From NCBI GenBank assembly GCA_018062205.1, contig JAGOSP010000004.1:198-64197 (forward strand): a stretch of 64,000 nucleotides of DNA, in the 5' to 3' direction. The notes below the pieces were generated by a model. The model was not told the origin of the DNA. It saw nothing but the letters and a program-made list of their open reading frames with translations, and made no database searches. Position numbers and translations under genes: made by a program. Below are positions 1-64,000 of this stretch, one piece after another. Each line of letters opens with the position of its first letter. Within the stretch, counting starts at the first letter, position 1. Source of the DNA: Candidatus Moraniibacteriota bacterium (GTDB lineage Bacteria > Patescibacteriota > Minisyncoccia > Moranbacterales > UBA1568).

Positions 1-171
1 GCAAATAAACTTAGTTCTCAAATAGTTTGGAATAATGAGTATTCGATTTTCAGGCCCTTGGCGAGCAGCTTGATACGCGTGATTAGATCTCTTTGGTTTT
101 TTGAACGATGAGTCTTGTTGGCTTGCCTGTTTAGGCGGAGCTCCTTGATGGTTTCATTCATTCAGGTTTTT

Positions 172-342
172 ATGTTTATGAAAAAATTAACAAAGAAACA
201 GTTGATATTTATAGCGTTCGGAGTACTAATTGCAGGAGAGACTGCAAATTTTTTTATCGGAGGGTCTGTAGGCCAATTTTTGGCTACAACAGGTGAAATT
301 GTTTTCTTTACTGCACTTGTTCTTCTGATGATTGTTTTCTAG
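172..342 (+). CDS. small hydrophobic hypothetical protein (about 56 aa, 2 predicted TM segments)
   Basis: ORF-track ORF 115..342 begins at TTG. An internal ATG at 172 gives MFMKKLTKKQLIFIAFGVLIAGE.., which is hydrophobic. No homology recognised. Confidence 0.25.
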   Translation: MFMKKLTKKQLIFIAFGVLIAGETANFFIGGSVGQFLATTGEIVFFTALVLLMIVF

Positions 343-612
343 TCAATAGTTTGGAATTTGTAGCATATACCGTATGTGGAATTGTTCAGGAGTATATCAG
401 GTATTCCCAAATTATTGAATCAGTATGAGTTTAAAATTTCTAAGCGCATCCTCTTGAGTGATTTCTGGAAAAAAGGTTTTAAAAAGCCTTTTTTTGTTGC
501 CTTATGTGGGAGCTGGATGATATGTATTGACTATTGTCTCTCATTCTGGGAGACTGGTTTTTCAAGAGTTATTTTTCCAATTTAAACAATCCGACTCCCT
601 TGGAGGTCACAC

Positions 613-1860
613 ATGAAATCACTCGTTCTTCGGAGTCGTGAAATCGAGGCAGCAACACAGCGTGTCTTGTCGGTGGCGGTACCTCTAGGAGCTATTTCGC
701 TTGTTACGCAGGTGCGGACGACAGTGGATGTTGATGAGGATCTTATCCCGAGTATCAAGGCACATGGACAACAAACGCCAGGCGTTGCAGTAGCACTCAC
801 TCCCGATGAGGCACGGCAATATATCGAAGAGATCAATGAGCTTTGGGGGAGTTGTCATCATATAGCTGACTTTCCGCTTGTAGAGCTTGATGGAGAGCGG
901 TACTACTTTATCTTGGTGGCGGGTCACCGTCGCTATGCTGCGTGCGCTATCCTTGCCGAAAATGCAGAACAGAATGCTGGTCAATCGGCTTTTGATGGGC
1001 GCTATCGGGTGGATATCCGATTTGGTATGCGGGTGAGCGAGACAATCCCACTTCAGTTCAATGAAAACAGGCATCAGCAGGTGCCTCCTCACGAAGAGGC
1101 TCGGGCTGCCTGGAAATTCTATCGGTGGCTCAAACGAAATGAACCAGAAATAACCATCTCTCAATTTGCTCGGAAGATCGGAAGGACGCCGGAATGGGTG
1201 CGCGGGGCATTGCGATTTTGTACACTTCCTTCTTCGGTACAGAACTACGCCGATGGAACTGACGGGTGTGTGAAACTGCCGTATAGTATTTTGACCAGTT
1301 TAGCGCGTCTTGGCGAAGGAATGTTTGAACTCACGGGCGAAGCATTTCCTGAGTTGGCGTATCACTCATGGATTGTGCGGGCTGTTGTTGGCCGGCTTAA
1401 CGCGACGGTGTTCAGGAAAACGGTGTCAGAATACCTGACATCCAAACAGCAAGAACATCGGGGCCAGCTTTCACTTTTTGGTTTGACAGAAGCGATTGTC
1501 GATGAGCGACCTCTCCGACGAGTGGTAGCTGCTCAAATGGTTCCGGCTGTTTGGACGATTCTCAGTTATTTGCAATCGTTGGAATGCGTACGAGAGAAGG
1601 GCGGTTTCGGTGATGAAAGTTATTTATCGCCAGAACTTGATTCTCGTGTGCGGACTCTCTATTCGCCAGGAAGCCCTCTGCATATTGTCACTCGTATCCT
1701 TGAGTATCTCGGGGTGCTCGTACCTCATCTTGAAGAGCTCGCTAGACGAGAGGGCAGCAGGCAGAGAAAAAAATTGCAACAAGGAGCTACGAACTTGCCG
1801 ATGGCAACAGAGCTTACCCAACAACTTTTTGCGTCGGAAAATGATGCAGCGCCCCAGTAA
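613..1860 (+). CDS. ParB/Srx-like nuclease-domain protein with central HTH
   Basis: Strong RBS (GGAGG) 7 nt before the ATG. The motif ILVAGHRRYAA matches ParB N-terminal box II (GxRRxxA). A predicted HTH is present (ITISQFARKIGRTPEWVRGAL). Local GC is clearly higher than the flanking AT-rich DNA. Confidence 0.65.
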   Translation: MKSLVLRSREIEAATQRVLSVAVPLGAISLVTQVRTTVDVDEDLIPSIKAHGQQTPGVAVALTPDEARQYIEEINELWGSCHHIADFPLVELDGERYYFILVAGHRRYAACAILAENAEQNAGQSAFDGRYRVDIRFGMRVSETIPLQFNENRHQQVPPHEEARAAWKFYRWLKRNEPEITISQFARKIGRTPEWVRGALRFCTLPSSVQNYADGTDGCVKLPYSILTSLARLGEGMFELTGEAFPELAYHSWIVRAVVGRLNATVFRKTVSEYLTSKQQEHRGQLSLFGLTEAIVDERPLRRVVAAQMVPAVWTILSYLQSLECVREKGGFGDESYLSPELDSRVRTLYSPGSPLHIVTRILEYLGVLVPHLEELARREGSRQRKKLQQGATNLPMATELTQQLFASENDAAPQ

Positions 1861-2417
1861 TATGGGGCTTTTTCTTTTCCAAATAAATACGAAGAGTTTT
1901 TGTTTTTTTCTCCAGGAAAACAATTGAACAAGGGGAGTTTCCTTGGCCTGAGAGAACAGTTGGAATTTTTTACACCACGAATTAGATACCTACATCTATG
2001 TCGTTGAACTCTATTTTTTCATTATTATCATGATCACGTGGCTTATTAACAGTTCTATTTCTCGATTTTACAAAGGTAAAAAATACACGTTGAAGTTTAG
2101 TCATCGCAAAGAGGTTTTTTAATGTCTAACGTGGGAAGCCCGTACTCATATGGGAACAATATAAAATAGTTTGGACATGTATGTAGAGAAGAAATAATTG
2201 AAAATTCTAGAGAAAGCCCGAGAAAAAATTTGCTTGTGAGGAGGTCGTTTTGGCTGCGGATATTGTGCGTCAAATAATCATCACTCTTTATGCTTCGCTT
2301 GCTTTCTCATTCTTGAATAAGGCTGGTCGTTTGTTTTTTTGCAACAAAATATTTATAACAAGCCTTTATTCTCGATATTACATGATAGAGGTATAAAAAT
2401 CTGGTATACTAATCAAG

Positions 2418-3848
2418 ATGAATAACCAAAAAAACATTGTATTTCTTTTTCGTCTCGCCGCTTTTCCGGTGCTTCTTTTTTGTTTTTTTGTTCAGAACGC
2501 TTCTGCGAAAAACTTTGATATCTATGTAGATAAAGGGGTTAAGGCAGAAGGAGACGGAAGTAAAGAATCTCCGTATGAGACTATTAGTCAAGCCCTCACA
2601 GAAGCTTTGTCAAAGAGTGTCGACAAGAGAAATATCTTTGTAGCTAAAGGGGTCTATGATGAATCACTTTTGCTGGGTGACTCTATGTATATCAGCGGAG
2701 CTGGGCGAGGGAAAACGATTATCACAGGAGATGTTTTAGTAGAGAAAAAATCAGGATTGGAAAATCTAACTATCAAGACCGAAAAGCTTGTTGCCATTAT
2801 GGTGAACGGACAGGCTGATTTTTCATTACAGAATATCGAAGTGAGCGGTTTCAGGAAAATTGGCTTACAGGCCATTCCTGGTGAGGGAAAAATTATCCTG
2901 AAGAACATCGCTATTCATGGTAGCAGCGGAAAGGGTTTGTATATACAAAAGGGGCATCGTTTAGAGATATCTGATAGTCGTATATATAAGAATGCTGAAG
3001 AAGGAGTTGATGTGAGAAACAATGTCGATGGCTTCATAAAAAATAATGCCTTGTATGAGAATGGTGAAGGGGGAATGGAAATTATTGTCGGGGATGCTGA
3101 TATGGTTATCAGTAATAATAAATTTACTCAAAATGCTGCAAGTGGTATTGCGGTTCAATTTTATGCGACTGCTAACACGGATGGACAAATTGAAATATCG
3201 AATAATACGATTACGAATAATGGGAAATATGGTCTTGATTGCAATGTTCCGAGTGGAGGCAAGCCTGGCCTGAATTATTGGAAGAGATCGATAAATCTCG
3301 AGAACAATACCATTGAAAGTAATAAAAGAAAGGAAATTAACCCATTTTGTAAGATTATCGATGCAGTGGATGCAAACGAGGAATTAGATAATAAAATCAA
3401 GGAAACAGATCCAGATGACCCAATAAATAACGGCATGAAAAATGAGAAATTTACAGCCGTAAATGTGACTGTTCTTTCAAATGAAGATTTAGAAAAAGAA
3501 AGGATTATCTGGGAGCAAGTAGAGTTGATGGCAACAGGTATTGAAGCGAGAGAAATCGCGATAGATGATCTTGGTGTGAAAATACAGAATCTGAATAAAT
3601 TGAAACTTTTTTTCTTCGGGGTAAAAAAAGAGTATCTTGAAAAATCAAAAGAAGAAATCAGGCAATCAAAAGAAATAATCGAAAATCTTAGGAGTCTTCT
3701 TACTCAAGCGCAAAGCTTTCAGAATCACGAAGAAGTGCAAAGCTTTATACAAGAAGAGGAAGTCGAAATAGTAAAGCATGAGGCTTTCATCCGAGAACAA
3801 GAAGAGGAAAATGGTATTCTCGGGTGGCGAAAATACGTAGCATTCTAG
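2418..3848 (+). CDS. secreted right-handed parallel beta-helix repeat protein (pectate-lyase/NosD-like fold) with C-terminal coiled coil
   Basis: N-terminal signal peptide (FPVLLFCFFVQNASA). The segment DIYVDKGVKAEGDGSKESPYETISQAL is typical of beta-helix (DUF1565-like) proteins. Repeated NN-rich beta-helix rungs follow. The C-terminal quarter is K/E-rich. Confidence 0.6.
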   Translation: MNNQKNIVFLFRLAAFPVLLFCFFVQNASAKNFDIYVDKGVKAEGDGSKESPYETISQALTEALSKSVDKRNIFVAKGVYDESLLLGDSMYISGAGRGKTIITGDVLVEKKSGLENLTIKTEKLVAIMVNGQADFSLQNIEVSGFRKIGLQAIPGEGKIILKNIAIHGSSGKGLYIQKGHRLEISDSRIYKNAEEGVDVRNNVDGFIKNNALYENGEGGMEIIVGDADMVISNNKFTQNAASGIAVQFYATANTDGQIEISNNTITNNGKYGLDCNVPSGGKPGLNYWKRSINLENNTIESNKRKEINPFCKIIDAVDANEELDNKIKETDPDDPINNGMKNEKFTAVNVTVLSNEDLEKERIIWEQVELMATGIEAREIAIDDLGVKIQNLNKLKLFFFGVKKEYLEKSKEEIRQSKEIIENLRSLLTQAQSFQNHEEVQSFIQEEEVEIVKHEAFIREQEEENGILGWRKYVAF

Positions 3849-3960
3849 TCTTTGGAATCCAAAGAGAAACTCTGCCTGGAGCTTTTTGTTTTCTTACGTG
3901 AATGTGGCAGGAAAGCCATTTTGATACGGCACAATTTGATCGATAATATGTCAAGGAGGC

Positions 3961-3988
3961 TTGACATATTTTTTGAATGCCTTACAAT
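3961..3988 (+). promoter_or_regulatory. sigma70-type promoter (TTGACA-16nt-TACAAT) for the XRE regulator gene
   Basis: TTGACA at 3961 and TACAAT at 3983. The upstream in-frame ATG at 3977 lies inside the promoter, which argues for the downstream start at 4019. Confidence 0.5.
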
Positions 3989-4018
3989 AAATATGTAAAG
4001 TCTATTTTACATGTTTAT

Positions 4019-4225
4019 ATGCAAGAGACTGTTGAAAACACCATAGAGAATATGCGAAGAAAGAAAGGGCTCACTCAGGAGGAATTAGCATCGGCTGTGG
4101 ATGTTACACGCCAAACAATTATTGCTCTTGAAAAGGGAAATTATACGCCCTCTGTGCTGCTAGCCCTGAAGATTGCTCGGTTTTTTCGTCTTCCAGTAGA
4201 AAAAATATTCACTCTTAAATTTTGA
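4019..4225 (+). CDS. XRE-family (Cro/C1-type) HTH transcriptional regulator
   Basis: MRRKKGLTQEELASAVDVTRQTIIALEKGNYTPSVLLALKIARFF is a canonical HTH_XRE. The start was moved to M15 of the track ORF because of the promoter position. Confidence 0.75.
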   Translation: MQETVENTIENMRRKKGLTQEELASAVDVTRQTIIALEKGNYTPSVLLALKIARFFRLPVEKIFTLKF

Positions 4226-4593
4226 GTATGAAACCCCAGTTTTTTTCAGAAAAAATCGTTTCAATATTTCTTATTTTTTTTCTTGTTTGGTTTATCAATC
4301 CATTTAGTTTTTGGATGACCGATGCCTTTCACATGACGCTTCTTGGCTTGATTGTCACATTTTTTTCCATTTTCGCGATGTTTTTGTGGGGAGAGGTTAT
4401 TTTAGATGAACGAGAACAATTACATCGTTTCATTGGGACTCGCTTCGCTTATACGGCTGGTGGAGGATTGCTTCTTGTGGGGATTATCGTACAGGCGCTT
4501 TCACATAAGATTGATCCATGGTTACCGTTGGTGTTGACGGGAATGGTGTTGGCTAAGATCGTCGGTCGATGGTATGCGGAAAAACGGTATTAA
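4222..4593 (+). CDS. small multi-TM membrane protein (DUF2178-like partner of XRE regulators)
   Basis: Its start overlaps the XRE stop (ATGA). It has 3-4 hydrophobic helices. The regulator-plus-membrane-protein arrangement is a common pair. Confidence 0.55.
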   Translation: MSMKPQFFSEKIVSIFLIFFLVWFINPFSFWMTDAFHMTLLGLIVTFFSIFAMFLWGEVILDEREQLHRFIGTRFAYTAGGGLLLVGIIVQALSHKIDPWLPLVLTGMVLAKIVGRWYAEKRY

Positions 4594-4645
4594 GGAAATA
4601 CTTGTGTAAAAAAAGAGATAAAAAAAGAAAGGAGGTGAAACAGAT

Positions 4646-5194
4646 ATGAATAAAATAATTATAGGAATTATGGTCTTAGGAAGTGCTGTCCTCGGAGGCT
4701 GGTGGTATCTGTCTAGTCAGAGAGCAATGGAAGAAGAGTCTTTGATGGAAAAGAAAGTCATGATGGAAAAAAAGACAGACGGAGTCGTCAAAGATGATGT
4801 CATAATGGAAAAGGAAGAAGACGTCATGATGAAGCAGGAAGAGGATACCGTGATGAAAAAAGAAGAGGGCGCTATGATAGTCAGGGGTGGACAGTATACC
4901 TTGTATGATGCATCAAAGGTTGCTTTCGCCAAGGATGGCAAAGTGGTACTTTTCTTCCGTGCTTCCTGGTGTCCGACTTGTCGTTCTTTGGACGGCGATA
5001 TCAAAGCAAATTTGAGTCAGATTCCACAAAATATTTTGATTCTTGATGTTGATTACGATAAGTCAACAGACCTCAAGAAGCAGTATGGAGTCACGTATCA
5101 GCACACCCTGGTGCAGGTGGATGCTTCAGGAAATATGATTACAAAGTGGTCAGGGAGCGCCGGGCTCAGCGAACTGCTTACTCAAGTAAAGTAG
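4646..5194 (+). CDS. membrane-anchored thioredoxin-like protein with Met-rich repeat linker
   Basis: N-terminal TM anchor. The repeats MEKKVMMEKK / VIMEKEEDVMMKQEEDTVMKKEEGAMI are present. A thioredoxin fold carries a WCPTC active site. RBS AAGGAGGTG. Confidence 0.75.
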   Translation: MNKIIIGIMVLGSAVLGGWWYLSSQRAMEEESLMEKKVMMEKKTDGVVKDDVIMEKEEDVMMKQEEDTVMKKEEGAMIVRGGQYTLYDASKVAFAKDGKVVLFFRASWCPTCRSLDGDIKANLSQIPQNILILDVDYDKSTDLKKQYGVTYQHTLVQVDASGNMITKWSGSAGLSELLTQVK

Positions 5195-5277
5195 TTTTGT
5201 TGTTGGGATAAAAGTAGTACACAGTTGGGACAGTTTCTGCAGAGCTGTTCCCTTGAGTAATATTTTTTCAAAATATC

Positions 5278-7041
5278 ATGACTATTCTTCTTGTATTCGC
5301 ATTTCTTTCGGGCGTCGTGACCATTTTTGCCCCATGTATATGGCCGATACTCCCTATTGTTTTGTCAACAGGTGCAACGGGAGGGGAAAGAAAACCGCTT
5401 GGCATTGTCACTGGTCTCGCTGTAAGTTTTTTGTTGGCAACTCTCACACTTGCTTTTGTGGTACAAATTATTCCGTTTGATCCGGAAATACTCCGCTTGC
5501 TCGCTGTCCTCGTGATTGCTCTTTTGGGTTTGACTTTGATTATTCCAGCTCTAGGAAGTCGGCTAGAGGGTCTCGTGAGCCGGCTGACTTCTTTTGGTGG
5601 ACGATTCACACAAAATGGAGGAACTGGTTTTTGGGGTGGCTTTATTACTGGTTTTGCATTGGGGTTAGTTTGGTCACCCTGTGCTGGGCCAATTTTGGCA
5701 ACTATTGCTACTCTTGCAGCGACTCAGGCAGTGAGCTTTCAAGTGGTTTTGGTCACCCTCGCTTTTGTTTCTGGGGTGGCGGTTCCGTTGTTTGTTTTAG
5801 CTCTTCTGGGAAAGAGAGTGCTCACGAGAACAAGAATATTAGCACCCTATACGAAGCGTATTCAACAGGTATTCGGATTGATTATGATTCTGGCAGCCGG
5901 AGCTATTTATACCGGATATGACAAAATACTCCAAACAAAACTCCTAGATACTTTTCCGGGTTATGAGAGTTTTTTGAATGGGTTGGAAAAAAATGATACG
6001 GTGAAAGAGAGGCTTGATGAGTTGAAGAATACTAATGAGAAGCGAGTTTCTCAGAAGAAAGAAGAGTCGAAAGTAAATATACGAAAAGATCTTCCTGAAT
6101 ACGGACAAGCACCCGATTTTGTTGGGATAGCGCATTGGTTGAATACCGATTCAGCACTAACTATGGAACAGTTGCGTGGAAAAGTGGTACTGATTGATTT
6201 TTGGACCTACAGCTGTATTAATTGTATCCGGACACTCCCGCATGTGACCAGTTGGTATGAAAAATACAAAGACCGGGGATTTGTGGTGATTGGAGTACAC
6301 ACACCAGAGTTTGAATTTGAGAAAAAAACGGCCAATGTGGAAAACGCTTTGGAGCGATACAAAATTCATTATCCGGTGGCTCAGGATAATAATTATGGTA
6401 CATGGCAAGCTTATAATAATCGTTATTGGCCAGCGCATTATTTGATTGATGCTGAAGGAAAAATCCGCGACTCGCATTTTGGAGAAGGCAACTATCAGGA
6501 AACAGAACTGGCCATTCAGAGTTTGCTTGAGGAAGCAGGGAGAGACGTAACTCCTAATTCAACAAGCGTGACCATGGACACTCCTGGAAAAAATAAAACC
6601 CCAGAAACATATTTGGGAAGTGATCGTATGGAGCGATTTTTATCACCTGAACGAGTGACTGGTGAGAAGCAAGTCTTCACGACACCTCCTATTCTCCGGA
6701 AGCACGATTTTGCCTATAGTGGATCTTGGAAAGTTGAATCAGAAAGGGCTTTGGCTTCCAGTAAATCAACACTCACGCTTCGTTTCGAGGGGAAGAAAGT
6801 GTTTTTGGTTCTTGCTCCACCTGAGAATACTTTATCTGGATCTGGAAGTGTCAAAGTTTTTTTGGATCAGAAGCTGATACCCAAAGAAGTGTCCGGTAAG
6901 GATGTTGTGGATGGAAAGGTGACACTAGATGCAGAAAGACTTTACGAGCTTTTTGATGGGAGAGAAATGACCGAAGAACATCTGCTTCATTTAGAATTTG
7001 AAACACCAGGGACCGCGGTGTACGCATTTACTTTTTCTTAA
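5278..7041 (+). CDS. ccdA: CcdA/DsbD-like transmembrane domain fused to TlpA/ResA-like thioredoxin domain (thiol-disulfide electron conduit)
   Basis: TM1 FAPCIWP and TM4 SPCAGP carry the CcdA cysteines. The periplasmic redoxin domain has WTYSCINC (CxxC). A C-terminal extra domain of about 170 aa is present. Confidence 0.8.
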   Translation: MTILLVFAFLSGVVTIFAPCIWPILPIVLSTGATGGERKPLGIVTGLAVSFLLATLTLAFVVQIIPFDPEILRLLAVLVIALLGLTLIIPALGSRLEGLVSRLTSFGGRFTQNGGTGFWGGFITGFALGLVWSPCAGPILATIATLAATQAVSFQVVLVTLAFVSGVAVPLFVLALLGKRVLTRTRILAPYTKRIQQVFGLIMILAAGAIYTGYDKILQTKLLDTFPGYESFLNGLEKNDTVKERLDELKNTNEKRVSQKKEESKVNIRKDLPEYGQAPDFVGIAHWLNTDSALTMEQLRGKVVLIDFWTYSCINCIRTLPHVTSWYEKYKDRGFVVIGVHTPEFEFEKKTANVENALERYKIHYPVAQDNNYGTWQAYNNRYWPAHYLIDAEGKIRDSHFGEGNYQETELAIQSLLEEAGRDVTPNSTSVTMDTPGKNKTPETYLGSDRMERFLSPERVTGEKQVFTTPPILRKHDFAYSGSWKVESERALASSKSTLTLRFEGKKVFLVLAPPENTLSGSGSVKVFLDQKLIPKEVSGKDVVDGKVTLDAERLYELFDGREMTEEHLLHLEFETPGTAVYAFTFS

Positions 7042-7087
7042 AAATAGACTGTTTTAGTCGAGTCATGAGAAATTTTACACAAAATAT

Positions 7088-8335
7088 ATGAAAATATCAC
7101 AGAGAATATGGTTGGTGATATTGGGATTTTCTCTCGCTGTAGGCTTGGTATGGTATGGGAAGTATTCTCAGAAGGTGAGCGATATCAAGATTCCCGGTAT
7201 ACCAAAACAGAATTGTTTGGAGCATAATCAAGAAAAACATATGAAAAAAACACAAGAAGAATTAAGTCAGTATCAGCGTGCCTACTTTGCTGGGGGGTGT
7301 TTCTGGTGCACAGAAAGTGATCTGCAGAAGGCTTCTGGAGTAGTCGAGGTTGTATCGGGGTATGCGGGTGGAAGGGTAGTGAATCCGACATATAGTGATG
7401 TGACGAGTGAGAAGAGCGGACATCGAGAAGCGGTGGAAATCTATTATGATGGAAAGGTAACGAGCTATGAAAATCTCGTGAAGTATCATTTGATGCATAT
7501 TGATCCGACGGATGCAGGCGGGCAGTTTTATGATCGCGGGGAGAGTTATCAGGCAGTGATTTTCTATCGTTCTGAGGAGGAGCGACTTGTAGTCGAGCGA
7601 ACGATACAGGAATTAGACAAAGCAAAAATTTTTGAGAAACCAGTCGCTGTGCGAGTTTTGCCGTATACAAATTTTTATACTGCGGAAGAGTATCACCAGA
7701 ATTATGCTGAGGAAAATACCATTAAGTATTGTGCTTATCGAGAGTCGAGCGGGCGAGATACTTTTTTGAAAAAATATTTTGAAGGGAAAACGTGGGATGA
7801 ATTACTCAGGAAGGGTACGACACAAAAAATAAACGAACCTGTTTCTTTGCAAAGTGATGATATGATTCCCGGAAAACTTGATTTTTCGCAGTATGTAAAA
7901 CCAAGCCAAGCAGAATTGCAGGCTAATCTCACCCCGCTTGAATATGAGGTGACACAAGAAGATGGGACCGAAAGACCATTTCATAATGCCTATAACGAAA
8001 ACCATGCTTCTGGAATTTACGTTGATATTGTCAGCGGCGAACCACTTTTTTCATCAAGCGACAAATATGAGAGTGGCACGGGGTGGCCAAGTTTTGTGAA
8101 GCCAATTGATAACCGGTTTATTGTGGAAAAAGTAGATGCTGGTTTTTTGAGTACGCGCACAGAGATACGGAGTAAATACGGAGATAATCATCTTGGACAT
8201 GTGTTTCCCGATGGGCCAAAGGATAGAGGTGGGATGCGCTACTGTATGAATTCCGCGGCACTTCATTTTATTCCGAAAGAATCCATGGAAAAAGAAGGAT
8301 ACGGAGATTTTCTTTCACAAGTGGATACTCAATAA
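7088..8335 (+). CDS. msrAB: membrane-anchored bifunctional peptide methionine sulfoxide reductase MsrA-MsrB
   Basis: N-terminal TM. The MsrA motif is GCFWC ([13 protein letters not shown]). The MsrB motifs are RYCMNSAAL and GHVFPDGP. Confidence 0.9.
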
Positions 8336-8355
8336 TTGAATTAATTCAAGAATGT

Positions 8356-8727
8356 ATGAATAAATTTCAAGAAGTTCTCAAAATGAGCGGTGTACCGGTA
8401 ATCCTTGCGTCACTGTGTTGTCTTTCACCGGTTATTCTGGTGCTACTGGGAATCTCCTCGGTGAGTTTTGCTTCTTCGCTGAGTGATACTCTGTATGGTG
8501 AGTATAAGTGGGTATTTCGTACGATTGGGTTATTGGCGCTCTTAGGATCACTGGCATACTATTTGTATCGACAGAAAGGAATCTGCTCTCTGGATGCTGC
8601 GAAACGTCGTCGGAATGAGATTATGAATTACATCGCGCTAACCCTTGTTGTTGGAGTATTCGGATATCTTTTTTTCTTGTACGTGGTTGTACACTATCTT
8701 GGTGTCTGGCTTTCAATTTGGAAATAA
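8356..8727 (+). CDS. small membrane protein with intramembrane Cys-Cys motif (MerT-like TM1)
   Basis: VPVILASLCCLSPVILVLLG resembles the CC-containing first helix of MerT-type thiol/metal transporters. Three TM segments. Confidence 0.45.
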   Translation: MNKFQEVLKMSGVPVILASLCCLSPVILVLLGISSVSFASSLSDTLYGEYKWVFRTIGLLALLGSLAYYLYRQKGICSLDAAKRRRNEIMNYIALTLVVGVFGYLFFLYVVVHYLGVWLSIWK

Positions 8728-8846
8728 TCTTTTTTGTTATTTTTTGTTCAGTTGCACTGGATGAGCACAAGAAGAAGCAGGCGGGAATTGTATACTCGAT
8801 GTGGTTTTTTGTGTGAGTACGAGCGTAAAATCAGTAGACTTCTTTA

Positions 8847-8880
8847 TAAAAAAAATTGCCCCGAGTACAAACCTCAGGGC
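8847..8880 (-). terminator. Rho-independent terminator of the GDPGP1-like gene
   Basis: On the minus strand, GCCCUGAG-GUUUGUA-CUCGGGGC (8 bp stem) is followed by UUUUUUUU. Confidence 0.6.
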
Positions 8881-8903
8881 GAAATCCAATCAAGGAGCAT
8901 TGG

Positions 8904-10040
8904 TCAGTGCGTTGTCATGCGGGAAACATTGGGAGGATTGACTCCTTTTAGAATACTCCACATTCGTTGGAACGTTATCTCGCCGGAATTAATTGCTGCA
9001 TCCTCTTCCGGCGTAGACAAAATAAACTCACCCATGACTTCCATTCCACCAACGATACCTTGGAGGCCAGCAGACCTCGAGTAGCGATAATTTCGCGGGA
9101 CGAGGTAGAATGTGACTTGCGATTTTTCGTGAATTGCGATGAGATTGGCCGAAGCGGCATTGCCCACCGTGTTACTCCACTCACGCATGCGTCCGATGGT
9201 GGCGCGAATCGTGTTTTCGCGGTTACCGGTGATACGGAAGGTGGTCAGCGGGTAATGCTGCGTGTCTACAACAAGCACTGACGGGGAAATATCATCAGCT
9301 GGTGTGCCGATGGATTCATTGGCCTTTTGCTCGATTCTCCTGGCTGCGTGTTGGATAGGGAAAAGCCCATGACCAGCAGGACTCATGAACGCCTGAAAAT
9401 GAAGGTGCTCTTCGATGCTGGCTCCAGCACCAACTCCGTTGTAAAAGCAGATCCATTCGGGTAGTTTGACGGCGAGATCATAGAGATCTGTGACTATCCG
9501 GGTCATCTTCCCCAATTCCTCTTCGGGTTTCCCATGCCATGATTGCGGTGCGTGTTCGGTGGAGGCGATTGTCATATGTGTCGGCATGAAGGGGAATGGG
9601 TTGCACAGTGCCGCATAGCTATTCCCGTTTACATCGAAGAGAAAGTAAAACTGCACTCCTCTTGATTGCCAACCAACGTTTTCGTGACAGATAAAACATT
9701 TGGTGGAACGGGTGGTTTTAGTTGCGACTCCCTCGGGCGGAGTAACTCGTCCGTTTCCTTTGAAACGAAGGCGGCGATTGGGATTATATTGCCCAATAAA
9801 GAAGGCATCGTCGCCTCCATGGCACTGGAAGTAGCGCACGGCAGTCAGGTCGTCAATGATGAATCCACTGTCCATTTGTTGTGCATGCAGGAGTCTCAGG
9901 GCATCCGAAAGCGGATGCTTGTTGAGTATTGCCTGAAGTTCGGCACGGTTCCGTAGATAGATGGAATCAGTCCATCTCCCCATCGTAGAACGCCCATCGG
10001 GATTTTGATAATCCGGAAGCAGGACAATTTTTGTAGTCAT
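8904..10040 (-). CDS. HIT-superfamily nucleotide-sugar phosphorylase-like protein (GDP-L-galactose/GDP-D-glucose phosphorylase GDPGP1/VTC2-like)
   Basis: HIT variant motif HLHFQAF (HxHxQ, diagnostic of the GDPGP1/VTC2 branch). An upstream segment (CNPFPFMPTHM) is analogous to the VTC2 substrate loop. The gene is GC-rich (about 52%) relative to its neighbours. Confidence 0.55.
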   Translation of the reverse strand: MTTKIVLLPDYQNPDGRSTMGRWTDSIYLRNRAELQAILNKHPLSDALRLLHAQQMDSGFIIDDLTAVRYFQCHGGDDAFFIGQYNPNRRLRFKGNGRVTPPEGVATKTTRSTKCFICHENVGWQSRGVQFYFLFDVNGNSYAALCNPFPFMPTHMTIASTEHAPQSWHGKPEEELGKMTRIVTDLYDLAVKLPEWICFYNGVGAGASIEEHLHFQAFMSPAGHGLFPIQHAARRIEQKANESIGTPADDISPSVLVVDTQHYPLTTFRITGNRENTIRATIGRMREWSNTVGNAASANLIAIHEKSQVTFYLVPRNYRYSRSAGLQGIVGGMEVMGEFILSTPEEDAAINSGEITFQRMWSILKGVNPPNVSRMTTH

Positions 10041-10241
10041 TCTGTTCTCCTTGAGAAGAATCGACGAATCGATTCGGTTGTCAAAAAAACTTCACAGTGA
10101 AGGTACCTCGGTTCTGTTATTTTGTCAATCTGATTTTTTTAGGGGTTTACTCAATATTTGATTTAAGGGAGATGCTGATAGAGGAGTGAAATTTATGCTA
10201 GAATAAGTATGATAAATAATGAGATAGAAAGAAAAAATACT

Positions 10242-10679
10242 ATGGCAACAACCAGCATTTATCTCAATTTTTCTCGGAATACTGAAGAGGCTTTTCGTTT
10301 TTACCAGTCTGTTTTTGGAGGGGAATTTGTGGGAGGAATTCACCGCATGGGTGAGGTGCCGACACAAGAGGGTCAAACACCAATACAAGAAGAAGATAAA
10401 GACCTTGTCATGCATATTGCACTGCCGATTCTGGGAGGATGTCTGCTTATGGGAACTGATGCACCAGAATCAATGGGATTTAGATTGAATCAGGGAAATA
10501 ATGTGTATATTAATCTTGAGCCAGATACGCGCGATGAAGCCGATGCATTGTTTACGAAGCTCTCTCAGGGAGGGAGGGTAGAAATGCCACTTCGGGAAAT
10601 GTTTTGGGGGGATTATTTCGGTTCATGCGTTGATAAGTTCGGCATTCAGTGGATGTGTAATTGCTCACAGAAAGGATAG
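10242..10679 (+). CDS. VOC (glyoxalase/PhnB-like, 3-demethylubiquinone-9 3-methyltransferase family) protein
   Basis: MATTSIYLNF..AFRFYQSVFGG..MHIAL..YINLE..FWGDYFGSCVDKFGIQWM is the typical PhnB-like VOC pattern. Confidence 0.7.
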   Translation: MATTSIYLNFSRNTEEAFRFYQSVFGGEFVGGIHRMGEVPTQEGQTPIQEEDKDLVMHIALPILGGCLLMGTDAPESMGFRLNQGNNVYINLEPDTRDEADALFTKLSQGGRVEMPLREMFWGDYFGSCVDKFGIQWMCNCSQKG

Positions 10680-10682
10680 TCT

Positions 10683-11102
10683 ATGAAATCACAACTCACA
10701 GTAGAAGTGTTTGTACTTGTCTCTGTCGAAAAAGCTTGGCAATACTGGATTTTACCAAAATACATAACGCAGTGGTGCTTTGCTTCCGATGACTGGTCTG
10801 CACCGAGAGCGGAGAACGAACTTCGTGTTGGAGGGAAGCTTAAAACACGAATGGAGGCCAAAGACGGGAGCGGAGGATTCGACTTTGAGGGAATATACAC
10901 CGTTGTCGAAGAGAAGAAGAAACTGGAATATCTACTTGTTGGTGATGATACAAGAAGGGTGATAGTCGAATTTTTGGAACAAGATGGCGGGTGCATAATC
11001 AGGGAAACGTTTGATGCCGAAGAAATGAATTCGCTCGAAATGCAAAAGAATGGCTGGCAATCAATCTTGAATAATTTTAAGAAGCTTGTTGAAACAGCTT
11101 AA
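10683..11102 (+). CDS. SRPBCC/AHSA1 (activator of Hsp90 ATPase homolog-like) domain protein
   Basis: A 139-aa protein with the SRPBCC pattern (VEKAWQYWILPKYITQWCF...GGKL..RMEAKDGS..FEGIYTVVEE). Confidence 0.7.
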   Translation: MKSQLTVEVFVLVSVEKAWQYWILPKYITQWCFASDDWSAPRAENELRVGGKLKTRMEAKDGSGGFDFEGIYTVVEEKKKLEYLLVGDDTRRVIVEFLEQDGGCIIRETFDAEEMNSLEMQKNGWQSILNNFKKLVETA

Positions 11103-11174
11103 AAAAACTGTCTTCGTTGACAAGCAGATAGATCAAAGGGGAAGAAAAATCTTTGAGAGTAATGTGGGGAATAA

Positions 11175-11212
11175 AAAAACGACCAAGCTAGATGAGCGTT
11201 AGTCGTTTTTTT
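11175..11212. terminator. bidirectional hairpin between convergent genes
   Basis: AAAAAAACGAC-loop-GTCGTTTTTTT has A-run/T-run symmetry. The stem is short. Confidence 0.35.
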
Positions 11213-11226
11213 ATTCGTTTGTGTGA

Positions 11227-11652
11227 TTATTCTACAATAAGTGTTCCCCACTGGCCTTTTGCTCTATGGCCAGGTTTTGAGCAGTAGAAGACGAATTCGC
11301 CTGTTTTGTTAGCGGTAAACTCAATGACAACCTCTTCGTTCAGCGGGAGCTCTTTCTTGACGCCGAATTCATCTATCACAAAGTCATGCATGCCCTTGGT
11401 ATTGGTGGCTTTGATGTGTATGGTATCGCCTGCTTTCACGCGCATTTCTTTGAGCGAAAACCAGACGCCAGTTTCGTCGTAATAGGCAGTAGTGGAAAAT
11501 TCTTTGACCGACTCTGATATTTCCGTTGAGGATTTTTCCTGAGACATGCCATTTTTTTCAGTCTTTGTCGTCGTTGGTTTTTCATTTTGAAAAAAGAAAT
11601 AGCCAGCGAACGCAATACCAACGATAAGTATCAGTCCAATTATTTTTCCCAT
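11227..11652 (-). CDS. membrane-anchored cupredoxin (plastocyanin/azurin-like blue copper protein)
   Basis: N-terminal TM. Type-1 Cu ligand pattern: H (GMHDF), then C and H in FYCSKPGH. The axial position appears to be Gln (GQWG) instead of Met. Confidence 0.65.
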   Translation of the reverse strand: MGKIIGLILIVGIAFAGYFFFQNEKPTTTKTEKNGMSQEKSSTEISESVKEFSTTAYYDETGVWFSLKEMRVKAGDTIHIKATNTKGMHDFVIDEFGVKKELPLNEEVVIEFTANKTGEFVFYCSKPGHRAKGQWGTLIVE

Positions 11653-11932
11653 AAGAAGAGTGTGTGTGATGATTTAAGTCCCTCTGTTTGAGGTGGAGTT
11701 TATTATAGAATATTTTGGTTTGTTCTCAAAATGAAAGAGTATTTTCTTTTCCGAAATTTGTTTCACTGACGAAAAAAATCGTCAATAAATTTATAAATAA
11801 TAAGGCTTTTATAAGCCATAAGTATGCGTTCTATTTTGAGGAAAGCATGCTAATTTGCATGTCTCTCCTCATGGAATTTGACTTTCATTTACACTGCTCT
11901 TAAGCTCATTGACAACAAAAGAGGAAAAAATC

Positions 11933-13102
11933 ATGAAACGGTATCGGCGTGGATTGGTAGCGCTTTCGGCAGATCCAATAACCTTTGGGCATATAGACTT
12001 GATTCGACGAGCAAAGGATTTATGTGACTCTCTCGTGATTCTTGTGGCAAATAATGACCTGAAAGTTGGGAGTTATCTGTTCACTCTTGAAGAGCGAGTT
12101 GCGATAACGAAGGAAGCAGTTCAACAGGCAGGAATAGCAAATATCTATGTTATTGGATCGCAAAACCTTCTTGTTGATGTCTATATCCGCGAAGACTGCG
12201 ATATTGTTTTCCGTGGTATTCGAAACGAAAAGGATGCCGCCTTTGAAAAGGAGCAAATGGAGCTTCATGTACATATCTTGCCAGACCTCCAAGGCCGTAT
12301 AGAGTTTTTGGAATCACACGAAGAATATCGAATGATTTCCTCATCGCTTGTGAAGGCATTCGTACGGAGTCATGTGGACGTGTCTCGTTTTGTGCCAGCT
12401 TTTGTGAAGCAGCTTCTTGAGGAACGAATTTGTCAGCAGTACATTCTTGCTGTTACTGGATGTCAGGCGAATGGAAAGACTTATGTTGCGGAATCGCTTG
12501 CGAGAAATTTGGTCGAAAGTGGAATCGAATCGCATGTGATCAGCATTGATGTTTTACTCCGGACTCTCTATGACGAAGATTCGCTGGGGGCGCAGAAGAT
12601 CCGTTTAGCACTCTCTCAGTTGTTTGGGGACGATGTGTTGACTGCTGATCAGAAACAGGTGCGTCGATCGGTACTTAAAAAACGCATCTTTGATTCCGAA
12701 CAGGATACAGAGAAAAGAGAACTGCTGCATTCCCTAGTCGAGCCGCATATTGATCGTTTGTATCGGGAAGCACTAGCAGGGAAAAAGGGATTGATTATTT
12801 TTGAATGGGCGCAGCTCGCAGAAATGAAGATGTCTTTCTGGTCAAACCATCAGGTCATTGTTGTAACAAGCGATGACCAGAGATTGTTGGCGGAAATGAG
12901 AGAAATATCTTCGGAAAATCAATCGCAAATGGCAAATTTTCAGTGGAGTACTGAGGAAAAAATCAGGGCACTCTATCAGGCCGCGAACGAAGCGATGCAC
13001 GGTACAGTAGTCTCTTACACGAATCGAGTTGGTGACGAGGAATCAATGAATCGTCTCGCTCAAACAGTGCGAAAAATATTCCCAGCACTTGGGATGGTTT
13101 GA
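11933..13102 (+). CDS. coaD: bifunctional phosphopantetheine adenylyltransferase / dephospho-CoA kinase (CoaD-CoaE fusion)
   Basis: The N-terminal PPAT domain has (T/H)xGH as DPITFGHIDLIRRA. The C-terminal P-loop (GCQANGKT) and the DPCK-like layout (LFGDDVL..LKKRIFDS..HSLVEPHI..VIVVTSDDQRLLAEM) match CoaE. RBS AGAGGA. Confidence 0.75.
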   Translation: MKRYRRGLVALSADPITFGHIDLIRRAKDLCDSLVILVANNDLKVGSYLFTLEERVAITKEAVQQAGIANIYVIGSQNLLVDVYIREDCDIVFRGIRNEKDAAFEKEQMELHVHILPDLQGRIEFLESHEEYRMISSSLVKAFVRSHVDVSRFVPAFVKQLLEERICQQYILAVTGCQANGKTYVAESLARNLVESGIESHVISIDVLLRTLYDEDSLGAQKIRLALSQLFGDDVLTADQKQVRRSVLKKRIFDSEQDTEKRELLHSLVEPHIDRLYREALAGKKGLIIFEWAQLAEMKMSFWSNHQVIVVTSDDQRLLAEMREISSENQSQMANFQWSTEEKIRALYQAANEAMHGTVVSYTNRVGDEESMNRLAQTVRKIFPALGMV

Positions 13103-13113
13103 CGGAGGAAATC

Positions 13114-13905
13114 ATGGATATTGGTCAGTATGAAATTCTGAGAAAAATCGGAGAGGGAAGCTTTGGGCGAACCTTCGAAGGTCGGCACCACATTCTTGGT
13201 ATACCAGCCTGCATTAAACAGGAGCGAACTGGAGACCCTGTCTATCAGAGAATGTTTCGGGAGGAAGCGGAACTGCTCGCAAAGGTGCATCATATCTCGC
13301 TTCCGGCATTTCGCGATTATTTTGAGCTTCCGGATTTTGGTCAGGTGCTCGTGATGTCATATATTTCCGGCGAAAATCTTCGGAAACGGGTTGATCGGGA
13401 AGGCGCGATTGATGATGAGCATATCGCATGGATTCTTCAGCGTACACTCGACGCTTTATCATATCTTCATTTTCAGTGCATCGTGCACTGCGATGTGAAG
13501 CCAGAAAATCTGATTCTTCATTTGGAGGAACATAATGTTGTCTTGGTAGATTTCGGATTGGGAGTGATTCACTCCGATGCAAAGACGCTGGCTAAGGGGG
13601 GAACAGAAGCCTATATGCCTCCAGAATTCGGAAATGGGTTACCGCCAATCCCGGCATCAGATATTTATTCGATTGGGAAAACCGCAGTGTTTCTTTCGGG
13701 TGGCAATCCGATGACTGGGGCGCTTCCAAAAGACATGCACCCGCTGTTTGCAGAGTGCATACGAGCGATGATTCGTAAGGATCCATTCGCTCGGCCGCAG
13801 AATGCGCGCGATGTCAGTCGCCGCATAACAGAAATCCGTCGCCAAATTTTTGGTCGAACGGAAACAACCGAGTTGTTTAAACTTCGTGAGAGGAGTATAT
13901 CATGA
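13114..13905 (+). CDS. Hanks-type Ser/Thr protein kinase (kinase domain only)
   Basis: Gly loop GEGSFG. A Lys-containing ACIK segment, catalytic loop HCDVKPEN, and DFG. RBS GGAGG 5 nt upstream. Its stop overlaps the next gene start (ATGA). Confidence 0.85.
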   Translation: MDIGQYEILRKIGEGSFGRTFEGRHHILGIPACIKQERTGDPVYQRMFREEAELLAKVHHISLPAFRDYFELPDFGQVLVMSYISGENLRKRVDREGAIDDEHIAWILQRTLDALSYLHFQCIVHCDVKPENLILHLEEHNVVLVDFGLGVIHSDAKTLAKGGTEAYMPPEFGNGLPPIPASDIYSIGKTAVFLSGGNPMTGALPKDMHPLFAECIRAMIRKDPFARPQNARDVSRRITEIRRQIFGRTETTELFKLRERSIS

Positions 13906-14942
13906 GTGGCGCATTTGGATGGGCACGGGCAAATTCAGCGGATGCTGGCACGAGAGTGCATGGCCCGGACAATTTCGCGGGAGCCAAAGGAGCATATGGC
14001 GGTGGGGCGAAACGAGTCGATATCGGATTTGATTCGAATGATGGGAGAAGTCGTAAGATCGACGCATTCGCAAACAAGCTCGGACCAAAAACGATTCCGA
14101 ACGGGAAGAGTACGCTTTCGAGTACGGCAGCCAATGTTGTCATGGTAGTGCTCGATGTGACAGGGTCGATGCAGGAGTGGCCGCAAGAGATTTTCAGGCG
14201 GCTCCCGCTTCTCTATACCGATCTTGTCAGGTATCTCGGATCGGATGACTTGGAAGTCCTCTTCATCGCCCATGGTGATGCGAGTGGATCAGACCGGTAT
14301 CCGGTGCAGGTAGGACGATTCGCACGTGGCGCGGAACTCGATGCAGTCCTTGCTTCGCTGGAACGCGAGGGCGGCGGGAGTGGCCGCGAATCACAACGTG
14401 AATCACAAGAGCTCATTGCTTACTACATGGTTGAGCGTATCGATACGACGTCGGCACAGAATGTCTTTGTCTTCTTCGTCACCGATGAAGCTGGCTATGA
14501 CACAGTGACTGCTTCGCAAGTTGATCAGCTTCTGGGAGTCCCGATGAATCATGAGCTTATCAGGACAGCGGATGTCTTTGCGAAGCTTTCGATTACGGCG
14601 GATGTGTATGCAGTGGTATGCGATACGAAGTCGTATGACAGTCCTCTGGCTCCAACCTGGTGGAAGAAAATGCTTGGTTCGGAACAAGTACTTCTGCTCG
14701 ATGATGCACGGCGGATTGTCGATGTATTGCTTGGGGTGATGGCTGGAAAAGTGGGGAAAGATCATGAATTTGATCAAGATCTCACAAGGCGTCAGGTCGG
14801 TATGCCACATGGGTATGCCAATATCGCAAATGTGCACAAGACGCTGGCAATTGTCCGAAGAGGTGGGAAAACAAGGCTTCTCCTGCCCCCGGATGTATCA
14901 GGGTCGCATAGCAAGAAGACGCGCTCCTTGCTGGATGATTGA
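13902..14942 (+). CDS. von Willebrand factor A (vWA) domain protein (TerY-like) with Gly-rich N-terminus
   Basis: MIDAS motif VVLDVTGSM. Translationally coupled to the kinase. RBS AGGAG. The gene is GC-rich. Confidence 0.75.
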   Translation: MSGAFGWARANSADAGTRVHGPDNFAGAKGAYGGGAKRVDIGFDSNDGRSRKIDAFANKLGPKTIPNGKSTLSSTAANVVMVVLDVTGSMQEWPQEIFRRLPLLYTDLVRYLGSDDLEVLFIAHGDASGSDRYPVQVGRFARGAELDAVLASLEREGGGSGRESQRESQELIAYYMVERIDTTSAQNVFVFFVTDEAGYDTVTASQVDQLLGVPMNHELIRTADVFAKLSITADVYAVVCDTKSYDSPLAPTWWKKMLGSEQVLLLDDARRIVDVLLGVMAGKVGKDHEFDQDLTRRQVGMPHGYANIANVHKTLAIVRRGGKTRLLLPPDVSGSHSKKTRSLLDD

Positions 14943-15012
14943 AAGAAATGAAAACGCGGCACTCCCTGGAATCTCAGGGGTGCCGCTTTTTTTGCCTACC
15001 AATTATGCGTGT

Positions 15013-15570
15013 CTATTCCCTGGTGAACTTCGCGAATTCACGCTCCCATGTTTCAAGAACGAGAGAGGAGATTGCTGGGTTGAGGAGTAGTTCCAAATCG
15101 CCGGGTCGCCTTTCCAAAAGGGCATCTCGGACTTCAGTTGCCGAAACTTTGGGGGTTTCTTTTCCAGCGAATCGGTTGATGATATGGAACGGTTTTCGTC
15201 CCTCCTCAATGAGCACACTCATTTCTTCTCTGCATCCGCCAACGAAGACTGTTCTTTCGGGGGCAAATCCAATGGCGCTGAGTATGCTGTCGATCGCCAT
15301 GAGCCATGACGAATTATCGTTATCAAAATCCGGCAAGGGGACTATGCTGAGTTCGGACTCGGGAAAAACTTTTCGCAGAAAAGATACTCGCTCTGCATAA
15401 CTAAAAAAATGCCGGATCGTTCGTGCATGCGAGGCACTTCCGATGAAAACGACACAGCGACCACTCCTCTCTATCATGCTGCGAATCATGGCCTCGTGAC
15501 CAGTATGAACTGGATTGAATCTGCCAACATAGGCCATTTCTGGCTTTTTAGTGGGTTTTTTAGTTGCCAT
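15013..15570 (-). CDS. nadM: nicotinamide-nucleotide adenylyltransferase, archaeal/NadM-type cytidylyltransferase fold
   Basis: GRFNPVHTGH matches the NMNAT (H/T)xGH signature (GRFQPFHxGH). 186 aa from the ATG at 15570, which has an AAGGAG RBS. The longer track ORF start at 15780 is rejected. Confidence 0.7.
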   Translation of the reverse strand: MATKKPTKKPEMAYVGRFNPVHTGHEAMIRSMIERSGRCVVFIGSASHARTIRHFFSYAERVSFLRKVFPESELSIVPLPDFDNDNSSWLMAIDSILSAIGFAPERTVFVGGCREEMSVLIEEGRKPFHIINRFAGKETPKVSATEVRDALLERRPGDLELLLNPAISSLVLETWEREFAKFTRE

Positions 15571-15797
15571 TGCTGATTCTCCTTGAGAGATGTCGCGCGG
15601 TTGAAAAGAACTGTAAATAAATAAGATATCATATACGTATACTTTTGTCAATGTCCGTGTTCTCGTTGTGTAGTTTGGAAGATAAAGATGCCGTTTGTGT
15701 AAAATACACGAAGTCTCATCGAATATTGAGAGGAAGATTTTTCTTGATATTTCTGTCGCTTCGCGATAGGATGCAGGCAATCGGCCATTACATTTTT

Positions 15798-16559
15798 ATG
15801 AGAAAAGAAATTAAAGAAGCATTGGAAAATCTTGGTTTTAGTACCAATGAGACTGCGGTGTATATCGCACTCACTCAGCTTGGAGAATCTCCAATAGCGA
15901 TTATTGCCAAGAAAGCGGAGCTTCCTCGGACAACCGTGGCGAGTATCTTGCTCCAGATGGCAAACAATGGATATGTTTCATCGCATGTCTATCGGAGGAA
16001 AACGTGGTATTGGGTTGAGTCTCCACGCACCATTGAAAGGATGCTTGAGAATCGAATTGCCATTGCCCAGGAATTGAACGGACTTCTGACGGATTTCTAT
16101 CGAAGCGAGGCGGATTTTCCGGAAGCAAAAGTGTTTGATACGAAAACTTCCATGAAAGCTTTTATTGAAAAACTCATGGTAACCATGAAAGATGGGACAT
16201 TGATTTTGACTTTGGATACCCCAGGTGCCGCTAACTATACAAAAATTTATTCTGAGAATTTTGATCTTGTTTTACGAGAAATAAAACGGAAGAAGAAAAT
16301 CATTACACATACACTTATTCCAATGGGCACGGGAGCAAGGATTGATCCGAGAAAATTGATGAATCGAGGAATTACTCTTCGTGAAATGCCAGCTGGGGTA
16401 CAGGGGTTTCAGGCTTCATTTTGGATTATTGATGATTTGTTTGTACAATTTTCTGGGCGATATCCCTTTATTGTTTCGGTACGACATTCTTTGATTGCCG
16501 AAAGTATGCGAGCGATTTTCCAGTATCTCTGGTCTGTTTCCACACCGGTAAAAAAATAA
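15798..16559 (+). CDS. TrmB-family wHTH transcriptional regulator-like protein
   Basis: N-terminal LGFSTNETAVYIALTQLGESPIAIIAKKAELPRTTVASILLQM is a TrmB-type wHTH. The start was taken at the internal ATG 15798. Confidence 0.55.
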   Translation: MRKEIKEALENLGFSTNETAVYIALTQLGESPIAIIAKKAELPRTTVASILLQMANNGYVSSHVYRRKTWYWVESPRTIERMLENRIAIAQELNGLLTDFYRSEADFPEAKVFDTKTSMKAFIEKLMVTMKDGTLILTLDTPGAANYTKIYSENFDLVLREIKRKKKIITHTLIPMGTGARIDPRKLMNRGITLREMPAGVQGFQASFWIIDDLFVQFSGRYPFIVSVRHSLIAESMRAIFQYLWSVSTPVKK

Positions 16560-16655
16560 CGCGGAAAAACGTTTTCCGTTAGGAATGTGTTTTGCTAATT
16601 GAAGGAAATGGCTGGGTTTTTCAAGAAAGAAAGACACTTTTTTTGGAAACTTTTC

Positions 16656-18287
16656 TTATTTTCTTAAGTATCGAAGCGGTATTGTGACTGAGAAAAAAGC
16701 GACGAGAAGAGAGAAGAGGAAGAAAAGTATAAGGAAAGTAAAATCTTTGGAAATAAGATAACTCCGAACGGCAGTAGCTGCGAATCCTCCGTAAAGTACG
16801 GAAGTAAAGATAAAGGTGAGACCAGGGAGAGATGTGCTGAGGAATTCAGGATCATCCGTTTCGAAATTTGGGAAAAGAGCCCCAAGAGCAAGGCCATACA
16901 GCGTTGTTGTGGCTGAGGCAAGGCAAACGACACTCAAAACGAGGAAATACTGGAAGGAAGAAAGGGGTATAACGAGTGTATTGAGAAGAGAAAAGAGGAA
17001 ACCAAGGAGAATGAGAAGCGGTACATAGAAACCAATGCGTGCTAAGAAGATTTTTGCTTTATCGAGAGGTGCACTTTCGATAACCCAACTCATTTTTTGC
17101 TCCATGCTAAAGGAAGGAAAAGCAAATCGGAGTACAAACATATTGACGAAGTAGATAGCAGCAGCAATTTGTAGTGTAATGACGATATAGGGAAATACCT
17201 GTGGGCGTTCAGAGAGTTGGTGGTTCAAAATGAAGGTGGATCCATTTTGGAATAACCAGATAAGACAGAAGAATCCGAACCAGGTCATACCACGGGTGTT
17301 ACGAAAGAAAGTGATAATTTCTTTGCGAAAGAGAGCATTGAGTGGTCCAGAAGCATGGGAAAGCGTGGCAGCAAAAGAGCGAGGGGCGGAGCTGTGAGCA
17401 TTGTCAATTTCTTGAAAATGCTGCCACAGTGAAAGATGATTTTTTTTCAGAAGTAGAAACGGAATGAAAGCGAGACAAAGAAAGGCGAGAATAATACCGA
17501 CACTCTGCAAAAGAAGGTGGAGATTGTTTTGGCTGACAGCGAAGAATACGAGCGCTGCTGGGTGAGAAGGAAGTAGGGAGAAGTGTGACTGGATTAAGGT
17601 GATATCCGCAGTGGTATTTTCGATAGCTTCAACGGAGAAGAGGGTATTAAGCGAGACTGAACGTATGTTTTGCCAGGCGATGGAAATAAAAAGAGCAGAG
17701 AAGAGAAGCGTGATGAGGACAAGTACGCGGTGTGTGAGGAAGGTCTTTCGCAAGGAGAACAGTATTTTTGCAACAAGGAAAATAAGCGAGAGTGCAGTAA
17801 TGACAGCGAGAGCAACAAAGAGAGCAAGAGCAAGAATGATAAAAAGTGCCCCCCAGAAAGAGAGTTGATAGGTGAGGCTGAGCGCGAGGAGTGCAGGGAG
17901 AATCAAGATAAGAATTGGCCAGAGCGAAACAAAAAACATTCGTGTGAGAATAAGTAGTGGTATGAGCGGGAATTTTGGCGAAAGAGCAAGAAGAACCTTC
18001 TCCTTCCCTGAAAAGAGACTAAAGAGACCAGTGATGAGTGCGCTGACAAATATTAAGACAAAAAGAGTGAACATGAAGAGTTCGGAGAGATAGAGAAGGA
18101 GTGCTTCTTCGAAATATCCAGAGAATGAGAGGAATCGGAAACCATGAAGAAAAAACAAAAAAATTGCCGCTGAAAGTGAGAGGATGAGTAGGACGAAGAG
18201 AGAGGCAGTGGTAATCTTCGCAGTACGATTCTGCGAAAAATACCGAGCTGTTCTTCGACAAAGATGGTGAAAAAAAAGTGGGAACAC
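16656..18287 (-). CDS. large polytopic ABC-2-type transporter permease
   Basis: 543 aa with at least 12 hydrophobic helices. It sits immediately downstream of an ABC ATPase (4-nt gap). Confidence 0.6.
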   Translation of the reverse strand: MFPLFFHHLCRRTARYFSQNRTAKITTASLFVLLILSLSAAIFLFFLHGFRFLSFSGYFEEALLLYLSELFMFTLFVLIFVSALITGLFSLFSGKEKVLLALSPKFPLIPLLILTRMFFVSLWPILILILPALLALSLTYQLSFWGALFIILALALFVALAVITALSLIFLVAKILFSLRKTFLTHRVLVLITLLFSALFISIAWQNIRSVSLNTLFSVEAIENTTADITLIQSHFSLLPSHPAALVFFAVSQNNLHLLLQSVGIILAFLCLAFIPFLLLKKNHLSLWQHFQEIDNAHSSAPRSFAATLSHASGPLNALFRKEIITFFRNTRGMTWFGFFCLIWLFQNGSTFILNHQLSERPQVFPYIVITLQIAAAIYFVNMFVLRFAFPSFSMEQKMSWVIESAPLDKAKIFLARIGFYVPLLILLGFLFSLLNTLVIPLSSFQYFLVLSVVCLASATTTLYGLALGALFPNFETDDPEFLSTSLPGLTFIFTSVLYGGFAATAVRSYLISKDFTFLILFFLFSLLVAFFSVTIPLRYLRK

Positions 18288-18290
18288 GGT

Positions 18291-19013
18291 TTAAGCAGTA
18301 ATGATATTGTACATAGTTTCGAGAGAGGCAGACGGTGTTTGGTGTATGTGTTCTCGAATATCCGCAAGGCTTCCTACGGAGATTATCCTCCCTTTTTTAA
18401 GGACACCGATACGATGTGAAATAGTTTCAGCTACTGGGAGCGTATGTGTGACAAGCAGTACGGATCCGCCTTGTTTGGCAAATTCGGTGAAAATGTGTTT
18501 GGCAACAATTGCGCTTTCGGGGTCCAGACCAACGATGGGTTCGTCAATAAGGAGGAGTTTGGGCTCATGGAGAAGTGCGGCTAAAATACTGAATTTTTGT
18601 TTATTTCCACGAGAGTATCCATCAAAATCATCCGTTTCACTTCCATCGATATGAAAGAGAGGAAGGAGTTCGGAAATTTTCTGTTTTCGTTTGGCTTCAT
18701 CGACACCGTAGAGCGCTCCGACGAAGTGTAGAAACTCTTCGCCTGTCATGCCGGGCCAGGTAGCTGGTTCATCGGGAATATATCCAATAAGAGACTTTGT
18801 TTTGAGTGGTTCGCGAACGGTATCGCTCCCATTGACAGTGATAGTCCCGTGGTCTGGATGAAGGAGACCAACAATCATTTTAATAATGGTTGTTTTTCCG
18901 GAACCATTTGATCCGATAAGCGAAAAGATCTCTCCCGATTCAAGAGAAAAGCTGACATCGTCGACAGCAGTCTTGTCACCGAAACGTTTGACGAGGTGAT
19001 CTAGAATGAGCAT
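18291..19013 (-). CDS. ABC transporter ATP-binding protein
   Basis: Walker A GSNGSGKTT, a degenerate LSGG-type signature (YSRGNKQK), and Walker B LLLIDEP. Confidence 0.9.
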   Translation of the reverse strand: MLILDHLVKRFGDKTAVDDVSFSLESGEIFSLIGSNGSGKTTIIKMIVGLLHPDHGTITVNGSDTVREPLKTKSLIGYIPDEPATWPGMTGEEFLHFVGALYGVDEAKRKQKISELLPLFHIDGSETDDFDGYSRGNKQKFSILAALLHEPKLLLIDEPIVGLDPESAIVAKHIFTEFAKQGGSVLLVTHTLPVAETISHRIGVLKKGRIISVGSLADIREHIHQTPSASLETMYNIITA

Positions 19014-19093
19014 AGATTATTTGGAAAGAAAGAAATTGATATCTTCTATTATATCAAAGAGTATCGGCGAGAGGAAATGAGGCAGTGCCTATT

Positions 19094-19993
19094 TTACTGA
19101 GTTGGCAGCATGCATTTTTCTGAGAGGGAAGGGGTGATATGTGAGGCAAGAAAAGTATAGGCGCCAAGAACTTCGGTTGAATCGGCGGTAATCCCAGGAT
19201 AACGGTTGACTTCGAGGAGATAAGGGAAGCCAGTCTGTTTGTCAATAATAATATCAGCGCGAGACCAAGAAAGGCCAAGGAGTCCGCTGGCTTGGATAGC
19301 CATTTCCTGAATATTCTTTGGTATCTCAGCTACGGTGACAAAATGCTCTTTTGCTCCATTACAGGTGTTATTACGAAACTCTCCTTGAGAAGGATAACTT
19401 TTTTCACCAGAAACCACCTGCCCATTTACGACCATAATGCCCCAGTCGTACTCATTTGTGATGAAACGCTGAAGGAGAAATCGTTTATTCTTTGGGAGGG
19501 CAGCCATCTTTTTGAGGAGTTCTGACTCATTGGCAACATATTCGGAATCCTTTCCTTTGGATCCGCGAATGTCTTTGATGATAAGTGGGTAGCCACAGAT
19601 CTTTTTAATGAGGGGCATGCTCGATTCAAAGTTGGCGCGACTCACATAGACAGTATCAGGAATAGGAAGTCCGTGTAGACTAAATACCATACAGTCAGTT
19701 ACTTTTGAAGTATTTTTTTCGGCGTAGGAATGAGGTGTTTTGGTGAATTCAAAATAAAGACGGAGTGCATAGGCAGTGTCTCGGCAGCTCCATCCGGAAG
19801 TAAGCCACACAAAGGAAAAATGTCGGGTATCAATGCCTCGATGAAGCACTTGAACATCTCCTTCTTGGAAGGAGAGTGAGATATCACGATATTGCCCAGC
19901 AGTGTGTTGTATCGGAAAGGAGAATTTTTGGAGCGCTTGTTTGGTGCTCTGAGCGGACGGCAGACTAAGAAGGGTGAATGGAGTTGATGGCAT
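19094..19993 (-). CDS. ATP-grasp ligase (RimK/glutathione-synthetase-like)
   Basis: C-terminal ATP-grasp signature ...YLLEVNRYPGI... The track ORF starts at TTG (20038). The first ATG at 19993 was chosen, so the start is uncertain. Confidence 0.65.
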   Translation of the reverse strand: MPSTPFTLLSLPSAQSTKQALQKFSFPIQHTAGQYRDISLSFQEGDVQVLHRGIDTRHFSFVWLTSGWSCRDTAYALRLYFEFTKTPHSYAEKNTSKVTDCMVFSLHGLPIPDTVYVSRANFESSMPLIKKICGYPLIIKDIRGSKGKDSEYVANESELLKKMAALPKNKRFLLQRFITNEYDWGIMVVNGQVVSGEKSYPSQGEFRNNTCNGAKEHFVTVAEIPKNIQEMAIQASGLLGLSWSRADIIIDKQTGFPYLLEVNRYPGITADSTEVLGAYTFLASHITPSLSEKCMLPTQ

Positions 19994-20232
19994 GGGGCGA
20001 GAAATCAGAAACGGATAAAAGATTTCCCTTTTATACAAGCCTTTTTATGTGCACAAGAATGAGCACGAAAGAGAAGTAAGATCTAAAATGATCAAAAATG
20101 AGAGAATCATCTAAAATTATATAATATTTTACGTATTTTGTAAAGAAAAAATATAAATATAGAAAGAAGGCATTTCTTGGCGATTGTTTCTTGGCAAGAG
20201 ACTTGGTACAATGGTGGTATAAGAAAAAAATT

Positions 20233-20478
20233 ATGTGTCTTGCGATACCCGGAAAAATTGAGGTGGTGGAAGGAAAAAAAGCGATGGTAAATTTCGGAGG
20301 AATCAAGCGTCGCGTTGATCTTTCCTTTCTCGATGATGCAGCCCAAGATGATTGGGTTTTGGTGCATGTTGGTTTTGCTCTTCAAAAAATAGATGAGGCA
20401 TCGGCACGAGAGGCGTACCATTTGCTTGCCGATACCCGTCCTGCTGATCTTGATGCAGAATTAAAAGCAATGTCATGA
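20233..20478 (+). CDS. hypC: [NiFe] hydrogenase maturation factor HypC
   Basis: Begins MCLAIPGKI (the essential Cys2). 81 aa. An extended -10 (TGgTACAAT) lies upstream at about 20203. Confidence 0.9.
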   Translation: MCLAIPGKIEVVEGKKAMVNFGGIKRRVDLSFLDDAAQDDWVLVHVGFALQKIDEASAREAYHLLADTRPADLDAELKAMS

Positions 20479-21494
20479 AAAGTCCGCTTCTTGCTGCCAT
20501 CGAGACTCTAGCGAAAGATATGGGTGAAGTGCGACTTATGGAAGTATGTGGCGGACATACGAACACGGTGATGCGTTTTGGTTTGCGGGAGGTCTTACCT
20601 TCGAATGTTCGTTTAATTTCTGGTCCTGGATGTCCAGTGTGTGTGACATCACAGCACGATATTGATTCCATGGTGGAATTGGCGCTTTCGGGGGTCCCAG
20701 TCGCAACGTATGGCGATATGATTAATGTGCCAGGGACAAAGATGAGCCTGGTAGATGCGCAAAACCTCGGAGCGGATGTGCGTATGGTGTATTCGATTGA
20801 TCAGATTATTGATGAGAAAGAGCGGGTATTTTTTGCCGTTGGGTTTGAGACAACGACACCGATGACTGCCAAGCTTCTCTCGGCGGGGATCAAAGTTTTT
20901 TGCGCACACAAGGTGATGCCGCCAGCCATGCGGGCGCTGACACAGGAAATGAATCTCGATGGTTTTATTGATCCGGGCCATGTTTCAGCTATTATCGGGA
21001 GCGATGTGTGGGGGAATATGGATATCCCATTGCCTCAAGTTATTTCTGGTTTTAAACCGGATCAACTCCTGCATGCAATTTTGACTTTGCTTGAACTGAT
21101 TAAGAATAAGGAAATACGGGTAGTAAATGACTATCCGGAGGTGGTGTTTCCGGGAGGCAATCCGATTGCGAAACGAATGATTAAAGAAACGTTGAAGCCA
21201 GTGGATTCTGAATGGCGAGGTATGGGAGTAATTCCTCTTTCAGGGCTAGCGCCGATCGATGAACGACTGGATGCCCGCCTGATTTATGCGGATCTTTTTA
21301 AGGATATCGTGAGCGTTGAACACCCCGAATGTCGCTGTGGAGAAATTGTTCGTGGCTTGGTTGAGCCAAGACAATGCCCTCTTTTTGGGACAGTTTGCAC
21401 GCCAGAGAATCCAAAGGGCGCTTGTATGGTGAGCGATTCTGAGGGAGCCTGTGCCATTGCTTATAAATATGGAAAAAGTTTAGCTGAAGTATGA
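20475..21494 (+). CDS. hypD: [NiFe] hydrogenase maturation factor HypD
   Basis: Motifs MEVCGGHT and GPGCPVCVT. Confidence 0.9.
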   Translation: MKSPLLAAIETLAKDMGEVRLMEVCGGHTNTVMRFGLREVLPSNVRLISGPGCPVCVTSQHDIDSMVELALSGVPVATYGDMINVPGTKMSLVDAQNLGADVRMVYSIDQIIDEKERVFFAVGFETTTPMTAKLLSAGIKVFCAHKVMPPAMRALTQEMNLDGFIDPGHVSAIIGSDVWGNMDIPLPQVISGFKPDQLLHAILTLLELIKNKEIRVVNDYPEVVFPGGNPIAKRMIKETLKPVDSEWRGMGVIPLSGLAPIDERLDARLIYADLFKDIVSVEHPECRCGEIVRGLVEPRQCPLFGTVCTPENPKGACMVSDSEGACAIAYKYGKSLAEV

Positions 21495-22519
21495 AGAAAA
21501 AAGATGAATCATGTCTGACGGGACAATGCCCGACACCGGTTGAACGCCCTTTGCATACGATTAAATTAAGTGAGGGGAGTGGTGGTCGTGAAATGCAAGC
21601 ACTTATTGGAACGCTCCGCGGACAGCTCGGCCCGACGAATAACTGGAAACACAGCGGGGATGATGGTGCGACCTTCTCTCTTGGAGATCAGCAATTGGTG
21701 TTTACCACGGATGCTTATGTGGTAACGCCGATTTTTTTTCCGGGAGGAAATATTGGGAAGATTGCATTTTGCGGTACGGTAAATGATTTAGCAGTGATGG
21801 GTGCTCGTCCGATTGGAATTTCTCTTTCACTGATTTTAGAGGAGGGATTTTCCAAGGAAGAATTTACGACCATTATCGACACCATCGGGAAACTGTCACG
21901 GGAAACTGGAATTCCAGTGGTGACTGGTGATACTAAGGTCGTTGAACGTGGGGGTATTGATAAAATCATCATCAATACGAGTGGCGTCGGATTGGCAGTG
22001 CGAGTACTCGAAGCACCACTCGAAGTGGGAGATGCAATAATTGTGTCTGGTGGTCTGGGCGAACATGGAGCAGCGCTACTTGCTCGACGCTTTGAACTGG
22101 AAACAACCCTGCAAACCGACAGCAAACCACTGCACGAAGAATTAGCAGTGATTGGTGACTATATCAAACAGGCGAAAGACATTACTCGGGGTGGGCTTGC
22201 CGCTATTCTGAATGAGCTTTCAGAGAAAAATTCGGTAGCTCTTACGGTTGAAGAAGCAGTTGTTCCATTGCATGACGAAGTTCGGGCTTTAACGGAGATG
22301 CTTGGTATTGATGTCTATAGTCTGGCGAGCGAAGGGCGCTTCGTTTGTATTGTGGCACCAGAACAGGAAAAGCGTGTACTTGAGATACTCCGCACCTTTA
22401 ATCCTTCGGCAGTGCAGATTGGAAGAGTGTCTGCTGGACGAGGAGTTTCCGTCCAGACAGTATATGGTAAGAAAATTCTCTCAATGCCTTCAGGGAATAT
22501 TGTTCCGCGGATTTGCTAG
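21491..22519 (+). CDS. hypE: [NiFe] hydrogenase maturation factor HypE
   Basis: AIR-synthase-like fold. N-terminal SGGREMQALI. C-terminal PRIC. Confidence 0.9.
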   Translation: MKKKDESCLTGQCPTPVERPLHTIKLSEGSGGREMQALIGTLRGQLGPTNNWKHSGDDGATFSLGDQQLVFTTDAYVVTPIFFPGGNIGKIAFCGTVNDLAVMGARPIGISLSLILEEGFSKEEFTTIIDTIGKLSRETGIPVVTGDTKVVERGGIDKIIINTSGVGLAVRVLEAPLEVGDAIIVSGGLGEHGAALLARRFELETTLQTDSKPLHEELAVIGDYIKQAKDITRGGLAAILNELSEKNSVALTVEEAVVPLHDEVRALTEMLGIDVYSLASEGRFVCIVAPEQEKRVLEILRTFNPSAVQIGRVSAGRGVSVQTVYGKKILSMPSGNIVPRIC

Positions 22520-24661
22520 ATATGCGGCGATTTGACCAAAACTGATGCCGCCATCACCAGAAGGAATTTCTTTGTTGACGAGAACGCCTTTGGAAAGAAA
22601 GTATTCAGTCATGATACGGTTATAAGCGCAGCCTCCGGCCCACACAATGGGCTTTTTTGTTTGGATGGCAATGGAATAAAGACCAATGGCTAGATATTTT
22701 TGTGCGGTGGCAGCAAGGCGGTATTTGTCCTCGTGTAAGTGTTCGATGAGGTAATGAAAGAGGGGAGTGGTTCGCAACACAGAATCTTTGATGACGGGGG
22801 TGATATCAAATGGCTCGGTAGAATATGCTTCTAGAAGCATGGCTGGTCGGCCATCATAAGTCCTCTCATCGCAGAGATTAAGGAGGGCAGCAGTCGCATC
22901 TAAAATTCGGCCGCAACTGGAGGTGAGAGGCGCATTGAATTTTTCGACAAATTGTTTTTCGAGGAGGGTGAGTTCGGAGGAAGAAAAGTGAGAATTGAGG
23001 AATGGACTACTCTCTTCAGGGGAAAGAAAGGACCGAAGAAGCGCATAGAGCATGCGGTGAGGAAATCGTGCGGCAGCATCACCACCAAGTTGCGGGTGGA
23101 GTTCGAGATGTCCAATGCGTGTGTGATTTTCAAATACCTCTCCACCCCAGAGCGTGCCATCATCTCCATAGCCAAGTCCGTCGCAAATGATAGCTGCAAA
23201 ATCGCTTAGCTGATGCTCGGCAGCAGCTGCATATGCATGGGCTCGGTGGTGTTGAATGGGAACGAGTGGAATGCTCAGTTGATTGGCAAGGTCGTGTCCA
23301 TAGAGAGACGTTTGATAATTTGGATGTGCATCACAAAGAATAGCCTGGGGCATGATATGAGCGTAAGAGAGGAAGCGATCAAGAGCAGCTCGATAGCGAT
23401 TGAAAGTGTCGGGATGAGTGGTGTTACCGATGTGCTGGGAGACAATAACACGCCCCTGTCCGTCATAGAGCGCGAATGTATTGTTCATTTCGGCACCAAG
23501 AGCGAGAAGGGGAGTTGTTATTGGCGAATGAATAATGATGGATTGAGGAACAAAGCCGCGGCTGCGTCGGATAAGTAAGGGTGTCTTGGCAATAACTTTG
23601 ACAACAGAATCATCGGTAGCATTGATAATCTCTCGATTATGGTCGAGTACCAGAGGGACAAATTGTTCTTCTCGCGTGGTGGTGAGTGGCGCGTGAGCCA
23701 GATTGGAAGAGGTGCAGATAAGCGGATAGGGATAATGTTCAAAGAGAAGGATATGGAGCGCAGTCGAAGCAAGCATAATGCCGAGAGTGTCGAGCTCGCT
23801 CACTTCTGGGGATTGGGTATTTTTTTTCACAAGAACGATAGGACGTTTTGGCGAAAGAAGTTGTTGCTCTTCTTCGAGAGTTGGACGAGAAATCATCTGC
23901 GCCATAGCGAGGTCTCGACAGAGAACTGCATAGGGTTTATGGATTCTTCCGGTAATGAGATTGAGCTTGTTTTTGGTTTTCTTCTGGGTATTACAGAATA
24001 AATGAAATCCACCAACTCCTTTGATGGCTACAACTTCTCCTTGAGAGAGCGCCTGCCCAACATGGTGGAGTATGTCTTGTTCAGCTGTTTTGGTTGAAGC
24101 AGCGCCATCTTGAAAGAGGGTGAGTTTTGGTCCACATGTGTGACAGGCGATGGTTTGAGCGTGGAATCTTCGACTTGTTGGATTGCGATACTCGTCACTA
24201 CAGTCAGGGCAGAGAGGAAAAATATGCATGGAGGTTGTTGCTCGGTCATAGGGACTTGATTTCGCCATAGTGAAGCGCGGACCGCAAAGAGTGCAGGTGA
24301 GAAAGAAATAATGGTGTCGGCGATTTTCTGGATTGCCAAGTTCTAAGAGGCAATCATCACACAAGAAAAAATCTGGTGGAATTTCAGAGAAACCTACGCC
24401 GGTGCTTGCGCGTATAGTGAAATCAGTACAGTGTTCCTTGGAGACTTCTTTCTGAATGGTATCAATACGCATGTGAGATGGAAGTTGATCAAGAATATTT
24501 TGAAAGGCTACGGTATCATTGACGACTACCACAACACCTTCTCCGGTGTTTTGCACGAAACCAAAAAGTTTCTCTTTGATACAGGCATTATAAATAAAAG
24601 GTCGGAATCCAACTCCCTGAACGATACCTTTAATAAGAAATTGGTGGAAAAGATGATTCAT
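22490..24661 (-). CDS. hypF: carbamoyltransferase HypF
   Basis: N-terminal acylphosphatase domain (VQGVGFRPF). Two Zn-finger-like CxxC pairs. YrdC and Kae1-like domains. Its 3' end overlaps hypE by 30 nt. Confidence 0.9.
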   Translation of the reverse strand: MNHLFHQFLIKGIVQGVGFRPFIYNACIKEKLFGFVQNTGEGVVVVVNDTVAFQNILDQLPSHMRIDTIQKEVSKEHCTDFTIRASTGVGFSEIPPDFFLCDDCLLELGNPENRRHHYFFLTCTLCGPRFTMAKSSPYDRATTSMHIFPLCPDCSDEYRNPTSRRFHAQTIACHTCGPKLTLFQDGAASTKTAEQDILHHVGQALSQGEVVAIKGVGGFHLFCNTQKKTKNKLNLITGRIHKPYAVLCRDLAMAQMISRPTLEEEQQLLSPKRPIVLVKKNTQSPEVSELDTLGIMLASTALHILLFEHYPYPLICTSSNLAHAPLTTTREEQFVPLVLDHNREIINATDDSVVKVIAKTPLLIRRSRGFVPQSIIIHSPITTPLLALGAEMNNTFALYDGQGRVIVSQHIGNTTHPDTFNRYRAALDRFLSYAHIMPQAILCDAHPNYQTSLYGHDLANQLSIPLVPIQHHRAHAYAAAAEHQLSDFAAIICDGLGYGDDGTLWGGEVFENHTRIGHLELHPQLGGDAAARFPHRMLYALLRSFLSPEESSPFLNSHFSSSELTLLEKQFVEKFNAPLTSSCGRILDATAALLNLCDERTYDGRPAMLLEAYSTEPFDITPVIKDSVLRTTPLFHYLIEHLHEDKYRLAATAQKYLAIGLYSIAIQTKKPIVWAGGCAYNRIMTEYFLSKGVLVNKEIPSGDGGISFGQIAAYLANPRNNIP

Positions 24662-24771
24662 ATTTCCTTACTATACTCGTGCCTTGTCTCAACAGCAAAG
24701 TTTTGCATGGAGGTTTTTTTGTGAGTATTTTGTGACAAAAGATGATACTATAAGAATAAAATTGTAGCACT

Positions 24772-26787
24772 ATGCAAATACATCATTGGTTTTCAGACGG
24801 GCATCCTCAAAAATATCATATAGCCGCTCTCCTCTTTGCCATTTTTGCCTTGGGTTCTGCGGCAACAACGACTATCTTTGCAAATGATCCCGAGCCTGCT
24901 GTTACAGTATGTTCATATAGTTATAGCGATTGGGGGAGCTGCCAGTCAACAGGAAAGCGTTTTCGTTTTGTAAAAGGATATGTACCGAGTGATTGTATTC
25001 AGGTGGACAAACCTTCCTTGATGGAATCTTGTACGCATGTAGAATCAGTCGCTTCTCAATGCGTGTATGCATATTCTGATTGGGGAGTTTGTCAGAGTGA
25101 TGGAAAACAAAAACGGTCTCTAACCTCAAAATCTCCTTCGGGTTGCGAAGAATACACGTATCCTCTTCTTGAACAACACTGCGTCTATGCTGGTGAGAGC
25201 AACAAGCAATCATGCGTGTACAGTTATAGCGATTGGGGGAGTTGCCAGTCAACAGGGAAGCGCTCTCGTGCGGTGACCGGCTATTCACCGAGCGATTGCG
25301 TACAGACGACCTTGCCTTATAAAGTAGATTCTTGCTTGTATACTGCTAAAAATACATCTGAGATAGCGAATACAGCTCAGTGTGTATATGCTTATTCAAA
25401 TTGGGGAAGCTGCCAAGCGAACGGCAAGAGAACGCGATCCCTGACGTCTAAATCACCCGTACATTGCGTGGAGTACACCCGTCCAGCGCTTGAGCAGAGC
25501 TGCATTTATGATGCCGTTATTGAAAACTCACTCGTAAAAGAAATTGATCGTTCGGAAATTCAATCAAAGGAGGTCTCCGAGACTGCAGACACACAGAGTG
25601 TGAGCACTGGTATTGTAACGCCTCCTTTTTCTTTTCAGAATGTTGTTGAGGGTATGACTTTGCATGGGAAATTTGAAATCAAGGGTGATGTTCGTAATGC
25701 AGAGAGTGTTGAGTATTATCTTGTTCCTATTGGATCAAATACGTATAAGTACATCGGAAAGGGTTCGCGGGTTTCCGAGACTGGTTGGAATCTTGTTTTT
25801 GCATCAGAAAAATTTCCGAACGGCGAATTTTATCTTCGAGTTAAGGTAAAGAATATCTACGGAGAGTACGGTAGCGGACAGAAAAAAATTCATATCGCTA
25901 ATCAGAATTTAGGAATAATTAATTCGACCTCCTCAGACGATGGATTTATTCCGTTTGAGATGAATAAAGTTGAGAAAATAGCGATCCTACAAAAAATGGA
26001 AGAGGAATTGCGGATTCCAAGAGAGGACACGGGAGATGCTTCTGATGAAGATCCTAATCAAAAAAGGAAGCGCATTTTTGATTACTGCCAGATTCAACCA
26101 GAAAAATGTTTTCCTGAACGCGATAGCGATAATGATGGCTTAAGCGATATCGATGAAATTCGTTATGGGACCAATCCTCAGTCCGCAGATAGCGACCTTG
26201 ATGGATTTATTGATGGAGATGAGGTAAGAGGCGGTTTTGATCCAGTGAAATATTCGCCAGGAGATCAGAGCGATCAAATCGTTTTTGAAAGTCCGAAGAT
26301 GTACGGAGAAGTTAAACAGAATTATGTCGTTCGAAATATCTCGTCTAAGCAGATGGATAACGGTGAACAGAAATTATATTTAGAAGGGCAAGGACTTCCA
26401 AATAGTTTTGTTACGATTTATATTTACAGTGACCCGATTGTGTTGACTGTTAAAACTGACAATGAAGGAAATTGGACGTATGAGCTCGATAAAAACCTTG
26501 AAGATGGGAATCACGAAGTCTATGTAGCAGTGACTGATAATACGGGGAAAATAACAGCAAAAAGCGAACCAATTGCCTTCGTAAAGACAGCGCAAGCTGT
26601 GACAGTGATTCCTACAGTTGAAGCAGCACCTGCCGTCGAAACTCTTTCGGTGACACAGAGCCATACCAGAAGAGATGTCCTCTTGCTGGTGTCGATTATT
26701 ACGGCAGCTATAGCAATAGCGTTAGCAACCATTGGATTTATCAAACATAAACGGAGTAGCGATGTTTCTGGGGAGACGATGCTTTAG
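24772..26787 (+). CDS. cell-surface protein: signal peptide, four tandem Cys-containing repeats, TSP3-like Ca-binding Asp-rich repeats, Ig-like region, C-terminal TM anchor
   Basis: Repeats C(V/S)Y(S/A)YSDWG(S/V)CQ(S/A)xGK(R/Q)xR occur 4 times, alternating two subtypes. DSDNDGLSDIDE..DSDLDGFIDGDE resembles thrombospondin type-3 repeats. A C-terminal hydrophobic helix is followed by KHKRSS. Confidence 0.65.
   Translation: MQIHHWFSDGHPQKYHIAALLFAIFALGSAATTTIFANDPEPAVTVCSYSYSDWGSCQSTGKRFRFVKGYVPSDCIQVDKPSLMESCTHVESVASQCVYAYSDWGVCQSDGKQKRSLTSKSPSGCEEYTYPLLEQHCVYAGESNKQSCVYSYSDWGSCQSTGKRSRAVTGYSPSDCVQTTLPYKVDSCLYTAKNTSEIANTAQCVYAYSNWGSCQANGKRTRSLTSKSPVHCVEYTRPALEQSCIYDAVIENSLVKEIDRSEIQSKEVSETADTQSVSTGIVTPPFSFQNVVEGMTLHGKFEIKGDVRNAESVEYYLVPIGSNTYKYIGKGSRVSETGWNLVFASEKFPNGEFYLRVKVKNIYGEYGSGQKKIHIANQNLGIINSTSSDDGFIPFEMNKVEKIAILQKMEEELRIPREDTGDASDEDPNQKRKRIFDYCQIQPEKCFPERDSDNDGLSDIDEIRYGTNPQSADSDLDGFIDGDEVRGGFDPVKYSPGDQSDQIVFESPKMYGEVKQNYVVRNISSKQMDNGEQKLYLEGQGLPNSFVTIYIYSDPIVLTVKTDNEGNWTYELDKNLEDGNHEVYVAVTDNTGKITAKSEPIAFVKTAQAVTVIPTVEAAPAVETLSVTQSHTRRDVLLLVSIITAAIAIALATIGFIKHKRSSDVSGETML
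24905..25510 (+). repeat. four in-frame tandem coding repeats (about 150 nt each) within the surface-protein gene
   Basis: R1 and R3 are near-identical at the DNA level (tatagcgattgggggag(c/t)tgccagtcaacagg(a/g)aagcg). R2 and R4 form a second subtype. Confidence 0.7.
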
Positions 26788-26807
26788 TGGTGTAGACGCT
26801 GGGAAAT

Positions 26808-28148
26808 ATGAAGAATCTTTTTTTGAACGGCATTGCATTTGTACGTGAAAATCCTCGTATTTTGTATTCTTTTGTGTTGCTTGTTTTTGTTCCAGCGGCT
26901 TTTTTCTTTAATACCTACAGTCTTATCTCCAGTATGGAGAAAGATATCGATCGTATTACTCAGCGTAAGGCGGTGTTGGCTGAGAAAATTATGAATAGCC
27001 TTATTGCTGGGAAAATAGGCGATAACGCTCTTCTTCAGACAACTATTGAGAGTGTTATCGCGGACAACAATGAGGTTCTTTCATTGGCTATTCTTCAATC
27101 AGAAAACGAAGGGAGTCGTTTTCGGGTAGTAGCATCGAGTGAGCCAGAAGCGATTGATCAGGTGACAGATGATATCCAATATACGCTAGCTTGGAATAAA
27201 CCTGAGGGAATCGCATTTCTCGATAGTGATACGAGCGGGCGTTTCTGGCGTGTCACTCGTCAACTAGTTGATGAGACGGATAATCGATCTGGATTGATTG
27301 CTATGACTTTTTCTTTGCGTGATTCGGATGCATTAATTGAAAAGACGGTATATCGGTCGTATCTTATCTTGATTGGGACGGTCATAATCGTTCTTCTCCT
27401 GGTTTCCAATCAAGCCCGTCTTTTTGGATACGTGCTTACGCTGAATAAACTGAAAGAAGTAGATGAGATGAAAGATAACCTCGTCTCAATGGCAAGCCAC
27501 GAATTGCGATCGCCGTTAGCTGCGATTCGTGGATATCTTGAATTACTTGACGACAAACATATTCATTTTGACGATGAAGCAAAGCATTATCTTGAAAACA
27601 TTGCTCATTCAGTAGATCGATTAAATACGCTCGTGAGTGATATGCTTGAGGTGTCTCGTCTTGAAGGGAATCGGATTCCCTTGACTATGGTAAATATTGA
27701 TCCTCAATTTCTTATCTCACAATCAGTAGAAGAACTTCGTTCTCAGTCAATACAGAAGGGATTGGAACTTGTGTTACTCGATATAGAGACAGCAAAAATA
27801 TATGCAGACTCAGAACGGACGAAAGAAATCCTTATCAATCTTATTGGGAATGCTCTTAAGTATACAGCGCAAGGAAGTGTGAGCGTGAGTGGGAAAATTA
27901 AGGATAATTCGTATTTGATTACCGTGGCTGATACAGGATTTGGTATATCGGCTGAAGATCAGAAACGATTATTTCAAAAATTTTCTCGTATTCAAAATCG
28001 GAAAACACAGATGATTACGGGAACTGGCTTGGGGCTATGGATAACATTTGAGCTTGCGCGCAGAATGAATGGGACAATCACAGTAGAGAGTATTGAAGGA
28101 GTTGGCTCACATTTTACACTACATCTTCCTTTGGCAAAGAAAGCGTAA
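26808..28148 (+). CDS. sensor histidine kinase (two N-terminal TM segments, extracytoplasmic sensor, HisKA + HATPase_c)
   Basis: H-box MASHELRSPLAAIRGY. N box IGNALKYT. G boxes DTGFGI and GTGLGLWI. Confidence 0.85.
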   Translation: MKNLFLNGIAFVRENPRILYSFVLLVFVPAAFFFNTYSLISSMEKDIDRITQRKAVLAEKIMNSLIAGKIGDNALLQTTIESVIADNNEVLSLAILQSENEGSRFRVVASSEPEAIDQVTDDIQYTLAWNKPEGIAFLDSDTSGRFWRVTRQLVDETDNRSGLIAMTFSLRDSDALIEKTVYRSYLILIGTVIIVLLLVSNQARLFGYVLTLNKLKEVDEMKDNLVSMASHELRSPLAAIRGYLELLDDKHIHFDDEAKHYLENIAHSVDRLNTLVSDMLEVSRLEGNRIPLTMVNIDPQFLISQSVEELRSQSIQKGLELVLLDIETAKIYADSERTKEILINLIGNALKYTAQGSVSVSGKIKDNSYLITVADTGFGISAEDQKRLFQKFSRIQNRKTQMITGTGLGLWITFELARRMNGTITVESIEGVGSHFTLHLPLAKKA

Positions 28149-28207
28149 AGGTATTTCACGGGTGAGTTACGGAGGCGCGTGAGTGGTAATTTCTTAAGTA
28201 AGAGTAT

Positions 28208-28960
28208 ATGCATCTTCCGAATGAATTTTTAAACAATGGGACGGCGGCGGGTCTCGCGGGGATTGCCGCGCTTGCAGTTGGACTAGTAACGCAGAAGGTA
28301 CGGAGTACATTCTTTGAAAAAATCCCCATTTTGAAGGCTCGATTTGCAACCTTTCCTCATAATATGGGCGATGGCGCGAGTATGAGTATACAGCATCGAC
28401 TTTCAAAACTTGGGCAAGAAAAAATATGGCGCATGGCAGCAATTGGCTCGCTTATTTTTTCTGCGCAGATGGTTAACTTTTCCATTGGCGGTGGGATATC
28501 GGGGCATTTGCTTGGCGGAGTACTCGCCGCCCTTATTCTGGGACCTTTTGAAGCATTTCTGGTGATGAGTGTTGTGCTTGCGACACAGGCTTTTGTTTTC
28601 GCGGATGGCGGAGTTATCGCTCTGGGAGCGAATATTTTTAATATAGGCATCGTGGGCGCTCTCGGCGGGTATTCTTATTTTATATTTTTGACAAAAAATT
28701 CGAAGCAAATAAAAAAAATATTTCTTCGAAGTGCGTTTGTCGCCGCCTGGCTTTCGGTTGTTTTTTCTGCTGTTGCAGCTTCGCTTGAGATTGCCTGGTC
28801 GGGGACACAGTCGCTTCCAATCGTGTTGCCATCAATGATACTGACACATATAAGTATCGGTCTTGGTGAAGGTTTGATTACTATAGTGATTCTCTTTTTC
28901 TTGCAAAAAAAGAATTTTTCACTGGAAATCCTCAAGAGAAAAGATTCTTATGCGGAATAG
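28208..28960 (+). CDS. CbiM/NikM-family ECF-type cobalt/nickel transporter membrane component
   Basis: The N-terminus MHLPNEFL matches CbiM MH(I/L)PxGFL. Gly-rich TM helices. Confidence 0.65.
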   Translation: MHLPNEFLNNGTAAGLAGIAALAVGLVTQKVRSTFFEKIPILKARFATFPHNMGDGASMSIQHRLSKLGQEKIWRMAAIGSLIFSAQMVNFSIGGGISGHLLGGVLAALILGPFEAFLVMSVVLATQAFVFADGGVIALGANIFNIGIVGALGGYSYFIFLTKNSKQIKKIFLRSAFVAAWLSVVFSAVAASLEIAWSGTQSLPIVLPSMILTHISIGLGEGLITIVILFFLQKKNFSLEILKRKDSYAE

Positions 28961-29249
28961 CTGGCGATTTGTGTTTTTTGGAGCGCTCTGTATTAGTGGC
29001 GGATTATCACTCTTCGCCTCTTCTTCTCCGGATGGATTGGAAAAAATTGCTAAAACACAAGGATTCCATGAGAAGGAAAGCCAGTTTTCCTGGGGTATTT
29101 TTTTGGACTATCGGATACCAGGAATTCAAGATGTTCATTTTTCGACAGCACTCGCTGGGATAGCCGGTACTATTTTTGTTTTTGGAATACTCTTTTTTCT
29201 AGGAAAAGTACTGTATCGTTCTGAGAAAATAGAGAATAATAATGTATAA
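28950..29249 (+). CDS. PDGLE-domain membrane protein (CbiN/NikN-like accessory component)
   Basis: Contains SSSPDGLEKIA. Two TM segments. It overlaps the cbiM-like stop by 11 nt. Confidence 0.55.
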   Translation: MRNSWRFVFFGALCISGGLSLFASSSPDGLEKIAKTQGFHEKESQFSWGIFLDYRIPGIQDVHFSTALAGIAGTIFVFGILFFLGKVLYRSEKIENNNV

Positions 29250-29296
29250 ATTTACACGCCCCGCTAGAAGCACCGGTGTTTTTTTTGATGATTTTT

Positions 29297-29683
29297 TTAT
29301 TTTCCAATTTCAAGAAAACTGACTGAGGCTATACCAAGAACAATGCCAATTATTTCATAGGGCGTGATGTTTTCGTGGAAAAAAAAGTAGCCAACAAAAG
29401 TAAGTGTAAGAATATTGAAAATGACCATAAGGAGAGAAGCTACGGCGATATTTTCGTACTTGTAGCTGTATGCCAACAAATTCATGCTTATAAGGTACAG
29501 GAAAATACCTCCTGCATAGAATAAGCTAGAGGAATTTCTGACCCATTGTTTGAGGACAATATCGCCAATAGTCAGGATTATGCCCGCTGTAATGGTGAGA
29601 AAAAGTACCATAGGAAGAGAATATTTGCAGAAAACTCTTTTCAGTATACAGTATACTGTGAGAAGCGATGTGACTTGGTGCAT
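29297..29683 (-). CDS. small 4-TM membrane protein (DMT/SMR-like half transporter?)
   Basis: 128 aa with four hydrophobic helices. No specific motif recognised. Confidence 0.4.
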   Translation of the reverse strand: MHQVTSLLTVYCILKRVFCKYSLPMVLFLTITAGIILTIGDIVLKQWVRNSSSLFYAGGIFLYLISMNLLAYSYKYENIAVASLLMVIFNILTLTFVGYFFFHENITPYEIIGIVLGIASVSFLEIGK

Positions 29684-29787
29684 CTTTTCTCTTGCTGTAC
29701 AAGAGATGCGAAATCCTTGGGATTTGGAAAGGATATCTTCTTAAGAGACCGTGTTTTTTTAAAAACCTATACGTGAGAGGAAATGAG

Positions 29788-30099
29788 ATGTCAAGAGTGG
29801 ATTTCGTTTTACCCGAAGAATTTACCCTGGATTGTACTGGGGTGAAAGTGATTCTTCGTATCGCACGTCGTCTCGCTGAAATCCGATTTGGAAATCAGAT
29901 GGCAACCAGATGTCCTTCTCAGATGGGGAAAGGTGGTGCTATTATCTTGCATCCAAAAACAGGTGCTCATCGGCTGTATCCACCAGGAAAAAAAGCTGAC
30001 CAACCGAAAGGGCATTGGCGATTGACCTCCTCGTGTGATGCTGTGCCGAAACTCCGATTGATAGTCGAAACCCTCTGTTGTTTCCCAGAGAGTATTTGA
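29788..30099 (+). CDS. hypothetical small protein (103 aa)
   Basis: ATG with RBS GAGAGGAAA. Followed by a terminator. No homology recognised. Confidence 0.35.
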   Translation: MSRVDFVLPEEFTLDCTGVKVILRIARRLAEIRFGNQMATRCPSQMGKGGAIILHPKTGAHRLYPPGKKADQPKGHWRLTSSCDAVPKLRLIVETLCCFPESI

Positions 30100-30118
30100 C
30101 TCGTTTTTTCGGCGTAAA

Positions 30119-30157
30119 ACCGCCCCCTGTTTGTTTTTTTCGGGGCGGCTTTTTTTA
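30119..30157 (+). terminator. Rho-independent terminator
   Basis: ACCGCCCC-loop-GGGGCGG followed by TTTTTTT. Confidence 0.55.
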
Positions 30158-30226
30158 TGCTTGTTTATGATATGATACAAATAATATCGAGAGCAGGGGG
30201 ATTTTTAGGTATAAATACCGAATCGT

Positions 30227-31195
30227 ATGCCATCTTTCGAAGCACCACAATCGTTTGAGTTTTCTCGAGCGAAGCGACCAGCGGGGGGTGATCGAATACA
30301 GCGTGAACGTGAGCCACAAATCGAGCGGGTAGTATGTTTGTCGGATATTCACAATGACCTTGTAGCGGCACGCGCCAGCTTGAAGCAGCGAGATCTTATA
30401 GGGAATGACGGAGAGTGGAAGTATTCAGTTCGACCGGTACACTTGTTGTTATTGGGGGATAGTGTGAATAAACAGAATCCCAATCCTGATGCACTTACAT
30501 ATTTCCGTCATCTTCAGAAAACAGCACCAGCTGATTGTTCAGTGACGATGCTTGTCGGAAATCACGAACTTGATCTCCTGACGCAAGTAGCCAATGGTAA
30601 GGAGGTAGGATTAAAAAACAAAAAAATCGAATTTCTTGGATCAATGGACGTTGTTTGTGTGCGCGGATCAGTGCTTTATTTACATCGGTATCCATCGCTT
30701 GGATTGGTACGAGAGCTCTGGCAGCAATATTGTGAACAAGGGGGAATTCCGGCAACTTGGAATATAAATCGTCGTTTTCGAGAAGCGGTATTCATGATGA
30801 GAAAAGATCCAGAAAAAAGTAAAAATATTTTTCGCGAATGTGATGATGGCGGTGAAGAGAGATCGCTTGGAGGTCTTTCTCCTAAGGAATATTATCAGAA
30901 ATACGGTGTTCTTTTGAGTCATTTTTTGAAGGAAATGGGCGTGACTACCGTTATACACGGGCACAAAAAACAAGAGGAGGGCGGTCAAAAATTTGAACCA
31001 TATATCCCGGATGTTCTTATGGTGAATAGTGATGTTGGAATATCCAGAAAAAAGAATTTAGAACATCATCATAGGATTGGTTCGGTTGAAGTAACCCCAG
31101 CAACTGATGGTGGTATTGAGATCATCTGTACGTATAAACCGAATATCAAACTCAAGAATAACGATACGACTACACAAACAAGGACGATTCATTAG
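30227..31195 (+). CDS. calcineurin-like metallophosphoesterase (possible PPP-type Ser/Thr phosphatase)
   Basis: Motifs DxH (CLSDIHND), GDxxN (LLGDSVNK) and GNHE. Confidence 0.75.
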   Translation: MPSFEAPQSFEFSRAKRPAGGDRIQREREPQIERVVCLSDIHNDLVAARASLKQRDLIGNDGEWKYSVRPVHLLLLGDSVNKQNPNPDALTYFRHLQKTAPADCSVTMLVGNHELDLLTQVANGKEVGLKNKKIEFLGSMDVVCVRGSVLYLHRYPSLGLVRELWQQYCEQGGIPATWNINRRFREAVFMMRKDPEKSKNIFRECDDGGEERSLGGLSPKEYYQKYGVLLSHFLKEMGVTTVIHGHKKQEEGGQKFEPYIPDVLMVNSDVGISRKKNLEHHHRIGSVEVTPATDGGIEIICTYKPNIKLKNNDTTTQTRTIH

Positions 31196-31214
31196 AAAGA
31201 AAGAATGATACTCA

Positions 31215-31248
31215 AAACAAGGTGAAGCAATCCTTGTTTTTCTTTTTT
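31215..31248 (+). terminator. Rho-independent terminator
   Basis: ACAAGG-TGAAGCAAT-CCTTGT followed by TTTTCTTTTTT. Confidence 0.6.
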
Positions 31249-31259
31249 AGAAGTAAAAT

Positions 31260-31288
31260 TTGACATACCCCAAGGGGGGTATTAAAAT
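31260..31288 (+). promoter_or_regulatory. copper-operon promoter with embedded CsoR operator
   Basis: TTGACA (31260-31265), a 17-nt spacer, then TAAAAT (31283-31288). The spacer contains the GC-rich inverted repeat ATACCCC-AAGG-GGGGTAT (31265-31282), which resembles known CsoR operators. Confidence 0.65.
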
Positions 31289-31321
31289 AGAGGTATTAAA
31301 AAATACTTAAATGAAATATTT

Positions 31322-31591
31322 ATGAATATCGAGAAAAAAAAACTGATTCACCGATTGAAAATTATTGAAGGTCAAGTACGCGGATTGCAGGAGATGTTGG
31401 AAAAAGATATTTATTGTATCGATATCATCACGCAGACTTCGGCCGTGAAGCAAGGACTAACTAATATCGAGGATAAATTGATGGAGTCTCATCTTGGGAG
31501 CTGTTTGGTTCGGCAGATGAAGAGTGGACAGAAGGAACAGGCTCAAGCTCAAGCAGAAATTCTGAAGGTGTATCGATTAAAACGAAAATAA
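31322..31591 (+). CDS. csoR: CsoR/RcnR-family copper-sensing transcriptional repressor
   Basis: 89 aa. RLKIIEGQVRGLQEML..YCIDIITQ..H..C carries the C-H-C ligand set. Confidence 0.85.
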   Translation: MNIEKKKLIHRLKIIEGQVRGLQEMLEKDIYCIDIITQTSAVKQGLTNIEDKLMESHLGSCLVRQMKSGQKEQAQAQAEILKVYRLKRK

Positions 31592-31672
31592 AAATTTTAT
31601 TAATATTTGAGATCAATTTGAAATATACGACTAATATAAAAGCGTCCAGTAGCTCATAATTAATTTGAATGT

Positions 31673-32233
31673 ATGTTTATGCAAAAAATTTCTCTTGCCC
31701 TCGCGCTCTCTCTCGCTTTAGTATCCGGGCTTATTGGTTTTGGAGTTGGATATGTTCTTACACCAGATTATGCCATGTATGATAAGAGCCGTATGGATCT
31801 CGGACGCCCCGATAGGACAATCGATTTGCGCTATATTAATGCGATGATTTCGCATCACCAAGGCGCGATTTTGCTTGCAAAACAAGCAGAGCAAAGTGAG
31901 CGGAAGGAAGTAAGGGACCTGGCTTTTGCTATTCAGAAAAGTGAACCAGAGTTGATTGCGGAATTGTATCGGTGGAAGAACGATTGGTATAACGATAAGC
32001 GCACGGTACCAGATCCTCTTGCGGCGAAACTTGGGGATTATAATGCTACTTTTGATTTACGATTTCTCAATGCACTAGTTGCTCATCATGAGAGCGGTAT
32101 CTTGATGACCAAGGAGATTCGAAATAAATCAAGCCGGAACGAAGTGTTGGACAATGCTGATGCAGTGGAGACATTTTTGAGTGATGGGCTGAATTTACTG
32201 AGAGGGTGGAGAAGTGAATGGTATAACCTGTAA
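31673..32233 (+). CDS. DUF305 domain protein (copper-resistance associated), membrane-anchored
   Basis: Duplicated motif RYINAMISHHQGAILLAK / RFLNALVAHHESGILMTK. Confidence 0.8.
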   Translation: MFMQKISLALALSLALVSGLIGFGVGYVLTPDYAMYDKSRMDLGRPDRTIDLRYINAMISHHQGAILLAKQAEQSERKEVRDLAFAIQKSEPELIAELYRWKNDWYNDKRTVPDPLAAKLGDYNATFDLRFLNALVAHHESGILMTKEIRNKSSRNEVLDNADAVETFLSDGLNLLRGWRSEWYNL

Positions 32234-32238
32234 ACCGT

Positions 32239-34491
32239 ATGATTACTCAAAAATTTCCTATCACAGGTATACACTGCGCCAGCTGCGCGGCTATCATCAC
32301 GAAGCATTTGACAAGAATGGATGGCGTTAATGATGTAGACGTAAACATTGCAACCGAACAAGCGAATATTGTTTTTGAGGAAAATCGAGTGAATCCAGAA
32401 TCGATGAATCAGATATTGGAACCTCTTGGTTATTCTCTTGTATTCGCAACCGATTCAGATAAAGAGATTGTTGCGGAAGAAAAAGATGAATTGTTTGTGG
32501 CGGAGCAAGCGAAAACATATTTTGTTTTACCACTCGCGATTGTTTTTTTTGTTCTGATGTTGTGGGAGATTGCCGCTCCAAGATACTTTTTTGTACCGAA
32601 TTTTCCGTTTCCGATGCAATTTTGGAGTATCTTTTCGCTCGCGATAGCAACTATGGTTTTCTTTTGGGCTGGAAGGCCGTTTTTATCTGGAGTGTGGCGT
32701 TTTATGCGATTCGGAGTAGCGGATATGAATACCCTGATTGGCATGGGAACATCAGTTGCATACTTTTATAGCACACTCATTGTGCTTCTTCCTTCTTTCC
32801 CGCTCTATTTCCGTCTACCAGAAGAAACATATTTTGACGTTGTAATCGTGGTTATTGGTTTTGTCACGTTAGGGAAATACCTTGAAGCTCGAGCTAAAGC
32901 AAAAACAGGTGATGCTATTGCTGAGCTTCTTCATCTTCAAGCAAAAACAGCGTTGGTAATTCGCAATGATGAAGAAAAAGAAATACCTATTTCTTCGGTA
33001 GTACCCGGTGATTTAGTTCGAGTTAAACCAGCGGGGAGAATCCCTGTTGATGGTAGAGTTATTGATGGATTTTCATATATAGATGAATCGATGCTCTCTG
33101 GAGAACCGATGCCAGTGGAAAAAAAGAAAGATGATTTAGTTCACGCTGGCACACTTAATACAACTGGTACATTTGTATTTTGCGTCACTGAGGTAGGCCA
33201 GACGACTTTGTTGGCACGTATCATTCGTATGGTTGAAGAGGCTCAAGGAAGTAAAGCTCCTATACAAGCGCTAGTTGATCGAATATCCGCTGTTTTTGTA
33301 CCAACGGTTTTGGGTTTTGCGGTCGTGATGGTCTGCCTCTGGCTCATTTTTGGAACACCTTTGTACGGTTTTTCCCAGGCTCTTTCTTTCGCGCTTCTAG
33401 CGTTTGTTGGCATACTCGTGATCGCTTGTCCTTGTGCGCTTGGATTAGCAACACCAACTTCGATTATTGTTGGAGTTGGCAAAGGGGCTCAAGAAGGGAT
33501 TCTGGTGAGAGATGCTGCGACACTTGAACAGTTGTCTCGGGCGCAAGTAATTGTTATGGATAAGACTGGAACGCTCACGAAAGGCGAACCGGAATTGGTT
33601 GCTATTCGTACTTCATTTGGGTATGAAGAAGAAAAAATTCTTGCTCTTGCGATTGCACTGGAAAATCATTCAGAACATCCGTTAGCGAAGGCTTTCATGG
33701 ATTTTGCCGCAAACAAGAATGTTGCTATTTCGTCGGTAGATAATTTTGAAGCCCAAAGAGGGAAGGGTGTTTCTGGTACCATATCGGGTCAGTCATACTA
33801 TCTAGGAAGCGTTGGATGGACGAAAGAACATGGATTATTAATGGATGAGGATACCATTAACCAGGAGGCTCGTGAAGGGAAGGTTCCTCTTATCCTCTGT
33901 TCTGATAAAGAAATCCTTGGAATATTTTTTGTTGCAGATCGCGTAAAACCAGAAGCGCATCAGTCAGTAGCTGAATTACAGAAGCTTGGTTTGCGGGTGA
34001 TAATGCTCACGGGAGATCATAGGCAAGTTGCTCAGTATATCGGAGAACAAGTAGGCATTCACGAAATTATCGCGGAAGCATTACCAGATGATAAGTTCGC
34101 AGTGATTAAGCGTCTACAGGGAGAAGGAAATATAGTGGTTATGGTGGGGGACGGCATTAATGATGCTCCAGCATTAGCTCAGGCAAATATTGGCATTGCT
34201 TTGGCAACGGGTACCGATGCGGCAATTGAATCGGCGGGTATTACTTTGTTGCATGGAGATATAGGGAAGTTGGTGAAAGCTGTTCGACTGTCACGGATGA
34301 CACTTTCTGGTATCAAGCAAAATCTTTTTCTTGCCTTTGTGTTTAATGTTGTTGGTATTCCACTCGCTGGCGGAATTTTTTATCCTCTGTTTGGCTGGTT
34401 CTTGAGTCCGGCATTCGCGGGGCTTGCGATGGCTTTCTCAAGTGTTACTGTGGTAAGTAATGCACTTCGTCTTAAAACGAAAAAATTGTAA
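32239..34491 (+). CDS. copA: copper-translocating P1B-type ATPase
   Basis: N-terminal HMA GIHCASCA. Motifs CPC (ACPCALGLATP), DKTGTLT and GDGINDAPAL. Confidence 0.9.
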   Translation: MITQKFPITGIHCASCAAIITKHLTRMDGVNDVDVNIATEQANIVFEENRVNPESMNQILEPLGYSLVFATDSDKEIVAEEKDELFVAEQAKTYFVLPLAIVFFVLMLWEIAAPRYFFVPNFPFPMQFWSIFSLAIATMVFFWAGRPFLSGVWRFMRFGVADMNTLIGMGTSVAYFYSTLIVLLPSFPLYFRLPEETYFDVVIVVIGFVTLGKYLEARAKAKTGDAIAELLHLQAKTALVIRNDEEKEIPISSVVPGDLVRVKPAGRIPVDGRVIDGFSYIDESMLSGEPMPVEKKKDDLVHAGTLNTTGTFVFCVTEVGQTTLLARIIRMVEEAQGSKAPIQALVDRISAVFVPTVLGFAVVMVCLWLIFGTPLYGFSQALSFALLAFVGILVIACPCALGLATPTSIIVGVGKGAQEGILVRDAATLEQLSRAQVIVMDKTGTLTKGEPELVAIRTSFGYEEEKILALAIALENHSEHPLAKAFMDFAANKNVAISSVDNFEAQRGKGVSGTISGQSYYLGSVGWTKEHGLLMDEDTINQEAREGKVPLILCSDKEILGIFFVADRVKPEAHQSVAELQKLGLRVIMLTGDHRQVAQYIGEQVGIHEIIAEALPDDKFAVIKRLQGEGNIVVMVGDGINDAPALAQANIGIALATGTDAAIESAGITLLHGDIGKLVKAVRLSRMTLSGIKQNLFLAFVFNVVGIPLAGGIFYPLFGWFLSPAFAGLAMAFSSVTVVSNALRLKTKKL

Positions 34492-34495
34492 CCGT

Positions 34496-35533
34496 ATGGA
34501 AAATACTACGAATATACAAACGCGCGTATTCTATATCACTGGTATGCATTGCAAAGCCTGTATCCTTCTAACTGAGGATGAACTTTGTGGACATCCAAAA
34601 GTTATTTCTGCTAAATCAAGCCTCAAAACCAGTTCTGTAGAAGTACAAGGAGATTTTGGATCAATGTCCCAAGAACTCCTTGTTAAGGAACTTGACGCTC
34701 TTCTCATAAAACATGGATATCATCTCTCGATTGAACGACCTCAGGAAAAACGCAATTGGCTTGATTTCCGCGTTGCAATTCCGCTGACACTCCTTTTTAT
34801 TGGATTTTTTGTTTTCCTTCAAAAAATAGGCTTAGTGAATTTATTGAATGTAAATGAAGTATCGTATGGAGCTGCTTTTCTGATTGGAATTATCGCATCA
34901 CTTTCCTCATGTTTAGCGGTAGTTGGAGGGCTTGCTCTTTCAGTTTCGGCAAGTTTCGCTAAAAATGGTGATGCCATCAAGCCACAAATCCTATTTCACG
35001 TAGGTCGTCTAGTAAGCTTTTTCTTTCTTGGTGGAATGATCGGTGCGCTAGGTGCACATTTCGCTTTGAGTGTAACAGGAACCTTTATTTTGAGCTTACT
35101 CACAGGAATAATTATGTTGTTACTTGGGCTGAATTTACTGGATATTTTTTCTTGGACGAAAGTGGTTCAATTGGGGATTCCAAGAAGCATTGCGGATAGA
35201 GCGTATCGGCTGAAAGATATACAGCATCGTTTTGTACCATTTTTACTTGGTGGGGTTACGTTCTTTCTCCCTTGTGGCTTTACTCAGTCTATGCAGGTCT
35301 ACACGCTTTCCACTGGCAGTTTTTTTTCCGGAGCGCTGACGATGACTGCTTTTGCTTTAGGGACAATGCCAGTATTATTGCTTCTCAGTTTTGGTTCGCT
35401 TGGGATTCGTTCGGGCGTTCCTTTGAGCATCTTTTTCAAAACAGCCGGATTGATCGTGATTGCTTTTGCACTTCTTGCTATGTATAGTAGCCTGGTTGCT
35501 ATTGGTATCGTTCCTCCGATTTTTAATCTCTAA
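34496..35533 (+). CDS. HMA-domain fused to polytopic permease (DsbD_2/TauE-like) with Cys-containing TM helices
   Basis: N-terminal YITGMHCKAC (an HMA-like segment). Downstream TM helices carry SSCLAV and PCGFTQ. Starts 4 nt after the copA stop. Confidence 0.6.
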   Translation: MENTTNIQTRVFYITGMHCKACILLTEDELCGHPKVISAKSSLKTSSVEVQGDFGSMSQELLVKELDALLIKHGYHLSIERPQEKRNWLDFRVAIPLTLLFIGFFVFLQKIGLVNLLNVNEVSYGAAFLIGIIASLSSCLAVVGGLALSVSASFAKNGDAIKPQILFHVGRLVSFFFLGGMIGALGAHFALSVTGTFILSLLTGIIMLLLGLNLLDIFSWTKVVQLGIPRSIADRAYRLKDIQHRFVPFLLGGVTFFLPCGFTQSMQVYTLSTGSFFSGALTMTAFALGTMPVLLLLSFGSLGIRSGVPLSIFFKTAGLIVIAFALLAMYSSLVAIGIVPPIFNL

Positions 35534-35552
35534 TATCAAAGCATTGAATACT

Positions 35553-35954
35553 ATGAAAATATTTTTTTGGATCCTTTTTGGAATTACCTTGTTGGTTGGC
35601 GGATACTTAATGAGAGAGCTCTTTTTCTCAGAAAAAAATCAATCCCGCTTAAGTGAAGAAGCAGGTGCGAACAATGTGACAGAAAGCGACGGAAAGCAAT
35701 ATATTGAAATACGCGCAAAGGGTGGTTATTTGCCACGTGTTAGTGTGGCAAAGGCTGAAATGCCAACAATACTTCGTTTTCGTACGGAGAGTACTTTCGA
35801 CTGTTCTTCTCAGGTGCTTATTCCGAGTTTGAATATAAGCCAGGTACTATCTTCCTCCGGAGTGACTGAGACAAATCTCGGTGTCCTTAAACCAGGAACG
35901 ATTCAGGGTTTGTGTAGTATGGGGATGTATTCATTTGAAATCCAGGTTGAATAG
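35553..35954 (+). CDS. cupredoxin-like domain protein (membrane-anchored)
   Basis: N-terminal TM. YIEIRAKGGYLPRVSVAKAEMPTILRFRTEST, then C..C..M, resembles Cupredoxin_1-type proteins common in copA operons. Confidence 0.55.
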   Translation: MKIFFWILFGITLLVGGYLMRELFFSEKNQSRLSEEAGANNVTESDGKQYIEIRAKGGYLPRVSVAKAEMPTILRFRTESTFDCSSQVLIPSLNISQVLSSSGVTETNLGVLKPGTIQGLCSMGMYSFEIQVE

Positions 35955-36101
35955 ATTGATCAGGTTGGTGGGCACAGGTTTGATTCTGCGGGGCTACGAT
36001 ACTTGACATTCTAGACCAGAGTGTCCTAATTCAGAACGGAATGAATGCAAGGGTGGACGGGGAGGTTTTTTTGTTTTTTAACAATGATGGAGGTTTCTGA
36101 A

Positions 36102-36779
36102 ATGATAGCAAAAATGGTGATAGCGATATTTTTCTTTCTCTTTTCCACTTTTTCTTCTTTGGTCATAGCCGATGGAAGACAAATTCCGGCGTCTGATCGG
36201 CAATCGAGTTCTGCAGGCGAGGCGTCTGCCCTTACGAGCACGTCGTTCGACTTCAAGGATCCTCGCTCTTGGGTGGAGCTTGGAGACAATGCTGGTTTGG
36301 CTTTGGCCAAAGCTGCTGAACGACTCGGCGTTGCTGGAGACAAGGTGCTTGAGAGCAATTCGGGGAAAATCGCAGTGGTCTTGATCTCTGCCAAGATATT
36401 GAACGTATCGGCAGCTGACATCGCGACCATGCCATATAAAATCGCAGCGTTTTTTCTGGGGGTGTCGATGCTGTTTATATTTGTTATCGCCTGGATCTGG
36501 TATTTTAATGTTTTGTGCCTGCGCGTTCCTGATGGATCGGTACCGGTGCACAAGGGCTTGATGCTGAGTATTCTTGGATCGGGCGTGTTGTTTTCATTCA
36601 GCGTAGCTTTTTCTGCTCCTTGGGTTGCATTATTCTCAATCGCCATTCCGGCAATCGCTGGTGCAGCCAGGTATCTTGCCATCGCGGATCAGAAAAGCAC
36701 GGCAGAGATGGTTGATTCATCAATTGCAAAACTGGCTGCCAAGCAGCAGTCTCGACCCGAAAACTCTCCGCCGGCTTGA
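36102..36779 (+). CDS. hypothetical secreted/membrane protein, GC-rich
   Basis: RBS GGAGG 8 nt upstream. Signal-anchor followed by 2-3 further hydrophobic helices. The opposite-strand ORF 36026..36682 is treated as a GC-driven shadow. Confidence 0.45.
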   Translation: MIAKMVIAIFFFLFSTFSSLVIADGRQIPASDRQSSSAGEASALTSTSFDFKDPRSWVELGDNAGLALAKAAERLGVAGDKVLESNSGKIAVVLISAKILNVSAADIATMPYKIAAFFLGVSMLFIFVIAWIWYFNVLCLRVPDGSVPVHKGLMLSILGSGVLFSFSVAFSAPWVALFSIAIPAIAGAARYLAIADQKSTAEMVDSSIAKLAAKQQSRPENSPPA

Positions 36780-36976
36780 TTCGATGTTTTTTTTGTGGCT
36801 CGTTCTGACGGGCCTTTTTTTTACTTTTTCTGTAAAATATAAAAGAGGAAAGTGAAGTTTTTTATTTACTGAGGCTCAAGGAGAATCGCGTAAGATTTTT
36901 GATTGGAGAAAGAGTGGGAGTGATTTAGATAGCGAAAGATTTGCTTTTTGGCTCGGGTACGCTACGATAAGGAAGT

Positions 36977-38596
36977 ATGAAAACATATCTTTCCGTCAAA
37001 ATAAGAGAGGCATTGGAGATATCTCAAAGGCAGGGTATTTTGCCGGATTTTGAGCTGCCTCTCTTTCAGGTGAATCGGCCAGAGGAGGTAGCGTTCGGAG
37101 AATATACCACGAACATTGCTTTGATGACAGCAAAACTTACCAAGCAGTCATCTCAGGCATTCGCAGAAGTCTTAAAAGAAACGCTTTTAAAGAACGATTC
37201 AAGAGAACGGTTTTTTGAAAAAATTGAAGTAGCTGGGCCGGGGCACCTTAACTTTTTTTTGTCGCAAAAAGTACTTGGTCAGACAGTGGAGGACATCATC
37301 GCGCAGGGAAATGCTTATGGTGATTCACTTCTTGGTCAAGGTCAAGCGGTAAACAATGAATTTATTTCAGCCAATCCGACAGGGCCTCTTCATTTGGGCA
37401 ATGGTCGAGGGGGATTTTTTGGTGATACCTTGTCTCGGGTTTTGCGCAAGACGGGATATGCAGTGACGAACGAGTACTATGTGAATGATGCTGGCGAACA
37501 GGTAGTCAAACTTGGGCATAGCGTTCTCAAGGACAATGAAGCGGTATATGCGGGCGAATATATCGATGCGCTTCATCAAGAATTTATGGCGAACGATGTT
37601 CAAGCTACTGATGCTCGGGTAATCGGCGAGCAGGCAGCCTTATCCATTTTACAACATGATATACAGCCCACATTAGTCGAAAACATGGGCATTATTTTTG
37701 ACACGTTTACTTCTGAAAAACACGAGATTATTGAGCAGGGATATGTCGATAAGGCACTCTCACTTTTGAGAGAGAAAAATCTGACTTATGAATCAGAGTC
37801 CGCTGTTTGGCTTAAGACAAAAAAATTTGGTGATGATAAAGATCGAGTACTTGTAAAGAGTGATGGTACTCGGACATATTTTGCTTCTGATTGTGGGTAT
37901 CTTCTTTTTAAAATGGAGCGTGGTTTTGCGCGTTTTGTTTTGACACTCGGTGCTGACCATCATGGATATCAGGCTCGTTTGCGTGCTGCGGCAGAGGCGC
38001 TTGGTTTTGTTGGACATTTTGATTTTGTTTTTGTTCAAATGGTACGACTCATGAAAGACGGTGAGGAAGTGCGCATGAGCAAACGGGCCGGTAACGTTGT
38101 TTCGATTGATGAATTGATCGAAAAAATAGGTGTTGACGTCGCGCGTTTTTTCTTTCTCATGTACAGTCCTGATACACACATGAACTTTGATCTTGGTTTG
38201 GCCGAAGAGAGGTCACAGAAGAACCCGGTGTATTATGCTCAGTATGCATATGCTCGGCTCTCGAGTATCGTGCGTAAGGCAGAGGCAGAGGGATTTGATG
38301 CCAATCGTGGCGATGTTTCGCTTTTGACGCATCCAAAAGAAAGGATACTCCTTGCTGAATTACTTGCTTTCCCTGATTTGATCAAGGAAACGTCTGAGAA
38401 TTATTCCGTGCATCATTTGCCGCAATATGCGATACGATTAGCCGACCACTTCCATTCATTTTATGGTGCTTGTCGTGTAATTGATGAAAATGCGCGAGAG
38501 CTTTCTGAGGCTCGCTTGCGATTAGTGAATGGTGTTATAATCGTACTGAAAGAGACGCTTCGTCTCATTGGGGTTTCTGCACCAGAAAGCATGTAA
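36977..38596 (+). CDS. argS: arginine--tRNA ligase
   Basis: Class I motifs PTGPLHLGN (HIGH-like) and MSKR. Length 539 aa. Confidence 0.9.
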   Translation: MKTYLSVKIREALEISQRQGILPDFELPLFQVNRPEEVAFGEYTTNIALMTAKLTKQSSQAFAEVLKETLLKNDSRERFFEKIEVAGPGHLNFFLSQKVLGQTVEDIIAQGNAYGDSLLGQGQAVNNEFISANPTGPLHLGNGRGGFFGDTLSRVLRKTGYAVTNEYYVNDAGEQVVKLGHSVLKDNEAVYAGEYIDALHQEFMANDVQATDARVIGEQAALSILQHDIQPTLVENMGIIFDTFTSEKHEIIEQGYVDKALSLLREKNLTYESESAVWLKTKKFGDDKDRVLVKSDGTRTYFASDCGYLLFKMERGFARFVLTLGADHHGYQARLRAAAEALGFVGHFDFVFVQMVRLMKDGEEVRMSKRAGNVVSIDELIEKIGVDVARFFFLMYSPDTHMNFDLGLAEERSQKNPVYYAQYAYARLSSIVRKAEAEGFDANRGDVSLLTHPKERILLAELLAFPDLIKETSENYSVHHLPQYAIRLADHFHSFYGACRVIDENARELSEARLRLVNGVIIVLKETLRLIGVSAPESM

Positions 38597-38786
38597 AAAA
38601 CAAAAAGCATGATTCGGAGAGTTCCCAAAAAATACCAGGAAAAATATATGAGACCGCAAGGGTTTAGCGGACAAGTTCTCTTTTTCGCGTGTAAAGTTAT
38701 TGGACCGGTAGCATTGTTTTTTGTTTCAGCAGTTGGTTTCGATGTCTATTCTTTGATGAGGTAATTTGTTTGTGAGAGTAAGTGTG

Positions 38787-39359
38787 ATGATGCAGCCAAT
38801 AAAAATTTATTTGGTGCGACACGGAGAAGCGGAACACAATGTGCTGAGTATTGGCTCTTCTTTACCCGAAATAACGGAGCGACATTTGACAGAGAAAGGA
38901 AAAGATCAGATTCGGGAAGTTGCAGAATTTCTTCGAGATAAGTCAGTTTCTGCCATTATTAGTTCACCACTATTGCGAACGCGTGAGACGGCAGCAATTA
39001 TTTCGAAATCAGCTGGCGTGCCAGTTGATATCGATGATCGTTTACATGAGACTGGTTTAGGGATTTTCAATGAAAAACCGATACAGTTATTTTTTGATAA
39101 ATATCCAAAACCAGAGATGCGTCTCAGTCCTGATCGCGCGGATGGCGTAGAGAGTTTTATTGATATGAGAGGAAGGCTCCAGCGTTTTTTGAGTGATCTC
39201 GAAGAACACTATGCGGGCAAAACAGTGGTGGTTGTTTCGCATGGCGATCCGCTCGAACAATTACATGGTATCTTGACTCACGAGGCCCCTGGACTTTCCG
39301 CTACTGGCTGGTACCCTACGAAGGGGAGTTGTACAGAAGTGGTCTGGATCGGAGCATAA
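38787..39359 (+). CDS. histidine phosphatase family (phosphoglycerate mutase-like) protein
   Basis: IYLVRHGEAEHN (RHG catalytic motif) and SSPLLRTRETA. Confidence 0.8.
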   Translation: MMQPIKIYLVRHGEAEHNVLSIGSSLPEITERHLTEKGKDQIREVAEFLRDKSVSAIISSPLLRTRETAAIISKSAGVPVDIDDRLHETGLGIFNEKPIQLFFDKYPKPEMRLSPDRADGVESFIDMRGRLQRFLSDLEEHYAGKTVVVVSHGDPLEQLHGILTHEAPGLSATGWYPTKGSCTEVVWIGA

Positions 39360-39518
39360 AAAAACTGTTCTCTTGAATCAGTCATCATTCCTCTTGATTG
39401 AGTGAAAATAGAAGAGGACCAGGTGAGATAAAAAATAACCCTTTGTGCTCTCTCTAGAGTACTGGTAAGATGGGGAGAAAGTACTTATTCTATAAAGAAG
39501 AAATATTGAGACAATACT

Positions 39519-40004
39519 ATGGATGAATATCTTGAAGCATTAAAGAAGTATGCAGCATTTGACGGCCGAGCCAGTCGACGAGAATATTGGATGTTTACCG
39601 GAGTAAACCTTCTCATTGTATTTATACTGGGAATAATCGGTGCCATGATACATATCAGGATACTCGCGCTGTTGTATACCCTCACTGTTCTTGTTCCTTT
39701 ATTTGCAATTAGTATACGTCGATTACACGATACAAATCGGAGCGGCTGGTGGTTGCTTCTCGGGCTTGTCCCAGTTATTGGTAATCTAGTACTTCTCATG
39801 TTTACTTTGCAGGGGAGTCAAAATGAGGGGAATAGATATGGTGATGTCTCTGAGCGTACTCGAATCACCGAGCAAACACTTTCTGATTTTATAGCGCAAT
39901 CTCGAGCAGCAGGGCAAACGGATGGACAGATTAAAATTGCGCTCCTTGAAAAAGGTTGGTCTTACAAAGATATCGAATCGATACTGAGGGGCGATAAGGA
40001 GTAG
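39519..40004 (+). CDS. DUF805 (YhaH-like) membrane protein
   Basis: GRASRREYW ... RRLHDTNRSGWW ... VPVIGNL are DUF805 hallmarks. Confidence 0.75.
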   Translation: MDEYLEALKKYAAFDGRASRREYWMFTGVNLLIVFILGIIGAMIHIRILALLYTLTVLVPLFAISIRRLHDTNRSGWWLLLGLVPVIGNLVLLMFTLQGSQNEGNRYGDVSERTRITEQTLSDFIAQSRAAGQTDGQIKIALLEKGWSYKDIESILRGDKE

Positions 40005-40074
40005 CTTTTTTGGTCAAGGAAGAAAGCGTTTGATTTTTCTTCTTTGGGATGTTACTCTGGGTCTACAATTTTGA

Positions 40075-40297
40075 AAGGCATTGATGAGGCAATCACCTCG
40101 GAGCCTGGGGAAGAAATTTGGCTTGGAATTCGTTGTTGAAGCGAACAAAGACAAAGAATAGAACCTCACGTCGCGCGCGTTTGCAAGCGTATAATAAGTC
40201 CGTCTTCTTCATCAATGTGATGTGGATATGACGGAGAAGCCAGGGTGGTACCACGTCTTTGACGTCCTTGACACGAGTTTCGTGTTGAGGATTTTTT
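40075..40297 (+). ncRNA. T-box riboswitch leader (Ile-specific candidate) with intrinsic terminator
   Basis: T-box consensus-like AGGGTGGTACCACG at 40242-40255. A 10-bp terminator hairpin CCTTGACACG-AGTTT-CGTGTTGAGG plus TTTTTT at 40266-40297. Candidate specifier AUCA at about 40092. Confidence 0.55.
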
Positions 40298-40332
40298 GTG
40301 TGTGAGTGCTGATTATTTTTTGAGAGAGAGCT

Positions 40333-43300
40333 ATGAAATCTATATTTAAAAAAGTAGAAGCGCAGGCGAATTTTCCAAAAATGGAGGAGGAGATTTTAAA
40401 ATATTGGGAGATGGAGAACATTTTTGAAAAGTCAGTAGCGGGGCGCGAGGGGAAGCCACGCTATAGTTTTAACGATGGACCACCTTTTGCAACTGGGACG
40501 CCGCACTATGGACATATTGTGGCAAGTGTTATCAAAGATGCGGTGCCGCGCTACTTCACGATGCGGGGATTTCAAGTGGAACGGAAGTGGGGTTGGGATT
40601 GCCATGGCCTGCCAATCGAAAATATCGCCGAGAAAGCTCTTGGTATTAAACACAAGAAAGATATCGAAGCCCTTGGCGTGGCGAAGTTCAATGAATTCTG
40701 CCGTGGGACAGTATTAGAATATGCAGCCGAGTGGGAAAAGGTGATGCCGCGCATTGGACGCTGGGCAGATATGCGGCATGCATATCGAACGATGGATAAG
40801 GAGTATATGGAAAGTGTCTGGTGGGTATTTAAAACCCTCTGGGACAAGGGGCTTATTTATGAGAGCTATCGTTCCATGCATATTTGTCCGCGCTGTGAAA
40901 CCACTCTCTCTCAGCAGGAAGTGAGTGACAATTATATCGACGTGAAGGATTTATCAGTGACAGCCAAGTTTGAATTAGCAGATGAACCAGGAACCTTTAT
41001 ACTCGCGTGGACAACAACCCCATGGACATTGCCGGGAAATGTGGCTTTGGCAGTGGGGAGTGAGATTGAATATCTTCGTGTGAAATTCGACAGCAAGGAG
41101 GAACACACCGAATCCTCGTCAGATTATTCAGTGGATAAAAAGAAGACCATAGAGCCTGGGATATATATATTTGCGAAAAAAAGATATTTAGATTTTGAAG
41201 AGCTTTTTGATCCTGCAGATTATACTAAATTTCTGAATGGAACCATACAAATTGAAGATATCTCTAATGTTAAAGGCGTTATTAGTGGTAGAGACTTAGT
41301 AGGACAGCGCTATAAACCACTTTTCAATACCTATGCCAACGATACGACGCTTGAAAATCATGAGCGAGGCTGGAAAATCTATGTGGCAGATTTCGTGAAC
41401 ACCGATGAAGGAACGGGAGTGGTCCATATCGCGCCAGCTTTCGGTGAGGATGATATGGAACTCGGGAGAAAAGAATCATTGCCCTTTGTTCAACACGTAC
41501 GCATGGATGGAACAATGAAAGATGAAGTGACGGAATTTGCTGGCATGGATATTAGTCCGCGTGCCAAAGGAAAGGTCGAGGAAATTCGTGAGTCAGATCT
41601 TACTATTGTAAAATATCTCACTGGCAAAGGCTTGGTGTTTACTTCAGAAAAATATCTCCACAGCTATCCGCATTGCTGGCGTTGTGATACGCCGCTTCTT
41701 AACTACGCGACATCATCATGGTTTGTCGCAGTGACAAAGATTAAAGAAAAATCCCTTGAATTAGCCAAACAAATATACTGGTCTCCCGAACATATTAAGG
41801 AAGGTCGTTTTGGAAAGTGGCTTTCGGGTGCGCGTGATTGGTCCATTAGCCGTCAGCGTTACTGGGCAAGCGTGATGCCAATTTGGAAATGTGAGTGCGA
41901 GGAACTTCGGGTGTTTGGATCGGTGGCGGATCTCGAAAGAGCAAGTGGTAAAAAAATCACTGATCTCCATAAGCATATTGTGGATGACATTGTTGTGCCA
42001 TGTGAAAAATGCGGAGAGACCATGCATCGTATTCCAGATGTGCTTGATACCTGGTTTGATTCGGGCTCAATGCCGTATGCACAGGAACACTATCCGTTTG
42101 AAAATGCAGGACATTTTCAGAGTGGTTTTCCGGTTGATTTCATTGCTGAGGGAGTAGATCAAACACGTGCTTGGTTTTATTACCAACATATACTGGGGAC
42201 AGCAGTTCAGGAGAGCGTTGCATTCAAACATGTCATTGTGAACGGCATTGTTTTGGCTGAAGATGGCAAAAAAATGTCCAAGCGGCTCAAGAATTATCCC
42301 GATCCAATGGAAGTGGTACAACGACATGGAGCTGATGCTTTGCGATTGTATCTTCTTTCTTCGCCGATTGTTGCCGGGGAGAATCTGAATTTTTCGGAAC
42401 GTGATTTGACCGAGAGCTCCCGTAATGTATTTCGCATGCTTTGGAATTCGTATTCCTTCTTCGTGATGTATGCCGTAATTGATGAATGGAGCCCGAAAGA
42501 AAACATAAAACCATCGGAGCATGTTCTTGATAGGTGGATGCTTTCGGAACTTCAAATACTTATTCGCAGTGTCGATCAGGCAATGGAATCCTATGAACTT
42601 GCACGCGCGACACGCTTGTTTGCGCCCTTCATTGATCAATTATCCAACTGGTATATTCGACGCAGCCGGGACCGATTTTGGAAATCCGAGAACGATACGG
42701 ACAAAGAACACGCCTATCAAACACTGTATGATGTCCTGGTGACACTCTCTCAATTAATGGCTCCGTTTACCCCTTTTCTTGCCGAAGAGCTCTATCGGAA
42801 TTTGACTGGGAAGCCATCTGTCCACCTGAGCGATTGGCCAGTAGTTGCTGAAAAATTGGTAGATGAGAAACTGAATGAGGACATGAGTTTGCTTCGTGAA
42901 GTGGTGACTCTCGGTCTCCAAAAACGTGCTGAGAAAAACATGAAAGTTCGACAACCGCTTGCAAAAGTGCTTCTTCCTCACAAATACGGGGGTCTCTTTG
43001 ATGAGGCAAAGTGGCGCGCTATTCTCTGCGAAGAATTAAATGTTCATGGAACAGAACTGCGCGATACCGAGGATGTCGATTTTGATTGGGCACTCACTGA
43101 TGATTTGAAGCTCGAAGGTGAGATGAACGAAATCAATCGGGCTATTCAGGAAGGAAGGAAAAAAGCCGGATTTCACGTGGAGGATCGTATCGTGCTGGGC
43201 TATCAAGGGAAAGCAAATGTCTTTGAAAAATTTCAAACGGAAATCGCACGAAAAGTCCTCGCTGAAACGGTGACACCTGGTGATGTGGCTAATGCTGAAT

Positions 43301-43359
43301 ATATCGCCACCATTGACATCGAAGGAGAGCCATTTACCTTTCAGTTGAAACGAGTATAA
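40333..43359 (+). CDS. ileS: isoleucine--tRNA ligase (type 2, eukaryote-like)
   Basis: HIGH motif PFATGTPHYGHI. KMSKS motif KMSKRL. 1008 aa. Confidence 0.95.
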   Translation: MKSIFKKVEAQANFPKMEEEILKYWEMENIFEKSVAGREGKPRYSFNDGPPFATGTPHYGHIVASVIKDAVPRYFTMRGFQVERKWGWDCHGLPIENIAEKALGIKHKKDIEALGVAKFNEFCRGTVLEYAAEWEKVMPRIGRWADMRHAYRTMDKEYMESVWWVFKTLWDKGLIYESYRSMHICPRCETTLSQQEVSDNYIDVKDLSVTAKFELADEPGTFILAWTTTPWTLPGNVALAVGSEIEYLRVKFDSKEEHTESSSDYSVDKKKTIEPGIYIFAKKRYLDFEELFDPADYTKFLNGTIQIEDISNVKGVISGRDLVGQRYKPLFNTYANDTTLENHERGWKIYVADFVNTDEGTGVVHIAPAFGEDDMELGRKESLPFVQHVRMDGTMKDEVTEFAGMDISPRAKGKVEEIRESDLTIVKYLTGKGLVFTSEKYLHSYPHCWRCDTPLLNYATSSWFVAVTKIKEKSLELAKQIYWSPEHIKEGRFGKWLSGARDWSISRQRYWASVMPIWKCECEELRVFGSVADLERASGKKITDLHKHIVDDIVVPCEKCGETMHRIPDVLDTWFDSGSMPYAQEHYPFENAGHFQSGFPVDFIAEGVDQTRAWFYYQHILGTAVQESVAFKHVIVNGIVLAEDGKKMSKRLKNYPDPMEVVQRHGADALRLYLLSSPIVAGENLNFSERDLTESSRNVFRMLWNSYSFFVMYAVIDEWSPKENIKPSEHVLDRWMLSELQILIRSVDQAMESYELARATRLFAPFIDQLSNWYIRRSRDRFWKSENDTDKEHAYQTLYDVLVTLSQLMAPFTPFLAEELYRNLTGKPSVHLSDWPVVAEKLVDEKLNEDMSLLREVVTLGLQKRAEKNMKVRQPLAKVLLPHKYGGLFDEAKWRAILCEELNVHGTELRDTEDVDFDWALTDDLKLEGEMNEINRAIQEGRKKAGFHVEDRIVLGYQGKANVFEKFQTEIARKVLAETVTPGDVANAEYIATIDIEGEPFTFQLKRV

Positions 43360-44076
43360 ATGGAATATCGTTACACCGCTATTGTACTGAAAAAAAGAGA
43401 GATCGGAGAAACCGACCGTCTCTACACGTTCTATACCAAGGAGCAGGGAAAGGTACGAGCGGTGGCCAAGGGAATTCGAAAATCAGGAGCGAAACTTGCG
43501 AGTCAGCTTGAAAATGGGATGCTCGCTGATGTCGCTGTAGCACGGACGAGGGGAACGGGAAAAATTACCGGAGCATTAGCAGAAGAACAATATCCAAAAC
43601 TACGCAATCAATTAGAAGGTCTCCGTGCTGTGTTGGCAACCCTAGATCGATTCGAGCGATTGGTTCAATTTGATGAACCAGATGAGCAGTTGTATTTTCT
43701 TCTAGCTAACTTTTTGAGGTATGCCGAAAAAAGTGCAGCAGAGAAAAATCAGGAAATTATACGTTTGCTTGGGCCCGCTTTTCTCTTTCAAGCTATTGCG
43801 CGTCTTGGCTATGCTATGGAGGCGCGCGTTTCAGCTGTGAGCGGACAAAAATTTCTTGGACATGAGCGATTCTTCTTCTCAGCAGCTCAGGGAGGAATTG
43901 TTTTTTCGTCTGAATGCGGAGAAAATCCATCATTTCCGGTGAGTAAAAATGCTGTGAAACTTCTGCGGGTGTTCCAAGAACATCCATTATTAGCGGTAAC
44001 AAAAATACGTGTTTCCGAAAAGGATGTGCGCGAGATAGAGCGTGCGATTCAGTATTTGGTTGAATGGGTTCTTTAG
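43360..44076 (+). CDS. recO: DNA repair protein RecO
   Basis: N-terminal OB fold (IVLKKREIGETDRLYTFYTKEQGKVRAVAKG) and a C-terminal alpha-helical domain. The ATG immediately follows the ileS stop. Confidence 0.75.
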   Translation: MEYRYTAIVLKKREIGETDRLYTFYTKEQGKVRAVAKGIRKSGAKLASQLENGMLADVAVARTRGTGKITGALAEEQYPKLRNQLEGLRAVLATLDRFERLVQFDEPDEQLYFLLANFLRYAEKSAAEKNQEIIRLLGPAFLFQAIARLGYAMEARVSAVSGQKFLGHERFFFSAAQGGIVFSSECGENPSFPVSKNAVKLLRVFQEHPLLAVTKIRVSEKDVREIERAIQYLVEWVL

Positions 44077-44086
44077 AAATATCGTG

Positions 44087-44112
44087 CACGTTGAGGCGAA
44101 CGTTTGTTTTTG
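44087..44112 (+). terminator. weak Rho-independent terminator
   Basis: ACGTT-GAGGCG-AACGT followed by TTGTTTTT. Confidence 0.35.
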
Positions 44113-44140
44113 GTAGAATGAAGGCAATAAAGAAAAAAAT

Positions 44141-46051
44141 ATGGGACTGCAAGATTTAAATGAAGAACTGCACGGAAGAGAACTCCATCGTGCTCGTATG
44201 TCTGAACATACAGTATATGATCCAACAACTCCTGGGAATCAAGCGAATGGAAAACGGCAGGCTTTTGAATCTGCTGGAGAATGGCAAACAACAAATCGTC
44301 CGAGCGGGGATGTCGTTTTTATGCAGCAAGAGAAGCGCAAGCATTGGATTGTGTTAAGTCTTGGTGGAATAGCGATAGTGGCCCTTCTCGTTGGATCTGT
44401 TTTTAAGATACGCTCACTTCTGTATAGCGAGGAACAGATATTGTTTACCGTAAATGGGCCGAGGCAGGTAGCGAGTGCTGAATCAAGTGAATTTACTATT
44501 ATCTACAGCAATAAGAATTGGTCTGATTTGGAGAACGTTTCGCTGATAGTCGGATATCCAGATGGCTTTCAGCCAGATGAGGATTCAAGAATGAAAATGA
44601 GTGGCTCACAATTGGAAATCCCACTCGGAACGGTTAATGCGCGTACAGATGGTAAGGCGACTTTTTCGGGAAAATTTTATGGTTCACGGGGAGATACTCT
44701 TTTCCTAAAGATGCGTCTACGTTATTCCCCAGCAAGCCTGAGTTCTCAGTTTGAGAAAGAAGAACAGTATGGTGTTTCGATAGCGTCTTCTATTTTGGCT
44801 ATTAATATGATTGCTCCTCAGCAGTCATCCAGTGAAAGTGTAGTGGAATACGCTATTGATTATACAAGTCAGAGTGACAAAAGTATTGCGAATATCCGCG
44901 TGAAGGTTGAATATCCAGAACAATTTACATTTGTATCAGCAGAGCCAGCTCCATCGGAAGGGAATTCAGTTTGGTATATCGGAACACTTAATCCTGATCA
45001 GAAAGGAAAAATTATTGTTAAAGGTAATTTGACTGGCGCTCAAGATGAAATAAAAAAGACCAAAGCATCTATTGGTTATATGGGAGGAGGAAGATTTGTC
45101 GCCTATGGTATATCGGAACAATTGACTCGTATTGTTGTTCCACCATTGTCTATCACGCAGACAATCAATGGGAAGCGTGATTTGAATGTGAATGCAGGCG
45201 ATATGTTGAACTTTGATATTTCATATCGCAACGAGAGTAATATTGGTCTTCGCGATGCTATCATTACCATGAATTTGAATTCCGAATTGCTCGACTATCA
45301 GAAACTCAAACAAGAAAAAGGATCATATAATTCATCGAATCAAACATTGATTTGGAAAGCATCTGATCTCCCCGGGTTAGCGCGTCTGAATCCTGGCGAG
45401 GGAGGAACGGTTTCTTTTTCAATCCCGATGTTGAATCCTATTCCAAGCAGCATCTCAGGTAAGAATTTTTCTCTGCAAACAACCGCAAAGATTGATAGTC
45501 CGGATATTCCGACCCCGATCGGTTCCAATAAGATTATTGCGAGCAATACTTTGATGACAAGGGTGAGTTCGTCTGTGAATATCGGTCTGTATCTGAATCA
45601 GAACGATGCGTTACTTGTCGGGAAAGGTCCTCTTCCACCAGTAGTCGGCGAAGAAACTCTTTACACGCTTAAGATTCGATTGAACAATGAATACAATGAT
45701 GTGACAGGTGCAAAGTTGGTGATTACTCTGCCGAGTAGTTCGAAGTATCAGAAAAAATTTGCACCTGATACTGAGGCTGTTGAATGGAATGATCGTACGA
45801 ATACTCTGGTGTGGGATTTGGCAACCTATCGAGCAGCTCGTGGTGCAAATCGGGAATTACGTTTTCAGGTAGCTGTCACCCCAGAGATATCAATGGCGAA
45901 TAATGATCTCCTCTTGATTAATGGAATGGTATTCACCGGGAAGGATCAGTTCACTAAACAGGATATTCGTATTGAAAAAACCGAACAAGAGACACGAAAT
46001 ATCAAAAAAGAGGATGGAAGCTTTGTGAGTATGGTCGTCATAGGGAATTAA
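44141..46051 (+). CDS. large membrane-anchored surface protein with repeated beta-sandwich (DUF11/CARDB-like) domains
   Basis: N-terminal TM (WIVLSLGGIAIVALLVG). Several roughly 100-aa segments have a Thr/Asn-rich beta-strand character. Confidence 0.55.
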   Translation: MGLQDLNEELHGRELHRARMSEHTVYDPTTPGNQANGKRQAFESAGEWQTTNRPSGDVVFMQQEKRKHWIVLSLGGIAIVALLVGSVFKIRSLLYSEEQILFTVNGPRQVASAESSEFTIIYSNKNWSDLENVSLIVGYPDGFQPDEDSRMKMSGSQLEIPLGTVNARTDGKATFSGKFYGSRGDTLFLKMRLRYSPASLSSQFEKEEQYGVSIASSILAINMIAPQQSSSESVVEYAIDYTSQSDKSIANIRVKVEYPEQFTFVSAEPAPSEGNSVWYIGTLNPDQKGKIIVKGNLTGAQDEIKKTKASIGYMGGGRFVAYGISEQLTRIVVPPLSITQTINGKRDLNVNAGDMLNFDISYRNESNIGLRDAIITMNLNSELLDYQKLKQEKGSYNSSNQTLIWKASDLPGLARLNPGEGGTVSFSIPMLNPIPSSISGKNFSLQTTAKIDSPDIPTPIGSNKIIASNTLMTRVSSSVNIGLYLNQNDALLVGKGPLPPVVGEETLYTLKIRLNNEYNDVTGAKLVITLPSSSKYQKKFAPDTEAVEWNDRTNTLVWDLATYRAARGANRELRFQVAVTPEISMANNDLLLINGMVFTGKDQFTKQDIRIEKTEQETRNIKKEDGSFVSMVVIGN

Positions 46052-46053
46052 AT

Positions 46054-47226
46054 ATGTTTGAAAAAAGAGTGTTACCGACTGGCGGACGGGTAGGAAAGCT
46101 CACCACAAGAAGAGGAGTGGTGGGAACTCCATTTTTTATGCCGGATGCAACGCGAGCCTCGGTTCGTGGTTTAACAATTACTGATATTGAAAAAACGGGT
46201 GTTGAAGCATTGGTGGTGAATACCTATCACTTATATTTACAGCCAGGCATTGAACTGATGAAACGGGTTTCAGTAGAAGGAAATAACTTGGGTGATGTAC
46301 ATGCTTTCATGGGATGGGATAAACCGCTTCTTTCAGATTCTGGTGGATATCAAATTTACTCACTTATTCACAAGCATGCTGAAATGGGTTGTATTACCGA
46401 CGAAGGAGCAGAATTCCGATCGGTACTTGATGGTTCAAAACACTTGATTACTCCCGAACGAGCGATTGCTATTCAATTTGATTTGGGAACGGATATGATG
46501 GTGTGTCTTGATGATCCGCGACCCAATGATGCCTCAAGGGAAGAAATCACCGCAGCAGTTGACCGCACGCTTGCGTGGGCAAAGCGTTGTAAATCCGAAT
46601 ACGATCGACAGTGTGTGGCGCGCGGTTTTGATGAGTTGACTCGACCGCTACTCTTTAGCGTCGTACAGGGTGGGACGCATATGGATGAGCGGAAGCGGTG
46701 TGCCACTGGTCTTGCTCAGATTGGTTTTGATGGGTATGGTTTTGGAGGACGGCATATTGATGATGAGGGAAATTTTTTGGTGGATATTCTTGAAGAAACA
46801 GCAAAAGCTATCCCTGAACAGGCTCCGCGTTTTGCACTCGGTATCGGAACCCCGGCAGATATCGTACGTTGTCATGCTTTGGGTTGGGACATGTTTGATT
46901 GTGTTATTCCAACTCGCGAGGGGAGGCACGGACGATTGTTTATCCAGAATCAACAAGGAGAGCTTTCAAATTTACCACTTGCTATTTACCATCAGACCCC
47001 AGCAGATTTTTACCACACCATCAATATTCAGAACGAACAATTCAAAGAGGATTTTTCCCCGGTTGACGCAACCTGCGATTGCGAATTGTGTGCAAAGTAT
47101 ACGCGCGCGTATTTGAAGCATCTTTTTAAGGTCGCCGATCCTTTGGCTGGCCGTCTAGCATCAGTGCACAATCTACATTTTTATATGCGGCTGATGAAGG
47201 TATTGAGAGAGCAAAATGCTTTTTAA
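46054..47226 (+). CDS. tgt: queuine tRNA-ribosyltransferase
   Basis: Catalytic segment DSGGYQ. Zn site CDCELCAKYTRAYLKHL. A typical Tgt N-terminus. Confidence 0.9.
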   Translation: MFEKRVLPTGGRVGKLTTRRGVVGTPFFMPDATRASVRGLTITDIEKTGVEALVVNTYHLYLQPGIELMKRVSVEGNNLGDVHAFMGWDKPLLSDSGGYQIYSLIHKHAEMGCITDEGAEFRSVLDGSKHLITPERAIAIQFDLGTDMMVCLDDPRPNDASREEITAAVDRTLAWAKRCKSEYDRQCVARGFDELTRPLLFSVVQGGTHMDERKRCATGLAQIGFDGYGFGGRHIDDEGNFLVDILEETAKAIPEQAPRFALGIGTPADIVRCHALGWDMFDCVIPTREGRHGRLFIQNQQGELSNLPLAIYHQTPADFYHTINIQNEQFKEDFSPVDATCDCELCAKYTRAYLKHLFKVADPLAGRLASVHNLHFYMRLMKVLREQNAF

Positions 47227-47411
47227 AAAATGAGCATTCTGAAAATTGAGAGAAAAAAATATTCTATATTTTACCTTAACAAAGCCTTTATTTTCTACTT
47301 TACTCTCGCATATAGACAAGATATACAACTTATGATATAATAGGATGTTGCCAAAAGGCAATAGAGAGTAATTTTTTCAACAAGCAAGCAGAAAAGAGGA
47401 GTGAAGGTATC

Positions 47412-48194
47412 ATGTCGATAAAAATTTTGATCCTCGCCGGGCCGGCTCAGCTCGTCGTTCATTGTGTGGCGCAGTATAACGATTTGCCCAAAGGGAGCAG
47501 GAAAAAAGGCGGCGTTCGCTGCGAAGATTGTGGCGTGTGCAAGCCAGTCCCCCTAGCGAGGTTTCTGAAAAAACTGTCTTGGAGAGTTGCGGCAGACTTG
47601 CTGCTCGACCAGGCGGAGTGTCTAGGAAACATCCTTTCTCTTGAGGGGCGAGAAGAGACAAATGCTGATGTGTTGTCTATCAGCAGCGCTCGAAATTGGT
47701 TTTTGAGCGAGCTTTCTTCCGCAGGCGAAACGCTCGTGCAGGGTGGCGCTATTTCGCAGCCATTGTTGGATAGCCTGAGTTTGGAGTGTCAGGAAGTTGC
47801 CAGGGAGGATTCTTTTTTTGGCCTCGCATTTCGTGGCATCCTCCAGGAGGAGGTGCTCGATTGTGCACGCCGCCTGAGCGTTGAATTGTCTCTGGAACAG
47901 GGAGAACGAGATATCGTACATCGCCCTGGCGGGAAATGCTACGCATTTTTGCACAGCCTGAGCGTATTTCTGTGCCAGACCAAGCAAAAGGTACACTTGG
48001 AAGACCTTGATGCTCAGATCGACATTGCTTATCCAGCATACGGTTTGCGTGAGAAGCGCTGTACATTTGCCTTTGCGCTTCTGCGCGAGTATGCCCGTCG
48101 GATGAAACGGAGTCGGGGAGGTTCTCTCGGGCTTTCCGGGGCACGGCGGAAACTCATCACCCACTTTCTTGGCCGGGTGGCCGAGGGAAGCTGA
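47412..48194 (+). CDS. hypothetical protein, GC-rich (about 55%)
   Basis: RBS AGGAG. Followed by a terminator. No recognisable domain. Opposite-strand ORFs are considered shadows. Confidence 0.45.
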   Translation: MSIKILILAGPAQLVVHCVAQYNDLPKGSRKKGGVRCEDCGVCKPVPLARFLKKLSWRVAADLLLDQAECLGNILSLEGREETNADVLSISSARNWFLSELSSAGETLVQGGAISQPLLDSLSLECQEVAREDSFFGLAFRGILQEEVLDCARRLSVELSLEQGERDIVHRPGGKCYAFLHSLSVFLCQTKQKVHLEDLDAQIDIAYPAYGLREKRCTFAFALLREYARRMKRSRGGSLGLSGARRKLITHFLGRVAEGS

Positions 48195-48220
48195 TCATCG
48201 TATCGGCGGCCAACAGTCTC

Positions 48221-48256
48221 AAAGCGGTTTCTGCGGAAGCCGCTTTCTTTTTCTAT
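48221..48256 (+). terminator. Rho-independent terminator
   Basis: AAAGCGG-loop-CCGCTTT followed by CTTTTTC. Confidence 0.5.
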
Positions 48257-48351
48257 TTTATTGCAGAGGTGCGTTTGAGAGAGATACTTTTGAATAAGAG
48301 TAAACAGGGAAAAATGAATACGTGGCAAGAAATGAAAAAATACGATACACT

Positions 48352-48795
48352 ATGTGGAGTAAAATACTGAAAAAATGTGTGTCTATGGAAGCAACGAAAG
48401 CAAATTTTGATGTACGAGTGAAACGCTCGAGCGCCGGATTGGGACTCTATGCCTTTGAGGTAATTAAGAAAGGAGCAACGATTATTGAGTACGTTGGGAA
48501 TCGTATTCCTCGGGAACGAGGAGATTCTTTACAGAATCGATATATTTTTAATGTGAATTCTCGTATTGATATTGATGGAAGTCCACGCTGGAATACGGCT
48601 CGTTATGCTAATCATTCTTGTCGACCGAATTGTGAAGCGGTGGATCGACGGGGGCATATTTTTATTGTAGCGCGTCGTGGAATCAAGATCGGTGAAGAGC
48701 TCACATATGATTATGGCAAGGAATATTTTGAAGATATTATCAAAAAAGAAGGTTGTCGCTGCGTGAAGTGTACGGAGAACCGAATCAAAGTCTGA
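48352..48795 (+). CDS. SET-domain protein lysine methyltransferase-like
   Basis: SET signatures RYANHSCRPNC and ELTYDYG, plus a post-SET CxC..C (CRCVKC). The start is uncertain (GTG 48322, ATG 48352, or ATG 48385). Confidence 0.7.
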   Translation: MWSKILKKCVSMEATKANFDVRVKRSSAGLGLYAFEVIKKGATIIEYVGNRIPRERGDSLQNRYIFNVNSRIDIDGSPRWNTARYANHSCRPNCEAVDRRGHIFIVARRGIKIGEELTYDYGKEYFEDIIKKEGCRCVKCTENRIKV

Positions 48796-48824
48796 GAGAC
48801 TTTTTTGTGAAGCTCTGATAGAAT

Positions 48825-48852
48825 AGAGAAGTAATTTACTTCTCTCTTTTTG
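48825..48852 (+). terminator. AT-rich hairpin terminator after the SET gene
   Basis: AGAGAAGTA-ATT-TACTTCTCT followed by CTTTTT. Confidence 0.4.
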
Positions 48853-48862
48853 TATTTAGCGT

Positions 48863-49378
48863 ATGTCTCCTCAGAAAAAATTGCGTATCGGGTGGTTTTC
48901 TTTTTCCTGTTGTGAAGATAGCACCGTGATGTTTGCGGAATACCTAAATGATCACTATCAGGAATGGCTTCCATTACTTGATATTCGGTATGCGAAAGTG
49001 CTTCAGTCAAAGAATGTCATTGATCAAATGGATGTGGCTTTTGTTGAGGGTGCGATTACTGCCCCTGAGCAGGAAGCGAAGTTGCTTGATGTCCGATCAA
49101 AGGCGACCAAGCTGGTTGCCATCGGAGCTTGTGCCAATATGGGAATGCCATCGTGTCAGCGCAATCAATTCCCTCCTGAAGTCGAAGAGCAGATTCACTT
49201 TCTCCTTGAGCGCTTTCATTATGGAGAAAAAGCAAAGAAGCTCGACGAACTCGTGACTGTGGATGCACATGTGAATGGCTGTCCCATGCAAGAAGAAGTA
49301 TTTATCAAAGTTTTAAATGAAATGCTTATCGAGTTTGGTGTTATCAAACCTCAACCGGAAGCAGAATCAGCCGCCTAA
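48863..49378 (+). CDS. [NiFe] hydrogenase small subunit (NuoB/HoxY-like, single proximal cluster)
   Basis: 171 aa. The N-terminal WFSFSCCEDS is a tandem-Cys as in NuoB CCxxE. GACANMGMPSC and the GCP motif (VNGCPMQ) are present. Confidence 0.65.
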   Translation: MSPQKKLRIGWFSFSCCEDSTVMFAEYLNDHYQEWLPLLDIRYAKVLQSKNVIDQMDVAFVEGAITAPEQEAKLLDVRSKATKLVAIGACANMGMPSCQRNQFPPEVEEQIHFLLERFHYGEKAKKLDELVTVDAHVNGCPMQEEVFIKVLNEMLIEFGVIKPQPEAESAA

Positions 49379-49411
49379 GAGACAACACTATTTTTTTCTA
49401 ACAATCATCCT

Positions 49412-50713
49412 ATGCACCAAGTATCAGAAATGAGCGCATTCAGTATTAAAGAAATTACCAAGATTGAAGGATCAGCAGGACTTGAGGTGCTTGTTGAGGA
49501 TGGCAAGGTGACATCTGTGCAGTTTGCTATCAATGAATACAAGCGCTTCTTTACTCAGGCGATGGTGGGCAAGTCTATTATGGCGATTCCACAAATGCTG
49601 GCACGTATTTGCGGTACCTGTTCCAATGCGCATCTTATGGCAAGTATTGAAGCGGTCGAGAAGGGCTTTGGACTCCAGCCAACCGAACAAACGAAACTGC
49701 TCCGCACATTAGCGTATCATGGTTTGATTATTCGTGATCATGCGCTCCATCTGTATATCTTTGTGGCACCGGATTTTTTTGGGAAAGATTCTTTGCTTGC
49801 TTTTGATGAAAATGATCCAGCACAGCATGATGTTTTGCATGATGCATTTGCTATCAAATCAGTTGGGAATCACCTTTCGATTTTAGCAGGCGGACGAAGT
49901 GTCCATGCGCCTTTTCTTATGCCAGGTGGTTTTGCCAAAGTTCCTGAGAAGGAGGAAATGGAGAAATGTCTGGAAGAACTCAAAGCTATTCGGCCAACGA
50001 TACTCCGTTCAATTGAGTTATTCATGAATTGCCCGTTTTCTTTTATTCGTGAAACCAACTATATTGGTCTGAAGTCCACCCCATTTTCGTATTTCGAAGG
50101 AGAACTCTGGGATATGAATGGAAAAATCTGTGATGAGAGTGGATACCGCAGTCATCTTGAGCACGTTGTCATTCCCTATTCACAGGCTTCCGGATACACG
50201 TTTGATGGGAAGGTATTTCGAGTTGGTGCACTTGCTCGGGTCAATCTCAACAAAGATGCTTTTCATCCGAATACACGGCGCGATGCAGCCGAAGCACTCA
50301 AGCGTTTCCCGTCCCATGACGTTTACGATAATTGTTTGGCGCAAGCGATTGCTATTCTTCATTCAGTTGATGAATCGATTGATATTCTCTCCACAGCAAC
50401 TTTTGCGAAAGAACCTTTGCAACAAATAGTACCAAGGGAAACAGTGTGTGTCGGTGTGGTGGAAGCACCGCGCGGTACGCTGTATCATAAATATGAGACG
50501 GATGCGAAGGGTGTTGTTACTCATGGCGAAGTGATTGTACCGACTGGGCAGAATCAAATTACGGTCGAGCAAGATCTCGGAAAATTTATTCAGGACAACC
50601 TTGCTCTTGATCGTGATGCTCTCGGATTGGAGTGTGAAAAAATCATTCGCGCCTATGACCCTTGCATGAGCTGTGCCTCACACTTCCTCAAACTCAAAAT
50701 CCGCGAGATCTGA
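49412..50713 (+). CDS. [NiFe] hydrogenase large subunit (group 3-like)
   Basis: N-terminal RICGTCSNAH (L1, RxCGxCxxxH). C-terminal DPCMSCASH (L2) with a 9-residue tail consistent with C-terminal processing. Confidence 0.85.
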   Translation: MHQVSEMSAFSIKEITKIEGSAGLEVLVEDGKVTSVQFAINEYKRFFTQAMVGKSIMAIPQMLARICGTCSNAHLMASIEAVEKGFGLQPTEQTKLLRTLAYHGLIIRDHALHLYIFVAPDFFGKDSLLAFDENDPAQHDVLHDAFAIKSVGNHLSILAGGRSVHAPFLMPGGFAKVPEKEEMEKCLEELKAIRPTILRSIELFMNCPFSFIRETNYIGLKSTPFSYFEGELWDMNGKICDESGYRSHLEHVVIPYSQASGYTFDGKVFRVGALARVNLNKDAFHPNTRRDAAEALKRFPSHDVYDNCLAQAIAILHSVDESIDILSTATFAKEPLQQIVPRETVCVGVVEAPRGTLYHKYETDAKGVVTHGEVIVPTGQNQITVEQDLGKFIQDNLALDRDALGLECEKIIRAYDPCMSCASHFLKLKIREI

Positions 50714-50749
50714 GCAAAGGAAAAGGCAGAGAGAAATTCTTTTATTTAA

Positions 50750-50780
50750 GGCCGCTTCCTAAAGCGGTCTTGAATTTTTG
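50750..50780 (+). terminator. Rho-independent terminator after the hydrogenase genes
   Basis: GGCCGCTT-CCTA-AAGCGGTC followed by a TTGAATTTTT T-run. Confidence 0.45.
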
Positions 50781-50857
50781 GAAAATTGTACTGTAAAAAT
50801 GCTTCTGTTTGATTCTCTTAAAGAATCAGCGTACGCTGGTGATTAAGAAAATGAACA

Positions 50858-52636
50858 GTGTCTGCATTGAGAATAATGAGGATGTCCAAGTTACAGAAAA
50901 TAGGGAGGTTTTTAGAATGCCATTCGATAGGAGTTTTTGCTGTGACCATGGCAATGTCCGTCTTCCTTCTTTTTGATCCATTGGGTCAGCGGGCTTGGGA
51001 TACTTTTTTTACTAATAATGAAAAAGTGTTGGAGATTTATTGGCAAACGTTGACCCTTCTTTTGGTGATATTGATTCCGGTTACAGGGGCTGTTATTGGG
51101 AAATTAGATAAAAAATTTCCTGAGTTTGGAGCGAGAATTTTTTTTCAGATAGTGGCGCGTGTGAGACAGTTTTGGATACTGATTCCATTTAGCTTCCTTC
51201 TTTTTTTCGCAAGAGTTCCAGTGCAAAATATGCCGCCAGAAGGCATTTCAGTAAATCTCGAAGTTTTGAGGATTATCCATTACCTTTTGTTCGTTTTATG
51301 GTGTTTTCTCTTTTGGGGATTTTTTGAAATCCTGAGAAAGTCGGTTGCGCTTTTCGTGGACTTAGGTGATTTACAAAACGAAGTATTCTATAGGCACCTT
51401 TCGGAGTATAGTCGGCAACAGAAAACAATGAGTGATGATGAAAATGAGGGACCAGCATGGAAACTACTTTGGGACGGTATTGACGTAAAAAATGATAAGT
51501 GGCACCGAAAATTTCTGCTTCTCTTTTGGAAGCGACAGGAAGAATTGATTGGGAATAAGCAATATCTTCTGGCCACTACATTGCTGGAGAGTTTTTCGCA
51601 ACGGTATCTGACTTTTGGTGACGGTCAGAAGCAAATCGATGTTGCCCGACAGATGAATGCACGGAAACGCTGGCTTTGGTTTTGCGAAAAACAGATGAAT
51701 GATAAAACAGAAAATCCTTATGCCATTGCTATTCGACTGTTAGATATTCATTTTTCCACATGGCGAAATCTTGAGGAAATCAAAAATCCTGGGAATGGAA
51801 ATAATATGGACCCTAAAAAACGGGGCAGGTTGAGTACTTTGCAGCGCCTCGTACGTAGCATGCTCGAAACATTGTTTCGTGATGAGCTTGGTAAGACTGA
51901 TGATTATTACGACTCTTTTTTTCGTTGTCTCACGGGATTCTTCGATACCGTTGCTCCAGATAAATCCACTTTGTCCCCAAAAAAGTATCAAGAATATCTA
52001 GAGAGTCTTCCTGTCTACCGGCCAGTTTTTGAGGCTGCTTATAACTCTCATCTTTCCAATTATGAACCACATGCGGAAGGGTCGGGCTTCCCAAATCAGT
52101 GGAGGGTGCTAGAGGCGTGCTTGGAGCAGACTAATAGTATAGACAGTGTACAGCGTCGTGTGTGGCTCGAACAGTTCTGTACATGGTCTCGAGACCACAT
52201 TGATCACGGGAAGAAAGAGTGGGACAACGCTTTAGATGGAGCACTCAAGATGTTGTTTCCGGAGGCATACGCACCCTGGATGGCTTTCGCATTCGCTTAC
52301 AGAGCGCTTGCCTTTGGAAAGAGTCAAATAGCAGGACGTTGTTCCTGGAACCGAAATTTTGGGTATGATTCTCTTCTTATTGATATGTCTGATATGCCAG
52401 AAGAGGGGTGGGAACAAAAACACGATGAACGAATGATGAAAGTGACGCGGGAGCGTCAGACAATAGCAGTAACAATTATTCAGAAGTTCAGATTTTTTGG
52501 TAAACCAGGCCAAATAACAAATTTGATAGCGGAATTAGAAAGCCTTTCAGGAACGCTTTCTGGTGATTCGGAGAGTGAGAATAATCGTCGAGAAATACTC
52601 GAAATGCTTCAGGAAATAGCGAAATCTTCCCCCTGA
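50858..52636 (+). CDS. large hypothetical protein with N-terminal multi-TM region and alpha-helical cytoplasmic domain
   Basis: 592 aa. Four or five N-terminal hydrophobic helices, then an Arg/Glu/Trp-rich helical region. No known motif recognised. Confidence 0.5.
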   Translation: MSALRIMRMSKLQKIGRFLECHSIGVFAVTMAMSVFLLFDPLGQRAWDTFFTNNEKVLEIYWQTLTLLLVILIPVTGAVIGKLDKKFPEFGARIFFQIVARVRQFWILIPFSFLLFFARVPVQNMPPEGISVNLEVLRIIHYLLFVLWCFLFWGFFEILRKSVALFVDLGDLQNEVFYRHLSEYSRQQKTMSDDENEGPAWKLLWDGIDVKNDKWHRKFLLLFWKRQEELIGNKQYLLATTLLESFSQRYLTFGDGQKQIDVARQMNARKRWLWFCEKQMNDKTENPYAIAIRLLDIHFSTWRNLEEIKNPGNGNNMDPKKRGRLSTLQRLVRSMLETLFRDELGKTDDYYDSFFRCLTGFFDTVAPDKSTLSPKKYQEYLESLPVYRPVFEAAYNSHLSNYEPHAEGSGFPNQWRVLEACLEQTNSIDSVQRRVWLEQFCTWSRDHIDHGKKEWDNALDGALKMLFPEAYAPWMAFAFAYRALAFGKSQIAGRCSWNRNFGYDSLLIDMSDMPEEGWEQKHDERMMKVTRERQTIAVTIIQKFRFFGKPGQITNLIAELESLSGTLSGDSESENNRREILEMLQEIAKSSP

Positions 52637-52799
52637 GAATCGCTTCAAGATATCGACAGCAGAATGATACTTTGAGTATGATTTCTCACCACAACGCCTC
52701 AGTCCAAGTTTTTTTGTTCTTGGGGAAGCGATTTGATGTACCTTGTTAGAAAAAACAAAATAATCATACATGCCTGTCTCGCTCATAAAAAACTAGACT

Positions 52800-52833
52800 G
52801 TATCATAATAAGACGGCCGTCTGATTATGATAC
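52800..52833. repeat. 34-bp palindrome copy A (GTATCATAATAAGACGG|CCGTCTGATTATGATAC)
   Basis: A 17-bp arm inverted repeat with one mismatch, 77 nt upstream of the PaaX-like gene start. Confidence 0.7.
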
Positions 52834-52909
52834 AATGAGAAAGGTGCGAGTAGAGATTTGAAAGACGAAATAGATGAAATTATATTGAAATTCATAACGG
52901 GAAAGAAGT

Positions 52910-53485
52910 ATGTATAAACTTGGTCCGGTACAACAGAAAGTTTTATTAGTACTCGCAGGAGTAGTTATTCTCGGGACAGAGACATCTTCACTGCGGTATT
53001 ATCAGAAATTGAGAATGCTTTACCGTGGATGGAAAAAGATTGATCAGCGTAACTTTAATCGTTCCGTTCATCGATTAAGTGAACAGAAATTGGTGCAAGA
53101 AGTTTCGCTTGCCGATGGATCATTTCGATTAGTATTGACCAAAGAAGGAGCGAGGCAGGCAAAAATTCAAGCTCTATTTGGATCAAAAATACATTTTAAG
53201 CGTCCGAAGCAGTGGGATAAAAAATGGCGTATCGTTCTGTTTGATATCCCAGAAAAGGAGAGAGGGTTTCGTACGGTATTACGGGAACATTTACAGGAAC
53301 TCCATTTTTTTAAATTGCAGCAGAGTGTGTTTGTTTCACCTTTCCCGTGCGAAAAACCAATTATGGAACTTGTAGCACTGTATGGAGCGGAAGTTCATGT
53401 GAGGATTATGACTGCTCATTGGATTGATAATGAAACAAAACTTAAAAAACATTTCTTTAAGCCACCGAAGAAAAAAGTATCATAA
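52910..53485 (+). CDS. PaaX-family transcriptional regulator-like protein (wHTH + PaaX_C)
   Basis: WDKKWRIVLFDIPEKERGFRTVLREHLQELHFFKLQQSVFVSP matches the PaaX C-domain pattern W..W..V.Y.VPE..R..R..LR..L..LGF..L....WVSP. The N-terminus is wHTH-like. Confidence 0.55.
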   Translation: MYKLGPVQQKVLLVLAGVVILGTETSSLRYYQKLRMLYRGWKKIDQRNFNRSVHRLSEQKLVQEVSLADGSFRLVLTKEGARQAKIQALFGSKIHFKRPKQWDKKWRIVLFDIPEKERGFRTVLREHLQELHFFKLQQSVFVSPFPCEKPIMELVALYGAEVHVRIMTAHWIDNETKLKKHFFKPPKKKVS

Positions 53486-53510
53486 TATGACGACCGTCAT
53501 ATTATGATAC
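53477..53510. repeat. 34-bp palindrome copy B (GTATCATAATATGACGA|CCGTCATATTATGATAC)
   Basis: A 17-bp arm inverted repeat (16 paired positions, central A/C not paired). It overlaps the last three codons of the PaaX-like gene, with AAAAAA upstream and TTTT downstream. Confidence 0.7.
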
Positions 53511-53556
53511 TTTTGGGTTTAGGATTGAGAGAAGGAGGTTCTATTGCTGAGGGCTT

Positions 53557-53925
53557 CTAGAGGAGGGCGATGATGGCAGGAAGGACGGTTTTTGCATCAC
53601 TTCCCATGGGGACGCCGATGATGCGGATATGAATATTTGGTTGGAGTTTTTTGATAAGCAGAAGATAGGAGGAGAGATCAAAATCATGTGTGGTGGCACG
53701 TGCGGCCGTGGCTTCAATTTCATCGAGCGTGATATCTCGTACAGCTTTTAATCCGTCTACAGTGTCGAGAGCAATAAAATTTTCATTTTCTTCTGGGAGG
53801 TCAAGTTCGTTCGGGTCAGTAAAGAGGAAGGTATGTTGCGGGCAGGCCTCCTGAAGACGCGGTAAAAGCACTACGGGTAAGGCGTCAAAAGGAAGATCGG
53901 GATTGCCAAAAATATGAATCAGCAT
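53557..53925 (-). CDS. hydrogenase maturation endopeptidase (HycI/HybD/HoxW-like)
   Basis: 122 aa. The pattern MLIHIFGNPDLPFDALPVVLLPRL ... HDFDLSSYLL ... IIGVPMG is typical of the family. Confidence 0.7.
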   Translation of the reverse strand: MLIHIFGNPDLPFDALPVVLLPRLQEACPQHTFLFTDPNELDLPEENENFIALDTVDGLKAVRDITLDEIEATAARATTHDFDLSSYLLLIKKLQPNIHIRIIGVPMGSDAKTVLPAIIALL

Positions 53926-54148
53926 AGGAATTTCAAAACTCTCTGAAGAAAAGTATACCAGATTTCTTACGGATTTGGGTAAAAGACGCTTTTTTGATTG
54001 ACAGGGAAATGACTACCGGGTACGCTATTTGTGACATGAAGACGTTTGGCGAGAAGGAGGAAATGCACCTCAAAAAGACGCGTGCGAAATGTGCGCTCAC
54101 CTTTTTTCCTTCGCGAATCCTCCGCGCTCAAATGATCAGGTGTCCGTC

Positions 54149-54397
54149 ATGAACCAAGTAATTCTTTCAGCTTGTGTTGACGTTCTTGTGGTTGAAGATG
54201 ATCCCAACTGGGTGTTCTTTTATCGCAAGATTTTTGAAAGACTCGGCATTGCATGTGAGGTGGCAATGACCATTGAAGATGCCGAGCAAAAGCTTGATAC
54301 GGGACTGTTTCGATATATTCTCTGTGACGGGACTGGGTGGGATTCCGTGATCCGGCAGCCTCGATCTTGGATGTACCGTGGTGATCCAAAGCGGTGA
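54149..54397 (+). pseudogene. truncated/frameshifted response-regulator receiver (REC) domain
   Basis: VDVLVVEDDP...YILCDGTG carries the REC acidic pocket and the phospho-acceptor Asp. The ORF stops 30 aa after the Asp. A direct 9-nt duplication GGTGATCCA..GGTGATCCA lies at the stop. The +1 frame continues for about 37 aa. Confidence 0.4.
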
Positions 54398-54521
54398 TCC
54401 AGAGAGCTTCGATATATACGGGGTGGTCACTATTGGCAAGATACAGGGAGCGAACGCTGTCGTTGAGGCATTTTTGACAGTGACTGGTCTTCGGCAGACA
54501 GCATAAGCAAATGCTCTTTTG

Positions 54522-54551
54522 GGCAGCGGATATCCGTTGCCTGTTTTTTTT
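54522..54551 (+). terminator. Rho-independent terminator
   Basis: GGCAGCGG-ATAT-CCGTTGCC (8 bp) followed by TGTTTTTTTT. Confidence 0.65.
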
Positions 54552-54667
54552 GGAGCTTTTCTTGAGTCTTGATAGGGGTTCGGGTCGTAGTACAAAGACA
54601 CGGGGTTTTGTGTGGATTTCTGTATTCTTTTGTGAAGAAAGAAAAAAGCGTGACATAATAGAGACAC

Positions 54668-55273
54668 ATGGAAAGAAATGAGAAAAAACTGATTGAGGCG
54701 AGTTTACATGATGACGGGAAAGCTTTTGAAGAGCTTCTTTCGGTGTATCTCAGGCCAGTGTACGCATTTGTTTTGTTTCTGACTCGCGATGTTCCCATGG
54801 CGGAGGATGTCACTCAGGAAACGAGCATTAAAGTTTGGAAGCATCTCGCTCGTTTTGATACGGAGAAAAGTTTTAAAACCTGGGTGTTTGCTATTGCTAA
54901 GAATACCGCTTACGATGCTTTGAAAAAAAAACGTGATTTGCCATTCTCACTCTTTTCAAAGGGTGAAAATGAAGAAGAGGAAGATCTTTGGTCAGAGCGC
55001 ATTGTTGATGAGGCACCCCTTATAGACGAGCTCTTGGTTCGGGCGGAGAGTGCTGAGGTTTTAGACCAGAAATTAAACATGCTTTCACCTCGCTTCCAGC
55101 AGATTCTCCGATTACACTACCGAGAGGATTTTTCACTTGCGGAAATAGCCGAGATCCTTGGTGAACCTTATAACACTATTAAGAGTCGGCACGGAAGAGC
55201 TATTCGAAGTTTACGGCAGACTTTTGAAAAGAAGAGCTTCCTTATTGCGTCGGAGTTATCAGGAATATCGTAA
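54668..55273 (+). CDS. ECF-subfamily RNA polymerase sigma-70 factor
   Basis: Region 2 (YLRPVYAFVLFLTRDVPMAEDVTQETSIKVW) and region 4 (LSPRFQQILRLHYREDFSLAEIAEILGEPYNTIKSR). Confidence 0.85.
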   Translation: MERNEKKLIEASLHDDGKAFEELLSVYLRPVYAFVLFLTRDVPMAEDVTQETSIKVWKHLARFDTEKSFKTWVFAIAKNTAYDALKKKRDLPFSLFSKGENEEEEDLWSERIVDEAPLIDELLVRAESAEVLDQKLNMLSPRFQQILRLHYREDFSLAEIAEILGEPYNTIKSRHGRAIRSLRQTFEKKSFLIASELSGIS

Positions 55274-55287
55274 TCAAAGCAAAGCAT

Positions 55288-55704
55288 ATGAAATCATCCC
55301 TCTCCTCACTTCTCAAGTCACTTCCAGAACCGGAGCTCCCCGCTGGTTTTTCGGAGCGAATTTTTTCTGAGATAACACAATTGCAGGAGCGTAAGATGCG
55401 CCGGGCGATACTCTTTTCGTGGGTACGTATTGGAATATCAGGTCTCGTTTCTCTCCTCGCGATTTTTTTCGCAGGATCGACGATACTTGGTTCGGAATTT
55501 GCACAGCTTTTTTCATTGATTGTCTCCGATACCTTGGTTTTGACAACTTACGGTCGAGAGCTGTTTTGGCTCTTTTTAGAGACATTTCCGACCGTTCCTT
55601 TCGCTCTTTTATTTGTTCCATTATTTTTCTTTCTCCTTTCACTCGGTATGCATGCAACAGTAAAAAATCATTCTCAATTTCCCCAATTAGTATCCATCAC
55701 ATAA
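55288..55704 (+). CDS. putative anti-sigma factor (membrane protein downstream of the ECF sigma)
   Basis: Short cytoplasmic N-terminus followed by TM helices. The position is typical for an anti-sigma partner. Confidence 0.45.
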   Translation: MKSSLSSLLKSLPEPELPAGFSERIFSEITQLQERKMRRAILFSWVRIGISGLVSLLAIFFAGSTILGSEFAQLFSLIVSDTLVLTTYGRELFWLFLETFPTVPFALLFVPLFFFLLSLGMHATVKNHSQFPQLVSIT

Positions 55705-55714
55705 TCTTATTTGT

Positions 55715-56245
55715 ATGACTATGAATTTTCAAACATGCATGCAGTCTCAAGTTTTTCGATCAAGCGTAATTATAGTCGGAATTGCGTCTGTGGCGCTTGT
55801 GAGTTTTGCCGCTGGAGTGGCAGTTGGTTTGCATAAGGCTCGATTTTCGTATGCCTGGGGAGAGAACTATGAGCGGAATTTTCTTGGTGGTTCACATGGA
55901 TTTATGCCGGGTGATATGATGGGAAAAGGAGAAGGCTCGCGTGGTTTTCGAAACCCGCATGGAATATCGGGCATTGTTTTGTCGATAGAAAATGATTCTT
56001 TGTTTCTCAAAAATCGAAATAATAATCAGGAATCAAGTGTGCGTATCACCGATCAGACACTGCTTATGAAGCAACAGACAAAGATAGTTGTGAGCGATAT
56101 ACAGAAGAATGATATCGTAATGGTTGTTGGTAAGCCAGCTGAAGATGGTGTGGTGGTTGCTGATTTCGTCCGTGTTTTTGACCAGAATGAGAAGGACGAT
56201 GAAAGAGATTCTCGTCAGCCAATGGGTCGTAATCGTGGTAAATAA
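55715..56245 (+). CDS. hypothetical exported protein
   Basis: N-terminal signal-anchor. No motif recognised. In the same operon orientation. Confidence 0.45.
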   Translation: MTMNFQTCMQSQVFRSSVIIVGIASVALVSFAAGVAVGLHKARFSYAWGENYERNFLGGSHGFMPGDMMGKGEGSRGFRNPHGISGIVLSIENDSLFLKNRNNNQESSVRITDQTLLMKQQTKIVVSDIQKNDIVMVVGKPAEDGVVVADFVRVFDQNEKDDERDSRQPMGRNRGK

Positions 56246-56269
56246 GAGATTCTTTGTGAAAAATATCCT

Positions 56270-57397
56270 ATGATGCAGAGCATATTCACGTGGGGAAAAA
56301 GACACTGGAAACTGATTACTATTGGAGTGGTCTTTGCGGGTGGCGCATATTGGTATTTTGGAAATTCTTCTTCGGCAACCCAGGCTCCCGTTCAGAAAAC
56401 GGTGACTGTCGAGCGAGGTGATTTACGTGTTGTCGTATCGGGAAGTGGACAAGTGGAAGCTGTTTCACAGGTTGACTTGACGCCGGTTATCGCGGGAGAC
56501 GGTATTGATGTTTTGTTGGTACAAGTAGAGAATAATCAGATGGTAAAAAAGGGCCAGGTTATTGCTGTGCTGGATACTCAAGATGCAGTGCGCGATATCA
56601 AGAATGCTCAACTGAATCTTCAGAATGCAAAAATTAAACAGAAGCAAACAGAAGACATGTACGAAAAACAGACCAAAACTGATCTCTGGAACCGTCAGTT
56701 GCAGGAAATAGGAGTTGCGCAGAGTCAAAATAGTTTGAGTAAGGCACAGGAAAAACTTGCTGATTACTCAATCAAGGCACCTTTTGATGGTATTGTGACC
56801 GGCTTGAGTGTCGAAGCGGGAGACTCAGTTGCACGTAATACTATACTCGCATCAGTGATTACACCAGAACGAAAAATTGTGGTTAATCTGAATGAGGTTG
56901 ATGCGGCAAGGGTGGTCGAGGGTAATCGCGTAGAACTCTCTTTTAATGCGCTACCAAACCTGATACTTGGCGGAAAAGTTTCAAGAATAGCAACTATCGG
57001 TAAGGTGACCCAGAATGTTGTTTCTTATGAAGCAGACATTGAATTGGATGAACAAAATGATTCCATCAAACCAGGAATGAGTGTGAGTGCTGATATTTTG
57101 GTAGTAGAAAAAAAGAATGTCTTGCTCCTGCCGAATGCCGCGTTGAGTACGGATGAGGATGGTCAGGTGACGGTGAAAAAAAGAATGAACAATCGGAGTA
57201 CTCCAGATACACGCGGAACGGAGGCCCAGGCTATTGAGATTGGTTTGACTAATGATATACAGACTGAGGTGACGAGCGGTATAAATGAAGGAGATAAGGT
57301 GATTTTGCCATCTATTACTACGAGCGCGACCAAAGCCGCATCAGGCGGAAGTGTTCTCAGTTCATTGTTTCGGGGATCAGGAAGAAATAATCGGTAG
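56270..57397 (+). CDS. macA: efflux transporter periplasmic adaptor (membrane fusion protein, MacA/HlyD family)
   Basis: N-terminal TM, biotinyl/lipoyl-like half-domains, a coiled coil (AQLNLQNAKIKQKQTEDMYEK), and a beta-barrel region. Confidence 0.8.
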   Translation: MMQSIFTWGKRHWKLITIGVVFAGGAYWYFGNSSSATQAPVQKTVTVERGDLRVVVSGSGQVEAVSQVDLTPVIAGDGIDVLLVQVENNQMVKKGQVIAVLDTQDAVRDIKNAQLNLQNAKIKQKQTEDMYEKQTKTDLWNRQLQEIGVAQSQNSLSKAQEKLADYSIKAPFDGIVTGLSVEAGDSVARNTILASVITPERKIVVNLNEVDAARVVEGNRVELSFNALPNLILGGKVSRIATIGKVTQNVVSYEADIELDEQNDSIKPGMSVSADILVVEKKNVLLLPNAALSTDEDGQVTVKKRMNNRSTPDTRGTEAQAIEIGLTNDIQTEVTSGINEGDKVILPSITTSATKAASGGSVLSSLFRGSGRNNR

Positions 57398-57561
57398 TAT
57401 ACAGGGAGGGCGAGAGGGTTTTCTGACAGTTGATGAAAAGATGTCATTCTTGTTTTCTCTCACGGTGTATTTGTAGATCAGCAGAGGAATAAAAAACTCC
57501 CTTTATTTTTTCAATAACAGATGAAGGAGAGAGGAATATATTGATTTAGTGATTCAGATGT

Positions 57562-58257
57562 ATGATTGAATGTCGCGATATTCGCAAAACCTATCAAAAT
57601 GAAGGCGGCGATACTGAGGTGCTCAGGGGTATTTCATTTGCTATCGCGGATGGAGAATTTGTCTCGATTATGGGACCGAGTGGATCAGGAAAGTCAACGC
57701 TCATGCATATTCTAGGTGCACTTGATAGTCCTTCATCTGGAGGATACTTTCTGGATGGTCAGGATATGTCGAAGCGTTCAGATGATGAGCTTGCTCGTTT
57801 GCGGCGAGAAAAAATTGGATTTGTTTTTCAGGCATTTAATCTTTTGCCACGGACAAGCGTGGTACGCAATGTGATGCTACCACTTATTTATCAGGAGGCA
57901 CCAGTTGAAGATCGTATGAAGCAGGTTGAAGCTTCGCTTCTGGCAGTTGGACTTGACCGAGAGCATTGGACACATCAGTCAAATCAACTTTCTGGTGGAC
58001 AGATGCAGCGAGTGGCAATTGCACGAGCTCTTGTGAACAACCCATCTCTTATTCTTGCTGATGAACCAACCGGGAACCTGGACACCAAAACAGGAGAGTT
58101 GGTCCTTCAAACTTTCGAACGTTTGAACCGGGAGCATGGGCATACCATTATATTGATTACACACGAAGCGGATGTTGCCCGACATGCTGATCGGACGCTC
58201 CTCATTCGAGACGGACTGCTTGTGAGTGACATCCAAAATACGCCACGCAAGAAATAA
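57562..58257 (+). CDS. macB: ABC transporter ATP-binding protein (MacB/LolD family)
   Basis: Walker [10 protein letters not shown], the LSGGQ signature as [15 protein letters not shown], and Walker [12 protein letters not shown]. Confidence 0.9.
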
Positions 58258-58276
58258 TTTTTTTTCACCATCGATT

Positions 58277-59503
58277 ATGTTGGCAGGCGATCTTTCCTCA
58301 GAAATCTATGCGGCGCTTACGGTGAATAAATCACGGTCAGGTTTGACCGTGCTTGGTATCGTGATTGGTATTGCCTCGGTGATTATTATGGTAGCCATTG
58401 GCCGTGGGGCACAGGATTCAATACAGGCGAGTATTCAATCTATTGGTTCTAATTTGCTTATGGTACGTCCGGGTGCCGAACGGGAGCGTGGTTCATCCGT
58501 AGTTGGAGCACAAGGTTCAGCGCAATCATTAAAATTGGCAGACGCTGAAGTTTTGAAAAACACAGTATCGGATGTTTCGGCGATAGCTCCGGAAGTTTCT
58601 GCTCGTAATAAACAAGTAACTGCCGCAGGAAATAATACCAATACCAGCGTGACGGGTGTGACAGAAGAGTATGCGACTGTTCGTAATGTAAATATTGCAC
58701 AAGGAGCTTTTATTACCGCAGGACAAGTGCGTACTTTGGCCAAGGTAGCGGTAATTGGTCCGGATGTGGTGACAGCAATTTTTGGTGCTGACGCTTCAAA
58801 TCCGGTTGGAAAAAAACTTCGCATCTCTAATACAGACTTCACTATTATTGGAGTGACCATTCCTCGTGGGGGAACTGGTTTCGGTAGTTCGGATGATGTT
58901 ATTTATGTGCCTATTTCAACTGCACAACAATTTTTTACGGGAAATGAGTATCTCTCGAGTATAAACATTCAAGTCAAAGATGGTGCGGATATGAATGCAA
59001 CATCAGACGCTGTGAAGGCAGCACTTCTCTCGAGTCATCAGATTGCAGACCCAACCAAGGCAGACTTCTCGATTATGAATCAGGCGGATATTGTTTCAAC
59101 TGCTTCATCAGTGACGAGTACTTTTACAGCATTACTTGGTGCGGTGGCAGGAATCTCACTTTTAGTTGGTGGTATTGGAATTATGAATATGATGTTGACG
59201 ACAGTGACCGAGCGGACACGCGAGATTGGTTTGCGTAAGGCTATTGGGGCTGAAGGGGCTGATATTCGTAAACAATTTTTGTATGAAGCCATTGTACTGA
59301 CTTTTTCTGGTGGAGCTATCGGTGTTTTTCTCGGTTGGCTGGTAGCGGTTGTTGCGACCTCTTTTGGTCTGCCGGCGAGTATTTCTTCTGGTTCTATTCT
59401 CTTAGCTTTCGTGGTTTCGACAGCCATTGGTATTATTTTCGGTTATTACCCAGCGAGTCGCGCTGCTCGCATGAATCCCATCGAGGCTTTGCGATACGAA
59501 TAA
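58277..59503 (+). CDS. ABC transporter permease (MacB_PCD + FtsX domains)
   Basis: N-terminal TM. A periplasmic MacB-like core domain. Three C-terminal FtsX-type helices. Confidence 0.85.
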   Translation: MLAGDLSSEIYAALTVNKSRSGLTVLGIVIGIASVIIMVAIGRGAQDSIQASIQSIGSNLLMVRPGAERERGSSVVGAQGSAQSLKLADAEVLKNTVSDVSAIAPEVSARNKQVTAAGNNTNTSVTGVTEEYATVRNVNIAQGAFITAGQVRTLAKVAVIGPDVVTAIFGADASNPVGKKLRISNTDFTIIGVTIPRGGTGFGSSDDVIYVPISTAQQFFTGNEYLSSINIQVKDGADMNATSDAVKAALLSSHQIADPTKADFSIMNQADIVSTASSVTSTFTALLGAVAGISLLVGGIGIMNMMLTTVTERTREIGLRKAIGAEGADIRKQFLYEAIVLTFSGGAIGVFLGWLVAVVATSFGLPASISSGSILLAFVVSTAIGIIFGYYPASRAARMNPIEALRYE

Positions 59504-59533
59504 TGTCTACGAACAAACAGAGAAAAGAAAAAT

Positions 59534-59572
59534 CCGCACGCGAGCCAGAGGCAAGCGTGCGGTTTTTTTGTC
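59534..59572. terminator. strong Rho-independent terminator (usable in both directions)
   Basis: CCGCACGC-GAGCCAGAGGCAA-GCGTGCGG (8 bp GC stem). T-run on the plus side, A-run on the other side. Confidence 0.7.
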
Positions 59573-59574
59573 GT

Positions 59575-59875
59575 TCTCTGTTTCTACCAGTGACGATGCC
59601 CACGTCGGAAAAACCAGTGACGGATGACTTTCTTGGGAATGTTCCGAACAACCCGGAGATCGAGACTGTGGATACATCGAGGCCAGAACGGAGGCCTTGG
59701 TTTCGTGTAATGAGCAGACCTTCTCATCTGAAGATAGGCCATCGTTGCTCTGCGTGCAGCCCGTACCCTGCTGCTGTCCCTGTTTTCCGAACGATTCAAA
59801 ATCATCAACATGGTGTAGACCTCTCTTTTCTTGTCAGTGAAGCAGTGGGTACTTTTCCGGAAAGGAAAAGCTCTA
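59575..59875 (-). other. promoter/terminator-bounded roughly 340-nt transcription unit without convincing ORF (candidate ncRNA, or an Arg-rich 75-aa microprotein)
   Basis: Minus-strand promoter TTGACA-16nt-TATAAA at about 59880-59910. The unit terminates at the 59534-59572 hairpin. The only ORF (59584..59811, minus) is 20% Arg, with a GAGAGG RBS. Confidence 0.35.
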
Positions 59876-59964
59876 GAAAACTTTTATACTGCCCAGTTTT
59901 CCATTGTCAAACAACACACAATTGTACTTTTTTATCTTGTTTTCGTCAATGCAAAGACCCTATT

Positions 59965-60693
59965 TTATGACTGTAAATCTAAATCAGCCAGGAAGGCTTC
60001 GCGAGCAGCGCCGGAAATAGGACGTGACTGGCCAGGGTTCATTGCACCGAGGCGTACCTGCATAATACGCACGCGTTTTAGAGCAATAACAGTGAGATGG
60101 ATAGCCGAGAGCATGCGACGAATTTGATGCTTTTTTCCTTCAGTTAGAATGATGGTCAGGGTATTTTTGTTTGTGATGCGGACTGATTTGGCAGTGAGGA
60201 GTTCTCCTTCTTCCATGATGCCGGCTTCGAGATAGGGAAGCTTGGTGACGTCGATGGTTTCCTGCACCGTGACCTCATATTCTTTCTCATGCGCGAAGCG
60301 AGGGTGGAGTAGGCGCTCAGTGATGCGCCCGTCATTGGTGAGAATAATAAGACCCTCGGAGTCTTTATCAAGTCGGCCAATCGGGAAGAGATCTGATTTC
60401 TTGGTGACATCGGCGATGGAATACTCCCTTTTTCCTTGGGGTGAGTGAGTGATGATGCCACGTGGCTTGTAGTATGCGAGATAGGTGTGATGCCGGCGGT
60501 TTGCGTTTTCAACAGTAATCTGGTCTGTTTCGGAAATTTTCATACCGAGCACGGCTTTTTGTCCGTTGACGATGATGCGACCGGCTTCGATGAGCGCATC
60601 AGCTTCGCGGCGTGTGGCGATACCTTGTTTTGCGAGATAACGATTGAGGCGCATTGGAAATGTGGCGTCTTCTGGAGTGAGAGGAGTTTTCAT
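59965..60693 (-). CDS. rsuA: pseudouridine synthase, RsuA/RluB family (S4 + PseudoU_synth_2)
   Basis: N-terminal S4 domain (RLNRYLAKQGIATRREADALIEAGRI). Catalytic GRLDKDSEGL and HQIRRM. Confidence 0.85.
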   Translation of the reverse strand: MKTPLTPEDATFPMRLNRYLAKQGIATRREADALIEAGRIIVNGQKAVLGMKISETDQITVENANRRHHTYLAYYKPRGIITHSPQGKREYSIADVTKKSDLFPIGRLDKDSEGLIILTNDGRITERLLHPRFAHEKEYEVTVQETIDVTKLPYLEAGIMEEGELLTAKSVRITNKNTLTIILTEGKKHQIRRMLSAIHLTVIALKRVRIMQVRLGAMNPGQSRPISGAAREAFLADLDLQS

Positions 60694-60765
60694 ATGAGAT
60701 TTGTGAATGAGTGATTAATTAAAGAGAGAAAAATGTTATTTTGTTGTAGCCATATATTTTGAATG

Positions 60766-63700
60766 TTATCTGTTTTGAAACCAGCTTTTATAAATGACGG
60801 GAATGAAGAAGAGTTTCGCAACACCAGAAAAAGTAAGGCCAGCAATAATAGCTCCTCCGAGTCCCTGCCAAATTGGATCGGAAAGTGTGATAGGAATGAG
60901 ACCAATGATGGTGGTAAGGGCGGTGAGGAGTATCGGCTCGAGTCGGCTGGCTGCCCCGGAAGCAATTGCTTCATCGAGATCGGACATGCACTCCATATTT
61001 TTATTGATCTTGTCGACCATAATAATAGAATTATTCACTACAATACCGAACAGTGCCAGAACACCGATAAGCGCAGGGAAAGAAAGTGGAATACCGAACA
61101 GCGCAAAGATAACAAAGACTCCAGAAACCGCAAGGGGGATAACCAGAAGTACGATGATAGCTTTACGAAAGGAATTAAATTGCATCACCATCGTAGCGAA
61201 TATCAACGCTGCCGAGAGAAGCATCGCAAGAAGAATCGAACGAACAGATTTTGTGTTTTCTTCGTTTACTCCTCCAGTTTGAAAGGAATATCCATCAGGA
61301 AAGACGACATTCTTTTGAACATAGGTCTCAAGGTTTTTACTTTCAGTTGAGACACTGTAGCCTGGCGTGACGTCCGCAGTGACAGAGAGGACGCGATTCC
61401 CGTCTTCGCGATCAATACTGGCAGGATTTTCTTTCAGGATAAAACGTCCGAGAGCAGACAGTGGAATCATACCTGTTGATCCGCTCACAAAGAGTCTCTC
61501 GGGATCAGAGAGAGTTGCTCCCTGAGAATCATCAGTGAGAGCAATTGCGATATCCATTTTCTGATTATCAAAACGGGCATCATTTTTTGCTATGAAGCCA
61601 TTACCGAGGGTGCGGAGAGTAAGTGCTAATCCATCAGTTGTGACACCAAAGTGAGCCAGCGCTTCTGTATCAGGAACAAAAACGAGTTTCCCTTTGACAG
61701 AGAGAGAAGTGGAAATATTCGTGACAGAAGATTTTTCTTTGAGGTGATCCTGAATTGTTTTGGCGAGTTTGTCGAGAGTTTCAAGATTTGATCCAAGGAG
61801 TTTAAGTGTAATATCACTTCCAGCTGGTGGTCCTCCGGAAATTTGTGTGGCAGAAATCTCCCCTTCGTTTGAGGAGGCATATTGACGGTTCAGCCGATCA
61901 ACCAGCGCACCTGAAGTTTCGTTACGATCTTTTTTATCTGGAAGAATCAAAGTGAAGAGGATTTCGTTGGTGTCAGGGGTGGAGGGGCTATTGTCTGTTG
62001 GCGGTTTGGCGCCAATTTCTGCAACGACAAAATTGGCGAGCGCCTCAAGACGTATTTTCTCGGCGAAATCAATCGCTTGCGAGCGACTTTTTTCGGGTGA
62101 TGTGCCAACGGGAAGTTTGAGTCGAAGATACACGATCGATTGATCATCTTCAGGAAAAAATTCATTGACAACATATCCTGTCGGAACGAGCACGTAGGAG
62201 AAAAGAGAAAAAAGAATAAGCATGGCGAAAGTGCGTCGGCGGAGTTTTTTTGAGGCGAGGATATTTTTGATGAAAATATGATAACGAGCCGCTATTCGAT
62301 CTAGATTAAGGTTTGCGCGGAGAGTCGCAAGCTGAGCAAGCCAGTTCGTTGTGCGCGGAAAAGCGATGAGGCGAGGGATGACCGTTGAAAAAGAGAATAG
62401 AATGATGCTGAGCGCAATAAGACTTGCTACCAGAGCGGGAACAAAAAAGAGACTTCCTTTGAAGAATATGAATAGCGACAAGATGACTGTAGTGGTGAGA
62501 AACACCTTGCCAAGAATGTTCACCCGTCGTGGTATGTTTCCAGCGAGAAGCGCGGCCATGAACGGAAGAATAATAAACAATGCGATAAGGGCCGAAAGGG
62601 CGAGTGCAGTGGAGACAACAATAGGGATTGGCTTGATGAATTCGCCAATGATTCCAGAAGCCAAGAGAAGTGGAAGAAAGGCCCAGACAGTAGTGATAGT
62701 TGTAGTAAGAATGACAACTCGGTAATCAGCAAAGACTTGAAGGGTTGTCTGCATGGGGTCCTCGTTGATAAAAATTCGTCGTCGACTTGAAACAGCAGAG
62801 ACGATAACAATAGCATTATCAACCAGAATTCCTAATGCTAAGAGAAGAGAAAAGAGTGATATGAAATTAATGGAAAGACCGGAGAGTTGCATAACAAGAA
62901 AGGTGCCGAGAAAGGTGATTGGAATGGCGAGTGCCGCAACAACGGATTGACGAAATCCGAAGAAGGTAAGAAGTACCAAAAAAACTAAGAAAAAAGTAAG
63001 AAGAAAATCATGAAGAAGCTGGTCGAAGCTTTTACTAATTTCTTGGCCACCATCAAAAAGTGCGGCGAGAGTAATATGTCCTCCTTCTTGATCCGCAAGA
63101 GATTGTGCCGTTCTTAGTACGGTATCGACTGTGGTTCGTGTATCGGCGGTATCACTTTTGAAAACTGAGAGTAAAATAGCCGGTGTCGGTGATGTCTCGC
63201 GATCAGCAAAAAAAGCTTCGGTGCCTCCTGGCGGTGCACGTTCAGTGATACGAGCGATTGATCCGAGTGGCATGATGGTGCCGCCAAGAGAGAGAGGAAG
63301 CGAGCGGATATCGCTGGCAGAATCAGCGAGCTTCTCAATGCCGAGGGTATACTTGGTGTTTGTACTCTGAAGTGATCCAGATGGATGGTTATCGAGTGCG
63401 CTTCCGATGCTTGCTCCCAGCGCTGGAACCGAGAGACGATAGGTGTCGATTGTTTCTGGCGTGATGGCAACCTGTATGACGGGTTCATTCCGATAAGAAA
63501 GAGCTACTCGTTCAACGCCAGACAAATCTTTGACGGTTTCCTTGAGTGCATCAGCGAAGTGTTCGAGTGATGCTTGTTCACCGTTGCGATTTGTCACGGC
63601 TAGGATGAGCGAGGGCTGATTCTGGAAATCAAGAACTTGAATATTGGGCTTCTCGGCATCTTTTGGAAGAGTTGTTACACTGTCGAGAGCTGTTTGAACA

Positions 63701-64000
63701 TCGTTTTTGGCTGTATCCGGATCAGTTCCCGATACAAACTCAAGTGTAATATGAGAAACACTTTCTTGAGAGGTTGCGGTTGCTTTGGTGACCCCGGAAA
63801 GATTTTCAAGAGCATCTTCAAGCGGAATAGTAACTAGCTGCTCCATATCTTCAGGATCAGTACCTGGGAGAAGGGTAGTCACGAAGACAATGGGGATTTG
63901 GATATTTGGATTGAGTTCTTTCGTCAGCGTGACATAGCTCGTGAGACCAGCGCCGGAGAGAATGATGGCAATGAGCGAAACAACGCGGATGCGTGAAAAA
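60766..64000 (-). CDS. RND-superfamily efflux permease (AcrB/HAE family), 5' end beyond window
   Basis: At least 1038 aa with the 12-TM, two-large-loop architecture. The reading frame stays open upstream of the track start at 63882 to the window edge, where the translation FFTRIRVVSLIAIILSGAGL.. resembles the AcrB TM1 region. Confidence 0.85.
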   Translation of the reverse strand, partial: FSRIRVVSLIAIILSGAGLTSYVTLTKELNPNIQIPIVFVTTLLPGTDPEDMEQLVTIPLEDALENLSGVTKATATSQESVSHITLEFVSGTDPDTAKNDVQTALDSVTTLPKDAEKPNIQVLDFQNQPSLILAVTNRNGEQASLEHFADALKETVKDLSGVERVALSYRNEPVIQVAITPETIDTYRLSVPALGASIGSALDNHPSGSLQSTNTKYTLGIEKLADSASDIRSLPLSLGGTIMPLGSIARITERAPPGGTEAFFADRETSPTPAILLSVFKSDTADTRTTVDTVLRTAQSLADQEGGHITLAALFDGGQEISKSFDQLLHDFLLTFFLVFLVLLTFFGFRQSVVAALAIPITFLGTFLVMQLSGLSINFISLFSLLLALGILVDNAIVIVSAVSSRRRIFINEDPMQTTLQVFADYRVVILTTTITTVWAFLPLLLASGIIGEFIKPIPIVVSTALALSALIALFIILPFMAALLAGNIPRRVNILGKVFLTTTVILSLFIFFKGSLFFVPALVASLIALSIILFSFSTVIPRLIAFPRTTNWLAQLATLRANLNLDRIAARYHIFIKNILASKKLRRRTFAMLILFSLFSYVLVPTGYVVNEFFPEDDQSIVYLRLKLPVGTSPEKSRSQAIDFAEKIRLEALANFVVAEIGAKPPTDNSPSTPDTNEILFTLILPDKKDRNETSGALVDRLNRQYASSNEGEISATQISGGPPAGSDITLKLLGSNLETLDKLAKTIQDHLKEKSSVTNISTSLSVKGKLVFVPDTEALAHFGVTTDGLALTLRTLGNGFIAKNDARFDNQKMDIAIALTDDSQGATLSDPERLFVSGSTGMIPLSALGRFILKENPASIDREDGNRVLSVTADVTPGYSVSTESKNLETYVQKNVVFPDGYSFQTGGVNEENTKSVRSILLAMLLSAALIFATMVMQFNSFRKAIIVLLVIPLAVSGVFVIFALFGIPLSFPALIGVLALFGIVVNNSIIMVDKINKNMECMSDLDEAIASGAASRLEPILLTALTTIIGLIPITLSDPIWQGLGGAIIAGLTFSGVAKLFFIPVIYKSWFQNR

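Follow-up and report, generated by a model that had tools for sequence, protein, structure and literature searches.

Organization and regulation of the operon

A locus in a Candidatus Moranbacteria (Patescibacteria/CPR) bacterium places a membrane-anchored thioredoxin with a Met-rich linker next to a CcdA-type membrane protein and a methionine sulfoxide reductase (Msr), which raises the question of what this gene set does at the cell surface and whether the linker takes part in it. We examined the locus within a 64-kb stretch of DNA (the window). A preliminary description had proposed four co-directional genes with short gaps, and all four + strand ORFs (g1 to g4; Table 1) were confirmed with their domains, separated by gaps of 83, 46, and 20 nt. 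However, the unit comprises six genes and a conserved operator, as it begins upstream of g1 with an HTH gene followed by a gene for a 123-aa membrane protein (MP), an arrangement that is syntenic in nearly all relatives. The six-gene operon is probably self-regulated and autorepressed.

Table 1. Positions of the operon features in the window
Feature	Position	Strand	Remarks
Operator O1	3948..3967	.	Perfect palindrome ATGTCAAG-GAGG-CTTGACAT; overlaps -35 hexamer
Promoter, sigma-70-like	3961..3988	+	TTGACA-16-TACAAT, 11/12 matches; consensus match only
XRE-family HTH regulator, ORF	3977..4225	+	HTH_3 PF01381, E=1.9e-14
Operator O2	3993..4012	.	ATGTAAAG-TCTA-TTTTACAT; immediately 3' of -10 hexamer
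MP, four hydrophobic segments	4222..4593	+	123 aa; 4-nt overlap with HTH stop
g1, membrane-anchored thioredoxin with Met-rich linker	4646..5194	+	182 aa; Thioredoxin PF00085, E=6e-11; WCPTC at residues 108-112
g1 N-terminal membrane anchor	4655..4714	+	Residues 4-23; hydropathy; AF2 model helix at residues 3-38
g1 Met-rich, Lys/Glu-rich linker	4715..4885	+	Residues 24-80; pLDDT < 50 for residues 39-77
g1 thioredoxin domain	4886..5191	+	WCPTC at nt 4967-4981; pLDDT > 90
g2, DipZ-type fusion	5278..7041	+	587 aa; DsbD_TM (5.5e-10), AhpC-TSA/Redoxin (2.5e-14 / 7e-13), PF17991 Thioredoxin_10 (9e-30)
g2 CcdA membrane domain	5278..5952	+	Cys20 in APC, Cys135 in SPC
g2 TlpA/ResA-like domain	6106..6501	+	CINC at 6214-6225
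g2 C-terminal PF17991 domain	6598..7035	+	
g3, membrane-anchored MsrA-MsrB	7088..8335	+	415 aa; PMSR (3e-53) and SelR (9e-45)
g3 TM	7100..7159	+	
g3 MsrA domain	7280..7732	+	GCFWC
g3 MsrB domain	7928..8275	+	RYC
g4, MerT-like three-helix membrane protein	8356..8727	+	123 aa; MerT PF02411, E=1.4e-7, 32.0 bits vs 32.9 cutoff

The proposed promoter was the top promoter-like site within positions 3800-9000, and its -10 box falls within the 5' extension of the HTH ORF. The true start of the HTH gene is probably ATG 4019, which would give a 68-aa product; its homologues are 64-70 aa long and align to residues 15-82 of the ORF. The pattern ATGTMAAGNNNNYTTKACAT occurs in the 64 kb only at the two operators (expected, 0.02), and the O1 palindrome was found upstream of the HTH gene in 38 of 53 related loci, compared to ~1.6 expected. 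A second copy, as O2, is present in loci L001, L005, L007, L008, and L012, and in other genomes the same operator stands directly before genes for MsrAB or Trx. MP gave no Pfam match, its relatives showing only weak DUF2178/DUF6773 resemblance, and its conserved residues include W31, M32, M38, D62-E63-R64, R74, H95, D98, W100, and M108. MP is a putative sensor partner of the XRE regulator; the XRE repressor and this four-TM partner would control the operon via GTAAAG-N4-CTTTAC palindromes, and we infer that a signal is sensed by the pair.

Domain composition and topology of the encoded proteins

As described earlier, g1 encodes a TM-anchored WCPTC thioredoxin (PF00085) with a Met-rich linker, the previously quoted Met-rich strings lying in residues 24-82. 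In the AF2 model, the domain shows the beta-alpha order of classical thioredoxin, and the linker is predicted to be disordered. The top Foldseek and PDB matches of g1 were classical thioredoxins, and its fold is not of the Etrx/TlpA type. The g2 product had been read as a CcdA-TlpA fusion, and both domains were found, but a third, C-terminal domain had been missed; g2 therefore has the DipZ architecture. Its PDB matches were Mycobacterium tuberculosis DipZ (2hyx/5cyy, E=2.5e-65) and CcdA (5vkv, 1.4e-10 over residues 1-227). The proposal that g3 is a membrane-anchored MsrA-MsrB fusion was borne out by the PMSR and SelR matches and the N-terminal TM, an anchor that was present in every MsrAB examined. 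NCBIfam scores for g3 exceeded the cutoffs (TIGR00401, 154.9 vs 108; TIGR00357, 190.7 vs 113), and its MsrB domain lacks both the Zn-binding CxxC pairs and a resolving Cys (TGWPSF).

The topology check suggested in the preliminary description placed all catalytic domains outside, on the basis of the charge and helix pattern, the CcdA-MsrAB and MerT-MsrAB fusions, and lipoprotein forms of the thioredoxin (canonical lipobox in 29 of 149 wider-family members). K/R-rich loops alternate sides across the six CcdA helices in a positive-inside pattern, the TlpA domain of g2 comes after TM6 of this six-TM domain, and in a MerT-MsrAB fusion the MsrAB portion is on the outward-facing C-terminus.

Conservation of the operon across Patescibacteria

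The 1058 g1 homologues represent a family present in at least 541 species-level genomes. In 80/80 species-level genomes, CcdA comes after the Met-rich Trx, with the HTH gene upstream in 68 of the 80 species and the MP gene in 71 of 80 loci, while Msr genes adjoin the Trx-CcdA pair in 31/71 loci (44%), the remaining 56% having no adjacent Msr. The HTH-MP pair is also found upstream of DM13-MsrAB-MerT loci that have neither Trx nor CcdA. Overall, three modules recombine across Patescibacteria, namely HTH plus membrane protein, Met-rich thioredoxin plus DipZ-type CcdA-TlpA, and MsrAB plus the MerT-like protein.

Eight loci encode CcdA without the TlpA domain, and all eight have MsrAB downstream, seven of them (in seven genomes) as a single CcdA-MsrA-MsrB polypeptide; the Met-rich Trx is therefore the sole thioredoxin fold of a locus in which CcdA-MsrAB lacks the TlpA domain. 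In four loci, RclA/MerA-like flavoprotein disulfide reductases lie 3' of MsrAB, with RclA and HOSCN reductase among their NCBIfam matches below threshold, which hints weakly at a theme of oxidant defence.

Relationship to known systems

A close counterpart is the surface methionine-repair system CcdA1-Etrx1-MsrAB2 (and CcdA2-Etrx2) of Streptococcus pneumoniae (PMC3914529). The parallel to ccdA-etrx-msrAB systems drawn earlier holds for the architecture: in both, the genes are co-operonic, a membrane CcdA leads to tethered surface thioredoxin-fold proteins and then to surface MsrAB, and two reductants serve two Msr domains (PMC3914529). It does not extend to g1, which, unlike the TlpA/ResA-type lipoprotein Etrx, has a classical fold with a TM anchor and a 20%-Met tail. 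In addition, CcdA is here fused to TlpA and PF17991 domains, and the operon has an extra XRE-membrane protein regulator pair and a MerT-like gene.

Another counterpart is the hypochlorite scavenging system MrpX-YedY1(MsrP)-YedZ1(MsrQ) of Azospira suillum, in which HOCl oxidises MrpX (20% Met, 44% charged) and a periplasmic Msr recycles it (PMC4436054). Both systems have a secreted segment of ~20% Met and ~40-44% charged residues beside a methionine sulfoxide reductase, and the cycle proposed for both is sacrificial oxidation followed by enzymatic recycling. However, MrpX is a peptide that is free in the periplasm and belongs to the MXKDX pentapeptide type, its reductase is the molybdoenzyme MsrP fed by MsrQ instead of a thiol-based MsrAB fed by CcdA/Trx, and its regulation is by SigF/NrsF, not by an XRE-type protein. 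Since the g1 linker gave no match to the MXKDX repeat model TIGR02953, its resemblance to MrpX is only compositional.

M. tuberculosis DipZ (Rv2874) shares with g2 the CcdA membrane, thioredoxin-like, and C-terminal PF17991 domains, the E-value above referring to its ectodomain. As in Neisseria PilB (Trx-MsrA-MsrB, reduced by DsbD), an extracytoplasmic MsrA-MsrB would depend here on a DsbD/CcdA-type membrane reductant, and g3 matched the PRK14018 model with E=5.8e-106, below that model's cutoff. Unlike in PilB, the thioredoxin is encoded here by a separate gene, and the fusion partner of MsrAB in seven relatives is CcdA. Salmonella ScsABCD and Bradyrhizobium TlpA are copper-linked thiol reductase systems, which resemble the present operon in combining a DsbD-like membrane reductant with tethered thioredoxin-fold proteins in an envelope-stress context, and in the links to cuproproteins that cupredoxin and CHRD-like fusions provide here. 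Unlike them, the operon has no ScsA or ScsC-type (DsbA-like) components, and the g1 tail lacks canonical Cu(I) Met motifs.

Possible functions of the Met-rich linker

Of the 59 residues at positions 24-82 of g1, 9 are Met (P(>=9) = 5.6e-6 against a background of 2.2%), and no other real ORF in the window has 6 or more Met in any 30 residues. Across 181 relatives, the linker has a median of 61 aa, 19.7% Met, and 39.8% charged residues (Lys, 16%), with L+I+F at 1.4%. Its best-kept residues are Met and Lys, and Met is seldom swapped for Leu or Ile. The Met count across homologs that had been suggested as a check thus found the segment in essentially all close homologues at a median of 20% Met, and a lineage-specific low-complexity insertion was rejected on this ground. 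The preliminary description considered a sacrificial Met sink to be an undescribed feature of these systems. MrpX/MsrP is already a sacrificial Met-rich sink recycled by methionine sulfoxide reductase, and what is new is the fusion of such a segment to the thioredoxin of a CcdA/MsrAB system. We tentatively consider the tail to be an oxidant sink, at somewhat less than even odds.

Copper handling, already raised earlier in the form of a Cu(I)-binding segment, stands as an unlikely alternative. The tail would bind Cu(I)/Ag(I), Trx-DipZ would act in an Scs/TlpA-like manner to keep the Cys ligands of surface cuproproteins (cupredoxin, CHRD-like) reduced or, in a variant, protect against copper-catalysed thiol damage, and MsrAB would, in some lineages, be an addition to this system. 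Cu(I) binding by Met-rich segments is known from CueO, Ctr1, PcoC, and CusF, and TlpA reduces ScoI and CoxB prior to metallation. Cupredoxin and CHRD-like domains are fused to thioredoxins of the g1 family, which is therefore not exclusively an Msr reductant, and the cupredoxin-Trx fusion gene, too, has CcdA behind it. In the window, a cupredoxin gene is located 2.5 kb downstream, and L008, L042, and L089 have one as well; CopM metallochaperone, multicopper oxidase, and heavy-metal P-type ATPases (the ATPase in 8/80) are encoded <10 kb away in some loci, and the loci without Msr likewise favor copper. The Met spacing speaks against this alternative, since spacings of 2, 3, and 4 (MxM, MxxM, MxxxM) occur at 0.16, 0.04, and 0.14 of expectation (~10-fold depletion) and the repeat is instead an MM doublet every 6-7 residues. 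Furthermore, the linker has 0.1% His and no Cys, its Lys content is unfavourable to cation binding, and the conserved core contains no copper gene, whereas 7 genomes have an Msr-CcdA fusion.

It is improbable that the tail is an inert spacer, merely distancing the thioredoxin of a general extracytoplasmic reductant from the membrane, with its Met content a by-product of purine-rich repeat expansion. Linker length varies (33-89 aa), identity is 46% vs 82% for the Trx domain, a 24-nt unit repeated 2.2 times at 4791-4842 shows slippage, and 85 of 149 wider-family representatives have T/S/Q/E-rich, non-Met-rich linkers. However, at least 180 sequences, some with as little as 44% identity, keep ~20% Met and exclude Leu, Ile, and Phe; the corresponding linkers beside the membrane in g2, g3, and the nearby cupredoxin carry 0, 1, and 1 Met; and ATG, the single Met codon, cannot come from E/K-coding purine repeats.

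There is also little likelihood that the tail recruits substrates or MsrAB instead of scavenging oxidant, its flexible Met side chains holding secreted proteins that are unfolded or oxidised, in the manner of the SRP54 M domain and chloroplast Hsp21, or that Met oxidation acts as a switch on how far the thioredoxin reaches or how active it is. The tethering of a disordered, Met-rich segment beside a reductase would fit, as would a Met count that is the same with and without an adjacent Msr (14 versus 13, p=0.29), and Met oxidation is a signal in the DipZ-related thioredoxin system SOQ1/LCNP. Against this, the depletion of Met pairs at i+3 and i+4 leaves no amphipathic periodicity, and a hydrophobic binding surface is hard to reconcile with the very high charge density.

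Several of these observations count against repair and buffering of methionine oxidation as the role of the operon, namely the 56% of Trx-CcdA loci without an adjacent Msr, the Met count that is equal either way, the lack of a match to the MXKDX model, the cupredoxin and CHRD-like fusions, the copper genes near some loci, and the fact that only 64 of 149 wider-family representatives are Met-rich.

The MerT-like protein

The earlier likening of g4 to MerT TM1 was right about the CC motif and the MerT resemblance but too narrow, as the match spans the whole length (residues 11-106). Like MerT/MerF, g4 has three helices, with vicinal Cys in TM1 (CCxxP) and a basic cytoplasmic loop following TM2, and it is of similar size. 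Three Cys are invariant, the TM1 pair Cys21-Cys22 and, in the cytoplasmic loop, Cys77. The protein has 1062 homologues, of which the 120 listed show 70-100% identity. That g4 is a genuine mercury/heavy-metal importer merely beside repair genes is highly improbable: the full-length Pfam and NCBIfam MerT matches, the CCxxP motif, and a weak MerF match favor it, but the scores lie below the Pfam cutoff and far below the NCBIfam cutoffs (35 vs 150), g4 has a single cytoplasmic Cys instead of a pair, no merR, merP, or merA was found in the gene contexts examined, and the RclA/MerA-like reductases of the four loci are not beside the MerT-like gene.

In 51/68 loci (75%), the gene is a same-strand neighbor of Msr, and it is fused to MsrAB once (L138), both unlike MerT/MerF. 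The MerT-like protein is not incidental: no other gene of the set is as tightly linked to Msr, and it looks like an obligate partner of MsrAB. To our knowledge, nobody has so far described a MerT-like dedicated membrane partner of MsrAB. Since the CcdA-MsrAB fusion loci L038, L069, L116, and L133 retain the gene, it is not simply a CcdA substitute; any specific role is doubtful.

Proposed function of the operon

Overall, we favor, with a probability of roughly 0.55, an operon for the repair and buffering of methionine oxidation on the outer face of the cell membrane, with a built-in Met sink. Electrons very probably pass from CcdA via Trx to MsrAB at the surface, a direction that would follow by analogy with pneumococcal CcdA-Etrx-MsrAB2. 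Cytoplasmic reducing equivalents would traverse the membrane via the two-cysteine CcdA domain of the DipZ-type g2 and reduce two tethered thioredoxin-fold reductants, the TlpA-like domain of DipZ (CINC) and the anchored thioredoxin (WCPTC), both of which would regenerate the membrane-anchored MsrA-MsrB. The ~60-residue disordered g1 tail, between anchor and catalytic domain, would most likely be an MrpX-like sacrificial sink, with HOCl, H2O2, or chloramines as candidate oxidants; MsrAB would re-reduce its sulfoxides with electrons coming from the same polypeptide.

We know of no established physiological substrate of M. tuberculosis DipZ, and its genomic partners here, the Met-rich Trx always and MsrAB often, suggest what such a substrate may be. 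If the proposed cycle is true, the operon would encode an NADPH-driven system that scavenges oxidants catalytically at the cell surface.

Composition of the operon

The four co-directional genes of the preliminary description were found at the places claimed for them, separated by gaps of 83, 46 and 20 nt, and searches of Pfam and NCBIfam bore out the domains proposed for the first three products: a membrane-anchored thioredoxin with a Met-rich tail, a CcdA-TlpA fusion and a membrane-anchored MsrA-MsrB protein. The real unit is larger and modular, and the operon limits proposed with these genes needed correction. The system is of two known kinds, a CcdA-thioredoxin-MsrAB pathway for surface methionine repair, which is well supported, and a sacrificial Met-rich sink, which is plausible, joined in one operon and partly within one protein as well. 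The parts newly added here are a regulator pair with its operator and a partnership between MsrAB and a MerT-like protein, both previously undescribed. Homologues of the thioredoxin numbered 1058 in a 90%-clustered protein collection, the closest of them from Candidatus Moranbacteria and other Patescibacteria, and relatives occur in at least 541 species-representative genomes. The coordinates of these features, and of features in related loci (L numbers), are collected in the following table.

Coordinates of features in the window and in related loci
Feature	Position	Strand	Remark
415-aa ORF	613-1860		no Pfam match
Operator O1	3948-3967		ATGTCAAG-GAGG-CTTGACAT; overlaps -35 hexamer
Promoter-like site	3961-3988		TTGACA-16-TACAAT; best of the region
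XRE-family HTH gene	3977-4225		probable start ATG 4019
Operator O2	3993-4012		ATGTAAAG-TCTA-TTTTACAT; flanks promoter
Membrane protein gene	4222-4593		123 aa
Thioredoxin gene	4646-5194	+	Met-rich tail
Tandem unit in tail	4791-4842		24 nt
Thioredoxin-DipZ gap	5195-5277		83 nt; hairpin
DipZ-type gene	5278-7041	+	CcdA-TlpA-PF17991
MsrA-MsrB gene	7088-8335	+
MerT-like gene	8356-8727	+
DUF4922 protein	8904-10040	-	in GC-rich stretch
Cupredoxin gene	11227-11652	-	membrane-anchored
346-aa ORF	13902-14942		no Pfam match
HypF carbamoyltransferase	22490-24661	-	full length
Heavy-metal P-type ATPase	32239-34491	+	HMA + E1-E2 ATPase
L057, DedA/VTT-reductase set	7600-9681
L083, DedA/VTT-reductase set	3599-5700
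L169, cupredoxin-thioredoxin fusion	396-1256		P0345; CcdA next
L074, multicopper oxidase	2729-4285	-
L014, CHRD-like protein	5306-5866
L015, CHRD-like protein	876-1469
L018, CHRD-like protein	9293-9904
L061, CHRD-like protein	2028-2948
L085, DM13-MsrA-MsrB fusion	4387-5994
L085, operator	~4341
L102, operator	~3742
L105, operator	~4331
L111, operator	~4328
L125, operator	~3289-3326
L133, operator	~3459-3497

In the gap between the thioredoxin and DipZ-type genes, a GC-rich hairpin with imperfect pairing (GGGACAG...CTGTTCCC) and a run rich in T after it were seen by eye, and a terminator scan made no call there; judged from its sequence, the hairpin could leave the genes behind it less strongly expressed than the thioredoxin. 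The GC content of the window rises to 49-54% at 500-2000, 9000-10000 and 13500-15000, compared to 34-45% in adjoining stretches, and these GC-rich stretches, which hold the DUF4922 gene and the two ORFs that lack a Pfam match, may be acquired segments. The window also encodes HypF, a maturation factor of [NiFe]-hydrogenase.

Proposed electron path to the surface methionine sulfoxide reductase

A classical thioredoxin has a beta-alpha-beta-alpha-beta-alpha-beta-beta-alpha fold with a WCxxC active site, and the first of the four proteins has both. Its domain matched PF00085 (E=6e-11; 42.6 bits, cutoff 23.5), the active site WCPTC occupies residues 108-112, the AF2 model of the domain (pLDDT >90) shows the canonical order of elements, and the best Foldseek and PDB matches were thioredoxins. 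Etrx, TlpA, ResA and CcmG proteins carry an N-terminal extension and a central insert on this fold and match the Redoxin or AhpC-TSA models; every match of our protein to the AhpC-TSA, Redoxin and Thioredoxin_8 models fell under cutoff, and no TlpA, ResA or Etrx chain was among the PDB sequence and fold matches listed. The family assignments of the preliminary description needed correction as well: an Etrx/TlpA-type fold for this protein was rejected, since it is a classical thioredoxin by sequence and predicted fold.

The second protein has the DipZ architecture, namely a CcdA domain, a TlpA/ResA-like redoxin domain and a C-terminal PF17991 domain. As expected of CcdA/DsbD proteins (PF02683), which have a six-helix core and a conserved Cys in both of their Pro-Cys motifs (TM1 and TM4), it carries Cys20 in APC and Cys135 in SPC, scores 39.3 bits with DsbD_TM (cutoff 27.1) and matches CcdA 5vkv over residues 1-227 (E=1.4e-10). 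Its ectodomain matched DipZ of M. tuberculosis (2hyx/5cyy, E=2.5e-65), and the middle domain is of the TlpA type by its matches to ResA, YkuV and the 'thioredoxin family protein' 2yp6/4hqz, so that the predicted TlpA-type reductant of the operon is this domain. A more distant match of the ectodomain was the thioredoxin-like domain of plant SOQ1, a protein that, according to a preprint, reduces methionine sulfoxide in the lumen, with electrons proposed to come from CcdA.

In the third protein, the MsrA domain (PF01625, 180.6 bits; TIGR00401, 154.9 bits with a curated cutoff of 108.1) carries the catalytic motif GCFW(G/C) as GCFWC at residues 70-74, and the MsrB domain (PF01641/TIGR00357, 190.7 bits, cutoff 113) carries the catalytic Cys of the RxCxN motif within RYC at residues 384-386. 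The zinc-binding CxxC pairs and the resolving Cys of CGWP are optional in MsrB; here both are missing (TGWPSF), and the domain is therefore a 1-Cys form without zinc.

The arrangement was compared across 80 species-level genomes, with about 20 kb taken from each. CcdA followed the Met-rich thioredoxin in 80/80 genomes, with a TlpA domain in 69 and a PF17991 domain in 51, and an Msr gene directly adjoined the thioredoxin-CcdA pair in 31 of the 71 loci with enough flanking sequence (44%). In all 8 loci with a CcdA that has no TlpA domain, MsrAB comes next, and in 7 of them CcdA, MsrA and MsrB form one polypeptide of about 600 aa. These fusion loci encode no thioredoxin fold other than the Met-rich thioredoxin, a context that argues strongly for an electron shuttle from CcdA through this thioredoxin to MsrAB. 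The same electron logic was shown experimentally for CcdA1/2-Etrx1/2-MsrAB2 in pneumococcus (PMC3914529). The streptococcal parallel drawn earlier stands for the CcdA-thioredoxin-MsrAB logic but not for the thioredoxin itself, which here is classical, whereas the TlpA-type domain sits in the DipZ-type protein. A literature search on Patescibacteria (CPR) together with Msr and thioredoxin found nothing relevant.

The catalytic domains had been expected to face outward, and all of the evidence, which is indirect, agrees. The thioredoxin and MsrAB each have one N-terminal hydrophobic helix with Lys/Arg ahead of it. Six helices can be counted by eye in the DipZ-type protein, with TlpA after the sixth, and its basic loops (GGERK, SRLEGLVSRLTSFGGR and GKRVLTRTRILAPYTKR) all fall on the same side as read from the sequence. 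In the CcdA-MsrAB fusions MsrAB occupies the TlpA position, and in a MerT-MsrA-MsrB fusion encoded in one locus (L138) it is joined to the C-terminus of the three-helix protein, whose strongly basic TM2-TM3 loop must be cytoplasmic. A canonical lipobox is present in 29 of 149 representatives of the wider thioredoxin family. Together, anchors, loops, fusions and lipoboxes argue that the catalytic domains would lie outside the membrane.

In four loci (L047, L057, L080 and L083), a DedA/VTT-domain membrane protein follows MsrAB; it is followed in turn by an RclA/MerA-like flavoprotein disulfide reductase in L047, L057 and L083, while L080 ends before that point. None of the four has a MerT-like gene beside MsrAB, although L047 has one about 9 kb off. 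This set may represent alternative partners of MsrAB.

The Met-rich tail as a possible sacrificial sink

The Met-rich strings quoted in the preliminary description lie in the thioredoxin, between its N-terminal anchor and the thioredoxin domain, in a stretch with 9 Met in 59 residues (P=5.6e-6). General Met-richness of this organism's linkers was rejected as a cause, as Met is scarce in the K/E-rich juxtamembrane linkers of the DipZ-type protein (0 Met), MsrAB (1) and the neighboring cupredoxin (1), and the 64-kb window contains no second real ORF with a comparable segment. A lineage-specific insertion, the outcome named beforehand as fatal to the proposal, was likewise rejected because the Met content is kept across 181 non-identical relatives, whose tails average 19.7% Met, 15.9% Lys, 14.2% Glu, 11.8% Ala and 9.3% Asp, with 0.1% His, 0% Cys, 1.4% Leu+Ile+Phe and 39.8% charged residues. 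Among the 120 best of the 1058 homologues, the median tail is 61 residues long and Met makes up 20.6% of it, compared to about 1% of the thioredoxin domain; the window's own copy, with 15%, is among the poorer ones. The tail is less conserved than the domain (46% versus 82% identity), yet its best-kept residues are Met and Lys, and swaps of Met to Leu or Ile are rare though each is one nucleotide away, a count that is soft given the low-complexity alignment. Residues 39-77 have AlphaFold pLDDT <50, so the tail is predicted to be disordered, and the 24-nt tandem unit within it indicates that it evolves by slippage.

This composition resembles that of MrpX of Azospira suillum, an exported protein with 20% Met and 44% charged residues that hypochlorite oxidizes rapidly and that a periplasmic reductase, YedY/MsrP, recycles (PMC4436054), and given MrpX the novelty first claimed for the tail was overstated. 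The tail lies outside the MXKDX repeat family of MrpX, and its own repeat is an MM doublet every 6-7 residues; the TIGR02953 model detected a synthetic MXKDX sequence (83.5 bits) but matched none of five CPR linkers even at E<=10 and none of nine full proteins, and family membership was rejected. We treat the sink class as functional, not as a sequence family: exported, about 20% Met, otherwise mostly charged and encoded with a methionine sulfoxide reductase. By its composition, predicted placement outside the membrane and position in one operon with MsrAB in the window, the tail would fit this class.

Instead of acting as an oxidant sink, the thioredoxin or its tail might take part in copper handling, which we consider unlikely. 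In known Cu(I)-binding 'Mets' motifs, Met residues cluster as MxM, MxxM or MxxxM, frequently together with His, and precisely these spacings are depleted in the tail (observed/expected 0.16, 0.04 and 0.14); together with the lack of His and 16% Lys, this argues against a canonical copper site, and such motifs were rejected. Around the thioredoxin itself copper proteins do occur: members of its family are fused to a cupredoxin (P0345) or to a CHRD-like domain with its own Met-rich tail (L061, P0352), a convergent cupredoxin gene follows the operon of the window at a distance of 2.5 kb and is a neighbor in L008, L042 and L089 as well, and a minority of loci have CopM-type metallochaperones (L028, L059, L075), a multicopper oxidase or P-type ATPases within 10 kb, the heavy-metal ATPases at this distance from the thioredoxin-DipZ pair in 8 of 80 genomes. 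These fusions and neighbors suggest that the thioredoxin may have several clients at the surface, the cysteine ligands of cuproproteins among them. Copper handling keeps this standing because only 64 of the 149 wider-family representatives are Met-rich and because the number of Met is independent of Msr adjacency (14 with and 13 without, p=0.29), so that a higher Met count beside Msr genes was rejected. The sacrificial sink remains our preferred reading of the tail.

The heavy-metal P-type ATPase of the window lies 24 kb from the operon. Several related forms were also observed. In L014, L015, L018 and L061, an extra CHRD-like protein is encoded between the membrane protein and the thioredoxin; it combines a TM anchor and a Met-rich tail with a domain of the form PAHIHVGACPTPG...NVHKS...VSCGDIV, whose Pfam CHRD match is weak (E=0.012). 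Within the wider family, P0241-P0248 and P0261 are lipoproteins in which the thioredoxin domain is repeated in tandem, two or three times, and whose inter-domain linkers are Met-rich in some (P0261) and T/S/Q/E-rich in others, and P0266, P0349, P0353 and P0383 carry Met-rich 'DG..V.M.DG' repeats ahead of the thioredoxin domain.

The MerT-like partner of MsrAB

The fourth protein had been likened to TM1 of MerT, and the likeness is real and reaches beyond TM1 in that PF02411 matches residues 11-106, but the score (32.0 bits) is just under the cutoff of 32.9, and the NCBIfam MerT model gives 35.1 against 150. Many homologues carry a precomputed PF02411 match, some of them weak. The CCxxP motif of TM1 is present (SLCCLSPV), and its C21 and C22 are conserved without exception (20/20 sequences); His113 is also invariant, as is a single cytoplasmic Cys77 (KGIC) in the basic TM2-TM3 loop, where the second Cys pair of MerT is missing. 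No merR, merP or merA was seen near MerT-like genes in the long-contig contexts examined. Identification as MerT is very unlikely, as three of four features (score, second cytoplasmic Cys and mer context) are wanting and only the TM1 pair is there. The AF2 model is of low confidence (mean pLDDT 62), and a PDB profile search gave only a marginal match to MerF (E=0.7).

This gene is the most conserved of the set, the 120 best of 1062 homologues being 70-100% identical. An Msr gene directly adjoins the MerT-like gene on the same strand in 51 of 68 determinable metagenome loci (34 upstream, 17 downstream), and in three independent long-contig contexts the MerT-like gene directly follows MsrAB with no thioredoxin or CcdA nearby. 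It is not a simple substitute for CcdA, because CcdA-MsrAB fusion loci (L038, L069, L116, L133) retain it. An attractive possibility is that the MerT-like protein is a thiol relay, not recognized before, that serves MsrAB. It would connect a cytoplasmic partner with the surface MsrAB by handing over electrons or else a thiophilic ligand, and a MerT scaffold that once passed on Hg(II) would have been turned to the service of a repair enzyme. Such a role would explain why this protein is the most conserved, the most Msr-linked and once fused to MsrAB. No literature linking MerT-like proteins with Msr or MsrAB was found.

Putative regulator pair and operators

The gene at the head of the unit encodes a predicted XRE-family HTH regulator (HTH_3, PF01381, 53.8 bits, cutoff 23) with palindromic putative operators at its own promoter. 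Its true start is probably the later ATG (68 aa), because homologues are 64-70 aa long and the -10 box lies within the longer ORF. The GTAAAG-N4-CTTTAC operator pattern has two matches in 64 kb, O1 and O2, where 0.02 are expected, and in 38 of 53 loci (about 1.6 expected) it recurs ahead of the HTH gene with a constant spacing. The HTH gene and the membrane protein gene share 4 nt where the first ends and the second begins, and the two genes precede the Met-rich thioredoxin in 68 and 71 of 80 genomes, respectively, the remainder being mostly truncated contigs. The membrane protein (~120 aa) has no Pfam match; DUF6773 is matched by two relatives (E=0.005 and 0.38), of which one matches DUF2178 as well (E=0.11), all sub-cutoff. 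By the positive-inside rule its conserved W31, M32, M38, H95, D98 and W100 face outward and an invariant D62-E63-R64 motif lies on the cytoplasmic side, which would make it a plausible oxidant or metal sensor.

In L085, L102, L105, L107 and L111, DM13-MsrA-MsrB fusions of 533-555 aa have the HTH-membrane protein pair ahead and a MerT-like gene behind, with neither thioredoxin nor CcdA in the locus, which ties the regulator to surface methionine redox genes generally. In other genomes the operator is also found between genes, immediately ahead of either MsrAB or the thioredoxin gene, implying a second regulated promoter there; in the window no operator lies at these places.

Implications for Patescibacteria

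We put at about one in four the probability that the MerT-like thiol relay and a self-recycling Met-rich thioredoxin scavenger, with its sensor and XRE repressor, are two linked novelties. The thioredoxin would be both sink and reductant in one polypeptide, and together with the Met/His-lined membrane sensor and the XRE repressor it would form a compact envelope oxidant-defense regulon. Patescibacteria have tiny genomes, and the presence of the module in more than 500 species suggests that it is likely important for their surface-attached lifestyle. To our knowledge, mycobacterial DipZ has no established substrate, and MsrAB is suggested here as a candidate physiological client for DipZ-class membrane reductases. 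The operator, XRE repressor and membrane protein offer a compact system for finding the signal, oxidant or metal, that these uncultivated bacteria sense. The tight coupling of MerT-like proteins to MsrAB, previously unreported, points to a new component of extracytoplasmic methionine sulfoxide reduction. Overall, the locus shows how CPR bacteria could bring electrons to the cell surface for the repair of methionine damage, and its thioredoxin would be a natural example of a sacrificial methionine sink fused to its own reductant.

What the first reader, a model, noticed from the sequence alone, without database searches (positions are those of the whole stretch)
11933..13102. Bacterial PPAT-DPCK (CoaD-CoaE) fusion resembling eukaryotic CoA synthase
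The N-terminal domain has the PPAT HxGH signature (TFGH) and the adenylyltransferase fold. The C-terminal 200 aa has a P-loop GCQANGKT and the full dephospho-CoA kinase layout. In bacteria the two terminal CoA steps are almost always separate genes, so a single 389-aa fusion is unusual. It would imply channeling of dephospho-CoA.
Basis: partly seen in the sequence, partly recalled or inferred. Interest (0 to 1): 0.5.

Follow-up and report, generated by a model that had tools for sequence, protein, structure and literature searches.

The report
Bacterial CoaD–CoaE fused CoA synthase
A tiny-genome (CPR/Moranbacteria) bacterium makes the last two enzymes of coenzyme A synthesis as one fused protein, a real but not unique arrangement built independently of the eukaryotic version, and the gene is consistently in one operon with a protein kinase and a vWA protein that also occur as a pair in phages.

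Summary
Window 11933-13102 (+) is one 389-aa ORF with a bacterial-type PPAT/CoaD domain (aa 1-167) joined without a linker to a dephospho-CoA-kinase (CoaE) domain (aa 169-389).

- **Active sites:** catalytic residues of both domains are invariant across 42 relatives.
- **How rare it is:** at least about 150 clusters at 50% identity share this architecture. They come mainly from Patescibacteria (Moran-, Uhr-, Kerfeld-, Parcubacteria), plus Bacteroidota, DPANN archaea and giant phage-like contigs.
- **Relation to COASY:** it resembles eukaryotic CoA synthase in domain order only. The PPAT half is the bacterial CoaD type, so the fusion is convergent.

The new finding is the operon. In the window's clade the fusion is followed by a Hanks-type Ser/Thr kinase and a MIDAS-vWA protein. 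That pair also occurs without CoaDE in mycobacteriophages and a 485-kb phage.

The most likely function is salvage of 4'-phosphopantetheine to CoA, possibly under phospho-control. Enzyme identity is well supported. The salvage context and the kinase coupling are inferred.

Novelty: new variant of a known kind. Interest is moderate.

The parts
11920..11925 (+). Shine-Dalgarno-like AGAGGA, 7 nt upstream of the ATG start of the fusion gene
   Evidence: Read directly from the sequence. The upstream TTG at 11909 has no such motif. The 389-aa form from the ATG is the database representative.
11933..13102 (+). coaD-coaE fusion gene (389 aa plus stop), predicted bifunctional phosphopantetheine adenylyltransferase / dephospho-CoA kinase
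   Evidence: ORF. Domain HMMs. PDB sequence matches. AlphaFold model with pLDDT 94.7 and pTM 0.91. Fold matches. Family conservation.
11933..12433 (+). CoaD (bacterial PPAT) domain, aa 1-167
12437..13099 (+). CoaE (dephospho-CoA kinase) domain, aa 169-389, a divergent member of the family
13114..13905 (+). Hanks-type Ser/Thr protein kinase (263 aa, kinase domain only), second gene of the operon. Its GGAGGA ribosome-binding site lies at 13104-13109, and only 11 nt separate it from the coaDE stop codon.
   Evidence: Pfam Pkinase E=7.4e-33. PHROG phrog_2361 'serine-threonine kinase'. Junction sequence. The 263-aa form is the database representative. The sequence shows GEGSFG, a beta3 Lys (ACIK), HCDVKPEN and DFG motifs. 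It lies directly downstream of the fusion in most clade-A loci.
13902..14942 (+). vWA (integrin beta-I-like) protein with a MIDAS motif, 346 aa, third gene of the operon. Its start overlaps the kinase stop as ATGA.
15013..15570 (-). Small archaeal/NadM-type NMN adenylyltransferase-like gene, convergent with the operon. It is syntenic in the Moranbacteria loci.
   Evidence: Pfam CTP_transf_like E=8e-10. The best NCBIfam hits are NMNAT families, all below their cutoffs. M. jannaschii NMNAT 1f9a matches at E=2e-9. Synteny. It is not a second CoaD: TIGR01510 scores only 18 bits.
15798..16559 (+). TrmB-family transcriptional regulator. The ORF opens at 15645, and the likely start is M52 at 15798. 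A homologue is adjacent to the fusion in most CPR loci.
   Evidence: Pfam TrmB E=7e-10. Homologues of about 250 aa lie next to coaDE in L001, L003, L005, L015-L019, L021, L023, L024, L026-L029 and L036.

Best explanation
The gene encodes a bifunctional CoA synthase assembled from bacterial parts.

Predicted reaction:
1. The N-terminal CoaD domain adenylylates 4'-phosphopantetheine with ATP to give dephospho-CoA.
2. The directly abutting C-terminal CoaE domain phosphorylates the 3'-OH with a second ATP to give CoA.

Predicted role: the host is a reduced-genome Candidatus Moranbacteria (CPR/Patescibacteria) cell, a group reported to lack cofactor biosynthesis. The enzyme most likely completes CoA from salvaged 4'-phosphopantetheine rather than ending a full de novo pathway.

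Operon: the gene is first in a three-gene operon with a minimal Hanks-type Ser/Thr kinase and a MIDAS-vWA protein. The most likely reading is that this cassette couples CoA synthase activity or stability to a phosphorylation signal.

What is shown: domain identities, conserved active-site residues, the family and its distribution, and the conserved operon.

What is inferred: the actual substrates and products, the salvage context, any channelling, and the nature of the kinase/vWA coupling.
For: Domain identity: both halves are identified by HMMs, by PDB sequence matches and by fold.

Active sites: residues are invariant in 42 relatives down to 27% identity. They map onto E. coli PPAT H18/K42/R88/R91/D95/E99/S128-130 and onto the DPCK Walker A, catalytic Asp and conserved Gln.

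Pathway logic: fusing two consecutive pathway steps is itself strong evidence that the divergent kinase half acts on dephospho-CoA. PPAT-DPCK fusions arose independently in eukaryotes and archaea (PMC6650551).

Host and pathway context:
- Host identity comes from source names.
- The window is cellular DNA carrying ArgRS, IleRS, RecO, Tgt and hydrogenase genes, and no other CoA gene was found among the scanned ORFs.
- Patescibacterial MAGs are reported to lack cofactor pathways yet make acetyl-CoA through PFOR (PMC7426153).
- Truncated CoA pathways occur in other reduced bacteria (PMC8721197).

Operon:
- There is an 11-nt gap with a GGAGGA site, then an ATGA overlap, and no + strand terminator-like site.
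- The kinase and vWA genes follow the fusion in Moran-, Uhr- and other Patescibacteria and on phage-like contigs, while the outer flanks differ.
- 21 of 65 CoaDE clusters share a contig with a vWA homologue.
- The linkage maps to one clade of the family.
Against: - The CoaE half fails the TIGR00152 equivalog cutoff (40.8 against 65.55 bits). Its P-loop (GCQANGKT) is atypical, and the DPCK 'PLL.E' segment reads 'AQLAE'.
- No enzymatic data exist for any family member.
- Only 64 kb of the genome is visible, so the absence of coaA/coaX/coaBC or of stand-alone coaD/coaE is not shown.
- Some Parcubacteria are reported to lack acetyl-CoA metabolism altogether (PMC4776705), which leaves the need for CoA unclear.
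- The kinase-vWA pair occurs without CoaDE in phages, and CoaDE occurs without the pair in clade B and in a few clade-A loci. The coupling is therefore not obligatory.
Confidence: 0.75

Rival explanations
1. The three genes form a phage-derived conflict module for defence, counter-defence or host takeover. In this reading the CoaD-CoaE-like enzyme makes, modifies or restores a nucleotide-type metabolite under kinase/vWA control. It would resemble the vWA + kinase 'TerY-P' switches that accompany restriction and defence systems, rather than serving housekeeping CoA supply.
For: - The kinase-to-vWA pair is a cassette in isolated phages: about 190 Bixzunavirus-type mycobacteriophages (for example Sebata gp260-gp261) and the 485-kb phage LR745208.1.
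- The full trio sits on a 152-kb contig with strong phage-family hits and on IMG/VR contigs of 402 and 536 kb that also carry orphan methylases and an ADP-ribosylglycohydrolase.
- The kinase is consistently more conserved than the fusion.
- TerY-P triads act as switches and as antiphage systems (PMC10542128).
Against: - Neither the fusion nor the vWA protein matches any PADLOC defence model. The kinase hits there are generic Hanks-kinase matches.
- No PP2C gene lies near the trio in the window. The kinase has no Zn-ribbon or OB extension.
- The PPAT substrate-contact and catalytic residues are fully canonical.
- The block is vertically widespread in cellular CPR genomes next to a TrmB regulator.
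- Fusions without the cassette exist (clade B).
Confidence: 0.12
2. The C-terminal domain is not a dephospho-CoA kinase. It would be a different P-loop kinase or a regulatory NTPase, making the protein a PPAT with an accessory domain rather than a two-step CoA synthase.
For: - It scores below the TIGR00152 equivalog cutoff.
- Identity to solved DPCKs is low at 16-26%.
- Its Walker A composition is atypical, and the Pro of the DPCK PLL.E motif is lost.
Against: - CoaE is by far the best Pfam family, at E=5.7e-14 against at least 4e-4 for any other P-loop family.
- The catalytic Asp after strand 2, the lid Arg and the conserved Gln are invariant.
- The long variants score higher against CoaE, at 64-96 bits.
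- The domain is fused to the enzyme that makes the DPCK substrate.
Confidence: 0.08
3. The fusion is an artefact, either a frameshift or misassembly that joined adjacent coaD and coaE genes, or a gene-calling error.
For: None found. The possibility is considered only because MAG assemblies can contain such errors.
Against: - The identical protein is found on 15 contigs from several sources.
- More than 150 diverged clusters share the same continuous architecture.
- The AlphaFold model runs from the last CoaD helix straight into the first kinase strand with pLDDT above 90.
Confidence: 0.01

Closest known systems
Eukaryotic CoA synthase (COASY; bifunctional PPAT/DPCK)
Stand-alone bacterial CoaD (PPAT, e.g. 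E. coli 1b6t) and CoaE (DPCK, e.g. H. influenzae 1jjv, T. maritima 2grj)
   Same: Folds and catalytic residues match: H/TxGH, K42, R88, R91 and the ISSS motif in CoaD, and Walker A, catalytic Asp, lid Arg and Gln in CoaE.
   Different: The two are covalently joined with no linker. The CoaE half is divergent and falls below the equivalog cutoff. G9/T10/F11 of E. coli PPAT read L/S/A here.
Archaeal PPAT-DPCK fusions (archaeal PPAT + arCOG04076 GTP-dependent DPCK; PMC6650551)
   Same: The same two consecutive CoA steps are fused in uncultured small-genome lineages. That fusion was used as a Rosetta-stone clue to function.
   Different: Both domains there belong to different, non-homologous families: archaeal-type PPAT and a thiamine-pyrophosphokinase-like DPCK. 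The fusions seen here in two DPANN archaeal MAGs are of the bacterial CoaD+CoaE type.
TerY-P triad (vWA + Ser/Thr kinase + PP2C phosphatase)
   Same: A MIDAS-vWA protein and a Hanks-type kinase are encoded side by side and attached to other functional modules. TerY-P is described as a phosphorylation switch and as an antiphage system (PMC10542128).
   Different: The window has no PP2C partner near the trio. The kinase has no Zn-ribbon or OB extension. The vWA protein matches no PADLOC or Pfam model. The partner here is a CoA-synthase fusion.
Mycobacteriophage Bixzunavirus gp260-gp261 pair (Ser/Thr kinase + hypothetical protein)
   Same: It has the same kinase-to-vWA gene order and homologous proteins, at about 30% identity.
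   Different: There is no CoaDE nearby, the kinase is longer (357 aa), and the function in phage is unknown.

Membership tests
Bacterial phosphopantetheine adenylyltransferase (CoaD, TIGR01510) | Whole-domain HMM score above the curated equivalog cutoff | tested here: met
   106 bits against a cutoff of 103.3, covering aa 9-165 and profile positions 4-154 of 155. The margin is narrow.
Bacterial phosphopantetheine adenylyltransferase (CoaD, TIGR01510) | T/HxGH nucleotidyltransferase motif with the catalytic His, plus K42, R88, R91 and the ISSS phosphate-binding motif (E. coli numbering) | tested here: met
   The residues are T17-F-G-H20, K44, R94, R97 and S136-S138. H20, K44, R97 and S137 are invariant in 42 relatives. 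The alignments to E. coli PPAT are shown.
Bacterial phosphopantetheine adenylyltransferase (CoaD, TIGR01510) | PPAT fold | tested here: met
Bacterial phosphopantetheine adenylyltransferase (CoaD, TIGR01510) | Catalyses ATP + 4'-phosphopantetheine -> dephospho-CoA + PPi; homohexameric assembly | not testable with these tools
   This needs an enzyme assay and oligomer analysis. Whether the C-terminal fusion is compatible with the CoaD hexamer was not examined.
Dephospho-CoA kinase (CoaE; PF01121 / TIGR00152) | Pfam family gathering threshold | tested here: met
   52.6 bits against a cutoff of 27, E=5.7e-14, covering aa 170-345 and profile positions 1-166 of 180.
Dephospho-CoA kinase (CoaE; PF01121 / TIGR00152) | NCBIfam equivalog cutoff (TIGR00152) | tested here: not met
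   40.8 bits against a cutoff of 65.55. This is a divergent member, so equivalence of function is inferred rather than certified by the model.
Dephospho-CoA kinase (CoaE; PF01121 / TIGR00152) | Walker A GxxxxGK[ST] and the catalytic Asp following strand 2 (the D of the 'DAD' / 'VNVD' motif) | tested here: met
   Walker A is G176-CQAN-G181-K182-T183. D206 aligns with the Asp of E. coli, H. influenzae and T. maritima DPCK. Both are invariant in the family.
Dephospho-CoA kinase (CoaE; PF01121 / TIGR00152) | Structure closest to DPCK rather than to other P-loop kinases | tested here: met
Dephospho-CoA kinase (CoaE; PF01121 / TIGR00152) | Phosphorylates the 3'-OH of dephospho-CoA | not testable with these tools
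   This needs an enzyme assay or complementation of a coaE mutant.
Eukaryotic CoA synthase (COASY) | PPAT then DPCK on one chain | tested here: met
   Domain order.
Eukaryotic CoA synthase (COASY) | PPAT domain of the eukaryotic/archaeal type | tested here: not met
TerY-P triad | vWA + Ser/Thr kinase + PP2C phosphatase encoded together | tested here: not met
   vWA and kinase are present. No PP2C homologue was detected in the window or in the other loci, except about 4 kb beyond the trio in L001. In L008 a Metallophos phosphoesterase follows the vWA gene.

The most novel reading that the evidence does not exclude
In a major clade of CPR/Patescibacteria, and in giant phages carrying the same block, the last two steps of CoA synthesis are fused. 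They are placed under a eukaryote-like Ser/Thr-kinase plus MIDAS-vWA switch that is shared with phages. CoA supply in these host-dependent cells would then be a signalling-controlled point that phages can capture. This would be the first phospho-regulated CoA synthase outside eukaryotes.
Probability: 0.2. Interest if true: 0.65.

Novelty: new variant of a known kind. Interest (0 to 1): 0.45.

Why it matters
**Convergent evolution.** PPAT and DPCK have now been fused at least three times from different building blocks: the eukaryotic COASY, the archaeal PPAT-arCOG04076 fusion, and this bacterial CoaD-CoaE. That is a clear case of convergent pathway compaction.

**Metabolic reconstruction.** The fusion points to a concrete dependency of ultra-small CPR bacteria, namely import of 4'-phosphopantetheine or a close precursor. 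This could be exploited for cultivation media or co-culture design.

**Annotation.** Public names currently describe only half of the protein ('pantetheine-phosphate adenylyltransferase' or 'dephospho-CoA kinase'). Pathway reconstructions that count genes by name will therefore mis-score the CoA pathway in these lineages.

**Hypothesis for experiment.** The conserved linkage to a kinase-vWA cassette that also lives in phages gives a testable link between protein phosphorylation, CoA supply and phage-host interaction in CPR bacteria.

Tried and rejected
1. **Better fit to another kinase family.** Rejected. Uridine kinase, APS kinase and the AAA families all score E>=4e-4, against 5.7e-14 for CoaE.
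2. **Rosetta-stone test.** I checked whether the 517-639-aa family members carry the kinase or the vWA protein as their extra domain. They do not. The extension is an unrelated HD-hydrolase-like domain.
3. **PP2C partner that would make a TerY-P triad.** None was found in the window or in most loci.
4. **PADLOC defence models.** Only generic kinase hits appeared, and nothing matched the fusion or the vWA protein.
5. **GenBank phages carrying the fusion.** Only CoaD-alone matches were found, with at most 46% coverage, and several look like bacterial contamination.
6. **A second CoaD in the window.** The neighbouring small nucleotidyltransferase is NMNAT-like, not PPAT.
7. **Other CoA genes in the window.** None were found among 41 ORFs scanned. 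Short ORFs were not scanned, and 64 kb says little about the whole genome.
8. **Literature.** Searches for a described bacterial CoaD-CoaE fusion or for CPR CoA salvage found no paper.
9. **Species-genome scan.** The first scan, using the broad alignment, failed for lack of a conserved pattern. It was repeated with a tighter alignment, which biases the taxon list toward clade A.
10. **tRNA scan of the window.** No tRNA genes were found.

Full report

Yes. One open reading frame runs from 11909 (TTG) or 11933 (ATG) to the TGA at 13100-13102 on the + strand.

- The ATG at 11933 lies 7 nt after an AGAGGA Shine-Dalgarno-like motif.
- It yields a 389-aa protein identical to a database cluster representative, NCBI MBP6889061.1. 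That entry is named only 'pantetheine-phosphate adenylyltransferase', from Candidatus Moranbacteria, and was seen on 15 contigs.
- The quoted motifs are present: PITFGH at aa 15-20 and GCQANGKT at aa 176-183.
- The rest of the window is ordinary cellular DNA of a reduced-genome bacterium. It carries ArgRS, IleRS, RecO, Tgt, NiFe-hydrogenase with HypDEF, metal pumps and ABC transporters.

**2. What are the two halves?**

N-terminal half (aa 1-167):
- It passes the curated equivalog cutoff for bacterial PPAT/CoaD. TIGR01510 scores 106 bits against 103.3.
- It matches E. coli-type PPAT structures by sequence at E~1e-22.

C-terminal half (aa 169-389):
- It passes the Pfam CoaE threshold, with 52.6 bits against 27 and E=5.7e-14.
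- It does not pass the stricter TIGR00152 equivalog cutoff, with 40.8 bits against 65.55. It is a divergent DPCK.
- Searched alone against all solved structures, its seven best sequence hits are all dephospho-CoA kinases. The next family, SRP54, has E=0.04.

Structure:
- An AlphaFold2 model built on 42 relatives is very confident, with pLDDT 94.7 and pTM 0.91. The last CoaD helix (156-167) runs straight into the first kinase strand (169-176).
- Foldseek places the N-domain on bacterial PPATs at TM 0.93 and 1.4-1.9 A rmsd.

**3. Are both active sites intact?**

Invariant columns in an alignment of 42 relatives reaching 27% identity:
- CoaD half: S12, D14, P15, G19, H20, K44, G95, R97, D101, S137.
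- CoaE half: T175, G176, G181, K182, D206, R224, R278, G286, R323, Q337.

Mapping onto E. coli PPAT gives these correspondences. H20 corresponds to the catalytic H18. K44 corresponds to K42, R94 to R88, R97 to R91, D101 to D95, E105 to E99 and S136-138 to S128-130. T10 is conservatively replaced by Ser.

In the kinase half, the Walker A motif, the Asp after strand 2 (D206, the DPCK catalytic base position) and the conserved Gln are retained.

They were used for numbering only, and the local alignments agree with the HMMER alignments to PDB chains.

**4. How unusual is the fusion?**

It is rare among bacteria in general but far from unique.
- The word-indexed search found about 100 clusters at 90% identity with both Pfam domains and lengths of 370-445 aa.
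- The exhaustive search of 1.84 billion representatives found 157 with E<=1e-30. Nearly all of the 150 listed align across both domains in one stretch.
- Named sources are Moran-, Uhr-, Kerfeld- and Parcubacteria and unclassified Patescibacteria. There are also two DPANN archaeal MAGs, from Woesearchaeota and Nanoarchaeota.
- One genuine Bacteroidota genome carries it, with T9SS-tail proteins around the gene.
- Nine IMG/VR viral contigs of 104-536 kb carry it.
- Databases already flag some members automatically, as 'Multifunctional fusion protein' or as the JGI name 'pantetheine-phosphate adenylyltransferase/dephospho-CoA kinase'.
- I found no paper describing a bacterial CoaD-CoaE fusion.

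**5. Relation to the eukaryotic enzyme**

The domain order is the same and the DPCK halves are homologous. The PPAT half is the bacterial CoaD family, not the eukaryotic/archaeal PPAT type.

PPAT-DPCK fusions are documented in eukaryotes (COASY) and in archaea, where an archaeal PPAT is joined to the non-homologous arCOG04076 DPCK (PMC6650551). The present protein is a third, independent way of fusing the same two steps. It works like COASY but is not a member of that family.

**6. The surroundings: a conserved operon**

Junctions in the window:
- Eleven nucleotides after the fusion's stop codon, and preceded by GGAGGA, starts a 263-aa Hanks-type Ser/Thr kinase (13114-13905; Pkinase E=7e-33).
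- The kinase stop overlaps, as ATGA, the start of a 346-aa protein (13902-14942).
- No + strand terminator-like site interrupts the three genes.

The third protein:
- It has no Pfam, NCBIfam, PADLOC or PDB sequence match.
- Its MIDAS residues D85, T87, S89 and D195 are invariant.

Recurrence of the block fusion -> kinase -> vWA, as percent identity to the window proteins in that order:
- L001: 65/82/72.
- L005: 52/57/43.
- Uhrbacteria L021 (48/60/40) and L029 (37/56/40).
- L023, L024 and L026.
- The phage-like L004: 42/49/46.
- IMG/VR contigs L006 (36/48/39) and L008 (30/48/34).

Further points on the linkage:
- The outer flanks differ even in the 65%-identical relative, so this is more than inherited synteny.
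- 21 of 65 fusion clusters with contigs of at least 6 kb share a contig with a vWA homologue.
- A TrmB-family regulator is adjacent in most CPR loci.
- A rough NJ tree splits the family into two clades. Clade A holds all CPR members plus L004, L006 and L008, and nearly all of them carry the cassette. Clade B holds the Bacteroidota, DPANN and other IMG/VR members, and none of them carry it.

**7. The kinase-vWA pair is a phage-associated cassette**

- vWA homologues occur in about 190 Bixzunavirus-type mycobacteriophages. In phage Sebata, gp261 lies immediately after gp260, annotated 'Ser/Thr kinase'.
- In the 485-kb uncultured phage LR745208.1 the same pair is adjacent, without any CoaDE within 6 kb.
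- L004 is very probably a real phage. One of its proteins has full-length homologues of about 42% identity in 734 sequenced phages, and the locus is a run of short co-directional ORFs.
- L008 carries four orphan DNA methyltransferases, an ADP-ribosylglycohydrolase, and a calcineurin-like phosphoesterase right after the vWA gene.
- The nearest described analogue is the TerY-P triad of vWA, kinase and PP2C, proposed as a phosphorylation switch and shown to act in phage defence (PMC10542128). No PP2C accompanies the trio here, and the kinase lacks the Zn-ribbon or OB extension. It is therefore not a TerY-P member.

**8. Most likely mechanism**

Shown:
- The protein is a two-domain enzyme with intact PPAT and DPCK catalytic machinery, conserved as a unit.
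- It is co-transcribed with a predicted active kinase (GEGSFG, beta3 Lys, HCD, DFG motifs) and a MIDAS-vWA protein.

Inferred:
- It converts 4'-phosphopantetheine to CoA in two ATP-dependent steps.
- In this CPR host it completes a salvage route. Patescibacterial MAGs are reported to lack cofactor pathways while still using acetyl-CoA (PMC7426153), and truncated CoA pathways are known in Mycoplasma (PMC8721197).
- The kinase/vWA pair modulates the enzyme.

Not testable here:
- Channelling is plausible but could not be tested.
- Whether separate coaD/coaE or upstream genes exist elsewhere in the genome could not be tested from 64 kb.

**9. Verdict**

- It is a real PPAT-DPCK fusion.
- It is convergent with COASY, not homologous to it in its PPAT half.
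- It belongs to a sizeable uncharacterized family rather than being a one-off.

The added value of this analysis is the conserved fusion-kinase-vWA operon and its phage connection. Novelty: new variant of a known kind. Interest: moderate (0.45).

Noticed in passing
Proteins P0276, P0286, P0289, P0290, P0292, P0320, P0324, P0328, P0333, P0335 (relatives, not in the window): About ten representative clusters of the fusion are 517-639 aa long. They carry an extra C-terminal domain of about 200 aa that is homologous among them. The domain has YHxLxH...WWxHDxxY motifs and a weak match to a predicted HD-superfamily hydrolase (2pq7, E=0.015). It has no Pfam hit. This is probably a triple fusion, CoaD-CoaE-HD phosphohydrolase.
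   Followed up: partly
window 15013-15570 (-): A 185-aa archaeal/NadM-type NMN adenylyltransferase-like protein (GRFNPVHTGH motif) lies convergent with the operon. It scores below every curated cutoff. It is syntenic in the Moranbacteria loci and in L026. A last-step NAD enzyme thus sits next to the last-step CoA enzyme.
   Followed up: partly
L038 (Mycobacterium phage Sebata NC_041993.1, gp260-gp261) and L037 (uncultured phage LR745208.1, 4983-6660): A Ser/Thr kinase followed by a homologue of the window's vWA protein forms a two-gene cassette. It occurs in about 190 Bixzunavirus-type mycobacteriophages and in a 485-kb phage. The vWA partner is annotated only as 'hypothetical protein'.
   Followed up: partly
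L004 (ENA ERZ25423051 NODE_1, 152 kb), L006/L014 (IMG/VR 402 kb), L008 (IMG/VR 536 kb); also L007, L009-L013: Large phage-like contigs encode full-length CoaD-CoaE fusions. Three of them carry the whole fusion-kinase-vWA block. L008 also has four orphan N6/N4 DNA methyltransferases within 15 kb, an ADP-ribosylglycohydrolase, and a calcineurin-like phosphoesterase directly after the vWA gene. Viral status was supported for L004, and otherwise rests on the IMG/VR classification.
   Followed up: partly
L032 (Woesearchaeota MAG, 1.56-Mb scaffold) and L033 (Nanoarchaeota MAG): Bacterial-type CoaD-CoaE fusions at 32-33% identity occur in DPANN archaeal MAGs, without the kinase-vWA genes. They group with the Bacteroidota and IMG/VR copies in the rough tree. 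This suggests transfer between domains, or mis-binning.
   Followed up: no
window 8904-10040 (-): A 378-aa DUF4922 protein carries an HLHFQ (HIT/GalT-like) motif. It has no PHROG, NCBIfam or PADLOC match and is not syntenic with the fusion in any other locus.
   Followed up: no
window 1-64000: GC skew is positive in every 2-kb bin and cumulative skew rises monotonically. About 80% of the called genes are on the + strand. This is consistent with the whole window lying on one replichore, leading strand up.
   Followed up: no
window 15645-16559 (+): The TrmB-family ORF is probably called too long. Homologues are about 250 aa and align from residue 32-52 onward. The start is therefore likely M52 at 15798, which also removes the overlap with the upstream region of the NMNAT-like gene.
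   Followed up: partly
window 20475-24661 and 49412-50713: Hydrogenase maturation genes HypD, HypE-like and HypF, together with a NiFe-hydrogenase large-subunit-like gene, are present in a CPR genome.
   Followed up: no

What the first reader, a model, noticed from the sequence alone, without database searches (positions are those of the whole stretch)
13114..14942. Translationally coupled Ser/Thr kinase plus vWA (TerY-like) dyad in a GC-rich island, directly behind a coaD-coaE fusion
A kinase-domain-only Hanks kinase (HCDVKPEN, DFG) ends in TGA overlapping the ATG of a vWA protein with an intact MIDAS (DVTGSM). Both genes are about 52% GC, against roughly 40% for neighbouring housekeeping genes. 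The dyad sits 11 nt after the CoaDE stop. Kinase-vWA(-PP2C) sets are known as TerY-P-type signalling/stress or conflict modules, and here no PP2C gene is adjacent. The nearest phosphatase-like gene is a calcineurin-like phosphoesterase at 30227, so this may be a reduced or variant dyad.
Basis: partly seen in the sequence, partly recalled or inferred. Interest (0 to 1): 0.65.

Follow-up and report, generated by a model that had tools for sequence, protein, structure and literature searches.

The report
Kinase–vWA pair coupled to CoA enzyme
A protein kinase and a metal-binding adaptor protein sit in one operon with the last CoA-synthesis enzyme, and the same undescribed gene pair recurs in hundreds of large phages, other tiny bacteria and archaea, always beside a nucleotide-using enzyme.

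Summary

The interpretation needs correcting in three ways.
- **Not TerY-P.** There are no Pfam VWA or PADLOC hits, no PP2C gene, and no zinc-ribbon or OB fusion on the kinase.
- **Not a recent GC island.** The kinase is 48% GC and the vWA gene 53%, against a gene mean of 44%. The vWA gene also tends to be GC-richer than its surroundings in relatives with local GC of 33-64%. The locus is syntenic across Moran- and Uhrbacteria.
- **coaDE is the conserved third gene, not a bystander.** About 20 distinct loci carry CoaDE>kinase>vWA, mostly with 4-nt overlaps.

The vWA family has no Pfam model and at least 1,371 clusters. It sits in three module types:
- CoaDE + active kinase, in CPR bacteria and a 402-kb phage.
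- (J-domain-)active kinase + vWA + a pyruvate-kinase-like barrel, in phages, archaea and spirochaetes.
- J-domain pseudokinase + vWA + a PurA-like enzyme, in phages including about 190 Bxz1-like mycobacteriophages.

I found no description of this module in the searchable literature. The most likely mechanism is a kinase/adaptor pair that regulates an adjacent nucleotide-using enzyme; this is inferred, not shown.

The parts
11933..13102 (+). CoaD (PPAT)-CoaE (DPCK) fusion gene, first gene of the operon; 389 aa from ATG 11933 (an alternative TTG lies at 11909)
   Evidence: Pfam CTP_transf_like plus CoaE. TIGR01510 coaD scores 105.9 bits against a cutoff of 103.3, while the CoaE half falls below the NCBIfam cutoff. 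The PPAT motifs SADPITxGH and ISSSLVKA and the P-loop GxxAxGKT are conserved. This gene sits directly upstream of kinase>vWA in about 20 distinct loci.
13104..13109 (+). GGAGGA Shine-Dalgarno in the 11-nt coaDE-kinase spacer
   Evidence: Read from the sequence. In orthologues the kinase start instead overlaps the coaDE stop by 4 nt.
13114..13905 (+). Kinase-domain-only Hanks Ser/Thr kinase, non-RD type (HCD), 263 aa
   Evidence: Pfam Pkinase 6.9e-33. The G-loop, K35, the alpha-C Glu, HxDxKxxN, DFG and PPE are intact and invariant in 21/21 CoaDE-type orthologues. The nearest solved structures are PknA and Aurora kinases, at about 1e-21.
13902..14942 (+). vWA-fold MIDAS protein of a family with no Pfam model, 346 aa. 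It has an N-terminal MSGAFGW motif, a disordered linker, a vWA core at about 75-268, C-terminal helices at 269-321, and a tail ending KKTRSLLDD.
14956..14993 (.). Intrinsic terminator hairpin plus U7, shared with the convergent downstream gene; it ends the operon
   Evidence: RNA fold of -26.3 kcal/mol, z -5.4, with 0/200 shuffles as stable.
15013..15570 (-). NMNAT-like small nucleotidyltransferase, convergent with the vWA gene; a possible associated gene
   Evidence: NCBIfam NMNAT-family hits, all below cutoff. Relatives are convergent downstream in other Moranbacteria. They lie directly upstream and co-directional with the module in an archaeon (L093) and in Chondromyces (L092).

Best explanation
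coaDE, the kinase gene and the vWA gene form one transcription unit that ends at a strong terminator.

The kinase and the vWA protein are an obligate, co-inherited pair. The cytoplasmic vWA protein uses its MIDAS metal site, and its conserved N- and C-terminal short motifs, to dock a partner. It is probably also a substrate of the kinase, as ArnB is for ArnC.

The pair regulates the nucleotide-using enzyme encoded beside it, by phosphorylation or by controlled assembly. Here that enzyme is the PPAT/DPCK fusion that completes CoA, and possibly also the neighbouring NMNAT-like enzyme.

Shown: the gene structure, the fold, motif conservation, co-inheritance, and the partner-enzyme pattern. Inferred: physical interaction, phosphorylation targets, and control of the enzyme.
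For: - **Operon structure.** There is an ATGA overlap, an 11-nt spacer with a Shine-Dalgarno, and a terminator after the vWA gene.
- **Conserved order.** CoaDE>kinase>vWA recurs in about 20 distinct loci, down to 32-36% vWA identity, mostly with 4-nt overlaps.
- **Same strand, same order elsewhere.** The vWA family is flanked by a kinase-like gene upstream and an enzyme downstream in phages, archaea, a spirochaete and a myxobacterium.
- **Partner correlates with kinase state.** PurA-like goes with a degenerate kinase in 37/37. PK-like goes with an intact kinase in 18/18. CoaDE goes with an intact kinase in 21/21. Retention of a dead kinase fold argues that binding to the vWA protein is the core function.
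- **Co-inheritance.** Mantel r is 0.91 between kinase and vWA divergence.
- **Conserved sites.** The MIDAS and the catalytic residues are invariant.
- **Conserved terminal motifs.** The N-terminal motif is conserved and the C-terminal [TK][RK]SLL motif is sometimes duplicated.
- **Precedent.** The C terminus of the ArnB vWA protein carries the sites phosphorylated by the kinase ArnC (PMC6509490, PMC12852372).
Against: - No interaction, phosphorylation or expression data exist.
- A complex model could not be run.
- CoaDE fusions also occur without the dyad, in 6 of 15 distinct informative loci. The enzyme therefore does not need the pair.
- Adjacency within one CPR lineage could be inherited synteny rather than functional coupling.
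- The three partner enzymes (PPAT/DPCK, PK-like, PurA-like) share only nucleotide use, so 'regulates the neighbour' is a loose unifying idea.
Confidence: 0.45

Rival explanations
1. A phage-derived takeover or counter-defence module. The pair and its enzyme manipulate host adenylate, NAD or CoA pools or chaperones during infection. The CPR chromosomal copy is a domesticated or remnant version.
For: - 267 IMG/VR contigs, many of 100-435 kb, encode the vWA family.
- About 190 cluster C mycobacteriophages and the 485-kb phage LR745208 carry it.
- A 402-kb contig with a T4 gp9/10-like baseplate gene carries CoaDE>kinase>vWA>ADP-ribosylglycohydrolase.
- Phage versions carry a J domain that would recruit host Hsp70.
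- NMNAT-like, NAD synthase and ADP-ribosylglycohydrolase neighbours fit NAD-related conflict.
Against: - The window locus has no phage genes nearby.
- It is syntenic across Moran- and Uhrbacteria at 39-77% identity.
- Its GC tracks the host genome.
- The J domain is absent from the CPR version.
- This rival concerns origin and is compatible with the best explanation for present function.
Confidence: 0.2
2. A general-purpose Ser/Thr signalling pair, with the kinase plus a vWA scaffold or substrate, whose targets lie elsewhere in the cell. The link to coaDE is inherited gene order only.
For: - CoaDE fusions exist without the dyad.
- Other kinase-vWA pairs such as ArnB/ArnC control unrelated processes.
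- CPR genomes are compact, so operons mix functions.
Against: - Outside CPR the same vWA family again sits next to a nucleotide-using enzyme, either PK-like or PurA-like. It also repeatedly sits next to an NMNAT-like gene in unrelated lineages.
- The enzyme type correlates perfectly with the kinase state.
Confidence: 0.2
3. A reduced TerY-P-type stress or anti-phage conflict module.
For: - It has the kinase plus vWA architecture.
- The kinase matches PADLOC kinase models (mad6, PD-T4-6), though these are generic Hanks-kinase matches.
Against: - The vWA protein has no PADLOC hit even at E<=1, and no Pfam VWA hit.
- There is no PP2C in the window.
- The kinase has no zinc-ribbon or OB fusion.
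- There is no effector or defence-island context.
- The locus is vertically conserved next to housekeeping genes.
Confidence: 0.07

Closest known systems
ArnB (vWA) with the Hanks kinases ArnC/ArnD, and ArnA (FHA), in the Sulfolobus archaellum regulatory network
   Same: - A cytoplasmic vWA protein with a C-terminal helical region is encoded with Hanks kinases.
- Its C-terminal part carries the phosphosites (PMC6509490).
   Different: - There is no FHA partner and no beta-sandwich domain.
- The sequence family is different.
- The partner here is a metabolic enzyme, not a motility regulator.
- The family is found mainly in phages and CPR bacteria.
TerY-P triad (TerY vWA + PP2C + Ser/Thr kinase fused to a zinc ribbon or OB fold)
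   Same: A Hanks kinase is encoded with a MIDAS-bearing vWA protein.
   Different: - There is no PP2C.
- The kinase has no C-terminal zinc ribbon or OB fold.
- The vWA protein is not detected by PADLOC or Pfam VWA models.
- There is no defence or tellurite context.
PrkA/YeaG - YeaH (DUF444 vWA) - YcgB (SpoVR)
   Same: - A kinase gene is followed directly by a vWA gene.
- DUF444 is the only Pfam family with any sequence signal, at 1.5e-3. hhalign gives 86.6% probability over 48 columns around the DV(S/T)GSM MIDAS.
   Different: - The kinase is a plain Hanks domain, not an AAA+-fused PrkA.
- The DUF444 score is below cutoff (18 bits against 27).
- There is no SpoVR gene.
- Similarity is confined to the MIDAS region.
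MoxR AAA+ - vWA activase pairs (CbbQO, NorQD, and the jumbo-phage MoxR-vWA pair)
   Same: - A vWA/MIDAS adaptor is encoded with a partner that could remodel a specific target enzyme.
- The NorD vWA domain is among the fold hits.
- Phage versions carry a J domain that could recruit Hsp70 in place of MoxR.
   Different: - There is no AAA+ gene.
- The partner is a kinase or pseudokinase.
- The analogy is an inference only.

Membership tests
Hanks-type (eukaryotic-like) Ser/Thr protein kinase | Pfam Pkinase domain above the gathering score | tested here: met
   114.6 bits against a cutoff of 31.7, E 6.9e-33.
Hanks-type (eukaryotic-like) Ser/Thr protein kinase | Catalytic residues: Gly-rich loop, VAIK Lys, alpha-C Glu, HxD...N catalytic loop, DFG, APE | tested here: met
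   GEGSFG, ACIK, E51, HCDVKPEN, DFG and PPE are all present. All are invariant in 21 CoaDE-type orthologues. HCD rather than HRD makes it a non-RD kinase.
von Willebrand factor A (vWA) fold | Rossmann-like alpha/beta vWA fold | tested here: met
von Willebrand factor A (vWA) fold | MIDAS: DxSxS after beta1, Thr/Ser before alpha3, Asp after beta4 | tested here: met
   D85-V-T87-G-S89 and D195 are invariant across 37 divergent members. S168 is nearly invariant and its neighbour E167 is invariant. All lie at the expected loop positions in the model. The first Ser is replaced by Thr.
von Willebrand factor A (vWA) fold | Match to a Pfam VWA-clan sequence model | tested here: not met
   0 of 37 members hit any VWA model at E<=0.01, and 7 hit DUF444 weakly.
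TerY-P triad | TerY-like vWA protein | tested here: not met
   No PADLOC family at E<=1 and no Pfam VWA hit.
TerY-P triad | Adjacent PP2C phosphatase | tested here: not met
   No PP2C in the annotated +/-10 kb. phmmer with a CPR PP2C_2 seed found none in the 64-kb window. A PP2C_2 gene lies 4 kb away in one relative only.
TerY-P triad | Kinase fused C-terminally to a zinc ribbon or OB fold (definition from PMC10542128) | tested here: not met
   The 263-aa protein is a kinase domain only.
PrkA-YeaH-YcgB system | DUF444 (YeaH) membership of the vWA protein | tested here: not met
   18.1 bits against a cutoff of 27. hhalign similarity is limited to 48 MIDAS-region columns.
PrkA-YeaH-YcgB system | PrkA-type AAA+-kinase and a SpoVR partner | tested here: not met
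   The kinase is Pfam Pkinase only. No SpoVR is present in the annotated neighbourhood.
ArnA/ArnB/ArnC module | FHA-domain partner, and a vWA + beta-sandwich + helix-bundle architecture | tested here: not met
   No FHA gene within +/-10 kb. The model shows the vWA core plus C-terminal helices and no beta-sandwich.
MoxR-vWA activase pair | Adjacent MoxR-type AAA+ ATPase | tested here: not met
   No AAA+ MoxR gene in this neighbourhood or in any related neighbourhood examined.
CoaD-CoaE bifunctional enzyme (upstream gene) | PPAT and DPCK domains with catalytic motifs | tested here: met
   TIGR01510 scores 105.9 against 103.3, and Pfam CoaE scores 52.6 against 27. The HxGH-type, ISSS and P-loop motifs are conserved. 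The CoaE half is below the NCBIfam equivalog cutoff.

The most novel reading that the evidence does not exclude
The kinase/pseudokinase-vWA pair is a dedicated activase or switch for nucleotide-handling enzymes (PPAT/DPCK, NMNAT-like, PK-like, PurA-like).

It would be functionally analogous to MoxR-vWA activases. Remodelling or switching would come from phosphorylation in the active-kinase types, and from J-domain-recruited Hsp70 in the phage types.

Large phages would use it to take control of, or restore, host ATP, NAD or CoA pools, for example against nucleotide-depleting defences. CPR bacteria and some archaea would have fixed it to gate the last steps of cofactor salvage.
Probability: 0.15. 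Interest if true: 0.85.

Novelty: new variant of a known kind. Interest (0 to 1): 0.6.

Why it matters
Hanks kinase plus vWA pairs are known (TerY-P, ArnB/ArnC, PrkA/YeaH). This is a separate vWA family with no Pfam model, and PHROG lists it as 'unknown function'. It is always wired to a nucleotide-using enzyme, and it switches between active kinase and J-domain pseudokinase according to which enzyme that is.

The family spans ultra-small CPR bacteria, archaea and hundreds of large phages. That includes about 190 cultured Bxz1-like mycobacteriophages, whose host M. smegmatis is genetically tractable.

For CPR biology it points to post-translational control of CoA (and perhaps NAD) completion in organisms that depend on salvage. 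For phage biology it defines a conserved three-gene module of unknown role that can be tested now.

Tried and rejected
- **TerY-P identity.** Rejected: no PADLOC or Pfam VWA hit, no PP2C, and no kinase fusion.
- **Recent GC-rich island.** Rejected: the excess is modest, it recurs in relatives over a wide range of local GC, and the locus is syntenic.
- **Metallophos at 30227 as the missing phosphatase.** No relative lies near any other dyad, and no phosphatase recurs across loci.
- **DUF444/YeaH membership.** Similarity is limited to the MIDAS region.
- **'CoaDE exists only with the dyad'.** Rejected: 6 of 15 distinct informative CoaDE loci lack it.
- **Genome-contig scan with the broad alignment A1.** It failed for lack of a conserved stretch. 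The rerun with the CPR-only alignment gave only 13 loci.
- **Literature.** Nine searches ran and one further query was rejected on syntax. They covered Bxz1/adenylosuccinate/kinase, vWA plus J domain plus phage, PurA-like phage, pseudokinase plus J-domain, vWA/NMNAT neighbourhoods, TerY/PP2C and ArnB/ArnC, plus a term search of the jumbo-phage review. None turned up a description of the module.
- **PDB sequence search with the vWA protein.** No hits.

Full report
**What is in the window**

The window comes from a Candidatus Moranbacteria (CPR/Patescibacteria) genome. An identical locus is in GCA_017991955.1.

ORF 13114-13905 encodes a 263-aa protein that is a protein-kinase domain and nothing else (Pfam Pkinase 6.9e-33).
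- It carries GEGSFG, ACIK, the alpha-C Glu, HCDVKPEN, DFG and PPE.
- The HCD in place of HRD makes it a non-RD kinase.
- Its nearest solved relatives are PknA and Aurora kinases.

The kinase TGA overlaps the ATG of ORF 13902-14942 (ATGA), which is preceded by a GAGGAG Shine-Dalgarno. The kinase ATG itself lies 11 nt after the stop of a CoaD-CoaE fusion gene (11933-13102), with GGAGGA in the spacer. A strong hairpin plus U7 follows the second gene directly, at 14956-14993 (-26.3 kcal/mol, z -5.4). The three genes therefore look like one operon.

**Is the second protein a vWA protein?**

Sequence models do not say so.
- There is no Pfam VWA-clan hit for it, or for any of 36 divergent relatives. 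The only signal is a weak, sub-threshold DUF444 match.
- There are no PADLOC or PDB sequence hits.
- The one clear sequence match is PHROG 2971, 'unknown function' (9e-27).

Structure settles the question.
- An AF2 model built on 37 homologues has pLDDT 82, with the core above 90.

The alignment shows W7, D85-x-T87-x-S89, D126, G159, E167 and D195 invariant, and S168 nearly invariant. D85/T87/S89, S168 and D195 fall at the three MIDAS loop positions of the model.

The protein also has three other features:
- a strictly conserved extreme N-terminal motif (MSG[AN][FY]GW in CPR), followed by a variable disordered linker;
- C-terminal helices at 269-321;
- a disordered tail ending in a recurrent, sometimes duplicated [TK][RK]SLL(D) motif.

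It has no signal peptide or membrane segment, so it is cytoplasmic.

**Is the pair conserved?**

In CPR genomes and metagenomic contigs I found about 20 distinct loci with CoaDE>kinase>vWA, at vWA identities from 77% down to 32-36%. Most have 4-nt start/stop overlaps. In Moranbacteria an NMNAT-like nucleotidyltransferase is always convergent downstream, as at 15013-15570 in this window.

Starting instead from the CoaDE side, 9 distinct informative loci have the dyad directly downstream and 6 do not. CoaDE is therefore an ordinary enzyme to which the pair has been added in a subset of lineages.

Kinase and vWA divergences are tightly correlated (Mantel r 0.91, 0/2000 permutations).

**The family is mainly a phage module**

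A scan of IMG/VR found 267 contigs encoding the vWA family, many of 100-435 kb. GenBank phages add about 190 Bxz1-like (cluster C) mycobacteriophages and the 485-kb phage LR745208. In Bxz1 the genes are gp247 'kinase', gp248, gp249 and gp250 'adenylosuccinate synthetase'. A profile search of 1.84 billion cluster representatives gives 1,371 clusters at E<=1e-10.

Nearly every locus with enough flanking sequence shows the same plan: a kinase-like gene upstream and/or an enzyme gene downstream, on the same strand. There are three types.

| Type | Upstream | Downstream or partner enzyme | Found in |
|---|---|---|---|
| 1 | CoaDE, then active kinase | none (CoaDE is the partner) | CPR bacteria; a 402-kb contig with a T4 gp9/10-like baseplate gene, where ADP-ribosylglycohydrolase follows the vWA gene |
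| 2 | active kinase, usually with an N-terminal J domain | ~300-aa pyruvate-kinase-like barrel | phages, an archaeon (with an NMNAT-like gene directly upstream), archaeal-like contigs, a spirochaete. Chondromyces lacks the kinase and has NAD synthase and ADP-ribosylglycohydrolase nearby |
| 3 | J-domain protein with a degenerate kinase fold | PurA-like enzyme | phages, including Bxz1-like mycobacteriophages |

The correlation between partner enzyme and kinase state is complete in my sample:
- PurA-like with a degenerate kinase: 37/37.
- PK-like with an intact kinase: 18/18.
- CoaDE with an intact kinase: 21/21.

Bxz1 gp247, annotated as a kinase, lacks the catalytic Asp.

**The GC-island idea**

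The kinase is 48.0% GC and the vWA gene 52.9%, against a window gene mean of 44.4% (sd 3.5). Four other genes in the window are at or above 50%.

Across 20 loci, the vWA gene is GC-richer than its surroundings in 17 where local GC runs from 0.33 to 0.64. The excess is 5-9 points in most CPR loci and about 1-6 points in the phage and archaeal ones. In two (L099, L001) it equals or exceeds its locale but not the adjacent kinase or coaDE gene. It is below its locale only in Chondromyces, at 0.72.

The gene's GC therefore follows its host genome. The residual excess is best explained by the Gly/Ala/Arg/Asp-rich protein. Together with the synteny, this argues against recent acquisition.

**Comparison with known systems**

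- **TerY-P.** As defined in PMC10542128, it needs a TerY vWA, a PP2C, and a kinase fused to a zinc ribbon or OB fold. None of these is met.
- **PrkA-YeaH-YcgB.** It shares the order kinase-then-vWA and a DV(S/T)GSM MIDAS. The similarity is confined to 48 columns, the kinase type differs, and there is no SpoVR.
- **ArnB/ArnC.** This is the best experimental precedent. ArnB is a cytoplasmic vWA protein with a C-terminal helical part whose C terminus carries the sites phosphorylated by a neighbouring Hanks kinase (PMC6509490, PMC12852372). Here, however, there is no FHA partner and no beta-sandwich.
- **MoxR-vWA activases.** They are a functional analogy for the J-domain versions only.
- **Prior description.** The jumbo-phage comparative review does not describe this module, and none of the literature searches found it.

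**Mechanism**

Shown:
- one operon;
- an intact kinase;
- a MIDAS-bearing vWA protein with conserved terminal short motifs;
- co-inheritance of the two genes;
- a nucleotide-using enzyme as the constant third element;
- the kinase fold retained even when catalytically dead.

Inferred:
- The kinase (or pseudokinase) and the vWA protein form a complex.
- The vWA protein is the adaptor and probably a substrate.
- The pair controls the neighbouring enzyme, here the PPAT/DPCK that completes CoA and perhaps the NMNAT-like enzyme.

I give the pair being a functional unit about 0.85 probability, and control of the adjacent enzyme about 0.4-0.45.

The rivals are a phage-derived takeover or counter-defence role, a general signalling pair with merely inherited synteny, and a TerY-P-like defence role. 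The defence role is the weakest.

**Verdict**

The TerY and GC-island interpretation is not supported. The locus is one member of an undescribed three-flavour module shared by large phages, CPR bacteria and archaea. I class it as a new variant of the known kinase-plus-vWA theme. Its function is unproven, but it is directly testable in mycobacteriophages.

Noticed in passing
window 20107-24661: Hydrogenase maturation genes (HypC, HypD, HypE-like AIRS, HypF) sit in this Moranbacteria genome. This is unusual content for a small CPR genome. No hydrogenase structural gene was looked for.
   Followed up: no
window 4222-11652 and 32239-34491: A dense run of redox and metal genes lies upstream of the operon: thioredoxin, a DsbD-AhpC fusion, an MsrA-MsrB fusion, MerT, DUF4922 (GC 0.506), glyoxalase-like, AHSA1 and cupredoxin. 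An HMA P-type ATPase lies further on. Cation-efflux genes also recur near the dyad in relatives.
   Followed up: partly
window 1-64000: GC skew is positive in every 1-kb bin across the whole window, and most genes are on the + strand. This is consistent with a single replichore leading strand.
   Followed up: no
window 613-1860, 36045-36779, 47412-48194: Three ORFs with no Pfam hit and above-average GC (0.508, 0.489, 0.540). The last is the GC-richest gene in the window, richer than the vWA gene.
   Followed up: no
L081 3607-7386 (Mycobacterium phage Bxz1 gp247-gp250): The gene annotated 'kinase' or 'serine/threonine kinase' in about 190 cluster C mycobacteriophages has a J-domain HPD motif. 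It lacks the catalytic Asp (H-A-T-N) and has DWC instead of DFG, so it is probably a pseudokinase. gp250 is labelled '2-aminooxy adenylosuccinate synthetase' in RefSeq, but it scores far below the PurA and PurZ cutoffs.
   Followed up: partly
L001 8871-9776; L092 8003-10699: ADP-ribosylglycohydrolase lies directly after the vWA gene in a 402-kb phage contig. NAD synthase plus ADP-ribosylglycohydrolase lie beside the module in Chondromyces. Together with the NMNAT-like genes this forms a recurring NAD/ADP-ribose theme.
   Followed up: partly
L107 4110-5777: The Spirochaetales member of the vWA family carries a roughly 230-aa C-terminal extension made of Lys/Thr-rich 'KKTT(A/T)' repeats.
   Followed up: no
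window 14939-15400 (+): A 153-aa + strand ORF overlaps the minus-strand NMNAT-like gene. It is almost certainly spurious, although one public annotation calls a 150-aa gene there (L087).
   Followed up: no
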